This document shows positions 1 to 64,000 of a stretch of 64,000 nt of DNA, in pieces. This DNA comes from Methanobacteriota archaeon (lineage in GTDB: Archaea; Halobacteriota; Bog-38; Methanoflorentales; Methanoflorentaceae): positions 1,184,001-1,248,000 of the forward strand of contig OY970393.1 in NCBI GenBank assembly GCA_963720465.1, read 5' to 3'. Position numbers and translations under genes: made by a program. The notes beneath the pieces were generated by a model. The model was given only the letters and a program-made list of their open reading frames with translations. It searched no databases and was not told the DNA's origin. Every line of letters begins with the position of its first letter. Position 1 is the stretch's first letter.

Positions 1-1
1 A

Positions 2-445
2 GCGGATACCTGGCCGGTAGTTATACAGATTGTGAATGGTCACTACCTTATGCGGGACTTTCGTTTGCGTGAGAAGAGTCAGCAGCGGCAACTCCCCAAA
101 AGAGAAAATTGAGCTTTGTTGGTAATGAAGAATATCGGAGTCTCTACACTGCTTTGCGTAGCGCAGACCAAGAGGAATCCTGCTTGCACGATAGGTGATG
201 CCTTGAATCCTGGATCGGTCAGGTTCATCCCCGTAAGAATCAAACGGCGAGGTAACGAGGCAGTATTTTCCATCAAAAAGGGAGGAGGAGCCACGATATT
301 TATATTTACACACGCAATGACTCGTTACGACCTTGACTGAAACGTCTCTTCTTGTTAGTGCATCAATAAGATTCTCCGAATAATTGGCCATAGAAATATT
401 ATGATACCAGCAGGTTATCATGCAAACAGACAGATTTTTAGTCAC
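2..445 (-). CDS. Glycosyltransferase family 4, N-terminal part (runs off the left edge)
   Basis: Manually translated open frame from GTG at 445 (GGTGA RBS upstream): MTKNLSVCMITCWYHNISMANYSENLIDAL...DILHYQQ...KVVTIHNL, with no stop before the edge. Typical GT4 N-terminal pattern. Not in the ORF track. Confidence 0.7.
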   Translation of the reverse strand, partial: MTKNLSVCMITCWYHNISMANYSENLIDALTRRDVSVKVVTSHCVCKYKYRGSSSLFDGKYCLVTSPFDSYGDEPDRSRIQGITYRASRIPLGLRYAKQCRDSDILHYQQSSIFSFGELPLLTLLTQTKVPHKVVTIHNLYNYRPGIR

Positions 446-1020
446 AATCACCAATTAAATCGGTATTTTTTGGTATTTATTGAATTGTAATAATAAGTTT
501 CTTACGCTAAATCGCGACACGAAGACGAGCGATAAAAAATGATTTCCATTTATTGTGTTTGACAATTCGGAATGCAGTGGCTTAACCGGACTATTTGAAA
601 TTACCGCATTGCCTGTTGCAATGTTCTCACGCGTAAAAGCGTGCCAGAAGACACCATAAAGGATTCGGTGCGCGTTACCGTGGACCCGTGCTACGGTGTT
701 GAAATAGTCTAAAAATTAATACATTCGAGCGATGGGATGTCCATACGATCATCCCTCTTCCTCCACTGCCACGCTGCGTAACTGAGGATCCCTTATTCTT
801 GGCGGGTTCTTTCTCTTTCGGAGCGCTTCTCAGCGAAGAAGTCCCCTCTACAGCAACCCACAGCCTGCGTTGCTTCCGGCGCGCATTCCGCTCCCTGACC
901 CTAAAGGTCACTCGCCGTATGCTATCTCAGACGGCGCACTGAGGCCATGACGAGTCAAGGGACAGAGGATGGGTTTGAAAGCAATTAAATAGGTTAGATG
1001 CTTAGCTATCGGCGAACGCA

Positions 1021-1962
1021 ATGAAAGGCAAGAAGGTAATCGTCACTGGCGGTTTAGGCTTCATTGGTTCGCACTTAGTGGAAGCACTTGTGGAAAAAAA
1101 CGACGTCACGGTAATCGACGACCGGTCGACGGGGAAGTTGGAGAATATCGATCATTTGGGTGACGCACGCCCGGAAGTGATCGAAGGGGACGTCACTGAA
1201 CTCAATTTACCAGAAATCTTCGACGGCTATGAGTACGTTTTTCATGAGGCAGCGCTTCCCAGCGTTCAGCGCAGCATCGACGAACCGCTGATGTCAAACC
1301 AGTCCAACGCCACTGGGACCTTGAAGGTTTTGATCGCCGCCAAAGAATCGGGTGTAAAAAAGGTGGTCTATGCTTCGTCATCATCCGTGTACGGCGACAC
1401 CGTGGAGCTCCCGAAACGGGAAGACATGTGTCTTTCACCAAAATCCCCGTACGCGGTCACGAAGGCAACTGGTGAGCTCTACAGCACGGTGTTTCACCAA
1501 GTCTACGGCCTTCACACCATATCCTTGCGCTACTTCAACGTGTTCGGACCGCGGCAAGACCCATATTCCCAGTACGCTGCCGTAATTCCTAAATTTATAA
1601 CGGCGATTCTCAGCGGTAAACCGCCGACGGTTTTCGGGGATGGCACACAGAGTAGAGACTTCACTTTCGTGAAACACGTCGTTGAAGCAAATATTCGTGC
1701 GTGCGAATCCAGCGAGACCGGAACATTCAACATCGCCTGTGGCCGCAGCATTACCCTGAACGAGTTGATTGCCCTTCTCGCCAAGATCACTGGCAGCGAT
1801 GTTAAGCCAATCTATGCCGCGCGTCGGCCAGGAGACATAAGACACTCGCTCGCTGCTATCTCAAAGGCGCGAGTATTTGGTTACGCGCCGCATAGCAATT
1901 TCGAGGACGAGCTTCAAGAGACCGTAAGGTGGTTTGAGGGTGGAATTGTACGAGAAGATTAA
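1021..1962 (+). CDS. NAD-dependent nucleotide-sugar epimerase (WbpP/Gne-like UDP-GlcNAc(A) 4-epimerase)
   Basis: TGGLGFIGSH Rossmann motif, ASSSSVYG, YAVTK (YxxxK), YFNVFGPRQDP and GDGTQSRDFT motifs. Confidence 0.92.
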   Translation: MKGKKVIVTGGLGFIGSHLVEALVEKNDVTVIDDRSTGKLENIDHLGDARPEVIEGDVTELNLPEIFDGYEYVFHEAALPSVQRSIDEPLMSNQSNATGTLKVLIAAKESGVKKVVYASSSSVYGDTVELPKREDMCLSPKSPYAVTKATGELYSTVFHQVYGLHTISLRYFNVFGPRQDPYSQYAAVIPKFITAILSGKPPTVFGDGTQSRDFTFVKHVVEANIRACESSETGTFNIACGRSITLNELIALLAKITGSDVKPIYAARRPGDIRHSLAAISKARVFGYAPHSNFEDELQETVRWFEGGIVRED

Positions 1963-3277
1963 GAGCAAATCTGCGCGCATCGCTGTCATAGGGTTGGGCT
2001 ACGTCGGACTCCCGACAGCAGTCAACTTCGCTGAGAACGGGTTCAGCGTGATCGGAGTCAATAGGACACAGGAGAAAGTTGACATCATCAATGCGGGGGG
2101 GTGCTATCTTACCGACTTGAATATCGACGAACGCGTGCGAAGACTCGTCGGCCTTCGCAAGCTCACGGCCACTATCGACACAGCTGGCGCTACACGAGAA
2201 AGCGACGTGATCATCATCACCGTCCCAACGCCGATCACGTCGTTTAAGCGACCTGATCTATCATTTATCGTTTCCGCGGGTCAGGCCATTGCCCAAGGCC
2301 TGGGTCGCAACAAGCTCGTCGTCCTGGAATCGACTGTGTACCCGGGAGTGGTTGATGACGTGCTGAAGCCGTTGCTCGAAGAGTCAGGGTTGAAAGCCGG
2401 GACCGATTTTGGACTCGCCTACTGTCCGGAGCGATATAACCCGGGAGATGCCGATCACAATATTAGGGACGTGGTCCGAATCGTTGCGGGCATCACGCCG
2501 GAATGGGCTGAAGCAACAGCGCAGTTATACCTCAGCAACGCGAAGGACGTGGTCACGGTCAAGGATATCAAAACCGCTGAGGCGGCGAAAGTCATTGAAA
2601 ACATCCAGAGAGATCTCAATATCGCGCTCATGAATGAGCTCGCGCTGATCTTCGAACGCTTGGAGATTGACATCCAAGACGTGATCGAAGCCGCTTCGAC
2701 GAAGTGGAATTTCAACGTATATCATCCGGGGGCCGGAGTCGGCGGCCACTGCTTACCCGTCGACCCATACTACCTCGTTCATAAAGCCGAGGAGCTCGGG
2801 TACCACTCCCAGGTCATTACGGCCGGCAGGGCCGTCAATGATTACATGCCACTGCACGTTTTCCAGTTGACCGTCGACGCCCTCAACGAAAGAGCGCGAG
2901 CGGTCAACAAGTCGAAAATAGTCGTGCTTGGCCTGTCCTATAAGGAGAACGTGGGCGACTACCGCGAGAGCCCGACAGCTGTTGTGATTAACGAGCTTAC
3001 AAAGAGGGGCGCGATCGTCCATATCGTCGATCCATTCATCGAAGAGGACGTCCTGCGACGGTATGCGCAACCAGAAGCGACCGCATATGACGCTCTTTCC
3101 AACGCAGATGCTCTCGTCCTTATGACTGCCCACCGGGAGTTCTTGGGGCTTGACTTGGATCGCATCAAGGCAGAAATGCGCACCGCGATCATCGTCGACG
3201 GCCGGCGGTGCTTCGACCCAGAGATCGTCGAAAAACTCGGGATCGTGTATCGAGGGGTTGGGGCCAAGAACGGGTGA
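1934..3277 (+). CDS. UDP-N-acetylhexosamine 6-dehydrogenase (WbpO/WecC family)
   Basis: GLGYVGLP, ESTVYPG, PERYNPG, AKVIEN, catalytic GGHCLPVDP and YKENVGDYRESP motifs. Overlaps the epimerase (operon). Confidence 0.93.
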   Translation: MRVELYEKIKSKSARIAVIGLGYVGLPTAVNFAENGFSVIGVNRTQEKVDIINAGGCYLTDLNIDERVRRLVGLRKLTATIDTAGATRESDVIIITVPTPITSFKRPDLSFIVSAGQAIAQGLGRNKLVVLESTVYPGVVDDVLKPLLEESGLKAGTDFGLAYCPERYNPGDADHNIRDVVRIVAGITPEWAEATAQLYLSNAKDVVTVKDIKTAEAAKVIENIQRDLNIALMNELALIFERLEIDIQDVIEAASTKWNFNVYHPGAGVGGHCLPVDPYYLVHKAEELGYHSQVITAGRAVNDYMPLHVFQLTVDALNERARAVNKSKIVVLGLSYKENVGDYRESPTAVVINELTKRGAIVHIVDPFIEEDVLRRYAQPEATAYDALSNADALVLMTAHREFLGLDLDRIKAEMRTAIIVDGRRCFDPEIVEKLGIVYRGVGAKNG

Positions 3278-3644
3278 AGGATCCGAGGTCCGCAGAGACC
3301 ACAGCGCGATAGCGACGCGGCTCGACAATAGGCTATATTGCTTGAGTATCCCAGCTGTCTCGAATCGATGCGGTTATCTGTTTTTTGGCCGGCGTATCGT
3401 CGCCCGGCACCGCACCATACCTTATGGGGCCTCGGGGGGCGTATGACCACCACTCGAAGAGGGGCAACTCCGTTCACTCTTTACAAGATACTTCGTGCGC
3501 GTTGGATCCACAGTGCGAGACCGCTTGTCAGCAAATGCTCCAAAATTGCGGGGAAGCTTTGACCTCATATTACGGATCTTCTATCTCATTAACGCTGTGG
3601 TTCAACGTCTGAGGGGGACGCTGCTGCGAAGAACGCGCTTGTCA

Positions 3645-3657
3645 CAAAAGTTAATAG
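3645..3657 (+). promoter_or_regulatory. Putative archaeal BRE/TATA promoter for the tRNA
   Basis: CAAAAG-TTAATAG about 65 nt upstream of the tRNA 5' end. Confidence 0.4.
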
Positions 3658-3720
3658 CCAGTCCGGTACACACAAGAGTTGGCTGACGATATTGTCTGCA
3701 CTCTGTTTGAACACTGGAAC

Positions 3721-3792
3721 GCCTCGGTAGTTTAGTAGGAAAAGCACTTGCTATCCAAGCAAGACTCGTTGGTTCGAATCCAACCCGGGGCA
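3721..3792 (+). tRNA. tRNA-Gly (anticodon UCC), non-canonical (A33)
   Basis: Full cloverleaf: acceptor GCCTCGG/CCGGGGC plus A73; U8 A9; D-stem GTTT/AAGC with loop AGTAGGAA (G18 G19); anticodon stem CTTGC/GCAAG with loop TA-TCC-AA (anticodon 3754-3756); 4-nt variable loop ACTC; T-arm GTTGG-TTCGAAT-CCAAC; G15:C48. No encoded CCA. Confidence 0.9.
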
Positions 3793-3939
3793 TATTTGCA
3801 GCATTGAAACTTCCGATGCTGAGCGCCCCGTAAGCAGTTTCAGAAGTTCGAGGTTCCACGTTAATTCCTACAGCGGTCGCTTCCCAAGTCCGAGCTTCTC
3901 GCCTGCGCTGTTCAATTCACATCCGCGCCATAACAATGT

Positions 3940-4175
3940 TACCGAGGCGTATTTAATTTCGTCGAAAGCACTGCGATGTTTGAACAAGCAAAAAAACTGT
4001 GCTTTGTGATGCGCGTCGGTTTTGCCAACATAGCAATGCGGTTCTCACACCGAATCAAATTTCGATTTGAATCTGGAAAGACGCGGAAAGGGCGCTTACG
4101 TGTTCGATGCCGGTTTGCACGCCTTAAACCTCCTACCGCGACCTCAGATTCGTCAAGAACCTCCTTTCCATCGCT
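3940..4175 (-). pseudogene. Relic of a Fem-like GNAT gene (internal deletion and in-frame stop)
   Basis: Clear DNA similarity to 6630-6725 and 7060-7130. Translates to ...APFPRLSRFKSKFDSV*EPHCYVGKTD..., matching the C-terminus of the GNAT paralogs. Boundaries approximate. Confidence 0.75.
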
Positions 4176-4698
4176 CTCTCGTCGCCCGGGCTTTAGCGGC
4201 GTGCTTGCGTACCCCAGGGACGGCGTACCATCGGGAGCTAGCACTCCTGTCCCGCGCCTTGCGTTTGTAAAAAGAAGCGACCTGGCTGCCCTAGGCTCAG
4301 CGTCGCGCAGGTGTCCTCCTTAACTGACACGGGGCCGCCGCGGATTTTCATTGGCTCACGACGCTGAATGTGCAAAGTGCGGTGTTTTTGCGGCGGTCAT
4401 AGGTAAAGCGCTTTACTCGTGCACGATGCTGTAGATATGTCCGTGATCTTGACCCTGACGTCGACCGTGACAGGAAGCGGCGAATGACCTCGAGCACAAG
4501 TGATCGCGCAGAAAGATATACCAAGGCGCCCTCATGGCAAACGGGCCATTGTCGTCTTACTCGCGTTACACTATTTGATGTCTGACTGACTCTCGGAACA
4601 AGAACAGACTGGCAACCTTGTAGGCCCTCTGCGCGCCCCTCATTGTCGGGTTTTGCGCCTCCCTCGTGTTCACAGCTGCACATTATCAGCGAGGGCGC

Positions 4699-5796
4699 TC
4701 AATGCAGCAGGACTAGTGGCAAAAATGGGAGCACCCCAAACAGGAGTATGTCGTCCACCGCGTGCATCGTGACGACAAACGGCAAGTTTTTTGTCTTGTA
4801 AAATGCTACGCCAAAGACGACACCCGCCCCGGTCGTGAAGAGGAGTTCGTGGACGCTACCGTAGCTCGCGTGCATGGCGCCGAAGATCACGCTCGTGATA
4901 AGGATTCCCCCGACCGCACCGCTTCGCTCCATGAGCTGCGGCTGCAGCAGGACACGAAAGAGGAGCTCCTCAACGAGCGCCACAAAGAAGATCATAACGA
5001 TGCTTAACCCGATGAGCTCTGAGGCTGACGCATTCGGGATAAGTGGTGGATTGCGAAGAATAGCGTATTCAATAAGCCCGAGCCCAAGGCCAACGAGGGC
5101 GCCAAACGGAATGAGGTACGTCAATCGGAGACCTCCCGTGAGCCCAAGGTCGTGGCGGCTCAGCTTTCGGTGTGCAACGATCGCTATGATCGGTATAAAC
5201 ATCACGCCGTAAATCGCCAGCCAGTAGTACAAGGCTACCGTTCGGATGATCAAGACGAGAGGGAAGTACATCACCCAGACGATGATGAACCAGTAGACCG
5301 CTGGCAGGAGCGCAAATGAAACGATGATGACAAGAGACACCGATAGCAAACCGAGCACTTGGAGCAGCTGTACGCGCTTACCATGCGGCACCGCCACGAT
5401 GACGGCAACCGCGATGATGTTGAGCGTTTGCACGCCGACGCCGAGCGCAGTGTGGCCTGCAAAGAGCAAGCCCTCGCCGGCGAGGATAAGAAATATGGCG
5501 AGGAGCTCATACCACGCCAAGTCGAAAACAATTCGGGCCCTAGCTGCAGAAGCTAGCGCGGCTCGTATGGTGTCAGGGAGGCGCAAAAACTTTTCCTCAA
5601 CACTGTGACTTTTCGCGGTTAAAGATACTACGTACTTCGGATGTTTTGCTATTTCTGCGATATCTGGCGTTCTATTCGTTAAACTTGTCGTACTACTTAC
5701 AAGCTGGTTATTTCTGGGCTGTTTTTCCTTATGCCACAATCGCAGCAAGCCTGTCTCGGAAAAATAACATCGTAAACGGCTGCTCATTCCGAACAT
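4699..5796 (-). CDS. CPBP family (CAAX/Rce1-like) intramembrane glutamic protease
   Basis: EELLFR, FGAMH and MHAVDD motifs with multiple TM segments. True start probably downstream of 5796. Confidence 0.85.
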   Translation of the reverse strand: MFGMSSRLRCYFSETGLLRLWHKEKQPRNNQLVSSTTSLTNRTPDIAEIAKHPKYVVSLTAKSHSVEEKFLRLPDTIRAALASAARARIVFDLAWYELLAIFLILAGEGLLFAGHTALGVGVQTLNIIAVAVIVAVPHGKRVQLLQVLGLLSVSLVIIVSFALLPAVYWFIIVWVMYFPLVLIIRTVALYYWLAIYGVMFIPIIAIVAHRKLSRHDLGLTGGLRLTYLIPFGALVGLGLGLIEYAILRNPPLIPNASASELIGLSIVMIFFVALVEELLFRVLLQPQLMERSGAVGGILITSVIFGAMHASYGSVHELLFTTGAGVVFGVAFYKTKNLPFVVTMHAVDDILLFGVLPFLPLVLLH

Positions 5797-6521
5797 CTCG
5801 GCTGCGACCAGATTGGTTTTGTTTTTTTTTGGTTATTTCGTACTACTTCAACAGCTTAAAGATACACCGTCTTAAGCATTATTACGCGTACGTAAAAAAC
5901 GCGGCCCTGATAGCTTATTTTACCTTTTGGGGTCACCGATTCAAATGCGCTGCGATAGCACTCTTAATTCAGCAACTTGGGGTGTTCGTCTGTTTTCGCC
6001 TATCGACAGCTGCGCTGTGAGTGAGTCCGATCTCTCTAAAAATCCGCTGGCAGGAAGGCACGTTAGCGTAAGCGTGCGAGAGCAGGGCCTTAAGACGGGC
6101 TGGAATTCTTTCAACTGGCACGATGTCGTAATGTCGCGTTGTATGACGGTGTTACACTACGCTCGACGCATCGCAGCTGTAGCAAATCAATAACGTTGCC
6201 TTTCAAAGTTTCGCGCTCCCGAGCTGCGCCTCCACCTGAATCGTCGGCCGTCCGAACGCTTTGGCAGCGAGCCAAGGTGTAGTTATGGCACTATGCTGTT
6301 AAGACGCTACGCAATGCGTAGCCAGTGAACGTATCCTGCGTGCCGCGAGGCCTCGCGAGAGGCATATCCTCCTTTTCGTCACTTTGAGATCGGTTATAAA
6401 GGGTCACACCGCGTTCAGTACCGGCTTTAATCGGGAATCCCCGCAAATGGCCATCGACGGTATCCATTTGCATAACAAGCTCTCGGTTTGCGAGGTTTTA
6501 GGCTCTAGGTTAGTTGCTATG

Positions 6522-7586
6522 TCAGTTTCGAGTCTCCGATTCGCCGTTCGACTCACGTCCACGCCGCCGAGGCAAGATATGCTTCTCTCCCAGCGCTGAG
6601 AGCTTTGAGTAAACAGACAGGGCGATTTTGCCAAGCGCGTCGGTTTTGTCAACATCGCAATACGGTTTGAGCTCTGGATCAAATTTTGATTTGAACATGT
6701 TAAGACGCTGAGGACCATTCGCGCCAATCAAATCCAGCATCTTAAAGCCCTCTGTTTTTGCGTGCTGAATTATCTCCCATAAGAGAAACTCGTTCGTATT
6801 CAATTCTGGGCGTGCGTTAACGCCACCGAACCAAAAGCCATAGCGGTCCTCACGCAGCGCACAGCACGCGATTGCGCCAGCGATGCTTCCGTCAATGCTG
6901 ACGGTGTGGACCGTCACACGCTGAGGAAATGCATCCACAACCTCCTCTAGATACCTATCACTAAAGAGATTCTGTCTTTCCCCGCGTTCTTTTCTTCGTT
7001 CTCGCCACATGCGAAGCACCGAGCTGACATCGCTTGTGTGCTCTACGTGAGGTGATAGTGCGCTTACGTGTTTGATGCCCTGTTTGCATCTTTTGCCGAA
7101 ACCGCCCCAGATATCGTCGAGGGGTTTTTCCAGGTCTATCGCGTACGTAAACTTGAGCTGGACCGCGTAGTTCTTCCACTCAAACGTCCGTACGTCGATG
7201 AAACTTGGAACAGTTATAAACGACAGGAAGTTGGGAGAGATCTTGTCGATTTCCGTGCACAGCTCGTCAGTCACTTGCGCAAAGACCTTCTCCTTTTTAT
7301 GTGCCCTCAGCCCGGCCACGCTGGGATCAAAAACGGGTCCTAAGTAGGGAATTTGCGCGTCTGGCGGCGGGGAGTACATTAACGTCAGCCCCCGGCGTCG
7401 AGTAACAAAAAAAGGGAGTATGCATCTGAGTTTGTTGCCTGAATATATGGCATACGGCACAAGCCGGTATCCGGAATGTCTCTCAACAATATTCAAAAAA
7501 TCCCACGTATGGAATAACGTCCCCTGTGGGCTGTTTTCGACAAACTGGTCCCAGATCTTTTTATCGTCTAGCACTTCAGCGGCCAT
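6522..7586 (-). CDS. FemABX-like GNAT protein (Acetyltransf_6), paralog 1
   Basis: WDQFVENSPQGTLFHTW, TYAIDLEKPLDDIW, LLWEIIQHAKTEGFKMLDLIG and FKSKF motifs. ATG at 7586 preferred (ORF track starts at 7613). Confidence 0.85.
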   Translation of the reverse strand: MAAEVLDDKKIWDQFVENSPQGTLFHTWDFLNIVERHSGYRLVPYAIYSGNKLRCILPFFVTRRRGLTLMYSPPPDAQIPYLGPVFDPSVAGLRAHKKEKVFAQVTDELCTEIDKISPNFLSFITVPSFIDVRTFEWKNYAVQLKFTYAIDLEKPLDDIWGGFGKRCKQGIKHVSALSPHVEHTSDVSSVLRMWRERRKERGERQNLFSDRYLEEVVDAFPQRVTVHTVSIDGSIAGAIACCALREDRYGFWFGGVNARPELNTNEFLLWEIIQHAKTEGFKMLDLIGANGPQRLNMFKSKFDPELKPYCDVDKTDALGKIALSVYSKLSALGEKHILPRRRGRESNGESETRN

Positions 7587-8719
7587 TGCGCCACCCCACA
7601 CGGTTTTCGCCACAAATCATCCAGGCACATTTCTTGCTCTGCGTTAGTCCTCTGTCGTTTATCTCCCAAGTCTCAGGTTCTCACCAGGCGCTGTTCTACT
7701 CACGTCCAATCTACCGAAGCAAGACTCGTTCTCTCGCAGTTTTGACAGCGTTGTAAACTGAACTCTCTATTTTGTAAAACTCGTCGGTTTTTTCAACATA
7801 GCAATACGGTTTGAGCTCTGGATCAAATTTTGATTTGAATCGGGAAAGATGCTCAGGCCACGCGCCAAAAAAATCCAGCGTCTTAAAGCCCTCTAATTTT
7901 GCGAGCTGAATGACCTCCCATAAAAGAAACTCATTCGTATTCAGGTCTTTGCGGGCGTTAACGTTGCCGATCCAATAGCCATACCGGTCGTCACGCAGCG
8001 CACAGCACGCGATTGCGCCAGCGATGCTTCCGTCAATGCTGATGGTGTGGACCGTCACACGCTGAGGAAATGCATCCACAACCTCCTCTAGATACCTATC
8101 ACTAAAGAGATTCTGTCTTTCCCCGCGTTCTTTTCTTCGTTCTCGCCACATGCGAAGCACCGAGCTGACATCGCTTGTGTGCTCTACGTGAGGTGATAGT
8201 GCGCTTACGTGTTTGATGCCTCGCTTGCATCTTCCAGCGAAACCGCCCCAGATATCGTCGAGGGGTTTTTCCAGGTCTATCGCGTACGTAAACTTGAGCT
8301 GGACCGCGTAGTTCTTCCACTCAAACGTCCGTACGTCGATGAAACTTGGAACAGTTATAAACGACAGGAAGTTGGGAGAGATCTTGTCGATTTCCGTGCA
8401 CAGCTCGTCAGTCACTTGCGCAAAGACCTTCTCCTTTTTATGTGCCCTCAGCCCGGCCACGCTGGGATCAAAAACGGGTCCTAAGTAGGGAATTTGCGCG
8501 TCTGGCGGCGGGGAGTACATTAACGTCAGCCCCCGGCGTCGAGTAACAAAAAAAGGGAGTATGCATCTGAGTTTGTTGCCTGAATATATGGCATACGGCA
8601 CAAGCCGGTATCCGGAATGTCTCTCAACAATATTCAAAAAATCCCACGTATGGAATAACGTCCCCTGTGGGCTGTTTTCGACAAACTGGTCCCAGATCTT
8701 TTTATCGTCTAGCACTTCA
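6850..8719. repeat. Near-identical direct repeat of about 730 bp (6850-7578 vs 7991-8719, offset 1141)
   Basis: Direct comparison by eye shows only a few differences, mainly at about 7080-7097 vs 8221-8238. Confidence 0.9.
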
Positions 8720-8727
8720 ACAGCCAT
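7711..8727 (-). CDS. FemABX-like GNAT protein, paralog 2
   Basis: Near-identical to paralog 1 over the first ~240 codons, with the same motifs. ATG at 8727 preferred. Confidence 0.85.
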   Translation of the reverse strand: MAVEVLDDKKIWDQFVENSPQGTLFHTWDFLNIVERHSGYRLVPYAIYSGNKLRCILPFFVTRRRGLTLMYSPPPDAQIPYLGPVFDPSVAGLRAHKKEKVFAQVTDELCTEIDKISPNFLSFITVPSFIDVRTFEWKNYAVQLKFTYAIDLEKPLDDIWGGFAGRCKRGIKHVSALSPHVEHTSDVSSVLRMWRERRKERGERQNLFSDRYLEEVVDAFPQRVTVHTISIDGSIAGAIACCALRDDRYGYWIGNVNARKDLNTNEFLLWEVIQLAKLEGFKTLDFFGAWPEHLSRFKSKFDPELKPYCYVEKTDEFYKIESSVYNAVKTARERVLLR

Positions 8728-8848
8728 GGTTACACGACCACGCGGCGGGTAATCGCTTTGCCGCACAATTGCTTGATCTGGGATCTGGCAAGCTAAGTTA
8801 TACCACTTGTTTCACGTTCCACCTTTTTAAGGTTTCTTGGGCTCTGCG

Positions 8849-10102
8849 TCAGCTCCTACGTCGGCCGCTTCCGCAATCGCAGGCGCGCGTGGAAACAGCT
8901 CGATTCACATACCGCGCCGAGGCAACATGCGCTTGACACTGAGTACCTGAGCTGGCTAGCTTTGAGCGTGCAAAGTTGGCAATCTTGGCCAGCATGTCAG
9001 TTCTCTCGACATAGCAAAATGGCTCTACGGCTGGATTAAATCGAAATTTGAACTCAGAAATACGCTGATTAGGGGCACCAGTCAAATCTAGCTTTTTGAA
9101 GCCCTCTGACTTTGCGCGCCGAATGATTTCCCATTCAAGATACTCAACCACACCCAGGTCTCTACGCGCACTAACGCCACCGATCCAACTACAATATCGC
9201 TCCTTTTGAATGGCACAGTACGTGCTTGCGGTAGCGAGCCTTCCGTCGATGCTGACGTTGTACACGGTCACGTCCTGGGGAAACGTAGCCACAAGCTCCT
9301 TGAGATAACTCTCGCTTAGCAGCGGCTCTTCTTTTGCACATTGGCGGAATCGTTCTCGCCAGATGGCAAGCAAGGAACTAACGTCGTTAGTTTGTTGTAC
9401 CTCAGGAGAGTAAGCGCTCACACGCTTAATCTTCTGCCTGCAGCCTCTACTAAATGATGCCCAGATCTCATCGACGGATTTTTCCAAGTTGATAGCGGAC
9501 GTGAACATCAAGTGCGCCGTGAAGTTCTTCCAAATAAAGGAGCGCACGTCAAGAAAATTTGGGACCGTCCTAAAATTCATGAAATTTGGAGCGATCTTGT
9601 CAACTTCGCTGCACAGCTCCCCAGTCACTTGCTCAAAGATCTTCTCCTTTTTATGTGCCCCCAGCCCGGCCACGCTGGGATCAAACGCGGGTCCTAAGTA
9701 GGGAATTTGTGCATCAGGTGGCGGGGAGCGCATTAGCGTCAGTCCCTGGCGTCGAGTAATAAAAAAAGGGAATACGCACATAAGTTCGTTACCTGAAAAT
9801 ATGGCATACGGCACAAGCTGGGACCCAGAATGTTTTTCAACGATCTTCAAAAAATCCCAGGTATGAAATAACGTTCCCTGTGGGCTGTTTTCGACAAACT
9901 GGTCCCAGATCTTTTTATTGTCTAGCACTTCAACAGCGATTTTTGCGTGTCCACATACTGATAGTATCAGTCCGTGCGCTAATCCGACCGGCAAGAGGAA
10001 GCAGTTCCCTAATACAATAGACGGGAGTACCACGCAAATAGCTAGAACAGCTACGCTGATGACAAGTTTTGTTAATGCGGACCCAGGTTTAACTAAGTCC
10101 AC
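8849..10102 (-). CDS. FemABX-like GNAT protein, paralog 3, with hydrophobic N-terminal extension
   Basis: Same core motifs (WDQFVENSPQGTLFHTW, FKFRF). About 55 aa of hydrophobic N-terminus. GGGGGA RBS before the GTG. Confidence 0.82.
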   Translation of the reverse strand: MDLVKPGSALTKLVISVAVLAICVVLPSIVLGNCFLLPVGLAHGLILSVCGHAKIAVEVLDNKKIWDQFVENSPQGTLFHTWDFLKIVEKHSGSQLVPYAIFSGNELMCVFPFFITRRQGLTLMRSPPPDAQIPYLGPAFDPSVAGLGAHKKEKIFEQVTGELCSEVDKIAPNFMNFRTVPNFLDVRSFIWKNFTAHLMFTSAINLEKSVDEIWASFSRGCRQKIKRVSAYSPEVQQTNDVSSLLAIWRERFRQCAKEEPLLSESYLKELVATFPQDVTVYNVSIDGRLATASTYCAIQKERYCSWIGGVSARRDLGVVEYLEWEIIRRAKSEGFKKLDLTGAPNQRISEFKFRFNPAVEPFCYVERTDMLAKIANFARSKLASSGTQCQAHVASARYVNRAVSTRACDCGSGRRRS

Positions 10103-10567
10103 TTAGTCCCCCCTTTTTTCCATGCTTGCCCTTGACGGGAAAATTAATCAAAGCGCAAACGGAGCGCGAAAGCTTAAGTGTTGCTGTCCACCCTGTGTGA
10201 CCGAGGGGGTCAGCCCGCCACGCGCCGTGACTAAACCTAGGTTACGGCGCACCCACGAGTAGGGGCAATCAAAACAGATAAAAACGAGAGAGCGTTGCAT
10301 AGCGTTCAGGGTCAAGGGCTCCGGCAGGCAAAGATAGATGCTGGAATGGGGTCGGTAGCACCTCAACAAGCTTGGACAAAGGACTTGAAAGAGGCGAAGA
10401 ATACTTTTTACCGAAACGTCCACGTCTCGATGGCAGTGACTTCAGCGGCAGGGTCTTTGAAAATCGCCGTTTATGGCGCTCTCTTGAAGTTATAGAGAGC
10501 GCTTCGTCATCGCCGATGCCTCCAGAAGCGGGGGCGGCTTCTCTTGTCTATGCGCTAGCTGCTGATT

Positions 10568-11302
10568 TCAAAGTCTGTGCAGGCGGTTAGCCCCCATTAG
10601 TGCAAGTTCATAAATCTTCGAATAATACTTCGTATAGTCGTAGCGCTCGACAAGGTCTCCCCCAAAACCTTTCTTCCAAGCACTATACCCAACTTCTTGT
10701 AAGTCGCCATCTTTAACGTAATATCTTCCGAGGTCGAATTCTCGCAGTCCCTTGGCCTTCGCGTACTTTATCGTCTCCCACACGAGCAACTTGTTCGCGT
10801 TGCCAATCAAAGAGGCTCTGTCGCGATCAACGAGTCGCTTTGATGCTGCTAGCCTCCCCAATATAGTGTGGCCATCGGCAAAACAAGCGTGGCCGCACAG
10901 TATATCTCCATCGTACTCTGCAATGAACAGCGGACCGCTTCGTTTTAAAACACTCGTCTTCTCGAAATCAGGGTAAATCCCTTTTTTCTTTCGAAACGAA
11001 TCATTCAGTTCTTGGAATTCATCATAATCTTCATTAAGTTTGACTCTGACACCAGCCCGTTGAGCGCGCTTTATATCTCTTCGAGTTGAGCTCTTGCTCA
11101 TTTTTTTCCAGATTGTGTCAAGGTCTTGCGCTAAATCTATCACTAAGTTTGTCTTGGATCTCATCTGAAAACCCGCGAGGTCTACCTTATACTTAGTGTC
11201 GGTGAACTTGACGCAGTGATAGCCCTTTACGTCAAAGGGGTACGAGCTAAACCAGACCTTTTTGGTTTTGAACCAATATCGGCGACTTTCTAACTCCAAC
11301 AT
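10568..11302 (-). CDS. Short FemX-like GNAT (glycyltransferase-like)
   Basis: LVIDLAQDLDTIWKKMSKSSTRRDIKRAQRAGV, LFIAEYDG, ANKLLVWETIKYAKAKGLREFDLG and WKKGFGG are Fem C-terminal domain signatures. Confidence 0.82.
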   Translation of the reverse strand: MLELESRRYWFKTKKVWFSSYPFDVKGYHCVKFTDTKYKVDLAGFQMRSKTNLVIDLAQDLDTIWKKMSKSSTRRDIKRAQRAGVRVKLNEDYDEFQELNDSFRKKKGIYPDFEKTSVLKRSGPLFIAEYDGDILCGHACFADGHTILGRLAASKRLVDRDRASLIGNANKLLVWETIKYAKAKGLREFDLGRYYVKDGDLQEVGYSAWKKGFGGDLVERYDYTKYYSKIYELALMGANRLHRL

Positions 11303-11872
11303 GGTGTTTGTCGAGAACTGTCGAAAGAGCCTATAATGCGACCTACATGCGACATCAGATTAATGTTCCAGCCGCTTGAAAGGTTTTAAGCGGAAATCAG
11401 ACGTCCTGGTGTATTTTGCTCTTGATGTATTAATAAATAGTCCTGTTAATCGATACTTCGGCGATTGACGAGAAGCATTACAAGTGCACAAGTTGAGGTT
11501 GGAACCTTTCTTGTCAAATCAATAGAGATTCCGAGCAAAATCGGGACGCTTGTTGCTCAATCCCAGCGATTTGAAAGTCAAACTGTGTCGGATCGCTTGC
11601 AGCTAGAGTGAATGGCTTCCTCAGTACACACCTCTTGTCCATCGCCTGCCCCCTCAAAAACGGACGAGGCTTTCTGTCGACAATTGATGTTGTTTCCTAC
11701 AGATTTGGCGCCTTCACCACGGGCTTCTCGCACATCTCGTTCGACAATCTGAAGGCGGTACAGTTTGAGGGGCTGCCAAATACTGCGGCTCGACGCAAGC
11801 AAGCCTCCATCTTTGAGGATAAAATCAGTCGGATACATCATCAACGGCGTCAACTAATTGTGACCTTGCTCT

Positions 11873-13408
11873 TCAATATGCTCGCAGCTGCCTCAAATAT
11901 GATTGGATTACACTGGACGCGGCGGCGTAAGCTTCCAAGCGGAACGAGCGCACGAAAATGAAGTAGAACGCGGCGCCGAAACTTACTTGGAGAGTCAGAT
12001 GCGCGGCATACGACCAGCTGTTTGGCAGTAGGAGGCCGAACGCCCAAACAGCTAGCGCCATCGTTGCTGCGGCGTAAAACTGAGGTGCCAGCTTTCTCAG
12101 CATGGTGGCGAAGTTCAAATCAATGAGGCGAGCTGGAATTGACCAGTTGGGGTGCCACAGCAGGAAATTAGCCACAGTATAGGCGACAGCAACGCCCAAC
12201 GCCCCCCAGCGTAGTCCCACGACGAACGAAATGATGTAGATGGATCCGACCACGAGCCCCCACCTGAACATGATGTCGGTTCGGCCCTGAGACTGATAGA
12301 GCCAAGAACCGGTGATGCCTATAGACTGAATAGCGCTAAGAATGCTAAAAACTTGAATGATGGGAATCATCCCAGCCCACGTGTCACCAAATAATGTGAG
12401 CACTAATGGGCGTGAAAGAACTAGCAGTCCCAACGAGACAGGAAACGCCACGAGCGAGATAACGCTGATTGATCGCAAATAGAGAGCCCTCACCCGTTCT
12501 ATGTCGTTTTGGATCTTTGAGAGAGCGGGAAACATGACGAATGTAATGACGCTCGCTATCTGGGTCAGCGGCAGCACTAGAATGGCGTACGAACGGGAGT
12601 AAATCCCCAAGGGTGCTGATCCTAAGTAGCGGCCGATCAACAAGTTGTCGCAATTTAGCGTCCAGTAGTTGGAAATGGCAGCACCGAGGTAGTTAGTGCC
12701 GAACTTAGAAAGATCCTTAACTGCGCTCAGTTGCAGTGAGAAATCGGGTCGCCACGGCGCCAGGACCCACACCATGGCGACGTAGACGATCGCATTAAGA
12801 ACGTACAGGGCAACGATGCTCCACACCCCAAAACCGCTCAAAGCTAAGTATATCGCGGCGGCACCCGGAATCACAGAGCTGGTCAGCCCAGCGATTGCTA
12901 GCGTACGAAAATCCATCGCTTTTTGGACGAGAGATTGCGTTATCGTACCAAATGAGTTGATGATGAAGATCGGCGAAATTGCGATGGTGAGGGACTGGAG
13001 CTCCGGGACACCATAAAAGGATGCGATGTAGGGAGCCGCTGCAGCAAAAATCAGTGTTAGTAGCACTCCCACAGCAATGCTGACCCAAAATACCGCATTC
13101 TTGTGGCGCTGTTCCACGTCCACTTTTTGAATCAAGGCTGCACCAAACCCCATATCAGTAAATAACATTGCAAACCCCGTAAAAACGACGACCATCGCAG
13201 CTAGTCCGAAGTCTTGTGGAGACAAAAGATGCATCAGGATGACGGTTACCACTAGGGAAATTAGCTGACTGCCCGCTTGCGCGATACCGCTCCACGCCAG
13301 GCCAACGCGGATTTCGCTTTCTAAGTCCTGCATTTTGACCGGAATTGCATTACCTCGTTTTGCAAAGGTTTGGTCTGCCGTGGCGCTTCTAGCCGATTCG
13401 GTGACCAC
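11873..13408 (-). CDS. Polysaccharide flippase (Wzx/WzxC, MOP superfamily)
   Basis: LLSPQDFGL, DMGFGAALIQ, DNLLIGRYLGSAPLGIY and FPALSKIQ motifs with many TM segments. Confidence 0.92.
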   Translation of the reverse strand: MVTESARSATADQTFAKRGNAIPVKMQDLESEIRVGLAWSGIAQAGSQLISLVVTVILMHLLSPQDFGLAAMVVVFTGFAMLFTDMGFGAALIQKVDVEQRHKNAVFWVSIAVGVLLTLIFAAAAPYIASFYGVPELQSLTIAISPIFIINSFGTITQSLVQKAMDFRTLAIAGLTSSVIPGAAAIYLALSGFGVWSIVALYVLNAIVYVAMVWVLAPWRPDFSLQLSAVKDLSKFGTNYLGAAISNYWTLNCDNLLIGRYLGSAPLGIYSRSYAILVLPLTQIASVITFVMFPALSKIQNDIERVRALYLRSISVISLVAFPVSLGLLVLSRPLVLTLFGDTWAGMIPIIQVFSILSAIQSIGITGSWLYQSQGRTDIMFRWGLVVGSIYIISFVVGLRWGALGVAVAYTVANFLLWHPNWSIPARLIDLNFATMLRKLAPQFYAAATMALAVWAFGLLLPNSWSYAAHLTLQVSFGAAFYFIFVRSFRLEAYAAASSVIQSYLRQLRAY

Positions 13409-13665
13409 AAGCTAAAAAATCGGAGTCTCGAACAGCTCAGGCACGTCTTAATATATGACGTTTTACGTTTTAGTCCCGCAGCCGACTCAGGTCCGCGGAT
13501 AGGGCGACGAGATTCCGATCGCAGGATCGCTCTTCTTGCACCAGGCCACTCATCGAAAATGGCATCGCGGCCCAGAATCAGCAGCTGCCATCAAACGCAG
13601 GCGTTTGCAGTTGGCGCAAAAATGGCGACAAGCTCCCACACACGTTTGTACCAAATACGACCGCT

Positions 13666-14583
13666 TCAAGTACTCACGTTCACAAGTAGATACAGCTGCC
13701 TATAAGGCGATCCGGTGAGGTCGTCGAGGTACAGCAGAAAATCAATGCGCATGTTGTTGCCGGCACGATTAGGAGTCAGTGACAGATTTTTTTCGACCGT
13801 CTGACCGTTTGCAACGGTCTGGCGCCCTGAGTACAACGTGGTTGAGGTGTTGCCGTTCGTGAGACTGACCACAAGCAGATAGTTCTCATCTCGATTTTCA
13901 TGATTCGCGATCGCGACAGTCGCTGGTTTCGTCTGACCGACTGAGAAGTTTGTCGGGTACCCCTGCATTGTGCCTCCCGGACCAAGGAGGTACATCTCAG
14001 TGTAGTTTTCTCGGGGTTCGGGAGTCGCCAGCGAGTACAGCAGCACCGAGGCCGAAAAAAGAACGGAAAAGGCAACAAATATGGTCAGGGCCCGCGGTAC
14101 GCGGCCCGCTCTTTGCGCGCGAAGCGCTTGCATAAAATCCACGACACGCTCACTGCTCACGTCCATCCGCTGGGCAGGCGTGAGCGTGTGTCGTCGCACG
14201 TACGCAGACGCGGTCACCACCAAGATGAAGAGGGTCGCACTTGTCGCCACTGATTGGACGCTCAGCCCCCAGTCAGTGTAGTTGAGGGCCAATGCCAATA
14301 CCGGCACGATCACGGTGCTGAGGCCAAACGAAAACGCCGCGCGTTCAACACTGGTGATATCACCGTTTCGCGGAAAAAGCGCTGCGATGAAGGAATACCC
14401 GGGCACAAACAGCACGATCGGAATAACTACAACTGATCGGAGGACGCTATTGCTGAGCAAGGGCGCTGTGGCGAATACAAAGACTGCAATGCCTACTGCT
14501 AACGCAAGCAGCAAATCAACGTCCGAAATGCTGGCTCTGGATCGCGCGCCGGAGCGAGTGGATTCCATTTGTATTCCTAGCAA
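13666..14583 (-). CDS. DUF1616 family membrane protein
   Basis: LFVPGYSFIAALFP, ERAAFSFGLS, LNYT, YTEMYLLG..G....YPT and IANHE motifs of this archaeal family. Confidence 0.85.
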   Translation of the reverse strand: MLGIQMESTRSGARSRASISDVDLLLALAVGIAVFVFATAPLLSNSVLRSVVVIPIVLFVPGYSFIAALFPRNGDITSVERAAFSFGLSTVIVPVLALALNYTDWGLSVQSVATSATLFILVVTASAYVRRHTLTPAQRMDVSSERVVDFMQALRAQRAGRVPRALTIFVAFSVLFSASVLLYSLATPEPRENYTEMYLLGPGGTMQGYPTNFSVGQTKPATVAIANHENRDENYLLVVSLTNGNTSTTLYSGRQTVANGQTVEKNLSLTPNRAGNNMRIDFLLYLDDLTGSPYRQLYLLVNVST

Positions 14584-15371
14584 TTTTTAGCACAAGCCCC
14601 GAAACGCGGTGGATATGGACTTGAAGTTCCCTGTACATTTGATCAACGTTTGCTGCAATGTCATTGTTGACGGCAGTGCGCGCTCCACGTGCTTCGGTCC
14701 TCGCCTGGACTCCATTACTTGGAAACGACTTTAAAGTTTAAATATGTCGACTATAACGATATCCTCGAAGCGACCGAAGTAAAAATGATGTTCACTCCTG
14801 TCGTCTATCGGCTTCGTATGATTCAAATGCCGTTGATAAGCGACGTGCGCGAACGAGTACGAACCTGCAGGATGCGCACGTATCCGTCCATACGCTGCCA
14901 GAATCAGGCGGATGGTTTGCCTCCGTTGGAGCACTCAGGCAGGCGCACGGGGTTTTGTCGGGCTTTCAGGCGGCCATCTGGGAACAGTTTTGGTCGAAGT
15001 CAAAGACAACTAACGTTAGGGCGGTTCTGAGAGAGAACACAACGCGCGACCATCAAAGGAATAAGATCGTTTGCCAGTGCAAAAATGGTGTGGCCGACAT
15101 CACCATCGTAAAGCGGGCAGCTTGCCCGAGGTGTTCCCGCAAGATCGGTTTGCATGTTCATCCGAGCCCGAGCGATCGGAGCGCGACGGCTGAGCTACGT
15201 TATTTACCGGTTGCCTAACTCAAGGGCCACCCAAACGCGAGCCGTGAAGTCTAAGAACTGCCAACGCGAGATGCCCAAAAAATGGCCGATAAAGGCGATT
15301 CGAATGCGCACCCGTACGAACTTCAGAGCGCCCTCTTTGCAGAAATCGATTCGAGGGGCCAGAGCAGGACG

Positions 15372-17345
15372 CTAGCTAAGGATCGTACTGAAGTAGACCG
15401 GACTAACGTTGTAATATGCGTTTACTGACCCTGAATTGTAGATCAGCGATCCGGATGAGTTGACTAGTACGACAGAGCCATACGGTACAGTTTCACCGAC
15501 AACTCCCTCTACGCTCGGCTTTCCTGCCATCTCTGTTCGAATAACGAGGAGGTCGTTAGGAGTCGCGTTTAGCTGGTAGAACGTGACGAAGGTCGTGGTA
15601 GTTTTGTTGAAATAATACGTTGAGGCCGTTGTGTAATAGGCATCACTCACCAAGTGCCCTGAGCTTTTTTGCGTCAGCGTACCCATTGCTTGTAACTCTG
15701 AAGCAGTGAGCGAGGCCCGCAGCGTGTTCGGCGTTAAGATACGGTTATCGAGGTTTGCCGCAGGACTAAGGATGAGCAACAGGGCCAGACAAAAAACGAC
15801 AACTCCAAGGAACACTGGTCTCGTCCGGCTACCGCGCACGAGCTGAGCGAAAAGCAACAGCGTTAACGCCAAAGGTACCGCCAGGATCTCCTGTGCAAGA
15901 GCAAGCCATCTGTCAGATAACAAATAAAGGCCAGAAAACTGCGAAAATGCCAAAAAAGCTAATGGAAGTGCCATGAAAACGAAAACAAAAGTACGTGCAT
16001 TCCCAAATTTTTTCGATACAAGGTAGAAGCATCCCATCAACGATAGCGCGACAAACGAAGTGGAACCGACGAAATCGAATATCCGTTCCACCAATGATTG
16101 ATTCACAACAGTCGCGCTACTCGCTGCTTGCAACGGAGCTAGCTCAAGGTTCTGTAAATGTCCCACGAGCAGCGCCAAGCTCCCCGACCCATACGTCCAC
16201 CATAACAACATGGCGACGGCAAAAGTCGCGGCAATAGTAAAGGAGAGATATGTTTGCGCTTCGCGACCGTAAAACCTACGATAAAGCAGCGTTGCGAATA
16301 AACCTGAGAAAAGCACGAGGGTCATGGCGAGGGCAGAAAGCGTGTGCGCAAGGATCAAGGACCCCATTACGATAAGCAACAGGGCTAAGCTGCGAATCGG
16401 ATTCCGGCCCTTCAATTGGACTACGAGATAAATCCCGATCAGGAGATATGTAGCTCCGAGTGTGTTTGGTATGGTCCAGTATCCAAAATAGATTATGTTG
16501 TTCGCAATAACGAATAGCAATGCTCCGAGCAATCCCACTTTCTCACTAACCAACGACTTGCCGATGAGAAAAACAAACAGCGCGCCGACAACAACGAGCG
16601 AGAGCCCAACCGACAGCATGACAGACAGTTTGTAGTCGAGCGAGGACAGCAAGGACGTTGCCGCGACGTAAAGAGGGAACATCGGAAGGTTTGTATACTG
16701 AGAACCCGCAGCGATGTGACCCAGCAGAAGTGTCTGGGAGACGAACCATTGGTAATTCCACGGGTCGATCCCGACGACGTTCGGATAAATTAGGAGCTCG
16801 GACGCCTGTAGACTAAATCCAATGATCGCACTTTGAGCCAGAATTACTGATCTGCACGTCCAATTGGAGATCGATATCACGACCTCTGCCCCAACAGCAC
16901 TCGCCATCAACGCCGTGAAAATGAAGTATGCGATTGGACGGACGTAGACCTCCGGCCTGAGGTGTAATGAGAGGACTGAGCAGCCAAAGAAGAGGAAGAA
17001 AAACCCGCTGATGAGCCAAAAAAGCTTTTCGTTGCTCAGCCGTTCCACGTTTTTTAGTGTGTCTATATTGCGCACCCACAACCACTTTTCGTTGCTGAGT
17101 TCGACGTTCTTTAGAGTGTCTAGGTTGCGCACGCGCACCCAAATCGCGCATAAGGCAGCGACGAGCAAAGCTACCAAAATGACGTTCGGATTCCTAGTGT
17201 GTGAGACGAGCTCGTAAGCGAGCAACAAAGCAGAGAGGACGATTCCTGCGAGAGCAGCAACCTTGTCAACGTTGTCGGTGCAGAGTATACTTCCTGCGAG
17301 AGCAGCAACCTTGTTAACGTTGTTACTTAAGCGATTTCGTTTCAT
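15372..17345 (-). CDS. Polytopic membrane protein (putative GT-C or polymerase-like)
   Basis: More than 12 hydrophobic segments, G.DPW..Q loop, Y..(L/F)P.F motif and a soluble C-terminal domain, located within the glycan locus. Function is inferred. Confidence 0.6.
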   Translation of the reverse strand: MKRNRLSNNVNKVAALAGSILCTDNVDKVAALAGIVLSALLLAYELVSHTRNPNVILVALLVAALCAIWVRVRNLDTLKNVELSNEKWLWVRNIDTLKNVERLSNEKLFWLISGFFFLFFGCSVLSLHLRPEVYVRPIAYFIFTALMASAVGAEVVISISNWTCRSVILAQSAIIGFSLQASELLIYPNVVGIDPWNYQWFVSQTLLLGHIAAGSQYTNLPMFPLYVAATSLLSSLDYKLSVMLSVGLSLVVVGALFVFLIGKSLVSEKVGLLGALLFVIANNIIYFGYWTIPNTLGATYLLIGIYLVVQLKGRNPIRSLALLLIVMGSLILAHTLSALAMTLVLFSGLFATLLYRRFYGREAQTYLSFTIAATFAVAMLLWWTYGSGSLALLVGHLQNLELAPLQAASSATVVNQSLVERIFDFVGSTSFVALSLMGCFYLVSKKFGNARTFVFVFMALPLAFLAFSQFSGLYLLSDRWLALAQEILAVPLALTLLLFAQLVRGSRTRPVFLGVVVFCLALLLILSPAANLDNRILTPNTLRASLTASELQAMGTLTQKSSGHLVSDAYYTTASTYYFNKTTTTFVTFYQLNATPNDLLVIRTEMAGKPSVEGVVGETVPYGSVVLVNSSGSLIYNSGSVNAYYNVSPVYFSTILS

Positions 17346-17660
17346 GGCCCGTGCATATCATTTCCAGCGTGGCGGTGCTTAGGCAAATCGGCAGCTGGCA
17401 AAAAAGATGTAAAGCAACGGCGTTCGCTGTTCTTTCTCCATCCATTGTCGAAAGCCCCACTTCCTGCCATTTCAACAGCGTATATCTGTTGGATAAAACG
17501 AGACAGTGCCCTTTGGATGTTGTCCTTATATCAAGCTTCGTATTAAACCATTAAGCGCGTCCTCCCTCCCTTTTCGATGCTCCGGCCATCCTGGCTGCGT
17601 GCGTAAGGCGCCGAATCCGCTCAGCTATAAATATGGCGGGGAGGTACAAGAGATCACCAC

Positions 17661-19391
17661 ATGTACGCCGTGTTACAGATAGATGATGGGGCCCTTATTG
17701 ACGTTCGGGACTTCGAGCACGTGGTCAGCAGCGACCGTCGGACGTTCTATTTTGATGGGACGATCGATGGATTTATTCGAAGCGACTACGCGGTTGAGCA
17801 CAGCGTTGATGCGCCCGCACTGATTAGCGAGCTTCCCAAGTGCTTGGCGAGAATTAGCGGCCAGTACGCCGGCGTTTCTATCAAAGACGGTGCGCTGGAA
17901 TTCGCTTCCAGTGATATCGGGGCCAAGCAAGAGCTATACTATGCGACGACCGATTCTGAGCTCATTATCTCAACAAATTTCTTCGACCTCGCAAAAACGG
18001 TCGGACAGCTTGAATATGACTCTATGGAGCTACCCTATTTTCTCGCTGGCGGCTACTGTCGTCACGGGAAAACGACCTTCAAGGGGATATACCAGTTGCC
18101 ACCGGGCGAAACGCTACGTCACAGTCCACAGGGCTCGATTGTTACGGAGAGCTATTTAGATGATTTCAGCGGGATCAAAGTGACGTTTGGCGTTTTCAAG
18201 AACGCGATTCTGCAGGCGATCCGTACCGCTATCCAACAGGACCCCGCCTTCGACGAGGTTGTCATGTTGTCAGGCGGCGTCGATTCTTCAGTCTTGTGCG
18301 CCTTGATCAAAAAAGTCAAGGATGTGTCCGCCGTAACCTACCGCTTTGTCCCCGCCATTTCTTGGAATCGTGCAGACGAAATCAAGTCCGAAAAAATGGC
18401 AAAAAAAATACAGGTGAAGCACGAGATAGTAGACGTCAATTTAGACGATATCAACCTCGATTACCTAGACGATGTGATAATTTCAATGCCCTTCGCGGCA
18501 CATCTTGGCGTCAATTACAAAAAGATCTTCAGTTTCGAATCTTCGGTGAATCGGAAGCGCCGGCTGTGGTGCGGACAGGACGTGGACAGCTTATACAATT
18601 ATGCTGAGACGGCACCCCTTGCAATAGCTTCACGTTTCATGTTTTCTGACACGTACGCGAGAATGCTGCGAGGTATTAATGGCTATGCAAAGTACGGATC
18701 GGCTAAGCAAGCGCTTGACCTAGTTCTCACGTCTCTGTTTCGCAGCAAGTACAGACGGCGTTTTGAAACACCTGCGTCGTTTGATGAGCTTCTGCTCGGA
18801 GTTGCGCGATCGAGGGACAAATACCCTCCCGCCTTGCGGCCCGTCGGCGAGGAGACTGAAGCTCAAAATGGTAGGGTCGACACACGTGAGCCTATCACTG
18901 TCCCTGAAATACGAAAACGCTTGGTTGATGAAATGCTCAAGACCAACCTCTCTGACGGTACACATTACATTCAGTTACAAGCGCAAAGGCTCTTCCACTT
19001 GAACAACATTTTGCTCTATTCAACCCCGAGCGTCGTTCATTTGTTTCGGCAGCTGCGATTGTCTTTGCTCGACGTGGCTTTCAGCAAGCGCCTCTTGTAT
19101 CGATACGCGCGAGAGCTCGGCTTGCCAAAAAGCGATTTTCGGTCAGTTGACTACTCTCCAAAACCGGCGCAGAGGCCGCAAGACTGGTTGGAGGTATTTG
19201 AATCGACCACTTTCGGAGGAGAACTGAGAGAGCGCGCATCGAAGTTGGCACATCAAATGGACCTCAAATGGACCCCGTCAGGAGCGAGCACCTGGGATGA
19301 GGCAGCAAGGCTCTTGTGGCTAAACAACGTCTGGTTGAAGTTGACAGAAGGCGGCGTAGATCTGAAGTGGCCCACCTTCGGGACGCGATAA
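17661..19391 (+). CDS. Asparagine-synthetase-like ATP-dependent amide ligase
   Basis: Ntn-like N-domain (ISGQYA, SDIGAKQELYY, TFKGIYQLPPG) and PP-loop MLSGGVDSS. No N-terminal catalytic Cys. Confidence 0.8.
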   Translation: MYAVLQIDDGALIDVRDFEHVVSSDRRTFYFDGTIDGFIRSDYAVEHSVDAPALISELPKCLARISGQYAGVSIKDGALEFASSDIGAKQELYYATTDSELIISTNFFDLAKTVGQLEYDSMELPYFLAGGYCRHGKTTFKGIYQLPPGETLRHSPQGSIVTESYLDDFSGIKVTFGVFKNAILQAIRTAIQQDPAFDEVVMLSGGVDSSVLCALIKKVKDVSAVTYRFVPAISWNRADEIKSEKMAKKIQVKHEIVDVNLDDINLDYLDDVIISMPFAAHLGVNYKKIFSFESSVNRKRRLWCGQDVDSLYNYAETAPLAIASRFMFSDTYARMLRGINGYAKYGSAKQALDLVLTSLFRSKYRRRFETPASFDELLLGVARSRDKYPPALRPVGEETEAQNGRVDTREPITVPEIRKRLVDEMLKTNLSDGTHYIQLQAQRLFHLNNILLYSTPSVVHLFRQLRLSLLDVAFSKRLLYRYARELGLPKSDFRSVDYSPKPAQRPQDWLEVFESTTFGGELRERASKLAHQMDLKWTPSGASTWDEAARLLWLNNVWLKLTEGGVDLKWPTFGTR

Positions 19392-19751
19392 CTAGAAGGA
19401 ACAAGGTCCGACGTATTCACTTCGTCGGACGGCACGTAAAAGGCGGAAATGAAGTTTATCGTAGTTTTTGTAAAGCCGATAAACGCGGCAATGCAAGCGT
19501 TTCTTTGGGCCGTTGTACGTGAGTCGCATTAAGATGAGATCACGGTTTTATCTGACAATGCTATATTGACATTATGGAATAGAAGCACGTAGCCGCTGTA
19601 TCCCTAGCGTCGGCAGGGCCAAATTGTATACAAAACTGTCTCACTTGTCCACTTTTTTTGTTGTACCCTTTGTTTCTAGAGATACGTCCTAGTTGATTCT
19701 GGTATCAAATCTGCTGGAGCGCACCGCTCCATTTTTCCTATCCCAAACAAC

Positions 19752-20525
19752 CTAGTCTTGGTCACCGCGCGCTAAAACCAGCAAGTTAAAATGAGGGAAA
19801 ATTGCGGCAGCCAAACCAGGGTCGAACCGGAACATATTCTTTCGAATCTGAAAAATCATTCTTGCCTCAAATCCCCGCAAAGTATTTTGCCGGATTTCAT
19901 CGTCAAACGTGTAAAAATAATCAACAACTTCATAACCAAGATTGGCGAGTGTAGCCAGCGCAGTTTCCTTCGAGAAATAATGCAAATGCCCGTATCTCTT
20001 CCGCATGTAAAGCATGTAATTCGATTTGCTCAGGATAGTCCGCGCGCACATATCTAATGGAATGTGAAAAATCACCCATTTCGTTTTTTTTCGTAGTGCA
20101 TCCAGAAAACCAAGATAATCGGGAACATGCTCAAATACATCTAACAAAAGTACAAGGTCTGCTGAAGCCACCTTAGCCTTTAGAAAATCGTCGTTATAGA
20201 ATTTCAGGTTGGCATCCTCCTTCGATCTTGCAATTTCAATGGCCTGCGGAGAGATGTCAAAACCAGCTAATGCTACATCACGATTGATTTCTTTTTGCAA
20301 TTCAACCAAGATTTGGCCAGCACCACATCCGATATCATAGATGGACTCACAAGTCAGGTGATTTTTTTCCATCATCTGCAATACTTTGGAGGCCTTCCAA
20401 GGTGAATCGCCGACATGACAATCTTGAACCTTCTCTAGGTATGTTCCGTCTGCGTACTGCGCGGCAGAAACTCTAAAATCAGTGAGCTCTATTTGTACAC
20501 CGCGGCCGCTTCGTCGGTCCGCCAT
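19752..20525 (-). CDS. Class I SAM-dependent methyltransferase
   Basis: YDIGCGAG, GFDIS, DVFEHVPD and GHLHYF motifs. Confidence 0.88.
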   Translation of the reverse strand: MADRRSGRGVQIELTDFRVSAAQYADGTYLEKVQDCHVGDSPWKASKVLQMMEKNHLTCESIYDIGCGAGQILVELQKEINRDVALAGFDISPQAIEIARSKEDANLKFYNDDFLKAKVASADLVLLLDVFEHVPDYLGFLDALRKKTKWVIFHIPLDMCARTILSKSNYMLYMRKRYGHLHYFSKETALATLANLGYEVVDYFYTFDDEIRQNTLRGFEARMIFQIRKNMFRFDPGLAAAIFPHFNLLVLARGDQD

Positions 20526-20955
20526 ACGCCATCCCCCCCGGGAAACGTTAACAGATAATAGCACGCTGGCGCAATTTAAAGGTTATCTTTTCTCGAAGCG
20601 TTATCCGTACACTCTCAATTGTAGTCAATTTTATTCGATCGATCGGAGCGGATACAGGCCGCTCCAAGCAAAAAAATACCAATTTTTTTAACCCGAAGAT
20701 TATATAACTTAACTTCTTATAACGCCCGTTATTCGCTTCATTTTTTTATTTAAACCGCGTTAATGACCCTTAGAGAGATGCTTTCTTTTTCCAACCTATA
20801 CGCTGGATTTCCATGTCTCTCTTGCATCAGAAATCGGAACGCATAAGAAGTCGCCTATGTGCCACCACGCCTCCAGGCATCTCTCTGGCCGTGAGTTTCT
20901 TCTTTTTCGGCTTAGTGAGGCCAACAAACAGCGCGGCCCATTTGATCAACGAGGC

Positions 20956-22110
20956 TCAGCGCAAGGTGCCTTCCTGGACTGACAAGGCCCGCGCCCACGC
21001 TTCAACGGCACGTTCATAACGAAAATCTCTCTCGACCACTGTCCGCGCATTTCTGGCAGTTTCGCTAAGACGCGGATAGGACAAGCTCTCGTTGATACCC
21101 TCTGCAATGCCTTCCGGTGAATTATCGCGAATCAAGAAACCGGTCTCTTTATCCTCTATTACGTATGGCACTGCGCCGACAGGCGTGGCAAGAACGGGCG
21201 TCCCGCACGCCATGGCTTCCAGCACGACGTTCGGAAGCCCTTCCGTGTACGAGGGGAGCACGAGCAGTTTCAGTTTCGCAAGATACAAGGGAATTTCCGC
21301 GTGAGGGACCCACGTCTTGAGGGTCACCTTGCTGCGCAGAGGCTCACGATCCACCAACGTTCGAATTTCATCCTCGAGGTTGCCTTCGCCGATAATGAGA
21401 GCCCGTAGGTCAGGCCGCGTCTCGAGCGCTTTTGGCAATGCTTCGACAAAGTTGAGTACGCCCTTTTCTGCGTCTAACCGACCGAAATACCCCACGACCG
21501 GAGCTCTCTCTTGAAGATCGTTTTTGAAAATAAATTCGTCAAAGTTGAGAAAATGCCGATCAGCGATCACGACTTTCTTGTTGTAGGGTTCCAAATTCCA
21601 TTCTGCGGCCAAGTCAGCATATAGGATGATCCGATCCGAAAAACGCAAGTTAGCTTCTTGTAGGATTGCAATGACGCGTGGGAAGCTAGACGTCGCGGCA
21701 GAAATCTCGCAAGACGATCCGGAAAGCGCTACGAGCAATATTCTACCTAATGCTTTTGCCGCAAGCCCTGCGAGGGGCAAGCAATCTGCACCTATAAAGA
21801 ACACCCACACGTCGACCCGCTTTCCCACCTTCGCGAGCAGACGGGCGGCTTGCATTTGCATCTTGATATATCTGAAGATCTGTTGCGCTAGATGACCGCG
21901 GGGTTCGGTCGACCAAGATTCGCGAAATTCGCAGATTCGCACCCGTTTGTCGTTCTTGAAGCGATCATATGCATTTTTTCCTGTAATGAGGTAGATATCG
22001 CGGGCATTTGGGTATATAACGTCTATCAGGTTAGATAAGGGGGGAATTCCTGCTGCGGCCAGAGATGCGGTGAGAATCCCGACGCAGAGTTTTTCTCGAT
22101 GTTCATCCAT
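20956..22110 (-). CDS. Glycosyltransferase family 4
   Basis: GRLDAEKG and PSYTEGLPNVVLEAMACGTPV (EX7E). ATG at 22110 has a TATA box upstream. Confidence 0.93.
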   Translation of the reverse strand: MDEHREKLCVGILTASLAAAGIPPLSNLIDVIYPNARDIYLITGKNAYDRFKNDKRVRICEFRESWSTEPRGHLAQQIFRYIKMQMQAARLLAKVGKRVDVWVFFIGADCLPLAGLAAKALGRILLVALSGSSCEISAATSSFPRVIAILQEANLRFSDRIILYADLAAEWNLEPYNKKVVIADRHFLNFDEFIFKNDLQERAPVVGYFGRLDAEKGVLNFVEALPKALETRPDLRALIIGEGNLEDEIRTLVDREPLRSKVTLKTWVPHAEIPLYLAKLKLLVLPSYTEGLPNVVLEAMACGTPVLATPVGAVPYVIEDKETGFLIRDNSPEGIAEGINESLSYPRLSETARNARTVVERDFRYERAVEAWARALSVQEGTLR

Positions 22111-22465
22111 GGTTTCGAGGATGATTTCACGCGCATTTATATAAGCCCATGGCTTTGCGGCGGGTCTAAGAAGGCTACTTTCCTGAATCGAGAGGCTGGT
22201 AGCTTCGCATGCTAGGACCAATTCTTGCATACTATTTGGTCAACGGTATTGCCGCCATCCAGCGAAATTTGGCAACGTACCCATCTATTAGGTTTTGGAC
22301 TCGATCTGCCTATTGATAACCGTGGGATGCAGAGCTGGCACTCAAATCTTTCCTTGACGCCGTTAGCAAGAAAAGATGTGCTCGCTCTACATAGTGACCA
22401 ACTCCAAAACGTTGCAGCTGCGAGGTAATGAGTACGAGCTATCGAGAGTAACCATTCCTTTTTTA

Positions 22466-23386
22466 TTAGACGCACAATCGTGAATTTTGGTTATTCAAAT
22501 CGAGTAGATCTAAGATATTGCTATCTATTTCCGTGTCAAATTTTCTCGCAAAAAATTTTTCCGAGTTTAAAATGCCGTTGATATTTTTAGTGCGGAGTAT
22601 TTGCGGACCGGGCCAAACAAGGTATCTGAGATTATCATTAACAATTTGAGATTTAAAAGGAGAATTTAGAAGGATTGTCTGAAAAAAATGCTCATCAGGA
22701 ATGAGAACCGTTGAAAAAAGTTTGATATAATCAGGATTATTTTTTATAAAATCCAAAATATATTTAACGTGACCTTTATACAAGCAAAACCACATAGATC
22801 CAACGTATAAATCAAAAGAGCGCAACATTTTTTTATTTAGTCGAGGAATTTTAATAAATAGGGTGGTGTCCTTCCTTAAATTCCTCAATCCTTGTAGAAA
22901 TTCAATTGGGCCCCAATTGGGAATGGGATAATAACAATATTCAAATCTGTAATGAAATCGTGTCGTGGGCGGGCAATAAATTTTCTTATCCTTTTCATAC
23001 TCAGTATAGCCAAGCATTTTGTGAAAATCAACATAAGAGCAGCTACTTTTTGAAAGCACCTCTTTAATCGATCTCGTCGATTTAATGGGGTAACATTGTC
23101 CACTTAAATTGATAAAATAGGAATAATTAGAACTCTTAAAATGCTCCATGGCATCGATGGTCGCTTTTACCAGACCAAATGTGCCCCACGCATTAGAATG
23201 TCTAAATATAAAGGAAACGTTGCTTTTTTCAAATGATTTCAGATAGTCCATCCACTCTGCACGTTTCTTATCGGAATCAACTCCAAAAATGTTGATGTAA
23301 TAAAGATCCTCTGGAGAATATATTGCATGCATCAATCTACTAACTTGTTCAGGGTTTTTGTGAACTGACACATCGTATGCAATCAT
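22466..23386 (-). CDS. GT14 beta-1,6-N-acetylglucosaminyltransferase (core-2/I-branching)-like
   Basis: IAY...VHK, WG..GLV.A, INLSGQCYPIK, GSMWFCL, PDEHFFQT, NLRY..W and FARKFD motifs. Visibly AT-rich. Confidence 0.88.
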   Translation of the reverse strand: MIAYDVSVHKNPEQVSRLMHAIYSPEDLYYINIFGVDSDKKRAEWMDYLKSFEKSNVSFIFRHSNAWGTFGLVKATIDAMEHFKSSNYSYFINLSGQCYPIKSTRSIKEVLSKSSCSYVDFHKMLGYTEYEKDKKIYCPPTTRFHYRFEYCYYPIPNWGPIEFLQGLRNLRKDTTLFIKIPRLNKKMLRSFDLYVGSMWFCLYKGHVKYILDFIKNNPDYIKLFSTVLIPDEHFFQTILLNSPFKSQIVNDNLRYLVWPGPQILRTKNINGILNSEKFFARKFDTEIDSNILDLLDLNNQNSRLCV

Positions 23387-23944
23387 CGATTCGAATTAAT
23401 TTTTATGACTATTTAATGACCTCGATTCAAGGCAAAAAAACTATCAAAAAATGGTTTTTGGCTCTGTAGAGTTTCTCAACGATAACCGAAACGGGGAATC
23501 TTTCATTAATCTTGAGAGGTCTTAGTAGATCGCTTCGCAAGCGATTGCTCTGACGTGGATTGGGTATGTCGACATTTGTAAGACCCCCCCGCCCGGCTCT
23601 CCAGAATTCTTCAACCATAACTAGTCGAAAACCTATTTCATCAAGGTTTCAGACCTTACTTCATCTTCGTAAAGCGCCGTGACATGGCTCAGACGTCAGT
23701 CGACGTTCGATGCGCGGAATGTCTCAAGATCCACTACCTTCCGCTGTGCAGATGATATCTTATAGGAGTTCCTCTGGTACCTCAAAAGAAGGTTGCCAAG
23801 CAATTAAGCATGAATTCTTGACTGGCTTGAGCAGCAAGTCATGCGTCAAGCTTGCGAAAGAGCGTTGATGTGACCGTATATCCCAGGAGCGTGAAGGTCT
23901 GGTTGACGGCGGGGGTGGGGTTCTGCAAAGGAAGATTCCGTGGG

Positions 23945-26900
23945 TTAGGAGGCGCTGACTGTCTCTCTGACGGCAGCAGCAGAGGTTCCGTAGCCCGTGT
24001 CGCCGTAGAACGTCGCTTGGAGGAGGTAGCTACCCTGGGCAGGGATGCTGACGGTGAGGGAGTAAGAACCGTTGGCGGTGGTGGTGGCGGTGCCGATGGT
24101 GGTCCACTGTTTAGCGGAGTTCTCGCTGAAGAGGACGATCAGTTCGTTGGAGATGGCGGTGCCGTTGGCGATTAGGGTGCCGGAGACGGTGAAGGATTGG
24201 TTGACCGCTGGGTTGGCGTTTGAGGTGGTGACTGTGAGGGTGGTAGGTATAACGGTGCCGACAAGCACTTGACACGACGCGTATGAGGTGGCGTAGGTGG
24301 TGTCAGGTTGTGAATTGGTCTGATAGAGGTAGAGGCCCGGGGAGGCTTCGCTGCGGGTGAAGCTGTAGTAGCCGTTGGCGGTGGTCGTGGTGGTCCCGAG
24401 GTTGGACCACGCGCCTGTCGGATCTTTCCTGAGGAGGGTGATCTGCTTTCCGGAGAGGGAGGTGCCGTTGGCGGTGAGGGTGCCGGAGACGGTGAACGAT
24501 TGATTGACGGCGGGGTTGGCGTTTGAGGTGGTGGCAGTGAGGGTCGTCGGCTGGAGCGTGCCGACGGTCATGTTCAGTCCGGCGGTCGAAATGGCGTAAT
24601 CGAGATATGATTCTGACGCGACCATGTAGGAGTACTCCCCTGATAGTGGTTCGCTCCACACGAAGGAGTAGGAACCGTTCGTGCCGGTGAGCCTCGCGGC
24701 TTCCCACACCATCGGCTCACCGGAGACCTGCCTCCACAGGTCTATCTGTGCGCCTGAGACGGGATTGCCGTTTGTGTCGGTGAGGTAGCCGGAGAGCGTG
24801 AAGTTCTGGGTGGGGGCGGGGTTGGTGTTTGAGGTGTTGAGTGAGAGTGACGTTTGCGTGACGGTGCCGATGTTTTCGGTCTGTCCTGCATACGCCGCTC
24901 GGTAGTTTGCGTCACCTCCGAAGTGCGTTTCATACCAATACTGACCTGCAGATGGTTCGCTTACGGTAAAGGTGTAAAAGCCGGTCGCATTGGTGACGTA
25001 GCTCCCTATCTGAGGCCATTCGCCTCCTGGCGTCGTCGGCATCCGACAGAGCAGGGTGATCTGCTCGTTAGGGATGCCGGTCCCGTTAGCGTCCAGCAGG
25101 TAGCCATAGAGCGTGAAGTTCTGGGTGGGGGCGGGGTTGGCGTTGGTCGTGTATAGAGAGTTGGTGACGTTTTGCACATCGCCGATGGTCACGGCGGTCC
25201 ACCCGTTCAGATTTTGACACCCTGTGTAGTTTTGATCGCCGCTGAAGACGCCCCAGTAAAAGTACGCGCCTTGCGAGGATTCGCTGCGTGTGAAGCTATA
25301 TGAACCATTTACAGCGGTCGTGGTGGTAGCCAACGCCGTCTGCTGTCCCGCGGGATTCTCGCTGTAGAGGGTGATTTGTTCGCTGGCGAGGGGGGTGCCG
25401 TTGCTGTCGGTTAAAACTCCATATAAGGCGAAGGGCTGACCAACGGGCTCCGCTCCACTCGTATCAGGCTGACCGGTCGTTGAGTTTGTAATAAACATGC
25501 TGAGTTTCGTTGACTGATACGTGCCGACGAGAAGCGCGTGATACACTGTGGCAGAGGCAGCGGAGGCAGCGTAGCTGGAGTCGCCGTAGAAGGTTGCCTG
25601 GAGGATGTAGCTACCCTGGGTAGGGATGCTGACGGTGAACGAGTAGGAACCGTTGGTAGCGGTCGTGGTGGTGCCAAGGTTGGCCCACTGATTGGCAGAA
25701 TTCTCACTGAGGAGGGTGATCTGTTCGTTGGGGACGGCGCTGCCGTTCGCGGTGAGGGTGCCGGAGACAGTGAAGGATTGCTTAACGGCGGGGTTCTGGT
25801 TGTCCGTGCTAGCAGTCAGGGTGGTAGGCTGAAGGGTGCCGATTGTCTCTCTAACGGACGCAGCGGAGGCTTCATAGCTGGTGTCGCCGTAGAACGTCGC
25901 CTGGAGGAGGTAGGTGTCCTGGGTCAGGATGCTGACGGTGAAGGAGTAGGAACCGTTGGCGGTGGTGGTCACTGTGCCAAGGTTGGTCCACTGCTTGGCG
26001 GAGTTCTCACTGAGGAGGGTGATCTGTTCGTTGGGGACGGCGCTGCCGTTCGCGGTGAGGGTGCCGGAGACAGTGAAGGATTGCTTAACGGCGGGGTTGG
26101 CGTTTGAGGTGGTGGCAGTGAGGGTGGTGGGTGCCGGGGTTGCCGTTGGGGTTGGTGTTGGGGTTGCTGTTGGGTCTGCAGTCGGGGTTGGTGTTGGAGT
26201 TGGAGTTGGTGTTGGGGTTGCTGTTGGGTCTGCAGTCGGGGTTGGTGTTGGAGTTGGAGTTGCCGTTGGGGTTGGAGTTGCGGTTGGTGTTGGTGTTGGG
26301 GTTGGAGTTGCCGTTGGGGTTGGAGTTGCCGTTGGGGTTGGTGTTGGGGTTGGAGTTGCCGTTGGGGTTGGTGTTGGGGTTGGTGTTGGAGTTGGGGTGG
26401 GATCAACCGCAGCGACGGTGACGATGGCGGTCGGGCTTGTTGCGCTCGCGTAGGAGGAGCTGCCCGCGTAGGTGATGCGGTATTGGTAGGCAGCGGCGGT
26501 GGTTTCGGTCCGGCTGAAGGAGTAGGTGCCTGTGGTGGCAGTCTGCGACGCGGTGGTGGTCCAGGTGGTGCCACTGAGGCGCTGCAACGAGACGGTCTGC
26601 TTGGTGAGCGCGGCGCCGCTGGCGGTGAGCTGCCCGGTGATCGAGAAGGACTGCTTGACCTGGGCTGATGAGGGTGCAGAGATGGTGAGGGTGGTGGAGA
26701 CCGTGGCGGGCTTGACGGTGACGGTTGCGGTCGGGCTTGTTGAGCTCGCGTAGGTGGTGCTGCCCGCGGAGGTAGTGCGGTACTTGTAGGTGTTGGCGGT
26801 AGTTTCGGTCCGGCTGAAGGAGTAGGTGCCAGTGACGGTCTGTGAGGCGATGATGGTCCAGGTGTTGCCGTTGAGGCGTTGCAACGATACGGTCTGTCTA

Positions 26901-27127
26901 GCAGACGCAGCGCCATTGGCGCCGAGCTGCCCGGTGATCGAGAAGGACTGCTTGACCTGGGCTGATGAGGGTGCAGAGATGGTGAGGGTGGTGGAGATCT
27001 TTGCAGGCGTGGCCTTAATAATGCTGAAAGGTCTTGCCTCTACCATAACGTTAGCGTTACAGAACAACAATGCACAAATCACAAGCACGACTGCGACAAT
27101 AATCACTCCTCTCTTTTCTCCAAACAT
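23945..27127 (-). CDS. Secreted or surface protein with tandem Ig-like repeats and a Pro/Thr linker
   Basis: Signal peptide, repeated ~95-100 aa modules (TTLT...F.VSG.L...GSYSF...Y...F.GD..Y), a (PT)n linker and many N-x-S/T sequons. Confidence 0.85.
26130..26400 (-). repeat. Low-complexity hexamer repeats encoding the PT/TA linker
   Basis: Arrays of GTTGGG/GTTGGT/GTTGGA/GTTGCC encoding (PT)n, TATP and TADP. Confidence 0.9.
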
Positions 27128-27506
27128 TCCTCCTCACCTTGAGCGCTAACCCCGTACTCGGGCCACAAAGCCGTTCCGAGCACATAGGTACGCGCTAGAG
27201 GGGTTTTATTCTCCTTAAGCTTTCCTTTGCAAAATGGTGTCTAAATTGCCTTAGATTATCAATACAGCTTTATTTTGGCAAAGTAGTGCTTAAAGGTCGG
27301 TGCCTGTTCGCATACATCAACGCGAACGGAGGTTCGAAAAAAATCAGAGGGGGAAAAATGAGGTTAGAACGCTCTTGCTGACCATCTCAGCCTTATTCGG
27401 CTTTGAAGTCGCCATCCGTTCAGCGGCAAGCACGGCAAGAAAACGTGAGCTGTTCGTCCCAACAGGGACGTAGGGATGCCGGAGGTCGTTCAAGACTCAG
27501 GGGAGG

Positions 27507-28640
27507 TCACACCGCGCCCGCATTGACACCGATTCCTCGCGCAGTGTGGCGCTTGTTGCCCTGTCCGGCAACTGCTTCAATTTCGCTCAGAAACGCGGCC
27601 GCAGTCGCGTCCCAAGAGAACTGCCGGCTCCAGCTCAAAGCGGCCTCTGGCAATCGGCTTTGCAGATCTGTCTCACGCGCGAAACTGATTGCAGCACGTG
27701 CCAGCGCTTCGGGGGTCGGTTCCGTCAGGACACCCGTTTCGCCGTCTCTGACCGCGTCTCGGTAGCCGACGATGTCATAGGCGATGGCCGGGGTGCCACA
27801 CGCGTTGGCTTCAGTAATGACCATTCCCCACCCCTCGCGTATTCCCGGAACGAGCATAGCGTGCGCGCGTTGCATCAGGTCAACCTTGCGAGCTTCGTCT
27901 ACATACCCAAAAAACTCTACGTTCAGTCCTTTCGCCATTGCTTCGAGTTTCTCACGCTGCGCACCGCGACCCACAATCCACAGTCGGGCGTCCGGTATCT
28001 CGGATTGAATGGTCTCAAACGCTCGTATGCAGTCATCCGCGCGGTTGGCCTTTTTCAGAAGACCGACAAAGAGAAATGTCGGCACGTCTTCTTTGGTCGG
28101 CACCTCTTCCATAGGCTCATTGCCTAGTCCCTGAGGCACGACGCGCACCTTATTGATCCCAAATTTTAGCAACTCATCTCTGGTAGACTTGCTGACCGTG
28201 ACGGTGTCGACGTTGCGATAGTGCGCGTACCATCGTGGCTCCATGACGTAGTGCATAAGGTGACCAATCCCAGGCGGAAGCACCTCGAGATGCTTTGTGC
28301 CCACCACTTCGTGCACCAAGAAGATGATCGGCTCGCGCACAAACTGCGGGGCCAAGAAGGGTATGTTCGTGTACTCATCGACCACAACGTCGCAGTTCCC
28401 TCTTACGTGGTTGCGATAGTAGGTTCGCGCCTGCGACCGAACGGTCAAGTAGTTGCCCAGACGGATTACTTTGATGCCGTCAATCACTTCCTCTGGCGCA
28501 CCGCCGGCAAAATTCGAAGCGATGAGGGTGACGGAATGCCCGTGAGCGACCCACCGCTTCGCGACTTCGTGCGTAAAGACTTCAGCGCCTCCGGCGCGCG
28601 GATGCGCGTGATCCCGCAAATTCAGTATCAATATCCGCAT
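27507..28640 (-). CDS. Glycosyltransferase family 4
   Basis: HPRAGGAE and EGWGMVITEANACGTP motifs. Confidence 0.93.
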   Translation of the reverse strand: MRILILNLRDHAHPRAGGAEVFTHEVAKRWVAHGHSVTLIASNFAGGAPEEVIDGIKVIRLGNYLTVRSQARTYYRNHVRGNCDVVVDEYTNIPFLAPQFVREPIIFLVHEVVGTKHLEVLPPGIGHLMHYVMEPRWYAHYRNVDTVTVSKSTRDELLKFGINKVRVVPQGLGNEPMEEVPTKEDVPTFLFVGLLKKANRADDCIRAFETIQSEIPDARLWIVGRGAQREKLEAMAKGLNVEFFGYVDEARKVDLMQRAHAMLVPGIREGWGMVITEANACGTPAIAYDIVGYRDAVRDGETGVLTEPTPEALARAAISFARETDLQSRLPEAALSWSRQFSWDATAAAFLSEIEAVAGQGNKRHTARGIGVNAGAV

Positions 28641-28699
28641 ATTTACTCACGTTTGAATTAGGGGCACCGCGCGAAGACTCCGCCCAAGTGCGACAGAAG

Positions 28700-28750
28700 T
28701 TAACTATTGTTAAAGTATTTAAATGTTGTCTAAAACTATCAATAGTTTTA
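28700..28750 (-). promoter_or_regulatory. Promoter (TTTAAATA) with adjacent perfect inverted repeat TAAAACTAT-ca-ATAGTTTTA
   Basis: Upstream of the GT4 at 27507-28640. The AAAGTATTTAAAwGTTG core recurs at about 39978 and 44938. Palindrome at 28731-28750. Confidence 0.6.
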
Positions 28751-29129
28751 ATTCATATAAAGAGATAACAGAATAGTCAAAAGTTAACTTCAGTCACCTC
28801 GCATTTTTTGCTAACGACCAGTGTCATCGATCGCCTCCAAGCTTGGGGATACCAAGATGCTATTAGTAACCATTAGCTTTGGGGTGGATTGTCGCTCACA
28901 GGCGGCTGTTTAACCGCTCAAGCCGCATAACGGGCTGGAATCTATTAATAGTTTAAATCTGTGTGAAAAAATAAGGTAGGAGTTAAGAGTTAATCTAAAT
29001 CAACTATTTGCATGCAACGCGTAAGGCATAACCCTCGTTCCTGGCGATCGACGTGCATGCTTTGAGTTCCGACGCAAATTTGAACCTCACGTTTCGAAAT
29101 GAATTTGAACAGCTCGTCGATCGCAGACA

Positions 29130-29545
29130 CAACGAGTATCCGTCATGGCCGTGCTGACCGACATCGCCGCAGTACTGGCGAAAAAAGAGCCGCGCCGATG
29201 GTCACAACACTGCGCGATCTGATTCGCCACGCACGAATCACGCTCGTCGACATTGCTGGACGAAGTGGGCCACCGGCGCACGATTGAGGACGTGCCGAAG
29301 GCCGACAATCGATTCAGTCGTTTTTGATTGTCCGGCAAGTGGGGTTCTTCTTTGACTTAGACGAAATCGTGTACGTGGAGGATAGCCGATCCGCTGCTCG
29401 CTTGTCGAGGGGTATCGCACACGGCTCGACGTGCCGGGGATACCGACGGATATCGACCATATCTTACCCAATAGTGCCCCTTGTCGGGACCTGCGCGAGC
29501 GCGCAGTGAAACACATTTACCTGCTCGCGAGCGCCAGGGTTAACT
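29130..29545 (+). pseudogene. Degenerate partial copy of the nucleotidyltransferase-HAD gene (about 36780-37265)
   Basis: Shared DNA blocks such as AAAAAAGAG.CGCGCCGATGGTCACA, CGATTCAGTCGTTTTT and CGTGTACGTGG, with indels and stops. Confidence 0.8.
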
Positions 29546-29820
29546 GACGGCAACGTGCGGGAACGGAATCGGCATTAAAACGTCTCAACTTTCTCTCTCA
29601 GCGTGTAATTTGCAGCCGTTTTCAGATGAGCTGCTGCCCCCACCATGAGGTATAAACGACTGGCACTTCGCGTGCATGCGGGTAGAAAATGTGCCCCCTC
29701 AATGGCTTTCTGCGCACCACTATTAAGCTCATAATATATGATGCGGCTCGGTTCATCGGCGCTACGTGCTAGTACAAATGGACACTAGTCGAAACGGAAA
29801 ATCCTTTCGAGTTTCGACAT

Positions 29821-30996
29821 TTATACACCATAAATAATTTTACGCCATCTTTCCACAGCGCCCTCGTATGAAAACTTGTTTTCGATCAGCGCACGGGCTT
29901 GCTGTGCCACTTTATCAACGTCTTTGTACGTGAGGGCCTCCAAAATACCATTTGCTATGCACTCTGGCGACTCATTCTCGAGGAGGAATCCCGTAGACTT
30001 GTCCTTTATTACGTTTGGGATTGCAGCTACTGAGGTCGTCAGCACCGGAGTTCCACAGGCCATTGCTTCAATGACAATGGTCGGCAACCCCTCCGCGGCA
30101 GAAGCGGTCGTGGGAAAAACCAGAAGCTTGAACTGATTTAAGTGATCACAGAAGTCGTCTTCCGGAATCCAGTTCAGGTAATCGATGTTCACGCCTTTCG
30201 TTTTGAGTTCATCGACTCGTGCTTCGACCTTCGCTCTCAAACGACCGTCCCCGCTGACACGAAATGGGATGTGAGCGCAGCCATTGTTAGTGAGTATTTC
30301 TGTTGCATTGAGAAAGTTCAGCACGCCCTTCTGTTCTTCCAATCGAGAGACGTATCCCACGTTGCTTCTCTGCCCAATGCCCTTCTTCACGCGGTATTTG
30401 GTGAGGTCGACGTATCGATATCCTTCAGCGGTCAACTTTGAGCCGTATGTCATAAGCTTGAGCGGCGCGATTAGTGAGTTGCACTCGGGCGAGATCACAT
30501 CCGCTGCCGCGTACATGATCCGATCTTGGAAATCATAAAATCGGTCGATAAGGCCAGTTCCCACCCGTTTACTCCTCGTAATTACTATAATCGTCTTTTT
30601 TCTCAGCAGTTTAGCAGTAATTAATGGTACGATATCGTAGGGGTACGACATGTAAAACAGAACGATGTCGATGTTTGAAGCGTCTCGGATGATCATGGCG
30701 GCTTCAAGAATCTGAGAAGTAACTGCCTTTACGGCCCACAGCGCCTTTGAGTACAGCATAGGGGTGATGTCGGTAGTATCGTGCATCTTAACGCGAATAT
30801 CCACCGCTCGCACTGTGGGCAAATCGTCAATTTCCAGGTAGTCCGTGTTGCCGCCGATAAGTGTAACAAAATGGGAAATAGGAATAAGAATCGAAACGAG
30901 TTGATCTAAGAACTTATAGATCGTCCTGCTTTTCCACGGCAAATAAACCACTGCAATTCTTTGGTCGCTTCTATCGAGTTCTTGCGCCTTTCGCAC
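29821..30996 (-). CDS. Glycosyltransferase family 4
   Basis: SRLEEQKG and EGLPTIVIEAMACGTPV motifs. Related to 20956-22110. Confidence 0.92.
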   Translation of the reverse strand: MRKAQELDRSDQRIAVVYLPWKSRTIYKFLDQLVSILIPISHFVTLIGGNTDYLEIDDLPTVRAVDIRVKMHDTTDITPMLYSKALWAVKAVTSQILEAAMIIRDASNIDIVLFYMSYPYDIVPLITAKLLRKKTIIVITRSKRVGTGLIDRFYDFQDRIMYAAADVISPECNSLIAPLKLMTYGSKLTAEGYRYVDLTKYRVKKGIGQRSNVGYVSRLEEQKGVLNFLNATEILTNNGCAHIPFRVSGDGRLRAKVEARVDELKTKGVNIDYLNWIPEDDFCDHLNQFKLLVFPTTASAAEGLPTIVIEAMACGTPVLTTSVAAIPNVIKDKSTGFLLENESPECIANGILEALTYKDVDKVAQQARALIENKFSYEGAVERWRKIIYGV

Positions 30997-31256
30997 GGAA
31001 ATGCCCTCTCTCGTGTTTCAGTGGGTGTCCAGTCCTGCGTGTCGGCGGTATTTGAAGTTATGCAGCATGAGTCCGGTTCGGACGCGATAGGCCAAAAAAG
31101 CTGATCAGAGCGAGTTTTTGGCCTCCGTTTCCTCACCATAGCGCTGTTTTATCTCTTACTCGTCTTTATCTCTAACTCGGCTGGTGCAGCGTGCTCCAAT
31201 CTCAGCTAGGCACGAAGACTGTGTGGTGCACACAGCTGCCTATCGATGCAGCGGTA

Positions 31257-32381
31257 TCACAGGTTTTCGATTATGTGACCTTCATCTCGGGCGACATTGG
31301 CCCACAGATACTTGGTGCTTCGCTTCAATCCCGTGCTTGAGAGTTCTGAGCGTCGCTGTGGATCGTGCAACAATCGTATCACAGTCTGCGCGAACGATTT
31401 TGTATCTCCTGCAGGAACATAGGTGACGTCATTCCCCCAGATGCTGCGCAGCGCGGGGAAGTCATAGACGAGCGCTGGCACGCCGCAACTCAGCGCCTCA
31501 AGGATTGCAATGCCCCAGTCGTCGGCATAGCTGGGCATCAGAAAAAGCTTGGAGTTTAGCAAGATCTCGAATTTCCTGCTTTCTTCCACGAAACCGCACA
31601 GCACAATGTTCTCCTGCAGGCGTTCCGTCTCCGTCAGCCGAACGAGTCGATCCCTGTCAGCCCCATCGCCGACAATCGCAAGTTTTGCGCGAGGGAGTGC
31701 GACCACGACGTCTTTCCATATAGCCACCAAATCTAAAACGCCCTTGTTCTGCACCAGTCGACCGACGTAGCAAGCGTCAACGGCCGGTTTTGCGGAGTTG
31801 ACCTTAAGCGGAACCGGATCAGTGCCGTTGTTGAGAAACTGGATCTTTTCTGCTCGAAGGCCGTGCGAAACCAAAAAGTCCTTCACGAGTTGATTTGTCA
31901 CAAACACCAGGTCAAAGTATCGCCTCAGCAACGCCACCGACAGCGTGTCATTCAACTTACGCGGAATATACCACCACCAGCGCGACTTTTTCACGGCCAG
32001 TCCGTGCCAGTAAGCGACAAGCTTGCACGATGGGTTCTTCGATTGCAAATACGCCGCAGGAATGACGTCGATGAGCCAGTGGTTAGACGCGACGATGGTG
32101 TCGTACTTTGTTACGGGCGGGGGGGACGCTATCACCTTGAACATCCGGACACAGTAGAGCAGAATCACCATCAATATATTGGAAGTCTCTCTCTCCAAAC
32201 GGGAATCTAGGACGACGACGTCGCCTGCCAGCAGTTCTTTCGCTGAAGAATATGCCAACCGAGGCAGTAGATAACTTATCTTGTGGTCGCGACTCCGGTC
32301 CTGGGCCACCCTAAAGATGTGGTAGTCGCCCCCAGTCATCACCCGATGCCAGCTGTTCACCACAATTAGTATTTGCTTCAC
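31257..32381 (-). CDS. Glycosyltransferase family 4
   Basis: TGG, VGRLVQNKG and PSYADDWGIAILEALSCGVP motifs. Confidence 0.92.
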   Translation of the reverse strand: MKQILIVVNSWHRVMTGGDYHIFRVAQDRSRDHKISYLLPRLAYSSAKELLAGDVVVLDSRLERETSNILMVILLYCVRMFKVIASPPPVTKYDTIVASNHWLIDVIPAAYLQSKNPSCKLVAYWHGLAVKKSRWWWYIPRKLNDTLSVALLRRYFDLVFVTNQLVKDFLVSHGLRAEKIQFLNNGTDPVPLKVNSAKPAVDACYVGRLVQNKGVLDLVAIWKDVVVALPRAKLAIVGDGADRDRLVRLTETERLQENIVLCGFVEESRKFEILLNSKLFLMPSYADDWGIAILEALSCGVPALVYDFPALRSIWGNDVTYVPAGDTKSFAQTVIRLLHDPQRRSELSSTGLKRSTKYLWANVARDEGHIIENL

Positions 32382-32658
32382 TCGATGACTCCGTGGGTTA
32401 GATCCCCCGCATTTCTGAAGGATCGCGAGCCAGTCTAGGCCACCAAGGGTTCACGGCGAGGCGTCGCTTTGGATGCCCGGATACCACCTTCGAGCCTGAT
32501 AGTTGTGCGGAAGCATTCGATCCTTCTGCGCCATAAATCATTGCGGATACGTCATTAAGTCTCCGCTTTCTATGTTGTTAACCGTTCTCAACGTGCCAGA
32601 GAGCGTGAACTCCGTTTGAGGCGGGGGCGGCGTTTGAGTGTCAAGAAAGACCCGTAGG

Positions 32659-35262
32659 TTAGGAGACTGTCTCTGTAACGGCGGCAGCGGAGGTTCCGTA
32701 GCCGGTGTCGCCGTAGAAGGTCGCCTGCAGGAGGTAGCTACCCTGGGTGGGGATGCTGATGGTGAAGGAGTAGGAACCGTTGGCAGTGGTGGTGGCGGTG
32801 CCGATGGTGGTCCACTGATTGGCGGAGTTCTCGCTGAAGAGGACGACCTGTTCGTTGGGGACGGCGGTGCCGCTAGCAGTGAGAGTGCCGGAGACAGTGA
32901 AAGACTGAGTGACCGTTGGGTTGGCGTTTGAGGTGCTGGCAGTTATGGTGGTGGGTTTGACGGTGCCGATGAGCACTTTACAAGACGCATATGAGGTGGC
33001 GTAGATGGTGTCAGCTTGTGAGTTGACCTGATAGGTGTAAAGTCCCGTGGAGGCTTCGCTGCGAGTAAAGCTGTAGGAGCCGTTGGTGGTGGTCGCGGTG
33101 GTGCCGAGGCTGGTCCACGCACCTGTCGGATCTTTCCTGAGGAGAGTGATCTGCTTCCCGGAGAGAGGTGTGCCCGTCGTGTTATCTTTCAAATAGCCCG
33201 AGAGGATGAAGCTCTGGTTGACCGCTGGGTTGGCGTTGGAGGTGGTAGCGGAGAGAACCGTCGGTCTGAGAGTGCCGACAGTCATGTTCAGTGAGGCGGT
33301 CGAAATGGCAAAATCTTGGTATGCTTCTGACGCGACCATATACGAGAACTCCCCTGGCTGTGCTTCGCTCCACACAAATGAGTAGTAGCCGTTCGTGCCC
33401 GTTAACCTTGAGGCTTGCCACACCATCGGCTCGCCAGAGGCTTGCCTCCATAGGTCTATCTGCGCGCCTGAGACCGGATTGCCGTTTGTAGCGGTTAGGT
33501 ATCCGGAGAGGGTGAAGTTCTGGGTGGGGGCGGGGTTGGTGTTTGAGGTGTTGAGTGAGAGTGACGTTTGCGTGACGGTGCCGATGTTTTCGGTCTGTCC
33601 TGCATACGCCGCTGCGTAGTTTGCGTCACCTCCGAAGTGCGTTTCATACCAATACTGACCTGCAGATGGTTCGCTTACGGTAAAGGTGTAAAAGCCGGTC
33701 GCATTGGTGACGTAGCTCCCTATCTGAGGCCATTCGCCTCCTGGCGTCGTCGGCATCCGACAGAGCAGGGTGATCTGTTGGGCCGGGATACCTATGCCGC
33801 TAGCGTCCCGCAGGTAGCCATAGAGCGTGAAGGTCTGGTTGACCGCGGGGTTGGCATTGGTCGTGTATAGAGAGTTCGTGACGTTTTGCACATTGCCGAT
33901 GGTGACGGCGGTCCACCCGTTGCAGTTTTGACACCCCGTGTAGCTTTGATCGCCGCTGAAGACGCCCCAGTAAAAGTAAGCGCCTTGCGAGGATTCGGTG
34001 CGGGTGAAGCTGTAAGAGCCGTTGGTGGCGGTTGTGGTAGTAGCCAACGCCGTCTGCTGGCCGGCGGGATTCTGGCTGTAGAGGGTGATTTGCTTTCCAG
34101 CCAGCGGCGCGCCATTAGTGTCTGTCAAAACTCCATATAAGGCGAACGGCTGACCAACGGGCTCCGCTCCACTTGTATCAGGCTGACCGGTCGTTGAGTT
34201 TGTAATAAACATACTAAGCGTAGTTGATTGATACGTGCCGACGAGCACGGAACAAGATGCGTATGAGGTGTTGTAGAGGGGGTCAGCTTGTGAGTTGACC
34301 TGATAGATGAAGCTGCCCGTCGAGGCTTCGCTGTGGGTGAAGCTGTACGAACCATTTGTCGTGGTCGTGGCGGTGCCGAGGTTGGTCCACGTGCCCCCCG
34401 CATCTCTGAGGAGGGTGATCTGCTTTCCGGAGAGAGGGGCGCTTGTCGCATTGACTTTAAAATAGCCTGAGAGAGTGAAGCCCTGGTTGACTGCCGGGTT
34501 TATGTTGGAAGTGGTGAGCGTAACGCTCGTTTGGAGCTTCGCAATGGCGTTCACGTTGACGGTGACGACGCTGCTGGTCGATGCTTGGTAGGAGCTGTCT
34601 CCTGCGAAGGTGGCGTAGTAGGTGCGGGTGCCGGCAGAGCCAAAGCTCGTGGTGAGGGTGATCTGGCCGTTAGCGTTGGTTGTGCCGGTGGTATCGTTGT
34701 AGCGGACGTTGTTGAGGTAGTGGTAGATGGTGACGCTCTTTCCTGAAAGAGCTGTTCCACCGCTGCTCAAGGTGGCGGTGAAGGTGACGGATTGGTTGAC
34801 GGTGGGGGTGGCGTTGGACGCGGTGAGCGTAACGCTCGTTTGGAGCTTCGCAATGGCGTTCACGTTGACGGTGACGACGCTGCTGGTCGATGCTTGGTAG
34901 GAGCTGTCTCCTGCGAAGGTGGCGTAGTAGGTGCGGGTGCCGGCAGAGCCAAAGCTCGTGGTGAGGGTGATCTGGCCGTTAGCGTTGGTTGTGCCGGTGG
35001 TATCGTTGTAGCGGACGTTGTTGAGGTAGTGGTAGATGGTGACGCTCTTTCCTGAAAGAGCTGTTCCACCGCTGCTCAAGGTGGCGGTGAAGGTGACGGA
35101 TTGGTTGACGGTGGGGGTGGTGGTGGACGCGGTGAGAGTGAGCGTGGTGGACTGGAGGGGGGCTACTGCACCTGCACCAATTGTTACGTACGCCTGTGAG
35201 GTTCCAAAAACGGTGCAAATGAGCAGGGCACCCAGCATAAGTGATGTTAATTTCTTGTTCAC
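32659..35262 (-). CDS. Secreted or surface protein with tandem Ig-like repeats (paralog of 23945-27127)
   Basis: GGAGGT RBS before GTG at 35262 and a signal peptide. The C-terminal modules are highly similar to the first paralog. Confidence 0.85.
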   Translation of the reverse strand: MNKKLTSLMLGALLICTVFGTSQAYVTIGAGAVAPLQSTTLTLTASTTTPTVNQSVTFTATLSSGGTALSGKSVTIYHYLNNVRYNDTTGTTNANGQITLTTSFGSAGTRTYYATFAGDSSYQASTSSVVTVNVNAIAKLQTSVTLTASNATPTVNQSVTFTATLSSGGTALSGKSVTIYHYLNNVRYNDTTGTTNANGQITLTTSFGSAGTRTYYATFAGDSSYQASTSSVVTVNVNAIAKLQTSVTLTTSNINPAVNQGFTLSGYFKVNATSAPLSGKQITLLRDAGGTWTNLGTATTTTNGSYSFTHSEASTGSFIYQVNSQADPLYNTSYASCSVLVGTYQSTTLSMFITNSTTGQPDTSGAEPVGQPFALYGVLTDTNGAPLAGKQITLYSQNPAGQQTALATTTTATNGSYSFTRTESSQGAYFYWGVFSGDQSYTGCQNCNGWTAVTIGNVQNVTNSLYTTNANPAVNQTFTLYGYLRDASGIGIPAQQITLLCRMPTTPGGEWPQIGSYVTNATGFYTFTVSEPSAGQYWYETHFGGDANYAAAYAGQTENIGTVTQTSLSLNTSNTNPAPTQNFTLSGYLTATNGNPVSGAQIDLWRQASGEPMVWQASRLTGTNGYYSFVWSEAQPGEFSYMVASEAYQDFAISTASLNMTVGTLRPTVLSATTSNANPAVNQSFILSGYLKDNTTGTPLSGKQITLLRKDPTGAWTSLGTTATTTNGSYSFTRSEASTGLYTYQVNSQADTIYATSYASCKVLIGTVKPTTITASTSNANPTVTQSFTVSGTLTASGTAVPNEQVVLFSENSANQWTTIGTATTTANGSYSFTISIPTQGSYLLQATFYGDTGYGTSAAAVTETVS
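34513..35120. repeat. Apparently identical ~300-bp tandem duplication (period 309 bp) of one Ig-like module
   Basis: 34513-34811 vs 34822-35120. Shadow ORFs 34551-34760 and 34860-35069 have identical translations. Confidence 0.92.
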
Positions 35263-35763
35263 GCGTTTACCTCCTCGCAGGACTGCCATTTCGCGTTCTG
35301 ATAGGGCCGCACCATTGCCAAAGTCGCACTCAACTTCCACACGTTGCCAAACAGCGTGAAGCAGCCATTATCAACGCGGCTCTCTCTATCTATCGTCGTG
35401 TTTCGCTTGGATGAGCCACCCACTCCTTATAATTCGTCGATGCTCGGTGGCAGCCCACGCAACCTCTGAAACAACCCGTCTGCGGCGAGAAGCGCTATAA
35501 ACACCAACTCAGAAACGCAGTCCAATAAACGTTGGTGTATTTGGCTCAGTGTCACAGTAAGAGCGATGCTAAGCCGTTTTCTTACTGTGATGCCTCTAAA
35601 GCTCTGCTGGAGCGTATCGTTCATTATGCCTGCCTCGATCCCATACGCCGGTTGTCCGGCTCAGGTAGCTTAAGGCTGCGACCTAAAGGCATATAATGCT
35701 TATGATTTATACTTCTCGTATGAACCGAATGAAAGAACACACTGATAGAGCAGGGGGGTAGCT

Positions 35764-35913
35764 ATGAAGCGCAATGACAGGGCTTCTATTTCTGTGAGCA
35801 AGCAGACTCACACAGATTTCGAGGAGTTCCGCGCCCATCTAAGCGCGGAGCGGGGAAAGATCCAGACTCAAGAGGACTGTTTGAGGGAGCTCCTCTCAAA
35901 GGCTAAACGCTGA
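35764..35913 (+). CDS. Small ribbon-helix-helix-like DNA-binding or antitoxin-like protein (49 aa)
   Basis: MKRNDRASISVSKQTHTDFEEFRAHLSAERGKIQTQEDCLRELLSKAKR*. Beta-strand plus two helices pattern, GGGGG RBS, and TTTATA upstream. Below the ORF-track cutoff. Confidence 0.6.
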   Translation: MKRNDRASISVSKQTHTDFEEFRAHLSAERGKIQTQEDCLRELLSKAKR

Positions 35914-36256
35914 GACCGGAATGAGTAATACGTTTTTTTTGAGAACGTACCGGTGACGTCGCTTATCGGCGCTGTTTCAGTCGATGAGTGCTAAGAAACG
36001 GCGGTCAAAAGAGCGGCTCGAAGTACTCAATTATAAGTTTCGCGACGGGGTTACTTTCTCTTACACGCTTTCTCACGCCGCGTGCCGCCGCAGCGGTCTC
36101 GTCGTGTGCTCAACTAAACGCCGGCTGAGGCGCCAGCAGCACGCGCAAACCGTGCCTCACGGCAATGGCGCGAGCGCAGAGGTCGTTTATGGTTATAACC
36201 CAAAAGCGCGTTGATGTTAGTCGCACACCAGCCAGAAGACGTGTAGGAGTGAGTGC

Positions 36257-37759
36257 GTGAAGGCCATCATACTCGCCGCCAACGATAACACGGAGCTGCG
36301 CCCCCTGAACCTAGGGAAACCGAGCACGCTGATCAAGATTAATGGGATTCCCTTGCTCGAACACCAGATACGGAGGTACAATCGTGCGGGCGTCGAAACG
36401 GCTTCCATATCGGTCGTCTCTGGTTATCAGCACGGCCAGATCAGGCGCTACCTGATGCGTGAGCACCCCGACATACGCCTCGTGAGGAACCCCAACTATC
36501 GTTCCGCGGGCGCCCTGTACTCGCTGGACCTCGCCTTACGAGACGCAGAACCTCACACCGCCGATGACGGATTCTTCATAAGCAGTGGAGCGTGCGTGTA
36601 TGAAGACGAGACAATCGAGCGCGTGTCACGCGTCTCTGGGAGCGCCATCGTCGTGGATAGCAGCCGTTACGGGGCTGCGTCGACCAAGGTCATCGCCGAG
36701 GACGGAAACGTCGTGGTCGTCGGTACCCATATTCCAAAAAACGAGGCCACCGCCGTCGCAACTGGCTTGTGTAAGCTTGACGAATACGCTCGCGCCGTGC
36801 TGAGCGACATCGTCGCTGAGTGCACTGCTGAAAAAAGAGACGCGCCGATGGTCACAGCACTTGGCGATCTGATTCACCGCGCGCGGCTGACGCTCATCGA
36901 CATCGCGGGAACGAAGTGGGCCGCGCTGCGGACTGTGGAGGACGTGCAGACGGCCGATAAACGATTCAGTCGTTTTTCATTGCCGAGCAAGCGGTGTTTC
37001 GTCTGTGACTTGGACGGGACCGTGTACGTGGGGAACCGGCCGATCCGCGGCACCGTTGAGTTCATCACCCGGAATGTGGACGATCGTGTGTTCTATTTTG
37101 TGACGAATAATACCTCGAAGCTTCCCGAGGAGTATCGGAAGCGACTCAGCGCGCTGGGGATACCCACTAATACGGAGCATATCGTCACGCCGCTTGCGCC
37201 CCTTATCCGGTACCTGGACGAGCGCGCGTTGACGCACGTGTGCTTGCTCGCGAACGCCAGCGTCACCGCGCACCTACGGAAGGCGCTTCCGGCGCTCGAG
37301 CTAACCGCCGATCCGGAGGCGTGTGACGCGGTCATTGTGGCCTACGATACGGAGCTCACGTACGACAAGCTACGCGACGCCGCGCTGCTGCTGCAACAGA
37401 ATCCTCGTTTGACGTTTCTCGCGACGCACGGCGATCTCGTATGTCCCACCGAGCAGGGTTTCGTGCCCGACAGCGGCTGTATTTTGTCGGTGCTCGAGCA
37501 GGCCACCGGCCGAACACCTGACGCGGTGTTTGGTAAGCCTAACCCGCTTTTGCTGGAGCGCGTGACCGCTGAGTACAGCCCAAGCGAGATGGTTGTCGTC
37601 GGCGACCGGCTGTACACCGACAGGCTGATGGCGCATAATGTGGGATGCGATTTTATCTGCGTACTAAGCGGGGAGACCACGCGCGAACGGATTGACGAAC
37701 TGAACGAGAACGAGTTCCCGTCGCTCATCGTGAGGGATCTTGGAGACCTGCTGACGTGA
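36257..37759 (+). CDS. Fusion: LicC/MobA-like nucleotidyltransferase domain plus HAD-IIA (NagD-like) phosphatase
   Basis: N-terminal KAIILAA...LRPL...KP.TLIKINGIPLLEH. C-terminal DLDGTVY, VTNN, FGKP, VGDRLYTD and VLSGET motifs. Confidence 0.88.
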   Translation: MKAIILAANDNTELRPLNLGKPSTLIKINGIPLLEHQIRRYNRAGVETASISVVSGYQHGQIRRYLMREHPDIRLVRNPNYRSAGALYSLDLALRDAEPHTADDGFFISSGACVYEDETIERVSRVSGSAIVVDSSRYGAASTKVIAEDGNVVVVGTHIPKNEATAVATGLCKLDEYARAVLSDIVAECTAEKRDAPMVTALGDLIHRARLTLIDIAGTKWAALRTVEDVQTADKRFSRFSLPSKRCFVCDLDGTVYVGNRPIRGTVEFITRNVDDRVFYFVTNNTSKLPEEYRKRLSALGIPTNTEHIVTPLAPLIRYLDERALTHVCLLANASVTAHLRKALPALELTADPEACDAVIVAYDTELTYDKLRDAALLLQQNPRLTFLATHGDLVCPTEQGFVPDSGCILSVLEQATGRTPDAVFGKPNPLLLERVTAEYSPSEMVVVGDRLYTDRLMAHNVGCDFICVLSGETTRERIDELNENEFPSLIVRDLGDLLT

Positions 37760-38004
37760 GAATGGTCGAATGGTCTCGGTGTTAACGCCAACCTAGCGCA
37801 GGCACTAGGGCTTTGCCTAGCCGCTTTTGCAAAGAAGGGTTCTTGGAGCTTTAATTTGATGTTTGAGCTTTGATAGAAGAGAATCAGCTCGACTGTGTTA
37901 AGCGCGTGTGTTGTTCCGCGTCCGGTCAGAAACACAAACGCCACCCCATCTCAAAGAAGCTGCTATTGCGATACCAAGCCAACCTCAGTCCCTAGACGAA
38001 TGAA

Positions 38005-38709
38005 TCAGATCCATCTTCCCATTATCCCGGAAATTATCGGCTCCAACGCGAAGATCATCAAGGACAGCGTAACCAGTGCCGCGACGTTGACTGGATAGGT
38101 GAGATTTGAAGATACTAACAGAGCAACGTATATGAAAATGGCGAGGATACTCGCGATTTTTAAGAATATTAACACGAAGATGCCCACGAAAATGCCGAAG
38201 ATGCCCACGATCGTGTCGCCCACCGTGCCGCGTGCTGCGCTTGCGATTCCGGCAACGACCACTCCTAAGGCTAACAGGTCGGTTACGGGCAAAAAAAATC
38301 CGTAGAAAGACACATAGAAAGACAGGGCGAGTACCCAGACGGCGATTAGGGTCGCTAGCACTGACAGAATCACGTTGAGCCGCCGCAGTCCCGAAATGCC
38401 TTTTGCAAATATTCGTATGATATACGCAATTTCAAGGATAATTAGCGCGATTGCTAAGAATGCGATGAAATGTGTCCAACCCCATTCCACCCCTGGGTAG
38501 AAGGCAGCAATGCCCAAGATAAGGACGATAAGACCTGCGCTGATCTCGAGTATTCGGAGCCACACAGGACTCCTTTTTTCTTTGGCAGCCGACGGTGGGG
38601 GCAGCGGCGATGCTGACGCGCTGGCAAACGCCTTACCGCATTTTGTGCAAAATGAGGTACTGGTGAGATTAGCCGCTCCGCAGGACTTGCAATCCTTTTG
38701 CTGCTCCAT
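38005..38709 (-). CDS. Zinc-ribbon-containing membrane protein
   Basis: CKSCG...FCTKCG zinc ribbon, Pro-rich linker and about 6 TM segments. Confidence 0.75.
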   Translation of the reverse strand: MEQQKDCKSCGAANLTSTSFCTKCGKAFASASASPLPPPSAAKEKRSPVWLRILEISAGLIVLILGIAAFYPGVEWGWTHFIAFLAIALIILEIAYIIRIFAKGISGLRRLNVILSVLATLIAVWVLALSFYVSFYGFFLPVTDLLALGVVVAGIASAARGTVGDTIVGIFGIFVGIFVLIFLKIASILAIFIYVALLVSSNLTYPVNVAALVTLSLMIFALEPIISGIMGRWI

Positions 38710-39064
38710 TTGCGTATCCACCAGCTTGACGGAAAGATAAATCACGAGAGAGAGCAACTGCGGGAGAGTACCTTAAATCTTCTCTTTTAGCCGCATTGGG
38801 ATGGCGCGTTATGTGAAAAAAAGGCTTAGCTTATCACTGGCCGAGTCTACCCTCATCCGCCTCATGTTCAGCACTTATAATGACTTAGGACAGATTGGAC
38901 ACAGTGCGTATAAGAAAGGCCTCATACAGACTCCTGCCTCGTAGGACAGAAAGCCCTGGACAGACGACTGCCCTGCTCGGTGTACGCCCCAAGAAAGAGG
39001 AAATGTTTTACTATCACGCATACTAACGACCCGTGCTCCAAAAATACCTGCTATTCATACGGTA

Positions 39065-39883
39065 TTAGTGCTGGATGTTATTTGCGCTGAATCGGATGTT
39101 TCGGGCTCTTTTCTGGCTCAAATATTTCTTAATCAAAAACATACCGATCCGCAACCCGTCTCTGACAGACGACAGCTTAGCCGGATTTTCTCGTCGTGCA
39201 CGGTAATTGATGGGGATTTCCGCTATATGAAACCCGTTGCGCGTACATTCGGCAAGCATGTCTACTTCAATTGCAAACCCCTCAGCAGAGAGCTCTAAGC
39301 CTCTTATTGCTTGGCCTCGATAGCCCCATAGCCCACTGCAGACGTCGCTAATCTGCACATTGAAAAGCAGCCGAGCGAGAAGCGTGAGGAGTTTGTTCCC
39401 CACGACGTTCAGTGTGGTCATGGCTCCCGGCTCAATGGTGCCTTTGAGCCGGGATCCGATGACAACGTCGTATCTCTTGAGCAGGCACGTAATCTCCGTC
39501 GCCAAATCGATCGGGTACGTATCGTCCCCGTCAACCATAATCGCGTAGTCGGCATCAATAGATTTAAACGCCGTTTGAATGGCTGATCCCTTTCCCCTCC
39601 GCTCTTCGAGTATGATTGTCGCACCCTTTTCGACAGCGATCTCCCTCGTGTTATCGGTGGATTGGCCGTCGATCACGTACACCGCAGTTTCGAGCCCCCT
39701 CTTCGAGAGGTCGGCAACGGGTACGTCGTCGATGACCGTGCCGATTGAGCGTTCCTCGTTCAACGTCGGAATGACGACTGCTAAGGTCTCCATTAACTCG
39801 TCTGTTCGCTGATCGTGCGGTATCGTCCGTGGCATCTGCGATTTCCCCCCTTGATCACGCCGATTTGCTCGTCGGTTGCTCAC
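39065..39883 (-). CDS. Glycosyltransferase family 2 (polyprenol-phosphate glycosyltransferase-like), paralog A
   Basis: VIPTLNEE, DGQSTD, GKG, DGDDTY and DVVIGSR motifs. Start may be 39835 or 39793. Confidence 0.92.
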   Translation of the reverse strand: MSNRRANRRDQGGKSQMPRTIPHDQRTDELMETLAVVIPTLNEERSIGTVIDDVPVADLSKRGLETAVYVIDGQSTDNTREIAVEKGATIILEERRGKGSAIQTAFKSIDADYAIMVDGDDTYPIDLATEITCLLKRYDVVIGSRLKGTIEPGAMTTLNVVGNKLLTLLARLLFNVQISDVCSGLWGYRGQAIRGLELSAEGFAIEVDMLAECTRNGFHIAEIPINYRARRENPAKLSSVRDGLRIGMFLIKKYLSQKRARNIRFSANNIQH

Positions 39884-40706
39884 TTCAGCAGCGTCAAGCT
39901 CTGCGTGCTTGTTTACGTTTGGGCCACCGCTGCGAAGACGTTTCTCCGCATTAGTGCGTCAAATCTTAAGTATTGCTAAAGTATTTAAAAGTTGCTACTA
40001 TTTGTTAATAATTTAAATTCGTGTTAAAAACAGCAGAACCAAGGGTAATTTGTCAAGTCCTGCTTCTTGCTACGTACTTACCTCAAGGTCCGTCTCCTAG
40101 CCTAAGACCTAGTGTCAAAGGCTCAACTTTTCCTGAAATGCAAAAGAAGCCAGGTGACTGATTGTCGATCCTCCGCCCGAATGTCTTTGTCTCGTGGAGG
40201 GCGGCTGTTCACTTTTAGTCGTAGGCATGCCCTCATTATTACCGGCCTGCAGCAACGCCGCTTAGCCCAACTAGTGATCTGGCAAAAGTAGCTATACGAA
40301 CTATTCGCGTGCGCAGCACGCAAGGAGCTACAGACAGCTCAAAAAAACGTCATAAGCACCGAAGCCCGGTTCTCCTAGAAAGCGATCTAGATCCTCGCGT
40401 AGATACAGCGCTCAAAAAAGCCGTGAACGCCAAAAAAGGCCTGTAGAAGCATTTGCAAACGAAACACGGCTTACAAACCGTGGTTTATCCAATTGTCTGC
40501 TAAGCTACAAAAATCAAAAATTTATCGAACACCGAATCGCGTCCGAGTTGCTGATGACAATGCGGCAACTGAGCCGCCGATCAAAGACCAGCATGATCGC
40601 ACAGCTCTTAAGAATTCACCAAGGATGCGGAGTGGGTCAGCAGTCGAATTGCGACCAACCCGACAGTACCTCACTTCGCTCTTCGGCAGTCCTCAGATAG
40701 ACAAGC

Positions 40707-41054
40707 TCAAATGTATCGGTGTAGGTATGGGTCCCAGATCTGTTGAACCGGACGAACGGAACTGTATTGAACCGGATGAGCGGACGTCACGACGCAGCAT
40801 GCCACTGCCGTGCACGGTGTGGTCGGGCAGGGTGCGGCCGCACTCGCAGTCGGACACGTCATGGTGCCCGGACAGCTGCAGCACGTTGAGGTCTTACAGC
40901 TCGTGCACTGAGCGCATGTCGTTGCTGCGCAGCTCGAGGTTGTAGCCGCGGTTGTAGCGGCATTTGTAGCCGAGCACTGCGCTGACACGTTTATCGCCGC
41001 GAACAGTGAAAGTACTGCGAATAGCGCCAATACCGGGATGAGTACTTTTCTCAT
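40707..41054 (-). CDS. Small secreted Cys/Thr/Ala-rich protein
   Basis: AGGAG RBS, signal peptide MRKVLIPVLALFAVLSLFAAINVSA, and a mature part with 13 Cys. Confidence 0.7.
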   Translation of the reverse strand: MRKVLIPVLALFAVLSLFAAINVSAQCSATNAATTAATTSSCAATTCAQCTSCKTSTCCSCPGTMTCPTASAAAPCPTTPCTAVACCVVTSAHPVQYSSVRPVQQIWDPYLHRYI

Positions 41055-41795
41055 ATTCTTTTCTCCTGTCTTAAGCGCTTGATGTTTCCCGTCGGGATCA
41101 AGCCCATTCAATCATTCGCTTACTACTATATCTGTCGTCGGCGTGCCTTCACGCAAGTTTCCAGAAGTACTGAACTTCCTTGGCTTTGGGTGCTTACAAT
41201 TCCTCGAGCTGATATATATATATTTTGCCCGCTCTTATATCATATTGCTAAGAAATGCACATGTTGCTATAAAATAACAATGCGGCGAAGACGGGATCTC
41301 ATCGGGTGGAAAGCACTCGCAAGGCGCCATCTCACTGAACCGAACACCGACGTAGTGCTGCGCTTTTGTTGATATAAACGATTTCAACCGTCTCAGGTAT
41401 CCACGTCGTTGTTTAGTGCGTGGACGGTGCCTTGCCGCCTGGCCATACCAGTGCTCCTGTGCGCCCAGCGCCGCCTGCTCGAGCAACGAGCCTTTATTGA
41501 TTCGCGCGTGCAGATGTGGGACGCCCGCACCACGATTTTTGTTTCGTGCTGCCTTTGGCCTGCACGATGCCAACGCAGGCGCGTGTGCGTGCTCCGCTGT
41601 TGCCCCCGTCGTACGCACTGGTTACAGAACACGTCCTAAAGCGACGAAAACGAGACAGCGTCGGGTAGGGTCGCTCGCTTATCGGATGCATCGGCGCACA
41701 CTGTCGAGCACCGTTTAAACCCATGACGAGAGTCCGGCGCAACGGGGTTGCCAAGTTAACGTTATAATAAGGGAGCGAGCATAGCGTGAACCACA

Positions 41796-43055
41796 ATGGC
41801 CGATCCTGATAGATCCCGTGTCGTCCGATACGTCGCGCTCGCTGCCATTGTGCTCGTGGTGGTAGCACTTGTCTTTCCGATAGCGGACGGCCTGAGCGTT
41901 GCGGGCTTCTTCGGTAACAAGACGTACCTGCTCATCTTGCAGGACAACGATGAAATCCGCGGTACGGGCGGGTTAATGTCGGTTATGGGACTGGTTACCA
42001 TGCATGACGGAAATATTGCGAGCCTGCAGTACTATTACGGCGGCTCGCCTGAGCTGCAGGCGGTCGTCCAACTAGACGGACCAGCGAGCTTTACGAACTT
42101 CTTCGGCGTTAACGCCGCTAACCTATCTGATTCAAATGTGCAGTACAATTTCGCTTCATTCGCTCCCAAGCTGGAGTCGGATTTCTACAACGTGACGCAA
42201 CACAAGGTCGACGGCGTTGTAGCCGTTGACTTCACGGCGGTTGAAGCAATCATGAACATAACGGGCCCCGTCACGGTATCCGGCGACGTCATAACGAGCA
42301 GGAACGTGGCTACTCGCCTACAATTCGATGCAGGGCCTTTTTGGAACTCGACGCCCGGATTAATGTCGGCGCTTACGTTCGACCTCGCCGGGCTCATCCG
42401 TGATTCGAGCGTTCCACAGAAACTGGCGCTGTACACCACGTTGCAAACGTTGGAAAACGAAGGACACGTGCTCATCTATCCCAGTCAGGGATTCTGGTTC
42501 CGAAGCACCGGCAGCGAGAGCGCGCCGTCAGGAGCGGACTCCATCTCCGTGGTCGACATGAATTTAGCCGCGGGAAAGGCAGATTTCAGCGTGAACCGGA
42601 CGATCGACTACAACGTGCAACTCTTTTCTGACGGCTCGGCCGTCTCCACGCTGACGCTCACGTACGCAAACGGGTGTTGGTGGGGCTATGGCGTGTTCTC
42701 CACCGCCCTCGTCCCGCCTAACGCTGAGCTCATCTCGGTGCAGAACACCACGTCCGCGTTCAAGGGCCCTGAGGTGACGTACGGGGACGGCTTCACCGCT
42801 CTTTCGTCGAGCCTTAATGTGTCTGCCCACACGACCCAGAGCGTGACATACACGTATACGCAGCCAAACGTGGTCTCCGCAAGCGGGATAGCGCACCACT
42901 ACGACCTGTACATCCAAAAACAAGCGGGTATCACCAGCTACGTCCTGAATGTCAGCGTCCAGCTTCCGGCCGGTGCGACGATGGTCCACGCTGAAAACGT
43001 TGGCTCGAACCAGGTGTTTACAGGCGATGCGCACGTGAGCGTCGTGTACATGTAG
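41796..43055 (+). CDS. DUF4012 domain protein, membrane-anchored
   Basis: YLLILQDNDEIRGTGG, VDGVVAVD...GPVTV, N..AGKAD and YDLYIQKQAG match the DUF4012 signatures. N-terminal TM segment. Confidence 0.8.
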   Translation: MADPDRSRVVRYVALAAIVLVVVALVFPIADGLSVAGFFGNKTYLLILQDNDEIRGTGGLMSVMGLVTMHDGNIASLQYYYGGSPELQAVVQLDGPASFTNFFGVNAANLSDSNVQYNFASFAPKLESDFYNVTQHKVDGVVAVDFTAVEAIMNITGPVTVSGDVITSRNVATRLQFDAGPFWNSTPGLMSALTFDLAGLIRDSSVPQKLALYTTLQTLENEGHVLIYPSQGFWFRSTGSESAPSGADSISVVDMNLAAGKADFSVNRTIDYNVQLFSDGSAVSTLTLTYANGCWWGYGVFSTALVPPNAELISVQNTTSAFKGPEVTYGDGFTALSSSLNVSAHTTQSVTYTYTQPNVVSASGIAHHYDLYIQKQAGITSYVLNVSVQLPAGATMVHAENVGSNQVFTGDAHVSVVYM

Positions 43056-43063
43056 GGGATCTC

Positions 43064-43636
43064 GTGAACGCGAAACAAGGCGCGGCACTGGCACTCATCG
43101 TTCTTCTCGTCGTCGTCGCGCTCGCTGCGAGCGCAGATTTTCTTTTGGCTGCGCCTACCAACGTCACGTATGCCGTGCCGGCTTCGGCGGTGCGCGCATC
43201 GTTGGGCGAGACCGCGAGCGACGGGACGATCGCGCTGCGGTTAAACAGCATCAGCGATGCGTCAAATCCTGCGACTGCGAGCGTGTGGACCGAGTTTAAC
43301 AATGAATCAAACGTAGCCGGCGTGTATTTCTTCTCGTTGACCCCCCCTCCTGCGAGCCGCTATCTCGTCGCCAACGTCACCGTCACGAACGTGCACCACA
43401 CGAAAATTCCCTTTGACTACGGAGAGTTCGTGTTGATCGCACGAGACGGCACAGCCTACTATCCGAACTACGCCGTATGCAACACTGGATGCAGCGTGAA
43501 CGCACTTGGAAACCGTGAACTGGGCAAGGCCTTCACGAGCGATGTATACGTGCTCTTTTCGGTGCCGTCAGCGGCACAGCCAATGCAGATAGCGTACACC
43601 GGAGCTACCCCACCCATTGTGATGTCATCGACCTGA
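43064..43636 (+). CDS. DUF4352-like secreted Ig-fold protein
   Basis: N-terminal TM or signal segment, YLVANVTVTN, F.L...DG..Y and VLFSVP patterns. Directly downstream of the DUF4012 gene. Confidence 0.65.
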   Translation: MNAKQGAALALIVLLVVVALAASADFLLAAPTNVTYAVPASAVRASLGETASDGTIALRLNSISDASNPATASVWTEFNNESNVAGVYFFSLTPPPASRYLVANVTVTNVHHTKIPFDYGEFVLIARDGTAYYPNYAVCNTGCSVNALGNRELGKAFTSDVYVLFSVPSAAQPMQIAYTGATPPIVMSST

Positions 43637-45147
43637 ACCGCCACCGAGCCGTTCGCGCGGGTGCAGCTTCACGCCTGACGTGGAGGTCTATCAACGCCTG
43701 CATTAATCCCAAACCGTTGGACGCAATTAATCAATGACGTGCCCCTGCACTAGCAGAAGCTTTTCAGGCCCGACCCTGGAGTGTACCACCACTGGAACCC
43801 TCACGTCGTCGCAGTACTTTTTAACCCGAGGTATACGAAGCAGGCGCAAGCAACACTCTGATGCGGGCCCCCTTCTGCCGCTGCACTTCAGTGCGTTCTC
43901 TCTAGGTGAACAGGGTCCCTAAGAGGTGCTCGGCTGGGTGTCAGCAGAAGCACGCTTCGTCGCCTATGCATGAAGCTAGGAAGATGTGATAAAGGAAATA
44001 GAAAATAAGCGGCAAACACGCAAAAAAGAGGATATTACGACATACCGTTTAGATAATAGCCGTTTCAAGCTCAGGTCGTATTCAAATTATTCCTCAGCTC
44101 TTTATTCTTCACTTGAAACTTTGGACCGAGCATCGACATCACACGTCGCGCGCTGCTTCTGAGCAGCGATGGTGGCTTCAAACGCTTCACCGTGACTGCA
44201 AGCGCTCGGATTGGTCACGCCAATGGGTTATGCGCTCGTCGAACCCCTACAACATGTGGCCAATCGCTCTTCGGAAGCTCGTCTCTCGTTCAACCAGTGC
44301 GTTCAGTTCGTTATTTCTATTCTTAAACTTCCTCCAGATACCAGTCTAAGAACGCTCGAAACTCTGCCAAAGATATTTCGCGCCGCATGCTCACGCACGT
44401 CGTTCCCGGTAAGTCGTCTATGAGCCGGGTGAGGACTTCTGCGACCTCATAGTTACAAAAAACATTGTGGTCCATGTCTGGCATCCAATCACCTCTTTTT
44501 ACTCAGTTTCTGTCCTAGGCGCGCTCACGCGCCACCCCAAATCGTTGACAGCGCAGCAGATACCTTGCCACGCGCACGTGCATGCGCCTTTATATTCGCG
44601 TCCAACGCGTCAATGTACGCCAGCGTTTCTCTTAAGAGAGCCTCCGCTCGTTCTTCCTCATCTTCCATAGAAAAACCTCTTAATTGTCCGTCAATCGTCC
44701 TAGCTACCCATTGCTTTCAAACGCCATTGTCGCGCCGCTGCACGTGAGATTTCGCAGTCTTGCAACCTCCCGCTCACCCATCGATGCAGTTGACGGGGAT
44801 ACGGGCTCAAAAAAAGGTTCCTGCGAGGGCTTCACATACAAGACCATTCGGCGCACCTCTTACCATCCTCCCTTGAATTATCGCCTCAGCTGCGAAGACG
44901 TTTCTCCGCGCTGGTGCATCGAATCTTAACTATTATCAAAGTATTTAAAAGTTGCTACAATTTATCAATAGTTTCCTTATATAAGAATGGACCCGAGAGC
45001 CAAGAGTTATCCGGATACCGCCGTATGCTGTTCAGCTGAAACCTTGCGATGTTATTCATCTCCCGTGCGCCAACAGGTCTCCTCAGCCCAACCAAAACCA
45101 CGGCGATGACCACCCCTACAAAAACGTTTCGGTCATAGGCAGCACTG

Positions 45148-45873
45148 CTACCAGGGACCAAGCGCCTGGTTCAAACGTCGCTTGCACAAAAAAAGCCCGA
45201 TTTTGATGCCGTCTCTCAGTGACGACAGCTTCGGTTGATCCACACGGGCGCGGTAGGTGATCGGGATTTCTGCGATGCGCAAGCCTTTCCTCACGCACTC
45301 AGCGAACATATCGGCTTCAATTTCAAAGCCGTTGGCTGCGAGCTCCAAGCGTCGAACCGCGTCGCTTCGGTAGCCCCAGAACCCCGTGCACACGTCGCTG
45401 ATGTGCACGCCAAACAGCGCCCGCGCAAGGAGCGAGAGCAGGGTGTTCCCCACAACGTTGAGTCTGGTCATGGCCCCCGGCTCGATGGTGCCTTTCAGCC
45501 GTGATCCGATGACAACGTCATATGTCTTGAGCAGGCGTGTCATCTCCGTCGCCATTTCGATCGGGTACGTATCGTCCCCGTCAACCATGATGGCGTAGTC
45601 GGCGTTGATGAACTTAAACGCCGTTTGAATGGCCTGACCCTTCCCCGGCCGCCCTTCGAGTATGAGTTGGGCACCCTTGTCGACGACGATCTTCCGTGTG
45701 TTATCAGTGGATTGCCCGTCGATCACGTACACGGAAGTTTTTAACCCGTTCTGCCAGAGGTCGGTAACAGGCACCCCGTCGATGACTTTACCGATCGAGC
45801 GCTCCTCGTTTAACGTTGGAATGATAACTGCTACTGACTCCATCGCCTCGCCGTCTAGCACCCCCGTGGGCAC
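45148..45873 (-). CDS. Glycosyltransferase family 2, paralog B
   Basis: Same GT2 motifs and high similarity to paralogs A and C. Confidence 0.92.
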   Translation of the reverse strand: MPTGVLDGEAMESVAVIIPTLNEERSIGKVIDGVPVTDLWQNGLKTSVYVIDGQSTDNTRKIVVDKGAQLILEGRPGKGQAIQTAFKFINADYAIMVDGDDTYPIEMATEMTRLLKTYDVVIGSRLKGTIEPGAMTRLNVVGNTLLSLLARALFGVHISDVCTGFWGYRSDAVRRLELAANGFEIEADMFAECVRKGLRIAEIPITYRARVDQPKLSSLRDGIKIGLFLCKRRLNQALGPW

Positions 45874-46136
45874 TAGCGATCCCCCCTTTTATCATGCCTG
45901 ATTTGATTGTCCGTTGCTCAGTTCAGTAGCGTCAAATTGCCCAATTCGTTAGAAAGTACTTAATAGAGACAATTTCAATTACTTAAGCGATGCGGTTCCG
46001 CTGCCGCGAAAGGCGGTGAATATCGCGTTAGAAACACAACATTAGATAGGGCACGACGATCGACTCGCGCTCCGGATCTCCTTTTTTGCGAAGCGCGGAT
46101 GTCCCGACAATAAGCACCAATAATATCTGCCCCTGT

Positions 46137-46625
46137 TTAATCAGCGTGGCGTGATCGTTTTCGCCCGTTGCCGCTTTCTTCGGGCTCAAGCAACAGCTCG
46201 GTATCGCCATCGTGCTGCAGTCCGGGTATGAGGGTCATCCTTCTTGTGGCCTTCGCATCCTTAAGCTCGCTCTCGCTTCGGATGCGGGGCCCGGCAAACT
46301 CTCGGGCAAGCTCAGCGCGTGTCTTCAGCTCCAGCTCCACGAGCTTCGGCGTCGTGACATCGGAAAAATCACGTTTGTCGAGCTCCGCCGTGATGTGCTT
46401 GAGCCTCGCGCTCAGGCGTTCGATACGTGCTTGCGTCGTCGTCCAGTACGCCTCGCGCAAGGCGTCGAGTTCCATCGCCTTGAGGTTTTCGACTTCCTCG
46501 ACATGCTCCTTCAGCCAATTCGCCACCGTCTGTCTCTGCACGCCGACCTTGTCTGCGATCGTCGCAAGTGATTCTCCCTGCGCACGCAGTTTGAAGCTCC
46601 TGAGCTTCGTCTCTGTATCCTTCAT
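46137..46625 (-). CDS. Helix-turn-helix protein with helical C-terminus
   Basis: LRAQGESLATIADKVGVQRQTVANWLKE is a classical HTH. GGAG RBS. Confidence 0.75.
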   Translation of the reverse strand: MKDTETKLRSFKLRAQGESLATIADKVGVQRQTVANWLKEHVEEVENLKAMELDALREAYWTTTQARIERLSARLKHITAELDKRDFSDVTTPKLVELELKTRAELAREFAGPRIRSESELKDAKATRRMTLIPGLQHDGDTELLLEPEESGNGRKRSRHAD

Positions 46626-47481
46626 GGCACGCTCCGTTCATTGTCTGCACCGGAGTACATCACGTCGTTGCGCCACGGGGGAGAGTCACATCCAACACTG
46701 GGCCTAGTGATGCGGGATGCAGCGTCGCTATCGACGCATGCTTGTCGTCTAATGACGTCCGTTAGAATGGTGTTCATATACATCTTGAGCTCCTCCGAGC
46801 AGTGGGCACTCAGTTCTTCCGTGCGTGTTCGACTCGTTTCGTGATCAGCTTTGTGGTGCTGAGCTGCCATCGAGTCTCAGCGACATCAACACGACAGTTC
46901 TGGACAGTCGATTGAGGTCTCGAGGTCGCGGCCTAGATAGTCCTCTCACACGACGATCGACGTTTTTGCGTCTCTTTCATAACTTGCTCCGGGGAGCGAA
47001 TGGTGCGCCACATGGTCATCACGATGCGGCGTCGAATTTTCGGACCACCGCTCCCTATCGTTCATGTCGTGTATCTGCCACCGCATACGAAGCTTTCGGA
47101 TGCAGCGCAAAAGTATCGCATTATCCGCCGTATTGCGGCGTACACATCCTAAATAGCGTTAACGCTACATCGCAGGAGCGGTTGTGCGCGCCAAGACTGC
47201 GACCCGTGCCGCGTAGTTTAAAGCCCCTCGACGAACGACCAATATTAAAATTTCTATTAATTTATAAAAATATATTAATAATAAAAGATGCTGCGTGGGA
47301 GCGGAGCGCAAAAAGGCGAGAGAGTCGCGTTCGAGACCTCGTGCTGAACCGATTACACATGATTGCGAGCCCTTTTCAAAGCACAAAGTGGTTAACTTTC
47401 GGTGCGCTTTTGGTGCGGTTTTTTGTCATCGCGCATCGCGCCGGTTTACGGATCTCCGGCGACCCGTACAAATGGGCGCTT

Positions 47482-48228
47482 TCAGACTCTTTCCGCTTGG
47501 GGGCCGCTGTTCCCCTGTGCCAATTGCAAACGTCGCTTACACAAAAACAGACCGATTCTGATGCCGTCTCTCAGTGACGACAGCTTCGGTTGATCGACGC
47601 GGGCGCGGTACGTGATCGGGATTTCCGCGATGCGCAAGCCTTTCCTCACGCATTCGGCGAACATGTCAGCTTCAATTTCAAAGCCGATGGCCGAAAGATT
47701 CATGCACCGAATCGCGTCGCTTCGGTAAGCCCATAAGCCCGTGCACACGTCGCTGATGGGCACACCATACATCACCCGCGCGAGGAGCGAGAGAAGGGTG
47801 TTCCCAACGACGTTCAGCCTGGGCATAGCTCCCGGCGCTATGGTACCCTTAAGCCGCGATCCTATGATTACGTCGTGTGTCTTGAGCAGGCGTATCATCT
47901 CTGGTGCCATCTCGATCGGATATGTATTGTCTCCGTCAACCATGATGGCGTAATCAGCATGAATGGACTCAAATGCCGTTTGAATGGCCGAACCCTTTCC
48001 TCTCCCGTCTGCGAGTATGACACGGGCACCCTTTTCGACAGCGATCTCCCTGGTATCATCGGTGGACCGTCCGTCAGCCACGTACACGGTAGTTTCAAAC
48101 CCGTTCTCCAAGAGGCGGGCAACCGGCGCGCCGTCAATTACCTTGCCGATTGAACGTGCCTCGTTTAACGTGGGGATGACGACAGCTACCGTCTGCATAG
48201 GCTCGCCTGATATAACATTACGCGTCAC
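47482..48228 (-). CDS. Glycosyltransferase family 2, paralog C
   Basis: VIPTLNEA, DGRSTD and DGDNTY motifs. C-terminus nearly identical to paralog B. Confidence 0.92.
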   Translation of the reverse strand: MTRNVISGEPMQTVAVVIPTLNEARSIGKVIDGAPVARLLENGFETTVYVADGRSTDDTREIAVEKGARVILADGRGKGSAIQTAFESIHADYAIMVDGDNTYPIEMAPEMIRLLKTHDVIIGSRLKGTIAPGAMPRLNVVGNTLLSLLARVMYGVPISDVCTGLWAYRSDAIRCMNLSAIGFEIEADMFAECVRKGLRIAEIPITYRARVDQPKLSSLRDGIRIGLFLCKRRLQLAQGNSGPQAERV

Positions 48229-48616
48229 GGCCTCTACCTCGTTTTGCGCCTTATCACGCGCCGACTACTTAATTCCTTCGCTGCGAACCGCTGACGAGAC
48301 GTCCGCCGCGGTGCCTGACGTCGCACGGAAAAGACGTGGTAAATTGCGCAGCGGAAGGCCCTGCTGTCGGAGCCTAGCCAATGGCAAGAAAAGAGCTATT
48401 AATGGAGAGAATGGTTGCGCCTTCTCTAAACACTTCAAACCTAAGCGACATTAACAAAAAGCCTCATTACAAGGTGGAGCCGGCGCTACTCGAAGCGGAG
48501 CACTGCCGGAGAAAGAAGGTGAAGAGGGCCGTGCCAACCAGCGTTAGGCTGACACAACTTGCGTTTGCAATGTTTGCGCCTTAGGAATTAAAAAATAAAG
48601 AGAAGGGCTATCGCCC

Positions 48617-49353
48617 TTACGACGTGACGAGCACCGAATAAGGAACGGTGTTTACGGTTAGGTCCGCCGGGCTTACGTTGCTCAACACGATGCTACCGGT
48701 TCCCGTCTGAGTTGCTCGGAAGGTGTATCGCTCGGTGCCGCCCGCCCCAACAACTGATGTGTTCGAGGCACCAACGTCGCTCGCAAACGTCTCATTGACC
48801 AACCTAAGGGTAGCGTTGGTGTATTCCAGCTCCCAGTGGTAGCCCGTCGATGGATTCGATAGCTGCTGGATCGTAAAGTTCTGGCCCTTTGAGACGAGCA
48901 CCGCGTTCCCGGTTGAGATCTTGTGCGTTGTACACGTTATCGTGTAGTTGACGCTGTTTGTTGTTTCATTCGCCGGGCTTATGTAGTTGAACGTGACGAC
49001 ACTGGTTCCCGTCTTAGTTCCTTGGAAGGTGAACACGTCTGCCCCGGGCGAGGCACTGGCGTGCTGCCGGTGATGTAGGCGCGATTGACTAACGTAATGG
49101 TTGAGTTGTCATAGGTCGGCTCCCAGTGGTAGCCGGTCGATGGATTCGATTGCAGCTGCATCGTGAAGTTCTGCCCCTGCATGACGTTGATGTCGGTTGC
49201 GTTACCAAGCGCCGTCCCGTTACCCGCGACAGTCGTCGTTGAGCCCGGGCTTGGGCTTGGCGATGTAGACGATGTGCACCCTGCGCAAACGACCGCAAAT
49301 GCGAGTGAGACCACGACAATCAAACTCGCCATTACAGTCTTTTTCATTTTCAT
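48617..49353 (-). CDS. Lipoprotein with two chagasin/I42 cysteine-protease-inhibitor domains, frameshifted near 49055
   Basis: Lipobox CAGC, two SNPSTGYHWE motifs and GAGG. Split over ORFs 48979-49353 and 48617-49036; adding one base restores ...PVASPGADVFTF. Confidence 0.82.
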
Positions 49354-49799
49354 ACTCCCTGGTTATGTGTTTCAATGTGAGACACACGAAATAACCACAC
49401 TTAATCGTTTCCACTCGTGCGCGCTTTTTAGATATTTGCGGCGGAAAAACCGGGGCTGAACGCTCGTGTGGTGACGTCGACGAATTCCGTCACAAGGCGT
49501 CACTAGAAGACCGCAAGGGCGGAGGGCGCCGTGAGCAAAATGAGAACGACGCTGAGACAATCCATAATATCCAAACTAAAGCCGTCAAAATGCGCTTGTC
49601 CGCGGGCCGCGACTCGACTCGTTCCCTGATCTCGTCTCCCCACTCCTCAGCGAACGTGCTTAGGTGTGAATGGATAAAATGGCACTTCCACCGAGCTAAG
49701 GAAATCTTCTTGTTTCGCGCCCTCAGAGTTTGGAGCAAAATCGGAACCATTAAGTTTGTGGCGCTTAAATGGCTACGCTCTGACGCGCAAGTGAGCACA

Positions 49800-50462
49800 A
49801 TGGCCACCCTACCTCAACTTCTCGCTGTCGTGATTCCGCTTGCCATCGCGGCCATGATAAGCCCTTTGGCGATCATAACCGTCATGACAGTGCTGAGCTC
49901 AGCTGAACACCGGCTCAAAAAAGGCGTGATCTTTGTCGCTACGTACTGTGTCGTATTTTCGCTGATATGCCTTGTTTTTCTTGCCCTCGGAAGCCTGACC
50001 ACGACCGGTGGCAAGCCGTCGTTGACGACGGTGACGATCGACTTCATCCTCGGTCTCCTCCTCCTCTACGCAAGCGCTCGTTCGCTCCTCAAGAAACAGG
50101 AATCAAAAACGTTTGACGCGACGGCAATGGGTTCAGGAGCATTGGTTTCTATGGGCATCGTCTTCGGCTTCGGCAACATCTTCTCATCGCTTCCGGCTCT
50201 CGCCGCAAGCAAGGATATCGGTGTCGTCGTGCTATCCGTTCACGACAAAGCAATCGCCTTTTTCCTGGTAATGGCCATAGCGCTGTGCTGGTGTTGGGGG
50301 CCACTCGCCATTTATGCCGTAACGCCGCGAAATTTTGACCGCATCTTCGATCCCATAATCCGTTTCTTGAAGAAACACGGCAGCCAAGTGATTGCCGTCG
50401 TGTTCTTCCTTGTTGGCATCTTCCTTATCGCGCGTGGCGTGACGTCGGCAATGATGTTGTAG
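49800..50462 (+). CDS. GAP/Sap family (lipid-addressing, LysE-like) membrane protein
   Basis: IPLAIAAMISPLAI N-terminus, six TM segments and the C-terminal FL.KH...I..V.F..VG pattern. Confidence 0.75.
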   Translation: MATLPQLLAVVIPLAIAAMISPLAIITVMTVLSSAEHRLKKGVIFVATYCVVFSLICLVFLALGSLTTTGGKPSLTTVTIDFILGLLLLYASARSLLKKQESKTFDATAMGSGALVSMGIVFGFGNIFSSLPALAASKDIGVVVLSVHDKAIAFFLVMAIALCWCWGPLAIYAVTPRNFDRIFDPIIRFLKKHGSQVIAVVFFLVGIFLIARGVTSAMML

Positions 50463-50507
50463 GCCGATCCGGCACTTCCACGCGAGCGCCGCTCCTACCC
50501 GAATCTC

Positions 50508-51156
50508 TTATTGGTTGCCTCTGTCACCCAACCGTTCCATGACCCACGCTCTGCGGTAGATGAGGTACCCGACAAGCACCACAAGCCCCACGATGACCAC
50601 GATATTGAAGTACCTGAATAATCCCGTGATACTGTGCCAGTGAGGCCCGAGCGCGACACCCGCGTACGCGAAGCCAAAGCAGAACGGAAGCGACCCCAGG
50701 AAGGTATAAATGGAGAATTTCCTCAGGTCCATCCGGACGATGCCGGCAGGAAATGAGATATACGTGCGGACGACGGGAAGCAGCCTGCTGATGAAGACGG
50801 CACTTTCCCCGTGCTTTCCAAACCATTGCTCACCACGGTCAAGCTCACTCTTGCGTATGAGCACGTATTTGCCATAGCGTTCAAGCAACGGCCTGCCGCC
50901 GTACGCCCCGATTCCGTAGGCGATGAGGGAGCCAGTTAGGCAGCCGAGCGTACCGGCAAGGGTGATGCCAAGAAGGGTAAGTTGCCCTTCCCAGACGACG
51001 TACCCGGCGAAGGCCATGATGATCTCGCTCGGAAGCGGCAAGCCGGTATCTCTCAAGCGTCATTCCGACGAAAACACCTCCATAGCCGAGCTGTTCAATG
51101 ACGGCGATGACGAAGTTGCTGAGCGTCTCAAAGATGTTAATGGTGAGGGCGAGCAC
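50508..51156 (-). CDS. DedA family membrane protein, frameshifted near 51050
   Basis: GYGGVFVGMTLE / TGLPLPSEIIMAFAG, and SRLLPVVRTYISFPAG. One extra base in GAGAGATACC splits the frame. Confidence 0.88.
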
Positions 51157-51507
51157 GCGTCACCTCCTGTCCAACAGTCAAGCGACGCCTCGCGATCGCC
51201 CAAAAGATCGCTTTTCTGCTCCTACTAACCTCGGTATGCAACGTGCTTCCTCACAAGAACGTCTGCGTCTTAGGATGCCTAACTGCGCCAAAGCGGCAGC
51301 AGAGCGTGACGATGCCTTCTACGTCGTAAACTGAGCCACGCAGGTCTTAATAAGACTTACTACGACGCTGATTAGGATCGTCCCCGGAAAGACGCCCTCG
51401 CTCTGTGTGTCCAAGCCTAACGCTCAAAAGCAGAAAAGATCCGGCAAGCGCGACCAAAAATCCGATGGAAATGAGATAGCGCGGCGGTGTGCGAGCCGAA
51501 ACATTCG

Positions 51508-51873
51508 TCACTCATTTAGGGTTGCCCGCACAACCTTCAAAAGCTCGTCAGGATCGACTGGTTTTAAAATGTAGGCGTTCGCTTGCAAAATCAGAGACCT
51601 CAGGGCGCCGTCCAAACTGGCGTAGCCTGTGACCATGATCGTTCTCATCTTGGGGTCGATTTCCCGCAATTGCTCGAGCAGTTGCGTGCCATCCATATCG
51701 GGGAGCTTGATATCCAAAAGCGCAAGATCGTGCGAGCCACTTGTGCATTTCTCAATCGCCTCGTGACCGGTTTCTGCAGTTTCCACGTCGTACCCGTGCT
51801 CACTTAAGATGTGCATAAAACCGGTCAGTATCTCTCGGTCATCGTCGACTACCAATATGGTCAGTTTTCCCAC
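51508..51873 (-). CDS. Stand-alone response regulator (REC)
   Basis: VVDDD, LLDIKLPDMDG, VTG and KP motifs. Confidence 0.93.
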   Translation of the reverse strand: MGKLTILVVDDDREILTGFMHILSEHGYDVETAETGHEAIEKCTSGSHDLALLDIKLPDMDGTQLLEQLREIDPKMRTIMVTGYASLDGALRSLILQANAYILKPVDPDELLKVVRATLNE

Positions 51874-51927
51874 GAGTTCGCCTCCTCGTTCTGCCTTGCC
51901 TGGGTACCGTTTCGGGAGTGTCCGCTC

Positions 51928-52728
51928 CTACAGGACCACGCTCTCTGATAATGCGACATGATACTCAAACAATTCTTGCCCCCACGCAATCGCCTCTGTA
52001 TTTTGGCTTGTTAACGTATACGAATAATCAAATGCACCGTCTAAACGATAGAGCGCAAGCGCCATGAACGCGTCAGCGACGACCAGGACAAGTTTGGGAT
52101 TGTCTCTGGTCTCATAAAGCTCAAGGTTCTCGCTGCGTGCCTTGCTCAAACGTTCACGACCGATCTCGTCAATCAAATGGTTCGATACTTCATCGGTGAG
52201 CACGAGCGCCACGTGTTGTTGGCGAGAAAACTGCTCAAGCACGAGTTCGCCAACCTCCTGAATGTAGAACGGGGAAACCAGTTTTACGACTTTACTGTCT
52301 CGAAACAGCTCGACAAAATGGCGCAAAGCTTTAAAAATATCAGTGGGGGTGCCTGCGATGAGTGTAGCGTCGCGTAACGACCCGATCTTGTCAAATAGAT
52401 GATCGGGGATCCCACCCATGTCGTGCTCGAACCAGAATGCTTCATCCCTCATTAGCACCGCCATTGCACCTTGAAAATCGATGACTTTGCGTGCAGCGCT
52501 CCTGCCGACGGGGGTCAACATGTAGTTTCTGTTTGTATCTTGTCGAATGATATGACTCGTTTCAAGCTCTCGCAACGCGTGTACGATCGCGGGAGAGGAG
52601 AGCTTGAGCTCGTCCCGCAGCTCGCGAAGCGATTTCATCCCTTCATTCATCAAGAGGAGGATGTCTTTTCGTTGGTCAGAGCAAACGGCGAGACGTATGA
52701 CCTTGTCTACGTCTAAGGTTTCTTTCAT
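51928..52728 (-). CDS. Winged-helix transcriptional regulator with DUF1724 (FilR1-like) domain
   Basis: S..RKDILL...SLRELRDEL..SSPAIVH.LREL, FW..HD..GIP and AIAWG.ELFEY motifs. Confidence 0.85.
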   Translation of the reverse strand: MKETLDVDKVIRLAVCSDQRKDILLLMNEGMKSLRELRDELKLSSPAIVHALRELETSHIIRQDTNRNYMLTPVGRSAARKVIDFQGAMAVLMRDEAFWFEHDMGGIPDHLFDKIGSLRDATLIAGTPTDIFKALRHFVELFRDSKVVKLVSPFYIQEVGELVLEQFSRQQHVALVLTDEVSNHLIDEIGRERLSKARSENLELYETRDNPKLVLVVADAFMALALYRLDGAFDYSYTLTSQNTEAIAWGQELFEYHVALSESVVL

Positions 52729-53140
52729 GTCCGCGTATCTAACTCCCGACGACTGGCTACACCGCCTACGCAATTACCTCGATAGCATTTAGTCTTTGTG
52801 ATCGCGCGACGCTCAGCCTCGTACCGCACGAACGAACCTGCTGTTAAGGAAGATTCGAAAAGAGATTAGCTGAGCCGAGTTACCGCCTGCTATCGCGTCT
52901 TCTCCCGTCACACGATACCAGCGACGTCACAGCCTGTCTCCCGCAGTAGGAACCTTATCTCCTCCGCGACGTACCTCACTGCAGCGTGCGGCGCACCTGT
53001 GTTGATTCGATTCGGCACGGTATCTGCTTGCCTCTCTACACTCAGCTGAGCTTATTAGCTTGACTACAACACAGACGCGAGAGAAGCAACGCAGGATAAG
53101 ATATATCTTCCTTCTGCGCACTTTGAAGGGGAAGCACGTC

Positions 53141-55762
53141 ATGATACGCATATTACTCGCTGTAGATGATCCAGAGCAGGATATTCAGAACCAATTGCAG
53201 CCGATGAACTACGACGTCCTGACCGCGAGCGCCGACGAAGTGACCGAGCGCGTAGATGAGTTACGACCCGACATCATCCTCATGGATGTCAGGTTAGAGG
53301 GAGAGACGGACGGGATCGAAGTTGCTCAACAAATCAAGAGTCGCCACGACATTCCTATCATCTTCATCACCTCCAACGCTGACGAGGCGACGGTGCAGCG
53401 GGCAATTACGGCTGAACCCGACGGTTTTCTCATCAAGCCGCTTGATGCGCTTGAGCTGAGGGCTGCGATCGAAATGGCGATGCGCAGGCACGGGATGAAA
53501 GCAAAGGCGCACGAGAGCGATCGCCGTATTCGTGAGATCACCGAGTCGCTGTCTGAGGTGATATTTGAAACGGATATGGCTGGAAATATCACGTTTGTCA
53601 ACCGTGCAGGGCTGAAAGAGTTCGGCTACACACAAGAGCAGGTCGAAAGAGGGATGACGCTCTATGATATCGTTCCCGCTGACAAACACGAAGAAATACG
53701 CGAATCCATTGCTCAGGCGGTAATTGATGAACCTTCGGAGTGGATAGAGGTCCCTGGGCTGCGGCGCGATGGTAGCACATTCCCGGTCTCTGTACATGCT
53801 TCAGTGATCGTTCGAGAAGGCGTTCCGGTAGGGATACGCGGGATCGCCTTGAACGTTACGGAACAGAAGCGTACTGAAGCGGCTTTAATACGGAGCGAAC
53901 GACGCATCCGCGAGCTCACCGACGCGCTCCCTGTCGTTGTGTATGAAACAGACGCAACTGGTCGCATGAACTTCGTGAATGCGACGGCCTTTGACCTGTT
54001 CGGCTACACGAAAGAGGAATTTGAAGCGGGGATGTCTATATTTCAACTGATCACTCCCGCCGATAGGCGGCGGGCACGCGCGGTGTTTCATCGGAGGATA
54101 AGTAGGGAAGATGTCGGCCAGGTGGAGTACCGCGGACTGCGGAAAAACGGAAGCACGTTGTTTGTTTCAATCCGTTCTGCACTAACGAGGCAAGACGATG
54201 CTGTCGCCGGGCTGCGTGGTATCATCCTCGACATTACCGAGCGCAAGAAAGCGGAGTCGCTCCTTCACGGGGTACAAGAAGAGCTACGACAGCACGCAAC
54301 GATGTTTGATGCGGCGCGCGACGCCATCATGACCTTGGATCCAGAAGGGACCATAACGTACTGGAACCGTGGCGCCCAGCGCTTGTATGGATGGACGAAG
54401 GAAGAGGCGGAAGGTCAAAATGCGAACGCGCTGCTGCGCACAAGGTTCCCTGAATCGCGCGAAGCGCTGTGGCCTAAGCTTATGGAGAGCGGACTGTGGG
54501 AAGGAGAGCTGATCAACGTAACGCGCGATGATGTTCCGGTCGCGGTCACGAGCAGCTGGACCCTGATCAAGGATGAGGGGGGCAATGCGTCCGCTGTTCT
54601 AGAAATAAGCAGTGACATCACCGAGCGCAAGAGAGCGGAGGCGGCACTCGCAGAATCTGAAGCAAAACTGCGCATCACCTTCGCAACTATGGCAGACGGA
54701 ATGGTGATCGCGGCGTTGGACGAGACGGTTACCGATTGCAATGAAGCTGTCTTACGTCTCACCCAGCGATCACGGGAAGAGATAATAGGAAAGCCGTTCG
54801 AGGATCTCCTCCCTCCTGAGTTTCGTTCGCTGATCCCCGATGCACGTAAGTTCCTCGTCGGAGCTGTCCTCGCGAGAACAGCGCCTAGCCGTGGGAAAAA
54901 AGAAACCGTCCGCACTGACTCGCAACTGCTCCGGAAAAATGGAGAAAGGGTCGACATAGAAGCAAATATCTCCACGATTGAAGATGCCTCGGGGCAACCA
55001 GCTGAATTTCTCATAGTCGCGCGAGACGTCACTGAGCGCAAGCAAATGGAGTTCCGACTCGACAGTTCACTCGCTGACCTCCAACGATCTAACGCTGAAC
55101 TAGAACAGTTTGCGTACGTCACGTCACACGACCTGCAAGAACCACTGCGAATGATAACGAGTTACATTCAAATAATTGAGGAGGACTACAAAGGAAAACT
55201 TGACGCTGATGCTGACCAATACATCGCATTTGCCGTCGAAGGCGCAAAACGAATGCACACGCTCGTAAATGACCTTTTGGCGTATTCGCGTGTGGGCACG
55301 CGGGGGGAGCCGTTCATGCCAATCAGTTTAAATAACGTCCTTTCCGCAGCGACTGCGAATCTTGACGTTGCGATAGAAGAGAGCCACGCAGTGGTTACGC
55401 ACGATCGATTGCCAACCGTGCTCGGCGACGAGTCCCAGCTTATTCAGCTTTTCCAGAACCTGTTAGGCAATGCGATAAAGTTTCAGAGCGCTGCTCCTCC
55501 GATCATTCACGTAGGCGTAGAGCAGACGAAAGATGGCTGGGAATTTTCGGTGCACGACAATGGGATCGGTATTGACATGAAATACGCAGAACGGATTTTT
55601 TCCGTATTTCAACGCCTCCACGCGCGTGAAGAGTACCCGGGAACGGGTATCGGACTTGCTGTCGTCAAGAAGATAGTTGAACGTCACGGGGGACGCATAT
55701 GGGTCGAATCAGAGCCAGCAAACGGCTCGACGTTTTACTTTACGCTTCCAAAGGGGGAATAG
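53141..55762 (+). CDS. Hybrid sensor histidine kinase (REC, 4 PAS, HisKA, HATPase)
   Basis: REC domain, four PAS/PAC repeats ending (D/N)(I/V)TE(R/Q)K, H-box FAYVTSHDLQEPLR, NAIKF, DNGIG and GTGIGL. Confidence 0.95.
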   Translation: MIRILLAVDDPEQDIQNQLQPMNYDVLTASADEVTERVDELRPDIILMDVRLEGETDGIEVAQQIKSRHDIPIIFITSNADEATVQRAITAEPDGFLIKPLDALELRAAIEMAMRRHGMKAKAHESDRRIREITESLSEVIFETDMAGNITFVNRAGLKEFGYTQEQVERGMTLYDIVPADKHEEIRESIAQAVIDEPSEWIEVPGLRRDGSTFPVSVHASVIVREGVPVGIRGIALNVTEQKRTEAALIRSERRIRELTDALPVVVYETDATGRMNFVNATAFDLFGYTKEEFEAGMSIFQLITPADRRRARAVFHRRISREDVGQVEYRGLRKNGSTLFVSIRSALTRQDDAVAGLRGIILDITERKKAESLLHGVQEELRQHATMFDAARDAIMTLDPEGTITYWNRGAQRLYGWTKEEAEGQNANALLRTRFPESREALWPKLMESGLWEGELINVTRDDVPVAVTSSWTLIKDEGGNASAVLEISSDITERKRAEAALAESEAKLRITFATMADGMVIAALDETVTDCNEAVLRLTQRSREEIIGKPFEDLLPPEFRSLIPDARKFLVGAVLARTAPSRGKKETVRTDSQLLRKNGERVDIEANISTIEDASGQPAEFLIVARDVTERKQMEFRLDSSLADLQRSNAELEQFAYVTSHDLQEPLRMITSYIQIIEEDYKGKLDADADQYIAFAVEGAKRMHTLVNDLLAYSRVGTRGEPFMPISLNNVLSAATANLDVAIEESHAVVTHDRLPTVLGDESQLIQLFQNLLGNAIKFQSAAPPIIHVGVEQTKDGWEFSVHDNGIGIDMKYAERIFSVFQRLHAREEYPGTGIGLAVVKKIVERHGGRIWVESEPANGSTFYFTLPKGE

Positions 55763-55768
55763 TACGGT

Positions 55769-56219
55769 ATGAGCGAGCCAAATAGTGTGAATTACATAGA
55801 AATCTTGTTGGTGGAGGACAATCAAGGCGACGTCGTTCTGACCAAACGCGCTCTCAAGTCCGGCAAAGTGCTCCATAACCTGCACGTCGCAAATGACGGA
55901 GAAGCCGCACTTGCCTTTTTGCACGACGTGGAATATGGGCAGGCTCCGCGCCCAGATCTGATCTTGCTCGACCTTAACCTGCCAAAGGTGAACGGTCGCG
56001 AGGTGCTGAAAAAGATCAAATCCAACGAAGCGCTTGCGAGCATCCCAGTCGTCGTGTTGACGACGTCCAAAGCTGACGAGGACATCATGAAAACATACGA
56101 ATTACACGCCAACAGCTTCATCACCAAGCCGGTTGACTGGCCACAATTCATGAATGTGATACGGCGTATCGAAGAGGTACTGGTTCACGGTTGTGAAGCT
56201 CCCGCTGCGGGAGGACTGA
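55769..56219 (+). CDS. Rcp1-like response regulator (one extra base fuses it in frame to the next gene)
   Basis: LLVEDN, LLDLNLP and ANSFITKP. The family-typical tail EEYWFTVVKLP...* (TGA 56217-56219) lies in another frame after GAAGAGG at about 56171-56177. Confidence 0.8.
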
Positions 56220-56221
56220 GA

Positions 56222-57379
56222 ATGTACGCGCGTGATCGAGCGCTTAACGTCCTCCTCGTCGAGGACAACCCTGGCGATGCGCTCCTCATAAAACGGCTTC
56301 TGACTAAGTCATCCGCGACAAAGCACGCGCTTGACGCAGTGAATCGTCTCAATGCCGGGATAGAACGGTGCGACCAGGGGGGTTTCGACGTTGTGCTCCT
56401 CGATCTGGGTCTTCCTGATAGCCAGGGCTTCGCCACCGTCGCGACGATGCGCGCGGCAGTTCCGCACATGCCGATCATCGTGCTGACTGGTCTCGACGAT
56501 CTGGAATTGGCGGTACAAGCGGTGCGTGAAGGTGCGCAGGATTATCTCGTGAAAGGCACGGCGACGGTAGATACTCTGGAACGCGCTATGTACTATGCCA
56601 TCGAGCGCAAAAACCTTGAAGAGCAGCTTACGCAGTATTCTGAGCACCTTGAAGAGCTGGTGGAGCAAAAAACGGCTGAACTTAAGCGAGCGGAACGCTT
56701 GGCGGCTATCGGGCAAATGGCGGCAATGGTCGGACACGATCTCCGCAGCCCTTTGCAGGCCATTCTTAACACTATTTACCTCGAGAAAAAACAGGTCGAC
56801 TCGCTAGAAGGATGCCTCGCGCCTAGTGAGGGCCCTAAGGCACAGCAGCTCCACGACGGCTTGAACAAGATAGGCGAGCACGTTGCTTACATGAGCTCCA
56901 TGGTAACCGATCTGCTCGACTTTGCTCGGACGCCGAACCCGAAAATCACTCGAACAAGCACGAAACAACTCGTCGACGATGCCCTTCGTCGCGTTGTAGC
57001 ACCCAATAACGTTGCGATCGAGAAGAGGCTTGATCCTGGTCTACGCGATCTCGATATCGATCCGTTCCTTATGCAGCGGGCGCTGACAAACATTATTGGG
57101 AACGCGTTGCAAGCAATGCCGGACGGCGGCAGCCTGAGCATAATGACCAAGAAAAACGGACAGAGCGCCTCCATAAGCATAGCCGATACAGGAACGGGCA
57201 TACCGCCGGAAAACATAAGTAAGCTCTTCGAGCCGCTGTTCACCACAAAATCACGAGGTGTGGGGCTCGGCTTAGCCATCGTGAAGTCCATGATTGAAGC
57301 TCACGGCGGGACCATTACCGTTGAGAGTGACGTCGGCCGAGGTTCGACGTTCTGCATCACCCTACCGCTTCGCGGCTGA
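56222..57379 (+). CDS. Hybrid REC-histidine kinase
   Basis: LLVEDNPGD, LLDLGLPD, H-box GHDLRSPL, NALQAM, DTGTG and GVGLGL. Confidence 0.88.
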   Translation: MYARDRALNVLLVEDNPGDALLIKRLLTKSSATKHALDAVNRLNAGIERCDQGGFDVVLLDLGLPDSQGFATVATMRAAVPHMPIIVLTGLDDLELAVQAVREGAQDYLVKGTATVDTLERAMYYAIERKNLEEQLTQYSEHLEELVEQKTAELKRAERLAAIGQMAAMVGHDLRSPLQAILNTIYLEKKQVDSLEGCLAPSEGPKAQQLHDGLNKIGEHVAYMSSMVTDLLDFARTPNPKITRTSTKQLVDDALRRVVAPNNVAIEKRLDPGLRDLDIDPFLMQRALTNIIGNALQAMPDGGSLSIMTKKNGQSASISIADTGTGIPPENISKLFEPLFTTKSRGVGLGLAIVKSMIEAHGGTITVESDVGRGSTFCITLPLRG

Positions 57380-57585
57380 GGTCTGCAGATAGCGACGACC
57401 TTGTTGTTCAAAGGCGGCTACAGGCGGGTCGTCCAAGTGTCACGGACATCGCGAGTAATGCTAGCGCCTCGCGAAGGATGGATGGATGCTCCGCGTGTCA
57501 CGGGCTACGTGCCTCCACAGCTTCGTCCTCAAGGCGAAGGTTGTTTAAGTTGGGAACGAACCAGCATAATCTGGACGTTTAGAGC

Positions 57586-58704
57586 ATGGCTGCAATTCTG
57601 GTAGTTGAAGAAGAGGCGGTTATCGCGCACGACCTCGCACGACTGATACGACACATGGGCTATACCGTTGATACTGTCTGTTCAGGCGAAGATGCGCTAC
57701 GTACAGCCGAAGGGAAACCTCCCGACCTCGTCATCATCGATATTAGCCTTCCAGGACAATTAAACGGAATTGAAACTGCAATCGTCCTGAAGGAGGTGCT
57801 TGCGGTACCTTTCATCTACGTAGCCGCACGCGGCGATGCAGCCACGATGGACCGCGCCACGGCCACCAGACCATTCGGCTACATCTTGAAGCCATTCGAG
57901 GATGCCGAGGTCTACAGCGCCGTTGAAATAGCACTGTATCTGCACGGGACTGAGCAAGAGCTAAGACGGCGCGCCGAACATTTGGAGGGACTCCTAGAAG
58001 AAGAGGGCTTGCAACTTGGAGAGACAGAGCGCTTGGCTGCTATTGGAGAGACCGCAACGCTCGTGGGACACGACCTTCGCAATCCGCTGCAAGTGCTCAT
58101 GAACCTAACCTTTAGCATGAAAAAGGCGTTCAACGCGATCCCTTCGCCCTTTACGAACGGCGAGTACCAGCAGAAGGCTTTAGATTTTTGTGCCGGCGTC
58201 GAAAAGCAGATCCTTTACATGGATAAGATCGTCTCCAATTTGCAGGATTACGCGCAGCGCCCTATTAAGCGAAACATTCTCGTTAACGAATTGATTTCCG
58301 ATGCGCTCTCCAGAGTCTTTGTGCCCGATAATGTCACTGTCTGCGTAGACGTCGATCCTGACATCGAAAGGCTTAACGGAGATCCCTTGCTCTTATCGCG
58401 CGTTTTTGCAAACCTGATTCAAAATGCCGTCCAAGCGATGCCACGCGGTGGACAGGTGGCAATTAGCGCAAGAAAATTGGCAAGAGAGCTCGCGATAAGT
58501 GTGGCAGACGAAGGAACGGGTATACCTGAAGAAGATCTCAAATCCATATTTCGGCCACTTACCACGAACAAAGCGCAAGGAATGGGATTTGGACTGGCCG
58601 TTTGTGACAAAACCGTCAAGCAGCACGGCGGACGCGTTGAAGTGGACAGCACCGTCGGCCAAGGGTCCACGTTTACCGTGCTTCTTCCCTTGGATACCAA
58701 ATGA
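57586..58704 (+). CDS. Hybrid REC-histidine kinase
   Basis: REC domain (IIDI, KP), GHDLRNPL, NAVQAM, DEGTG and GMGFGL. Confidence 0.92.
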   Translation: MAAILVVEEEAVIAHDLARLIRHMGYTVDTVCSGEDALRTAEGKPPDLVIIDISLPGQLNGIETAIVLKEVLAVPFIYVAARGDAATMDRATATRPFGYILKPFEDAEVYSAVEIALYLHGTEQELRRRAEHLEGLLEEEGLQLGETERLAAIGETATLVGHDLRNPLQVLMNLTFSMKKAFNAIPSPFTNGEYQQKALDFCAGVEKQILYMDKIVSNLQDYAQRPIKRNILVNELISDALSRVFVPDNVTVCVDVDPDIERLNGDPLLLSRVFANLIQNAVQAMPRGGQVAISARKLARELAISVADEGTGIPEEDLKSIFRPLTTNKAQGMGFGLAVCDKTVKQHGGRVEVDSTVGQGSTFTVLLPLDTK

Positions 58705-58713
58705 TCAGGGCGC

Positions 58714-58860
58714 CTGAGCAAAAAGAGCATATTGGCCATAGATGATAATTATGTCATCTCGATGAGCTTCTCAGAGATCCTGAGAATCACGGCTTTCACG
58801 TGAAAACGGCCGCGACGGAAGAGAGGCGCTTGAGAGAGATCCGCGCAGAACGGCACCAGT
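58714..58860 (+). pseudogene. Response-regulator relic
   Basis: Three frames give SKKSILAIDDNYVISMSFSEIL / ENHGFHVKTAAT / GREALE, the N-terminal half of a REC domain with two frameshifts. Confidence 0.55.
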
Positions 58861-59105
58861 TCATTAGATCGAAAAAAGAAACGTAAATTCTTTCCATCGT
58901 GGCATAGTGGGATTAACGAGCGACGCAGCAACAAAACGCAACGCATATGTACGCCGATAGCGAGCTATATGCGACTTGCCTGAGCTGGTTAACGGCAGGC
59001 TCTCAGATCAGGCAGATACGACGTAAGTCGCAACGAGAATACACATCCAAGCCTATTGGAGACTATCGTAACGCACTCATTGGGCATCGGTAAGATTCTT
59101 GGCCG

Positions 59106-59612
59106 ATGGGATTCTTGATTATAGTGCAACAGGCAGGCGATACCATCCAAAAGAACACCGTGCTCATTGTTGACGACGATCAGGCCATTCTCGAGAGTTC
59201 CAAAGCCATCGTCGAGAGCGCAGGCTATGCCGTGCAAACAGCAGAAACCGCGCGAGATGCCATTCGCAAGGCAAAAAGTGACTGGTTTGACATCGCGCTC
59301 TTGGACATAGAACTTCCTGACATGACCGGCACCGAGCTGCTTGAGCGGCTCCAGGAGATCAAGCCGCGGATGATTAAGATCATGGTGACTGGGTCCGCGA
59401 GTTTGGATAACGCTATTCAATGTGTTAATTTGGCCGCAAACGCCTACGTCGTTAAGCCTTTTAATCCGGCTGATTTGTTACAGGTAATAGAGGAGAAGCT
59501 AAAAGAACGACGTGCCGCTGAAAGAGTCGATGAGAATAAAGTGACCGACTTTATAGAAGAACGACTTCAAAAGCTAGAAACGTTGCATTCATTCGAACGA
59601 AACGATAAATGA
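59106..59612 (+). CDS. Stand-alone response regulator (REC plus short helical tail)
   Basis: IVDDD, LLDIELPDMTG, VTG and KP motifs. Start uncertain. Confidence 0.9.
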   Translation: MGFLIIVQQAGDTIQKNTVLIVDDDQAILESSKAIVESAGYAVQTAETARDAIRKAKSDWFDIALLDIELPDMTGTELLERLQEIKPRMIKIMVTGSASLDNAIQCVNLAANAYVVKPFNPADLLQVIEEKLKERRAAERVDENKVTDFIEERLQKLETLHSFERNDK

Positions 59613-59686
59613 ATGTATCCTTCTAAAAAACCGGCCTCTCAGCGCTAACGGACGGGTTACCGTAAGGATTCCACGGAGCTCGCACG

Positions 59687-61606
59687 ATGGCAATCACCCG
59701 AGATTATCTTGTTGCTTTGCTAGCAGAGTATGGAATCGAAGACGAAACCATCCTTAATGCCGACATCAGCGCCGAAAGTCTTATTTTTGAACTAAATCGC
59801 CGCAAGATCACTGTGCCTGAACCTTTTTTCAAAGCGTTAGCGGAAACCCTACACCTCGCATTTATCCCAAAGGAGCAAATCTTAAGCAAGAGTTACTTGG
59901 CCCCCGGGTTGCCGTATGCGGTAATGAAAGAGAATTTGATGTTTTTACTAAAACTCTCGCGCGAGGGGGCGGAGCTCGTCACAGCAAATCCCCTCAATAC
60001 CACTTTTTTTGCAAAGCTCGAAAATATTTTTAGAGTGCCTATTACGATACATGTGACGTCAATCGATGCTATTGAAGAGGCTATTGAGCAAGGGTACACA
60101 GAGCTACACGCAGAAAGAGCGCTGGATGAATTACGGGAAAGAGCACCCGATGAATCTGCATACCGTGTCCTGTACCCTTGGCAGCAATACGGTATTATCA
60201 TCGTCTTAGTCGCCTTTCTTCTGTTGTTTGTAGTAAATTATCCGGTGTCACTTATTCTACTTTTTGGCGTGATAAACGTCGTATATTTCGGGCTAAATCT
60301 GTTCAAGTTTTGTGTATCGTTCCTCGGATTCCAAGGCTCACGATCAGAGGTGACCATACGAACTGAAGACATTAAGAAGCTTGATGACGTTGCGTGCCCC
60401 GTATTCACCCTATTTGTGCCGGTGTACGGTGATGCAGAGATGCTCCCGCATTTAATAAGGAATCTACATCGGTTAGATTACCCTAAAGATAAACTCGACA
60501 TAAAGATTTTGATGGAAGAAAAGGATGATGAAACGCTCGGTGCAGCCCGCAAATTGGGTCTATTTGGCGAGCCAGAGATGGTTCTAGAATCAATGAGCTC
60601 CGACGAGTACCGAGAGTTCCTCAAGCCATTTGAACCAATCATTGTTCCAGATGCTGATATTCACACAAAACCCCGTGCCTGCAATTATGGCCTACAAAGG
60701 GCACGAGGCGAATTCTGTGTTATATTTGATGCTGAAGACGATCCCGATCCCGATCAATTAAAGAAAGCTGTGTTGGCCTTTTCTCACGTTGATCAGGATT
60801 GTGTGTGCCTGCAATCTCGCTTGAATTTCTATAATCCAAAGGATAACGTGCTCACGCGCTGGTTCACTTTAGAATACTCATATTGGTATGATTTCTACCT
60901 TCACGGGGTAGAACGAATCGGGGCACCGATCCCGCTTGGAGGAACAAGCAACCACTTCAGAACCAAAGCGCTCCGCGACTTAGGTGGATGGGATCCGTAT
61001 AACGTCACAGAAGATGCCGATCTCGGCATACGGATCGCACGAAAGAAACTCAGAACGTCCATGCTAGACAGTTACACCTATGAAGAGGCGAACACAAAGT
61101 GGTGGAACTGGATCCGACAGCGATCTCGCTGGATTAAGGGGTATATTCAGACATATCTCGTGCATATGCGCCATCCACGTGAGTTACGTGCAGACTTAGG
61201 ATGGCGCAAATTTGCCCTCTTTCAACTCACACTCGGGAGTAGTGCTTTTGTCGTCCTCATCAATCCCATACTATGGCTGACGACGGTTCTAGCGATCTTG
61301 ATTCCAGGCATCTTCCCCTCCCTATTCTATTATCCACTAGCGTACGTATGTCTCTTCAACTTGATTATCGGTAATGCTTTTTTTATTATCACACAGGTAA
61401 TTGCTACGGTGAAAGAACGGGAGTACTCGCTCATTCCATTTGCGCTGATTGTCCCTATATATTGGGCCTTGATGAGCATAGCGGGTTGGAAAGGTGCTAT
61501 GCAACTCCTCACAAAACCATTTTACTGGGAAAAGACACAGCACGGGATTAGTAAGTCGGACCGGCAAGAACGCCTAACAGAGGAGGCGCACGTTTCAGTG
61601 GATTGA
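59687..61606 (+). CDS. Membrane GT2 processive-type glycosyltransferase with N-terminal MshEN/T2SSE_N-like domain
   Basis: TKPRACNYG, FDAED, GGTSNHF, TEDADLG and RQRSRW (QxxRW), TM helices, and WEKTQHG. The N-domain has ALAETLHLAFI...VTANPLN...IEEAIEQ.Y. Confidence 0.88.
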   Translation: MAITRDYLVALLAEYGIEDETILNADISAESLIFELNRRKITVPEPFFKALAETLHLAFIPKEQILSKSYLAPGLPYAVMKENLMFLLKLSREGAELVTANPLNTTFFAKLENIFRVPITIHVTSIDAIEEAIEQGYTELHAERALDELRERAPDESAYRVLYPWQQYGIIIVLVAFLLLFVVNYPVSLILLFGVINVVYFGLNLFKFCVSFLGFQGSRSEVTIRTEDIKKLDDVACPVFTLFVPVYGDAEMLPHLIRNLHRLDYPKDKLDIKILMEEKDDETLGAARKLGLFGEPEMVLESMSSDEYREFLKPFEPIIVPDADIHTKPRACNYGLQRARGEFCVIFDAEDDPDPDQLKKAVLAFSHVDQDCVCLQSRLNFYNPKDNVLTRWFTLEYSYWYDFYLHGVERIGAPIPLGGTSNHFRTKALRDLGGWDPYNVTEDADLGIRIARKKLRTSMLDSYTYEEANTKWWNWIRQRSRWIKGYIQTYLVHMRHPRELRADLGWRKFALFQLTLGSSAFVVLINPILWLTTVLAILIPGIFPSLFYYPLAYVCLFNLIIGNAFFIITQVIATVKEREYSLIPFALIVPIYWALMSIAGWKGAMQLLTKPFYWEKTQHGISKSDRQERLTEEAHVSVD

Positions 61607-62079
61607 TTCCATTTTGAAGTTTCACGAGCGAATGAACCCAGTTAACCATCTCTTAGTAGACGATTGTCGAAGTTGATAAGGAACAGAGATGTCCGATCTT
61701 TCAACGCAGCAGTTGCTCAACCGGCGCTGTCCGGAATACACGCGTCATGGACGCGATCACGCATCCCACGTGGCACAACTTTAACGATTCTTCGATGGCC
61801 AGCTCCAGCGCATTATTGAAGAGGCCGTGAGTCGCTGCCAGTTCATCGTTCCAACTCCCACGCTCCGGATTGTTCATTGGATTGAGCGACAGTTACAAGA
61901 TTCTCACTCTTCTCATTACGCATGAAGCGGGACTAGAAGGGCGGGAGGGCTTCTCGAAACTTGGGTACTCCCCACGGTTCACCAACCACTCCGATACAAG
62001 CTCAAAGCGCGGAATGTGGCAAAGAGCGGCAAGGTTAAAGAGCCATCGTTGTGCCATTTGCTTTGAGGATGATGGCAGC

Positions 62080-62565
62080 ATGGTTAACGTGTTAGTGGTT
62101 TACTATTCGCGCACAGGAAATACCAGAACAATGGCAGAAATAATAGCCGACGCGGCGGACGAAGACGGCGCTGTGGTCAGACTTAAAGAGGTGGCCGATG
62201 CGTCAAATGACGACCTTGTTTGGGCTGATGGCATCGTTATCGGCTCACCCGTCTACTTCGGCCTCCCGGCAAGCGAGATCAAGAAGTTCATCGAAGACTC
62301 GATCAGTGTCAGGAGGCAATTGGAAAACAAGGTCGGCGCTGCTTTTGTCAGCTCGGGACACCGTGCAGGAGGGAGGGAAACCACCGTTATGGCACTCCTC
62401 CAGGCGTTCATCGTGCACGGCATGGTCGTATGCGGCGACCCGATCTCCTGCGGGGGGCACTTTGGCGCTGTTGCTACCGGAGCGCCTGACGATCAGGCCT
62501 CGCAGGAGTGCAGGGGTTTGGCGAAAAAAGTGGTACTGCTTGCCACGAAATTGCAAAGCGGGTAA
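62080..62565 (+). CDS. Flavodoxin-like NAD(P)H oxidoreductase (WrbA family)
   Basis: YYSRTGNT, GSPVYFG, KVGAAFVSSG and GGRETT motifs. Confidence 0.9.
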   Translation: MVNVLVVYYSRTGNTRTMAEIIADAADEDGAVVRLKEVADASNDDLVWADGIVIGSPVYFGLPASEIKKFIEDSISVRRQLENKVGAAFVSSGHRAGGRETTVMALLQAFIVHGMVVCGDPISCGGHFGAVATGAPDDQASQECRGLAKKVVLLATKLQSG

Positions 62566-62761
62566 CGCGCGTTCGAGTGCAATGAGGGTGTCTTAAACGT
62601 CCACACGTCAGCTCTCGCACAAAAAAGGACTCACGACGCGGCATAGCTAAGATATCCGCTTCAGCTCGTTCAGGTTTCCAAAACGTTTTATAACGGCAGC
62701 GCCAACTCTCCCTGTCGGAGCGCCTGTCGAAAGCGATAGGCGACGGCGAGAGGTGTGTGAC

Positions 62762-62923
62762 ATGAAAATGCTTACCAAGTTGGTCGCGATCATACTGCTG
62801 CTCATTTCGGTGATATTCAGCGCGTACCACCAAGTAGCTCACGGGGTGAGTTCCCTTGAGAGTGCGGGCATCGTTTTGCAGCTTATCGTGATCGTCCTTC
62901 TGATTGTTGATAAGCGGGCATAG
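62762..62923 (+). CDS. Small two-TM membrane protein (53 aa)
   Basis: MKMLTKLVAIILLLISVIFSAYHQVAHGVSSLESAGIVLQLIVIVLLIVDKRA* with a GAGGTG RBS. Confidence 0.55.
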   Translation: MKMLTKLVAIILLLISVIFSAYHQVAHGVSSLESAGIVLQLIVIVLLIVDKRA

Positions 62924-63141
62924 GACAGCGGACCATAAAACGGCTAAGGCCGGATTCCGCACGACGAAAGCCGCGACGCTGTTCGCGGCAAGGCGTAAGT
63001 GGCATTGAGGCTTTTTTTGATCGCTACGACACCCTAAATTTCACACCTAGAAAGACTTAAGCTCTTTCGCTTACAGAATCGATTTAAGAACGTCGTACTT
63101 TTCATCGTGACGCTCCGGCAACCGAGCGTCGTACCAAACTC

Positions 63142-63594
63142 GTGTCAAACATACTGCAACTCGCCCTCGCGTTCATCTACGTGCTCGTCGTGCCGGGATT
63201 TGCCGTGTCGCTGGCGGCATTCCCCAGGTTCAACCAGCTGGAGATCACCGAGCGACTCGCGCTGTCGATCGGGCTAAGTCTCACGATCGTCATCACCTTC
63301 GGACTGGTTATTGGTTATGTCCCATCTCTCGTCGCCGCAACAGGCGGCATCACGGCGTACTCGCTGTTCTTCGGCATCGGCCTGATAACCGTATTTTTCC
63401 TGGTCATTTGGATGCTGAGACGGGCGAATCTGGCAGTTATCGACAGGCGTGAAGCGGCCCGACCCGAACGCGAGATGGTATTAGACGCTCGCACTGCCAA
63501 GCCTGTGCGCCCTCAGGACACAACACAAGCAGCGGCCAGACCGCGAGAAGCTGCGCCGCGCGGCGCTACGCGACGACGACCGCCGCAGACGTAA
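63142..63594 (+). CDS. DUF1616-like membrane protein (N-terminal membrane domain only)
   Basis: VPGFAVSLAAFP...ERLALSIGLS motif. Confidence 0.78.
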   Translation: MSNILQLALAFIYVLVVPGFAVSLAAFPRFNQLEITERLALSIGLSLTIVITFGLVIGYVPSLVAATGGITAYSLFFGIGLITVFFLVIWMLRRANLAVIDRREAARPEREMVLDARTAKPVRPQDTTQAAARPREAAPRGATRRRPPQT

Positions 63595-63877
63595 GGAGTC
63601 AGGACCCAGCGCGGCGCTGAGCTGTAATAGCTGCTGACCGAAGCAACGGTCGACGAATGCGCGCTGCGACGGAACACCGCTTCTCATCATAGATGCACAA
63701 TCCGACCCTAGAACGTCTAGCTTATCCTCCTTTTAGTGCGTCTGCTGATGGTGTTCAAGAGATCTGATTGTCGCCGTTCATCAGCTTTTTCAGGACAGCG
63801 GCTTTATATCGTCCAAGTCATCTTCTATTGGCCTTGAACGAGGCCTCATCCGTATGAAAAGGAGGTTCGAGATAGAA

Positions 63878-64000
63878 ATGGACTATGAAAAGGAAATGAA
63901 TGACTTGAAAGAACGCGTCTCCAAGCTCGAGCATCGTTTGGACGACTTACGATCAGAGGTGAAAACGCTGTATAACCAGATGGAGCGCGATAGCGCCGGC
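63878..64000 (+). CDS. Coiled-coil protein, partial (runs off the right edge)
   Basis: GGAGGT RBS. MDYEKEMNDLKERVSKLEHRLDDLRSEVKTLY shows a heptad pattern. Confidence 0.55.
   Translation, partial: MDYEKEMNDLKERVSKLEHRLDDLRSEVKTLYNQMERDSAG

Follow-up and report, generated by a model that had tools for sequence, protein, structure and literature searches.

A surplus tRNA-Gly(UCC) with A33 beside Fem-like genes of an archaeal surface-glycan locus, a candidate glycyl donor outside translation

To our knowledge, tRNAs dedicated to a task outside translation are so far a staphylococcal affair. In the account given in PMC7826273, staphylococci keep extra UCC isoacceptors of tRNAGly beside a full proteogenic set, and a single GlyRS charges both; the non-proteogenic tRNAs bind EF-Tu weakly, have UGC or UGU in place of UUC in the T-loop, and feed FmhB, FemA and FemB, which attach one glycine after another to a precursor that is lipid-linked, at the cytoplasmic side of the membrane. 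Another enzyme, Mom, is a GNAT that depends on Gly-tRNAGly, its glycine donor in vitro; that of phage Mu accepts every Gly isoacceptor of E. coli, and the main text of the paper makes no mention of tRNA genes neighbouring mom (PMC13219725). The acceptor of Mom is adenine N6 in DNA, and its single GNAT domain contrasts with the tandem domains of the paralogs described here. FemX uses ordinary Ala-tRNA and UDP-MurNAc-pentapeptide. As for the bacterial family TIGR03019 (FemAB family, XrtA/PEP-CTERM system-associated), found in exopolysaccharide loci, we know of no experimental test of its function.

The DNA considered here, called the window, is a 64-kb stretch of the 2.31-Mb genome of an archaeon that has mcrA. 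It holds a glycan locus of the Wzx/GT4 type, with the following features:

1021..1962, plus strand: NAD-dependent sugar-nucleotide epimerase/dehydratase family gene, 313 aa (PF01370, 5e-58)
1934..3277, plus strand: UDP-glucose/GDP-mannose dehydrogenase family gene, 447 aa (PF03721, PF00984, PF03720)
3721..3792, plus strand: extra tRNA-Gly(UCC), 72 nt (ARAGORN, Rfam tRNA, fold)
3925..4117, minus strand: relic, the C-terminal end of a Fem-like gene (tblastn with Fem2)
4699..5796, minus strand: CPBP/Rce1-like glutamic-type intramembrane protease, 365 aa (PF02517, 3e-19)
6522..7613, minus strand: Fem-like paralog 1, 363 aa (PF13480, 1e-12; 86% identity to paralog 2)
7711..8766, minus strand: Fem-like paralog 2, 351 aa, likely true start 8727 (PF13480; tandem-GNAT FemX fold, as modelled)
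8849..10102, minus strand: Fem-like paralog 3, 417 aa as listed (PF13480, 1.5e-12; 59% identity to paralog 1)
10568..11302, minus strand: half-size Fem-like gene, 244 aa (PF13480, 1.8e-7; PF02388 FemAB, 25.6 bits, cut-off 24)
11873..13408, minus strand: Wzx-type polysaccharide flippase, 511 aa (PF13440, 1.7e-86)
13666..14583, minus strand: DUF1616 membrane protein, part of the glycan locus (PF07760, 6.9e-74)
17661..19391, plus strand: asparagine-synthase-like amidotransferase (PF00733)
Genome positions 296796-296879: canonical tRNA-Gly(UCC), intron-bearing, with a CUUCCAA loop and a strong TATA box

A sequence-only reading of this DNA had described a lone atypical tRNA-Gly(UCC) after the epimerase/dehydrogenase pair, followed by a GNAT relic, four intact FemABX-like genes and a Wzx flippase. 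The tRNA (ARAGORN, Rfam and the A at position 33 discussed below), the pair and the flippase (both by Pfam) are all borne out, as is the relic, which tblastn with the paralogs identifies as a C-terminal Fem fragment, 42% identical over 52 aa (E = 2e-5 within the window), with a second weak piece and short DNA matches to Fem1/Fem2. The count of four has to be amended: three genes are full-length and the fourth is half-size. The CPBP protease gene, between the relic and the Fem array, had been passed over; its matches to NCBIfam models of Mrt-type CPBP proteases all fall under the cut-off, and in same-genus relatives too the gene is close to Fem arrays, with orthologues of 60-67% identity in L031, L033 and L036. 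The amidotransferase, with weak NCBIfam matches far under cut-off, including one to the XrtA/PEP-CTERM amidotransferase, may belong to the same glycan pathway.

Like the non-proteogenic tRNAs of staphylococci, the tRNA of the window adds a further UCC isoacceptor to a set that is already complete for decoding. ARAGORN, run with introns, finds Gly-GCC, Gly-UCC and Gly-CCC tRNAs of ordinary type elsewhere in the genome, and this full set makes the window copy surplus; the canonical tRNA-Gly(UCC) that the sequence-only reading needed is thus present. All five elements of what we take to be the archaeal GlyRS identity set (C35, C36, G1-C72, C2-G71 and A73) are found both in the window tRNA and in the three canonical Gly tRNAs.

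The window tRNA is the sole ARAGORN tRNA call in the 64 kb, and it scores 56.8 bits with the Rfam tRNA model, whose gathering score is 29. According to the Rfam alignment and the fold, its four stems are whole, with 21 of 21 pairs standard or G-U; the D-loop GG is present, the ends are G1-C72, C2-G71 and A73, and no CCA is encoded. The T-loop, UUCGAAU, does not carry the staphylococcal mark. What distinguishes this tRNA is, first, its anticodon loop, UAUCCAA, which places an A at position 33 where U33 is usual, and, second, its T-stem, GUUGG/CCAAC, in which pairs 50-64 and 51-63 are both U-A, against C-G and G-C in the ordinary Gly tRNAs of the genome. The ten nearest tRNAs of the same genome are only 69-74% identical to it (Glu 74%, Gly 69-72%). 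Since all stem pairs are nevertheless kept, the sequence argues that it is neither a recent duplicate nor a decayed copy, and that its shape is under selection.

These observations bear on the idea that we are looking at a decaying pseudogene, A33 being one among several inactivating changes. The loss of U33 would fit it, and so would a weak promoter: upstream of the tRNA there is only a weak TATA-like GATATT, whereas most tRNAs of the genome have strong TATA boxes. Moreover, an A33 Gly tRNA of the same-genus genome G001, with anticodon ACC, two stem mismatches and cupredoxin and flavodoxin genes as neighbours, resembles a decayed copy of Gly-GCC. However, a pseudogene would hardly keep all its stems at about 30% divergence from every tRNA of its own genome, score well over the Rfam threshold, and retain the T-loop, the D-loop GG and the presumed Gly identity positions; a copy in another archaeon, described below, has fully compensated stem changes. 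We regard decay as very improbable.

PF13480 matches all four Fem-like genes above cut-off, and these are the only four matches of the 2.31-Mb genome, in one cluster; PF02388 FemAB passes its cut-off in the 244-aa gene only. This gene aligns to the C-terminal GNAT half alone, with 25% identity to paralog 1. Homologues of paralog 2 begin at its residue 14; for paralog 3, translation from the upstream start would give a hydrophobic extension at the N-terminus. The AlphaFold model of paralog 2 (pLDDT 95.7, pTM 0.91) bears out the proposed relationship to FemX: Foldseek ranks 1-11 are FemA, FemX, FmhB and the aminoacyl-tRNA peptide synthases Sbb17/Sba18 (E 3e-13 to 6e-11, TM up to 0.72), and tandem GNATs that use acyl-CoA come lower in the list, with TM 0.36-0.53. 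The best whole-chain match is Weissella viridescens FemX (PDB 1NE9, 4II9; TM 0.71-0.72 over about 335 aa), which, like paralog 2, is a tandem GNAT and lacks the coiled-coil arm seen in FemA; sequence identity is just 12-14%. MprF and other aminoacyl-phosphatidylglycerol synthases match less well than FemX (TM 0.51-0.56), and the membrane flippase domain of MprF is missing from paralogs 1 and 2. A profile of 76 homologues compared with PDB gives FemX at 5.7e-10, FmhB at 4e-8, a Sbb17-type synthase at 1.8e-6 and FemA at 0.016. The paralogs are thus confidently predicted to have the FemX fold. A near-invariant lysine, K298 of trimmed paralog 2, lies within a C-terminal FKxKF stretch; the catalytic residues of FemX are Lys305 and Phe304, and our guess is that K298 corresponds to Lys305, the printed profile alignment stopping at FemX residue 294.

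TIGR03019 is the best NCBIfam match of all four genes, and the locus resembles those of that family in its glycosyltransferases, flippase and AsnB-like amidotransferase. Membership was rejected, since scores of 24.6-61.1 bits are far under the cut-off of 260. Unlike XrtA/PEP-CTERM loci, the locus of the window shows no exosortase, and has the CPBP protease in its place.

The tRNA starts 443 nt after the stop codon of the UDP-sugar dehydrogenase gene, 133 nt from the Fem relic and 2.7 kb from the Acetyltransf_6 cluster, to which it is convergent; its place is a variable junction with a dead Fem fragment alongside. A random point would be equally near the cluster with p ~0.004, which is no valid test, as the case was chosen for its adjacency. 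In staphylococci the setting is peptidoglycan, here an archaeal Wzx-type glycan locus; and here, unlike there, the tRNA gene adjoins the enzyme genes, in one species of the genus only. Indeed, BLAST and a search for the A33 pattern found the tRNA in none of 40 relatives. Orthologous tandem Fem arrays, with 54-63% identity, exist in the same-genus genomes G003, G007, G010 and G011, and no tRNA of any kind lies in 12 Fem-like loci (168 kb) of seven related genomes, five of the same genus or family and two of the same phylum; a permissive Rfam scan of seven loci (65 kb) found none either. Consequently the tRNA must be seen as an optional accessory, and the enzymes do without such a tRNA in most relatives.

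It is natural to ask, then, whether the tRNA is a horizontally acquired stray, functionally unrelated to the Fem-like genes: a mobile element or the exchange of a glycan cassette would have brought it to a recombination junction of a variable surface-glycan locus, in which Fem-like genes lie by coincidence. Its absence from the 40 relatives speaks for this, together with the dead Fem fragment, the other gene content that G003 has between the upstream conserved gene and the CPBP gene, and the fact that its own Gly tRNAs are no closer to it than a Glu tRNA; the A33 tRNA of G001 stands in an unrelated setting, and A33 Gly tRNAs are known from viruses too. On the other side, the sequence-only reading's denial of an integrase or att explanation holds: neither the window nor the genome contains a partial repeat of the tRNA that would resemble an att site, one has to go about 48 kb from the window start to meet a Phage_integrase match, and base composition shows no anomaly. 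Foreign origin would also be compatible with a functional tie. What a stray tRNA leaves unexplained is the company kept by similar genes elsewhere, detailed in the following paragraphs, and on balance we think this explanation unlikely.

One genome per species, from 185,579 species and possibly without the window's own, was scanned for the UAUCCAA loop with a T-loop and a Gly-type 3' end; of the 21 stretches returned, only two are tRNA-Gly(UCC). Altogether, public scans for UAUCCAA gave five further tRNA-Gly(UCC) genes: four adjoin GNAT-type transferases, and the fifth, in G042, is at a contig end, so that its lack of a recognisable GNAT neighbour decides nothing. One of the four belongs to a Bathyarchaeota MAG (G041) that has a canonical Gly-UCC tRNA plus the A33 copy, whose stem changes relative to this canonical paralog are fully compensated. 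A 393-aa FemAB_like/Acetyltransf_6 gene is found 1378 nt from this copy, which is part of a same-strand run of PLP-decarboxylase, Fem, two small ORFs, tRNA and GT2; the chance of equal nearness to one of the four Fem-like matches of that genome is ~0.006. The nearest orthologue of its Fem gene (60% identity, in G043) has no tRNA within 2.2 kb.

The other three are the ARAGORN-confirmed UAUCCAA tRNA-Gly(UCC) genes of IMG/VR, and all three adjoin GNAT-type DNA-modification genes: on one contig a Mom homologue (PF25680, 2.1e-50), the tRNA starting 81 nt past the match, and on the two others fusions of DAM-like and GNAT-phage-like domains. The control comprised 80 viral loci in which the loop is UUUCCAA, with U33; 74 of them have a called tRNA-Gly(UCC), and only two of the 80 a Mom-like or DAM/GNAT-like ORF. 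The contrast between 3/3 and 2/80 gives Fisher p = 1.1e-4, with small numbers and a control that relied on three phmmer queries, a less sensitive method than the Pfam scan applied to the A33 loci. Counting that of the window, five of six UAUCCAA tRNA-Gly(UCC) genes, in unrelated genomes, stand beside GNAT genes of the aminoacyl-tRNA type. In none of these five is the 51-63 pair G-C or C-G; among the control matches this is so for 28 of 81, and both archaea have G-C there in their ordinary Gly tRNAs. The linkage anticipated by the sequence-only reading fails within the genus, none of the 40 relatives having the tRNA, but reappears at a distance, with FemAB_like in Bathyarchaeota and with Mom and DAM-like/GNAT genes in viruses.

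Position 33 itself is not inviolable, since in five genomes of the phylum sample there are Gly-CCC tRNAs that have C at this position while their arms are normal. A33 Gly tRNAs occur in just two of its 401 genomes, G000 and G001; a phage contig (L258) has a Gly tRNA with a C32-A33 loop and no recognisable GNAT neighbour. The C33 tRNAs would allow the window tRNA to be a translation-active variant kept for another purpose, such as resistance to anticodon-loop nucleases or special decoding of GGN, and phage tRNAs with altered anticodon loops have been discussed as counter-defence. But such a variant does not predict GNAT or Fem neighbours, the canonical Gly-UCC tRNA is still in the genome, and one would expect a purine in place of U33 to upset the U-turn; we hold this possibility to be the most improbable of all.

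With A33 glycine tRNAs lying by related tRNA-using enzymes in another archaeon and three viruses, the glycine probably goes to the enzymes and not to the ribosome, and we consider it rather likely, with some reserve, that the tRNA of the window serves outside the ribosome, as a glycyl donor reserved for the Fem-like enzymes of the surface-glycan locus. The private Gly-tRNA of the sequence-only reading is favoured by the surplus copy, the FemX fold and the distant linkage; against it stand the missing linkage within the genus and at the G043 orthologue, the convergent orientation, the junction with its dead Fem fragment, the weak promoter, the T-loop of ordinary type, the A33 Gly tRNAs that have no GNAT neighbour and the C33 tRNAs of the phylum. 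For charging, exclusion from translation, use, acceptor and order of addition, we infer the following. The cell's single GlyRS would charge the tRNA, whose identity positions match those of the three ordinary Gly tRNAs. A33 would remove the U-turn base; together with the A-U pairs that replace the G-C pairs of the T-stem, this should let ribosome and elongation factor use the tRNA only poorly, so that its glycine would remain available to the three paralogs with the FemX fold and perhaps to the half-size gene. These would attach glycine, possibly stepwise, to a lipid-linked glycan at one of its amino or hydroxyl groups, on the cytoplasmic face, before the Wzx flip.

More generally, A33 may mark glycyl-donor tRNAs across archaea and phages. 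That UAUCCAA tRNA-Gly(UCC) genes with a weak T-stem form a recurrent, undescribed class of non-ribosomal glycyl donors, each adjoining the GNAT-fold aminoacyltransferase that it serves (Fem-like enzymes for surface glycans in archaea, Mom and DAM-like/GNAT enzymes for DNA hypermodification in phages), is a conjecture that we find evenly balanced. If the archaeal case is true, tRNA-dependent glycine addition would extend to archaeal surface glycans, and the archaeal Acetyltransf_6/Fem-like genes, very common yet unstudied, would gain a testable function. A spare tRNA-Gly(UCC) in which A has replaced U33 appears to flag genes of aminoacyl-tRNA-dependent GNATs, including the Mom-type enzymes of phage DNA hypermodification; the DAM-like/GNAT family would be predicted to use Gly-tRNA as its donor, and an odd tRNA would become a bioinformatic handle on new tRNA-dependent transferases.

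ARAGORN calls a single tRNA in the 64-kb window, a tRNA-Gly(UCC) that lies between an epimerase/dehydrogenase pair and an array of Fem-like genes. The gene order is the following (window coordinates, strand, feature).

1021-1962, +, epimerase/dehydratase family gene
1934-3277, +, UDP-sugar dehydrogenase family gene
3721-3792, +, tRNA-Gly(UCC)
3925-4117, -, relic of a Fem C-terminus
4699-5796, -, CPBP intramembrane protease
6522-7613, -, full-length Acetyltransf_6 paralog 1
7711-8766, -, full-length Acetyltransf_6 paralog 2
8849-10102, -, full-length Acetyltransf_6 paralog 3
10568-11302, -, half-size Fem relative, 244 amino acids
11873-13408, -, Wzx
beyond Wzx: DUF1616, an AsnB-like amidotransferase, a methyltransferase, several GT4 genes, a Branch-family transferase and two large Ig-repeat surface proteins

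The genome, a single contig of 2.31 Mb with 51.7% G+C, carries mcrA, many tRNA introns and DUF1616, and is therefore that of an archaeon of methanogen or alkane-oxidiser type. Neither an aminoacyl-tRNA synthetase paralog nor any other tRNA-related gene was seen among the scanned large ORFs of the window. The combination of the CPBP protease, the amidotransferase (17661-19391) and the Fem array is reminiscent of bacterial PEP-CTERM/exosortase exopolysaccharide loci; the best NCBIfam matches of this set, TIGR03019 and TIGR03108, are far below cut-off. The two very large surface proteins with Ig-like repeats (Big_3_5; 23945-27127 and 32659-35340, minus strand) lie among GT4 genes. Their genes have a strong G-over-C skew on the plus strand, with GC skew up to 0.47, and they are candidates for the surface proteins that this locus glycosylates.

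The window tRNA scores 56.8 bits against the Rfam tRNA model, and its parts are as follows.

Acceptor stem: GCCUCGG/CCGGGGC, with one G-U pair
D-stem: 4 base pairs
Anticodon stem: CUUGC/GCAAG
Anticodon loop: U-A-U-C-C-A-A, with A at position 33
Variable region: 4 nucleotides
T-arm: stem GUUGG/CCAAC, loop UUCGAAU
3' end: discriminator A73, CCA not encoded

In tRNAs, U at position 33 is near-universal; we write A33 for the base found here. The sequence-only reading asked whether a canonical tRNA-Gly(UCC) exists besides this one, and whole-genome ARAGORN with introns allowed shows that it does: three ordinary Gly tRNAs are found, Gly-GCC (genome 270311-270385), the canonical Gly-UCC (genome 296796-296879, loop CUUCCAA, with a 12-nt intron after position 37) and Gly-CCC (genome 2186592-2186662). 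The same output includes calls with introns of hundreds of bases, which we regard as spurious. It also includes a "tRNA-Stop(tta)" with a 32-nt intron at genome 2276458-2276562, whose exons read like an intron-bearing tRNA-Gln(UUG) and which is probably a mis-parse.

The T-stem is CCGGG/CCCGG in all three ordinary Gly tRNAs, but in the window tRNA two of its pairs are U50-A64 and U51-A63. Since it is only 69-72% identical to the Gly tRNAs of its own genome, and 74% to tRNA-Glu(UUC), it is not a recent duplicate. Its stems are all intact despite this divergence, which argues for selection on the shape of the tRNA; that the gene is a pseudogene seems to us quite improbable. For most tRNAs of the genome, a clear TATA box stands 25-40 nt before the gene. 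Here the sole candidate is GATATT, at -33 to -27, similar to the box of tRNA-Glu(UUC), and the tRNA may instead be processed out of the same-strand epimerase/dehydrogenase transcript. Base composition around the gene is unremarkable.

To check for an integration scar, we searched for partial copies of the tRNA and for integrases. No partial copy or repeat was found, and no integrase lies near the tRNA, the closest match being about 48 kb from the window start. An integration scar as sole explanation is thus rejected, in agreement with the initial view that neither an integrase nor an att duplication explains the position.

Turning to the enzymes, only part of the initial count of four intact FemABX-like genes stands: three are full-length paralogs, and the fourth is the half-size relative. 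Paralogs 2 and 3 and the half-size gene are 86%, 59% and 25% identical to paralog 1, and the paralogs are, by sequence comparison, recent tandem duplicates. All four genes match PF13480, and they account for all four matches in the genome; PF02388 (FemAB) exceeds its cut-off in the short gene only, and the best NCBIfam match, the PEP-CTERM-associated FemAB family, is far below cut-off. The family is large: a word-indexed search yields 159 proteins at E <= 1e-5 among 1434 candidates, and an exhaustive search 1968 representatives at E <= 1e-3, including 128 at E <= 1e-30. Close homologues are labelled "Halobacteriota archaeon" in NCBI. The majority of homologues align only from residue 14 of paralog 2 onwards, which makes 8727 the probable true start of this gene.

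A single-sequence phmmer search of the PDB with paralog 2 gave no matches. A 76-sequence profile matches FemX (5.7e-10), FmhB (4e-8), Sbb17-type aminoacyl-tRNA peptide synthases (1.8e-6) and FemA (0.016); four of its 13 matches are designed proteins, with E > 0.03. The AlphaFold model of paralog 2 (pLDDT 95.7, pTM 0.91) agrees with the initial assignment to FemABX: Foldseek ranks FemA, FemX, FmhB and Sbb17/Sba18 first, then MprF domains, with TM up to 0.72 for Weissella FemX; acyl-CoA tandem GNATs score lower. Like Weissella FemX, the model is without a coiled-coil arm.

Does the same tRNA type occur beside such enzymes elsewhere? We scanned one genome for each of 185,579 species with the pattern UAUCCAA, 12-14 nt, GGUUCRANUCC, 8 nt, GCW, for which about 13 chance matches are expected by our own estimate, not a tool's. 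There are 21 matching stretches, and ARAGORN calls a tRNA-Gly(UCC) on the match in two; the remaining stretches are tmRNA ends, variable arms of long tRNAs, intron junctions or non-tRNA sequence. Separately, in a Woesearchaeota MAG (L046, 784-917), a piece resembling a 3' tRNA half (TATCCAAG..., T-arm, ...GCA) directly follows a tRNA-Gly(CCC) with an intron and could represent a split or permuted tRNA gene.

The first of the two calls is in a Bathyarchaeota MAG (G041, locus L058) that has a canonical Gly-UCC elsewhere in its genome. Compared with that paralog, the A33 copy differs in its acceptor and T stems by compensated changes, its pairs including U49-A65 and A51-U63. A gene for a 393-aa protein with FemAB_like (PF04339, 4.9e-27) and Acetyltransf_6 matches is 1378 nt away, in a locus that is on one strand throughout: PLP-decarboxylase, Fem, two small ORFs, tRNA, GT2. 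With four Fem-like matches in the 2.7 Mb of this genome, a distance this short has a chance probability of about 0.006. An orthologue of this Fem gene in another genome (G043), 60% identical, has neither a tRNA nor shared neighbours. The start of the FemAB_like gene lies within the PLP-dependent group II decarboxylase gene (L071, 14945-16453), an overlap of 26 nt, and the donor or acceptor chemistry of this cluster may involve a decarboxylated amino acid. The second call is in an Acidimicrobiaceae MAG (G042), whose contig ends about 200 nt past the tRNA; in the other direction, 18 kb with housekeeping genes include no Fem or Mom. A metagenome scan for the A33 loop gave 11 stretches: two (L080, L084) repeat the Bathyarchaeota locus almost exactly and are not counted as independent, one (L076) has a tRNA identical to that of the viral locus L124, and the others have no tRNA-Gly call.

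Viral genomes provide three further cases. Scanned for the same UAUCCAA pattern, IMG/VR gives 16 stretches with a tRNA-Gly(UCC) called on the match in three, and GNAT-type DNA-modification genes adjoin all three.

Viral UAUCCAA tRNA-Gly(UCC) genes and their neighbours (contig, locus)
G443, L122: Mom family protein (PF25680, 2.1e-50), match 12302-12946; tRNA 13027-13100, same strand
G444, L129: tRNA 1372-1444, followed directly by a fusion of DAM-like (PF22555, 2.4e-70) and GNAT-phage-like (PF22559, 4.2e-47); locus 1372-2822
G445, L131: tRNA 3149-3222, then a ParB_N gene, then a DAM-like and GNAT-phage-like fusion, 3961-5331

None of the other 13 stretches is a tRNA-Gly; most represent a conserved element of phage tRNA arrays that has no ARAGORN call. 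In L111-L115, L117-L120, L125 and L126, it is a conserved stretch of about 75 nt with TATCCAA and a T-arm, in large phage tRNA arrays. A scan for CAUCCAA gave seven stretches with one true tRNA-Gly, in phage contig L258, and a scan for UAGCCAA three with none. A recent study (PMC13219725) shows Mom to be an aminoacyltransferase with Gly-tRNAGly as glycine donor, which takes all three E. coli Gly isoacceptors and refuses Gly-tRNAAla; the text does not mention neighbouring tRNA genes under the terms searched.

As a control, we used the U33 pattern UUUCCAA, which has at least 120 viral stretches. In the 80 examined, a tRNA-Gly(UCC) is called in 74, and a Mom-like or DAM/GNAT-like ORF is found in two, each about 1 kb from the tRNA: L185 (tRNA 7782-7855, Mom-like ORF 9078-9749) and L202 (tRNA near 4616-4656, DAM/GNAT-like ORF 1713-3767). 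Comparing 3/3 for A33 with 2/80 for U33 gives p = 1.1e-4 by Fisher's test, and p = 4e-4 (3/4 against 2/80) when the C32-A33 tRNA of L258 is counted as a miss, the neighbour search being unequal, with phmmer and three queries for the control and Pfam for the A33 loci. The phmmer control does reach across the DAM/GNAT family, since its two DAM/GNAT queries detect each other (5e-13). Judging by the two control cases, a U33 tRNA-Gly may also be paired with such enzymes in some phages.

The five GNAT-linked A33 tRNAs also share features of their own. Their 51-63 pairs are U-A, A-U, U-A, U-A and G-U; in the control, 53 of 81 matches have G-C or C-G (p = 0.007 against the A33 set). In bacteria this pair governs affinity for EF-Tu; the archaeal factor, aEF1A, may differ. 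RNAfold closes U32-A38 in several of the five, which gives a 5-nt loop.

Some observations speak against a link between A33 and GNATs. A genome of the same genus (G001) has an A33 tRNA, called Gly(ACC) (L109, 13297-13369), with clashes at G2-G71 and A50-C64 and an acceptor and D arm like those of Gly-GCC. Its neighbours are cupredoxin, Ig-like, flavodoxin and DUF1697 genes; the blocks on either side correspond to sequence near 1.875-1.886 Mb in the genome of the window, and a search of this genome (80% complete) with paralog 2 found no Fem-like match. We read this tRNA, from its sequence, as a decaying copy, yet it is an A33 Gly tRNA without a Fem gene. Likewise, no recognisable GNAT is found among the neighbours of the L258 tRNA, several of which have no Pfam match. 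Finally, the window tRNA could be a variant related to translation. Five genomes of a 401-genome sample of the phylum (G221, G283, G268, G248 and G423; loci L101, L105, L106, L107 and L108) have Gly-CCC tRNAs with C33, loop CCCCCAA and otherwise ordinary arms, and therefore a non-U33 base alone is no proof of a non-ribosomal role. We nevertheless hold a translational variant to be very improbable here. A similar loop in L104 (G235) is read by ARAGORN as having a 4-base anticodon.

The proposed linkage of such tRNAs to Fem-like genes does not extend to related genomes. Paralog 2 has matches in 10 of 41 genomes, its own included. Four of the same genus (G003, G007, G010, G011) have tandem arrays of 2-4 Fem copies, 54-63% identical, often with CPBP, GT4 and Wzx genes nearby, so both the array and the type of locus are conserved in the genus; the distance between the CPBP gene and the Fem genes is at most about 2 kb in G003 and G007, and about 14 kb in G011. 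By BLAST, the window tRNA and its flanks are found in one of the 41 genomes, its own. A search of relatives for the A33 pattern gives the same genome and, in G009, one match by chance to a sequence other than a tRNA. Twelve Fem-like loci of relatives, 168 kb in total, contain no tRNA, and a permissive Rfam scan (E <= 1) of seven loci, 65 kb, has no match. Seven loci around Fem genes of the Bathyarchaeota type have one tRNA, a tRNA-Trp, and the three other Fem-like loci of that MAG have none within 1.5 kb. Fem-like genes as a class are thus unlinked to tRNAs, and the link is seen for the A33 type only. In G003, other genes replace the epimerase/dehydrogenase/tRNA block between a conserved upstream gene and CPBP, so the window tRNA sits at a variable junction. 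Judged from gene order, this position is the strongest argument against a functional tie to the Fem genes; that the tRNA is a stray, acquired from elsewhere, we nonetheless consider rather unlikely.

Six UAUCCAA tRNA-Gly(UCC) genes were found in all: in the window, the two MAGs and the three viral contigs. Five lie next to genes of the GNAT superfamily, of the kind that uses aminoacyl-tRNA, and the sixth, in G042, is cut by the contig end. As the discovery case, the window is not counted as a test; the four further positives, independent of it, represent three enzyme families. We therefore think it somewhat more likely than not that the window tRNA serves the adjacent Fem-like enzymes as a dedicated glycyl donor. 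The acceptor might be a lipid-linked glycan, by the Wzx/GT4/UDP-sugar context and the analogy with lipid II, and glycine might be added stepwise, given the three paralogs. Neither archaeal Fem-like enzymes with a private tRNA nor an A33 tRNA-Gly beside mom appear in the titles and abstracts searched, or under the terms searched in the texts of PMC13219725 and PMC4574755, whose supplements might hold gene-neighbourhood data.

The viral pairings predict that the DAM-like/GNAT fusions use Gly-tRNA too, and that the donor tRNA is in some cases supplied by the phage itself. As a dedicated donor, the window tRNA would be an optional accessory gained by this species, much as the special tRNAGly paralogues of staphylococci are described (PMC7826273).
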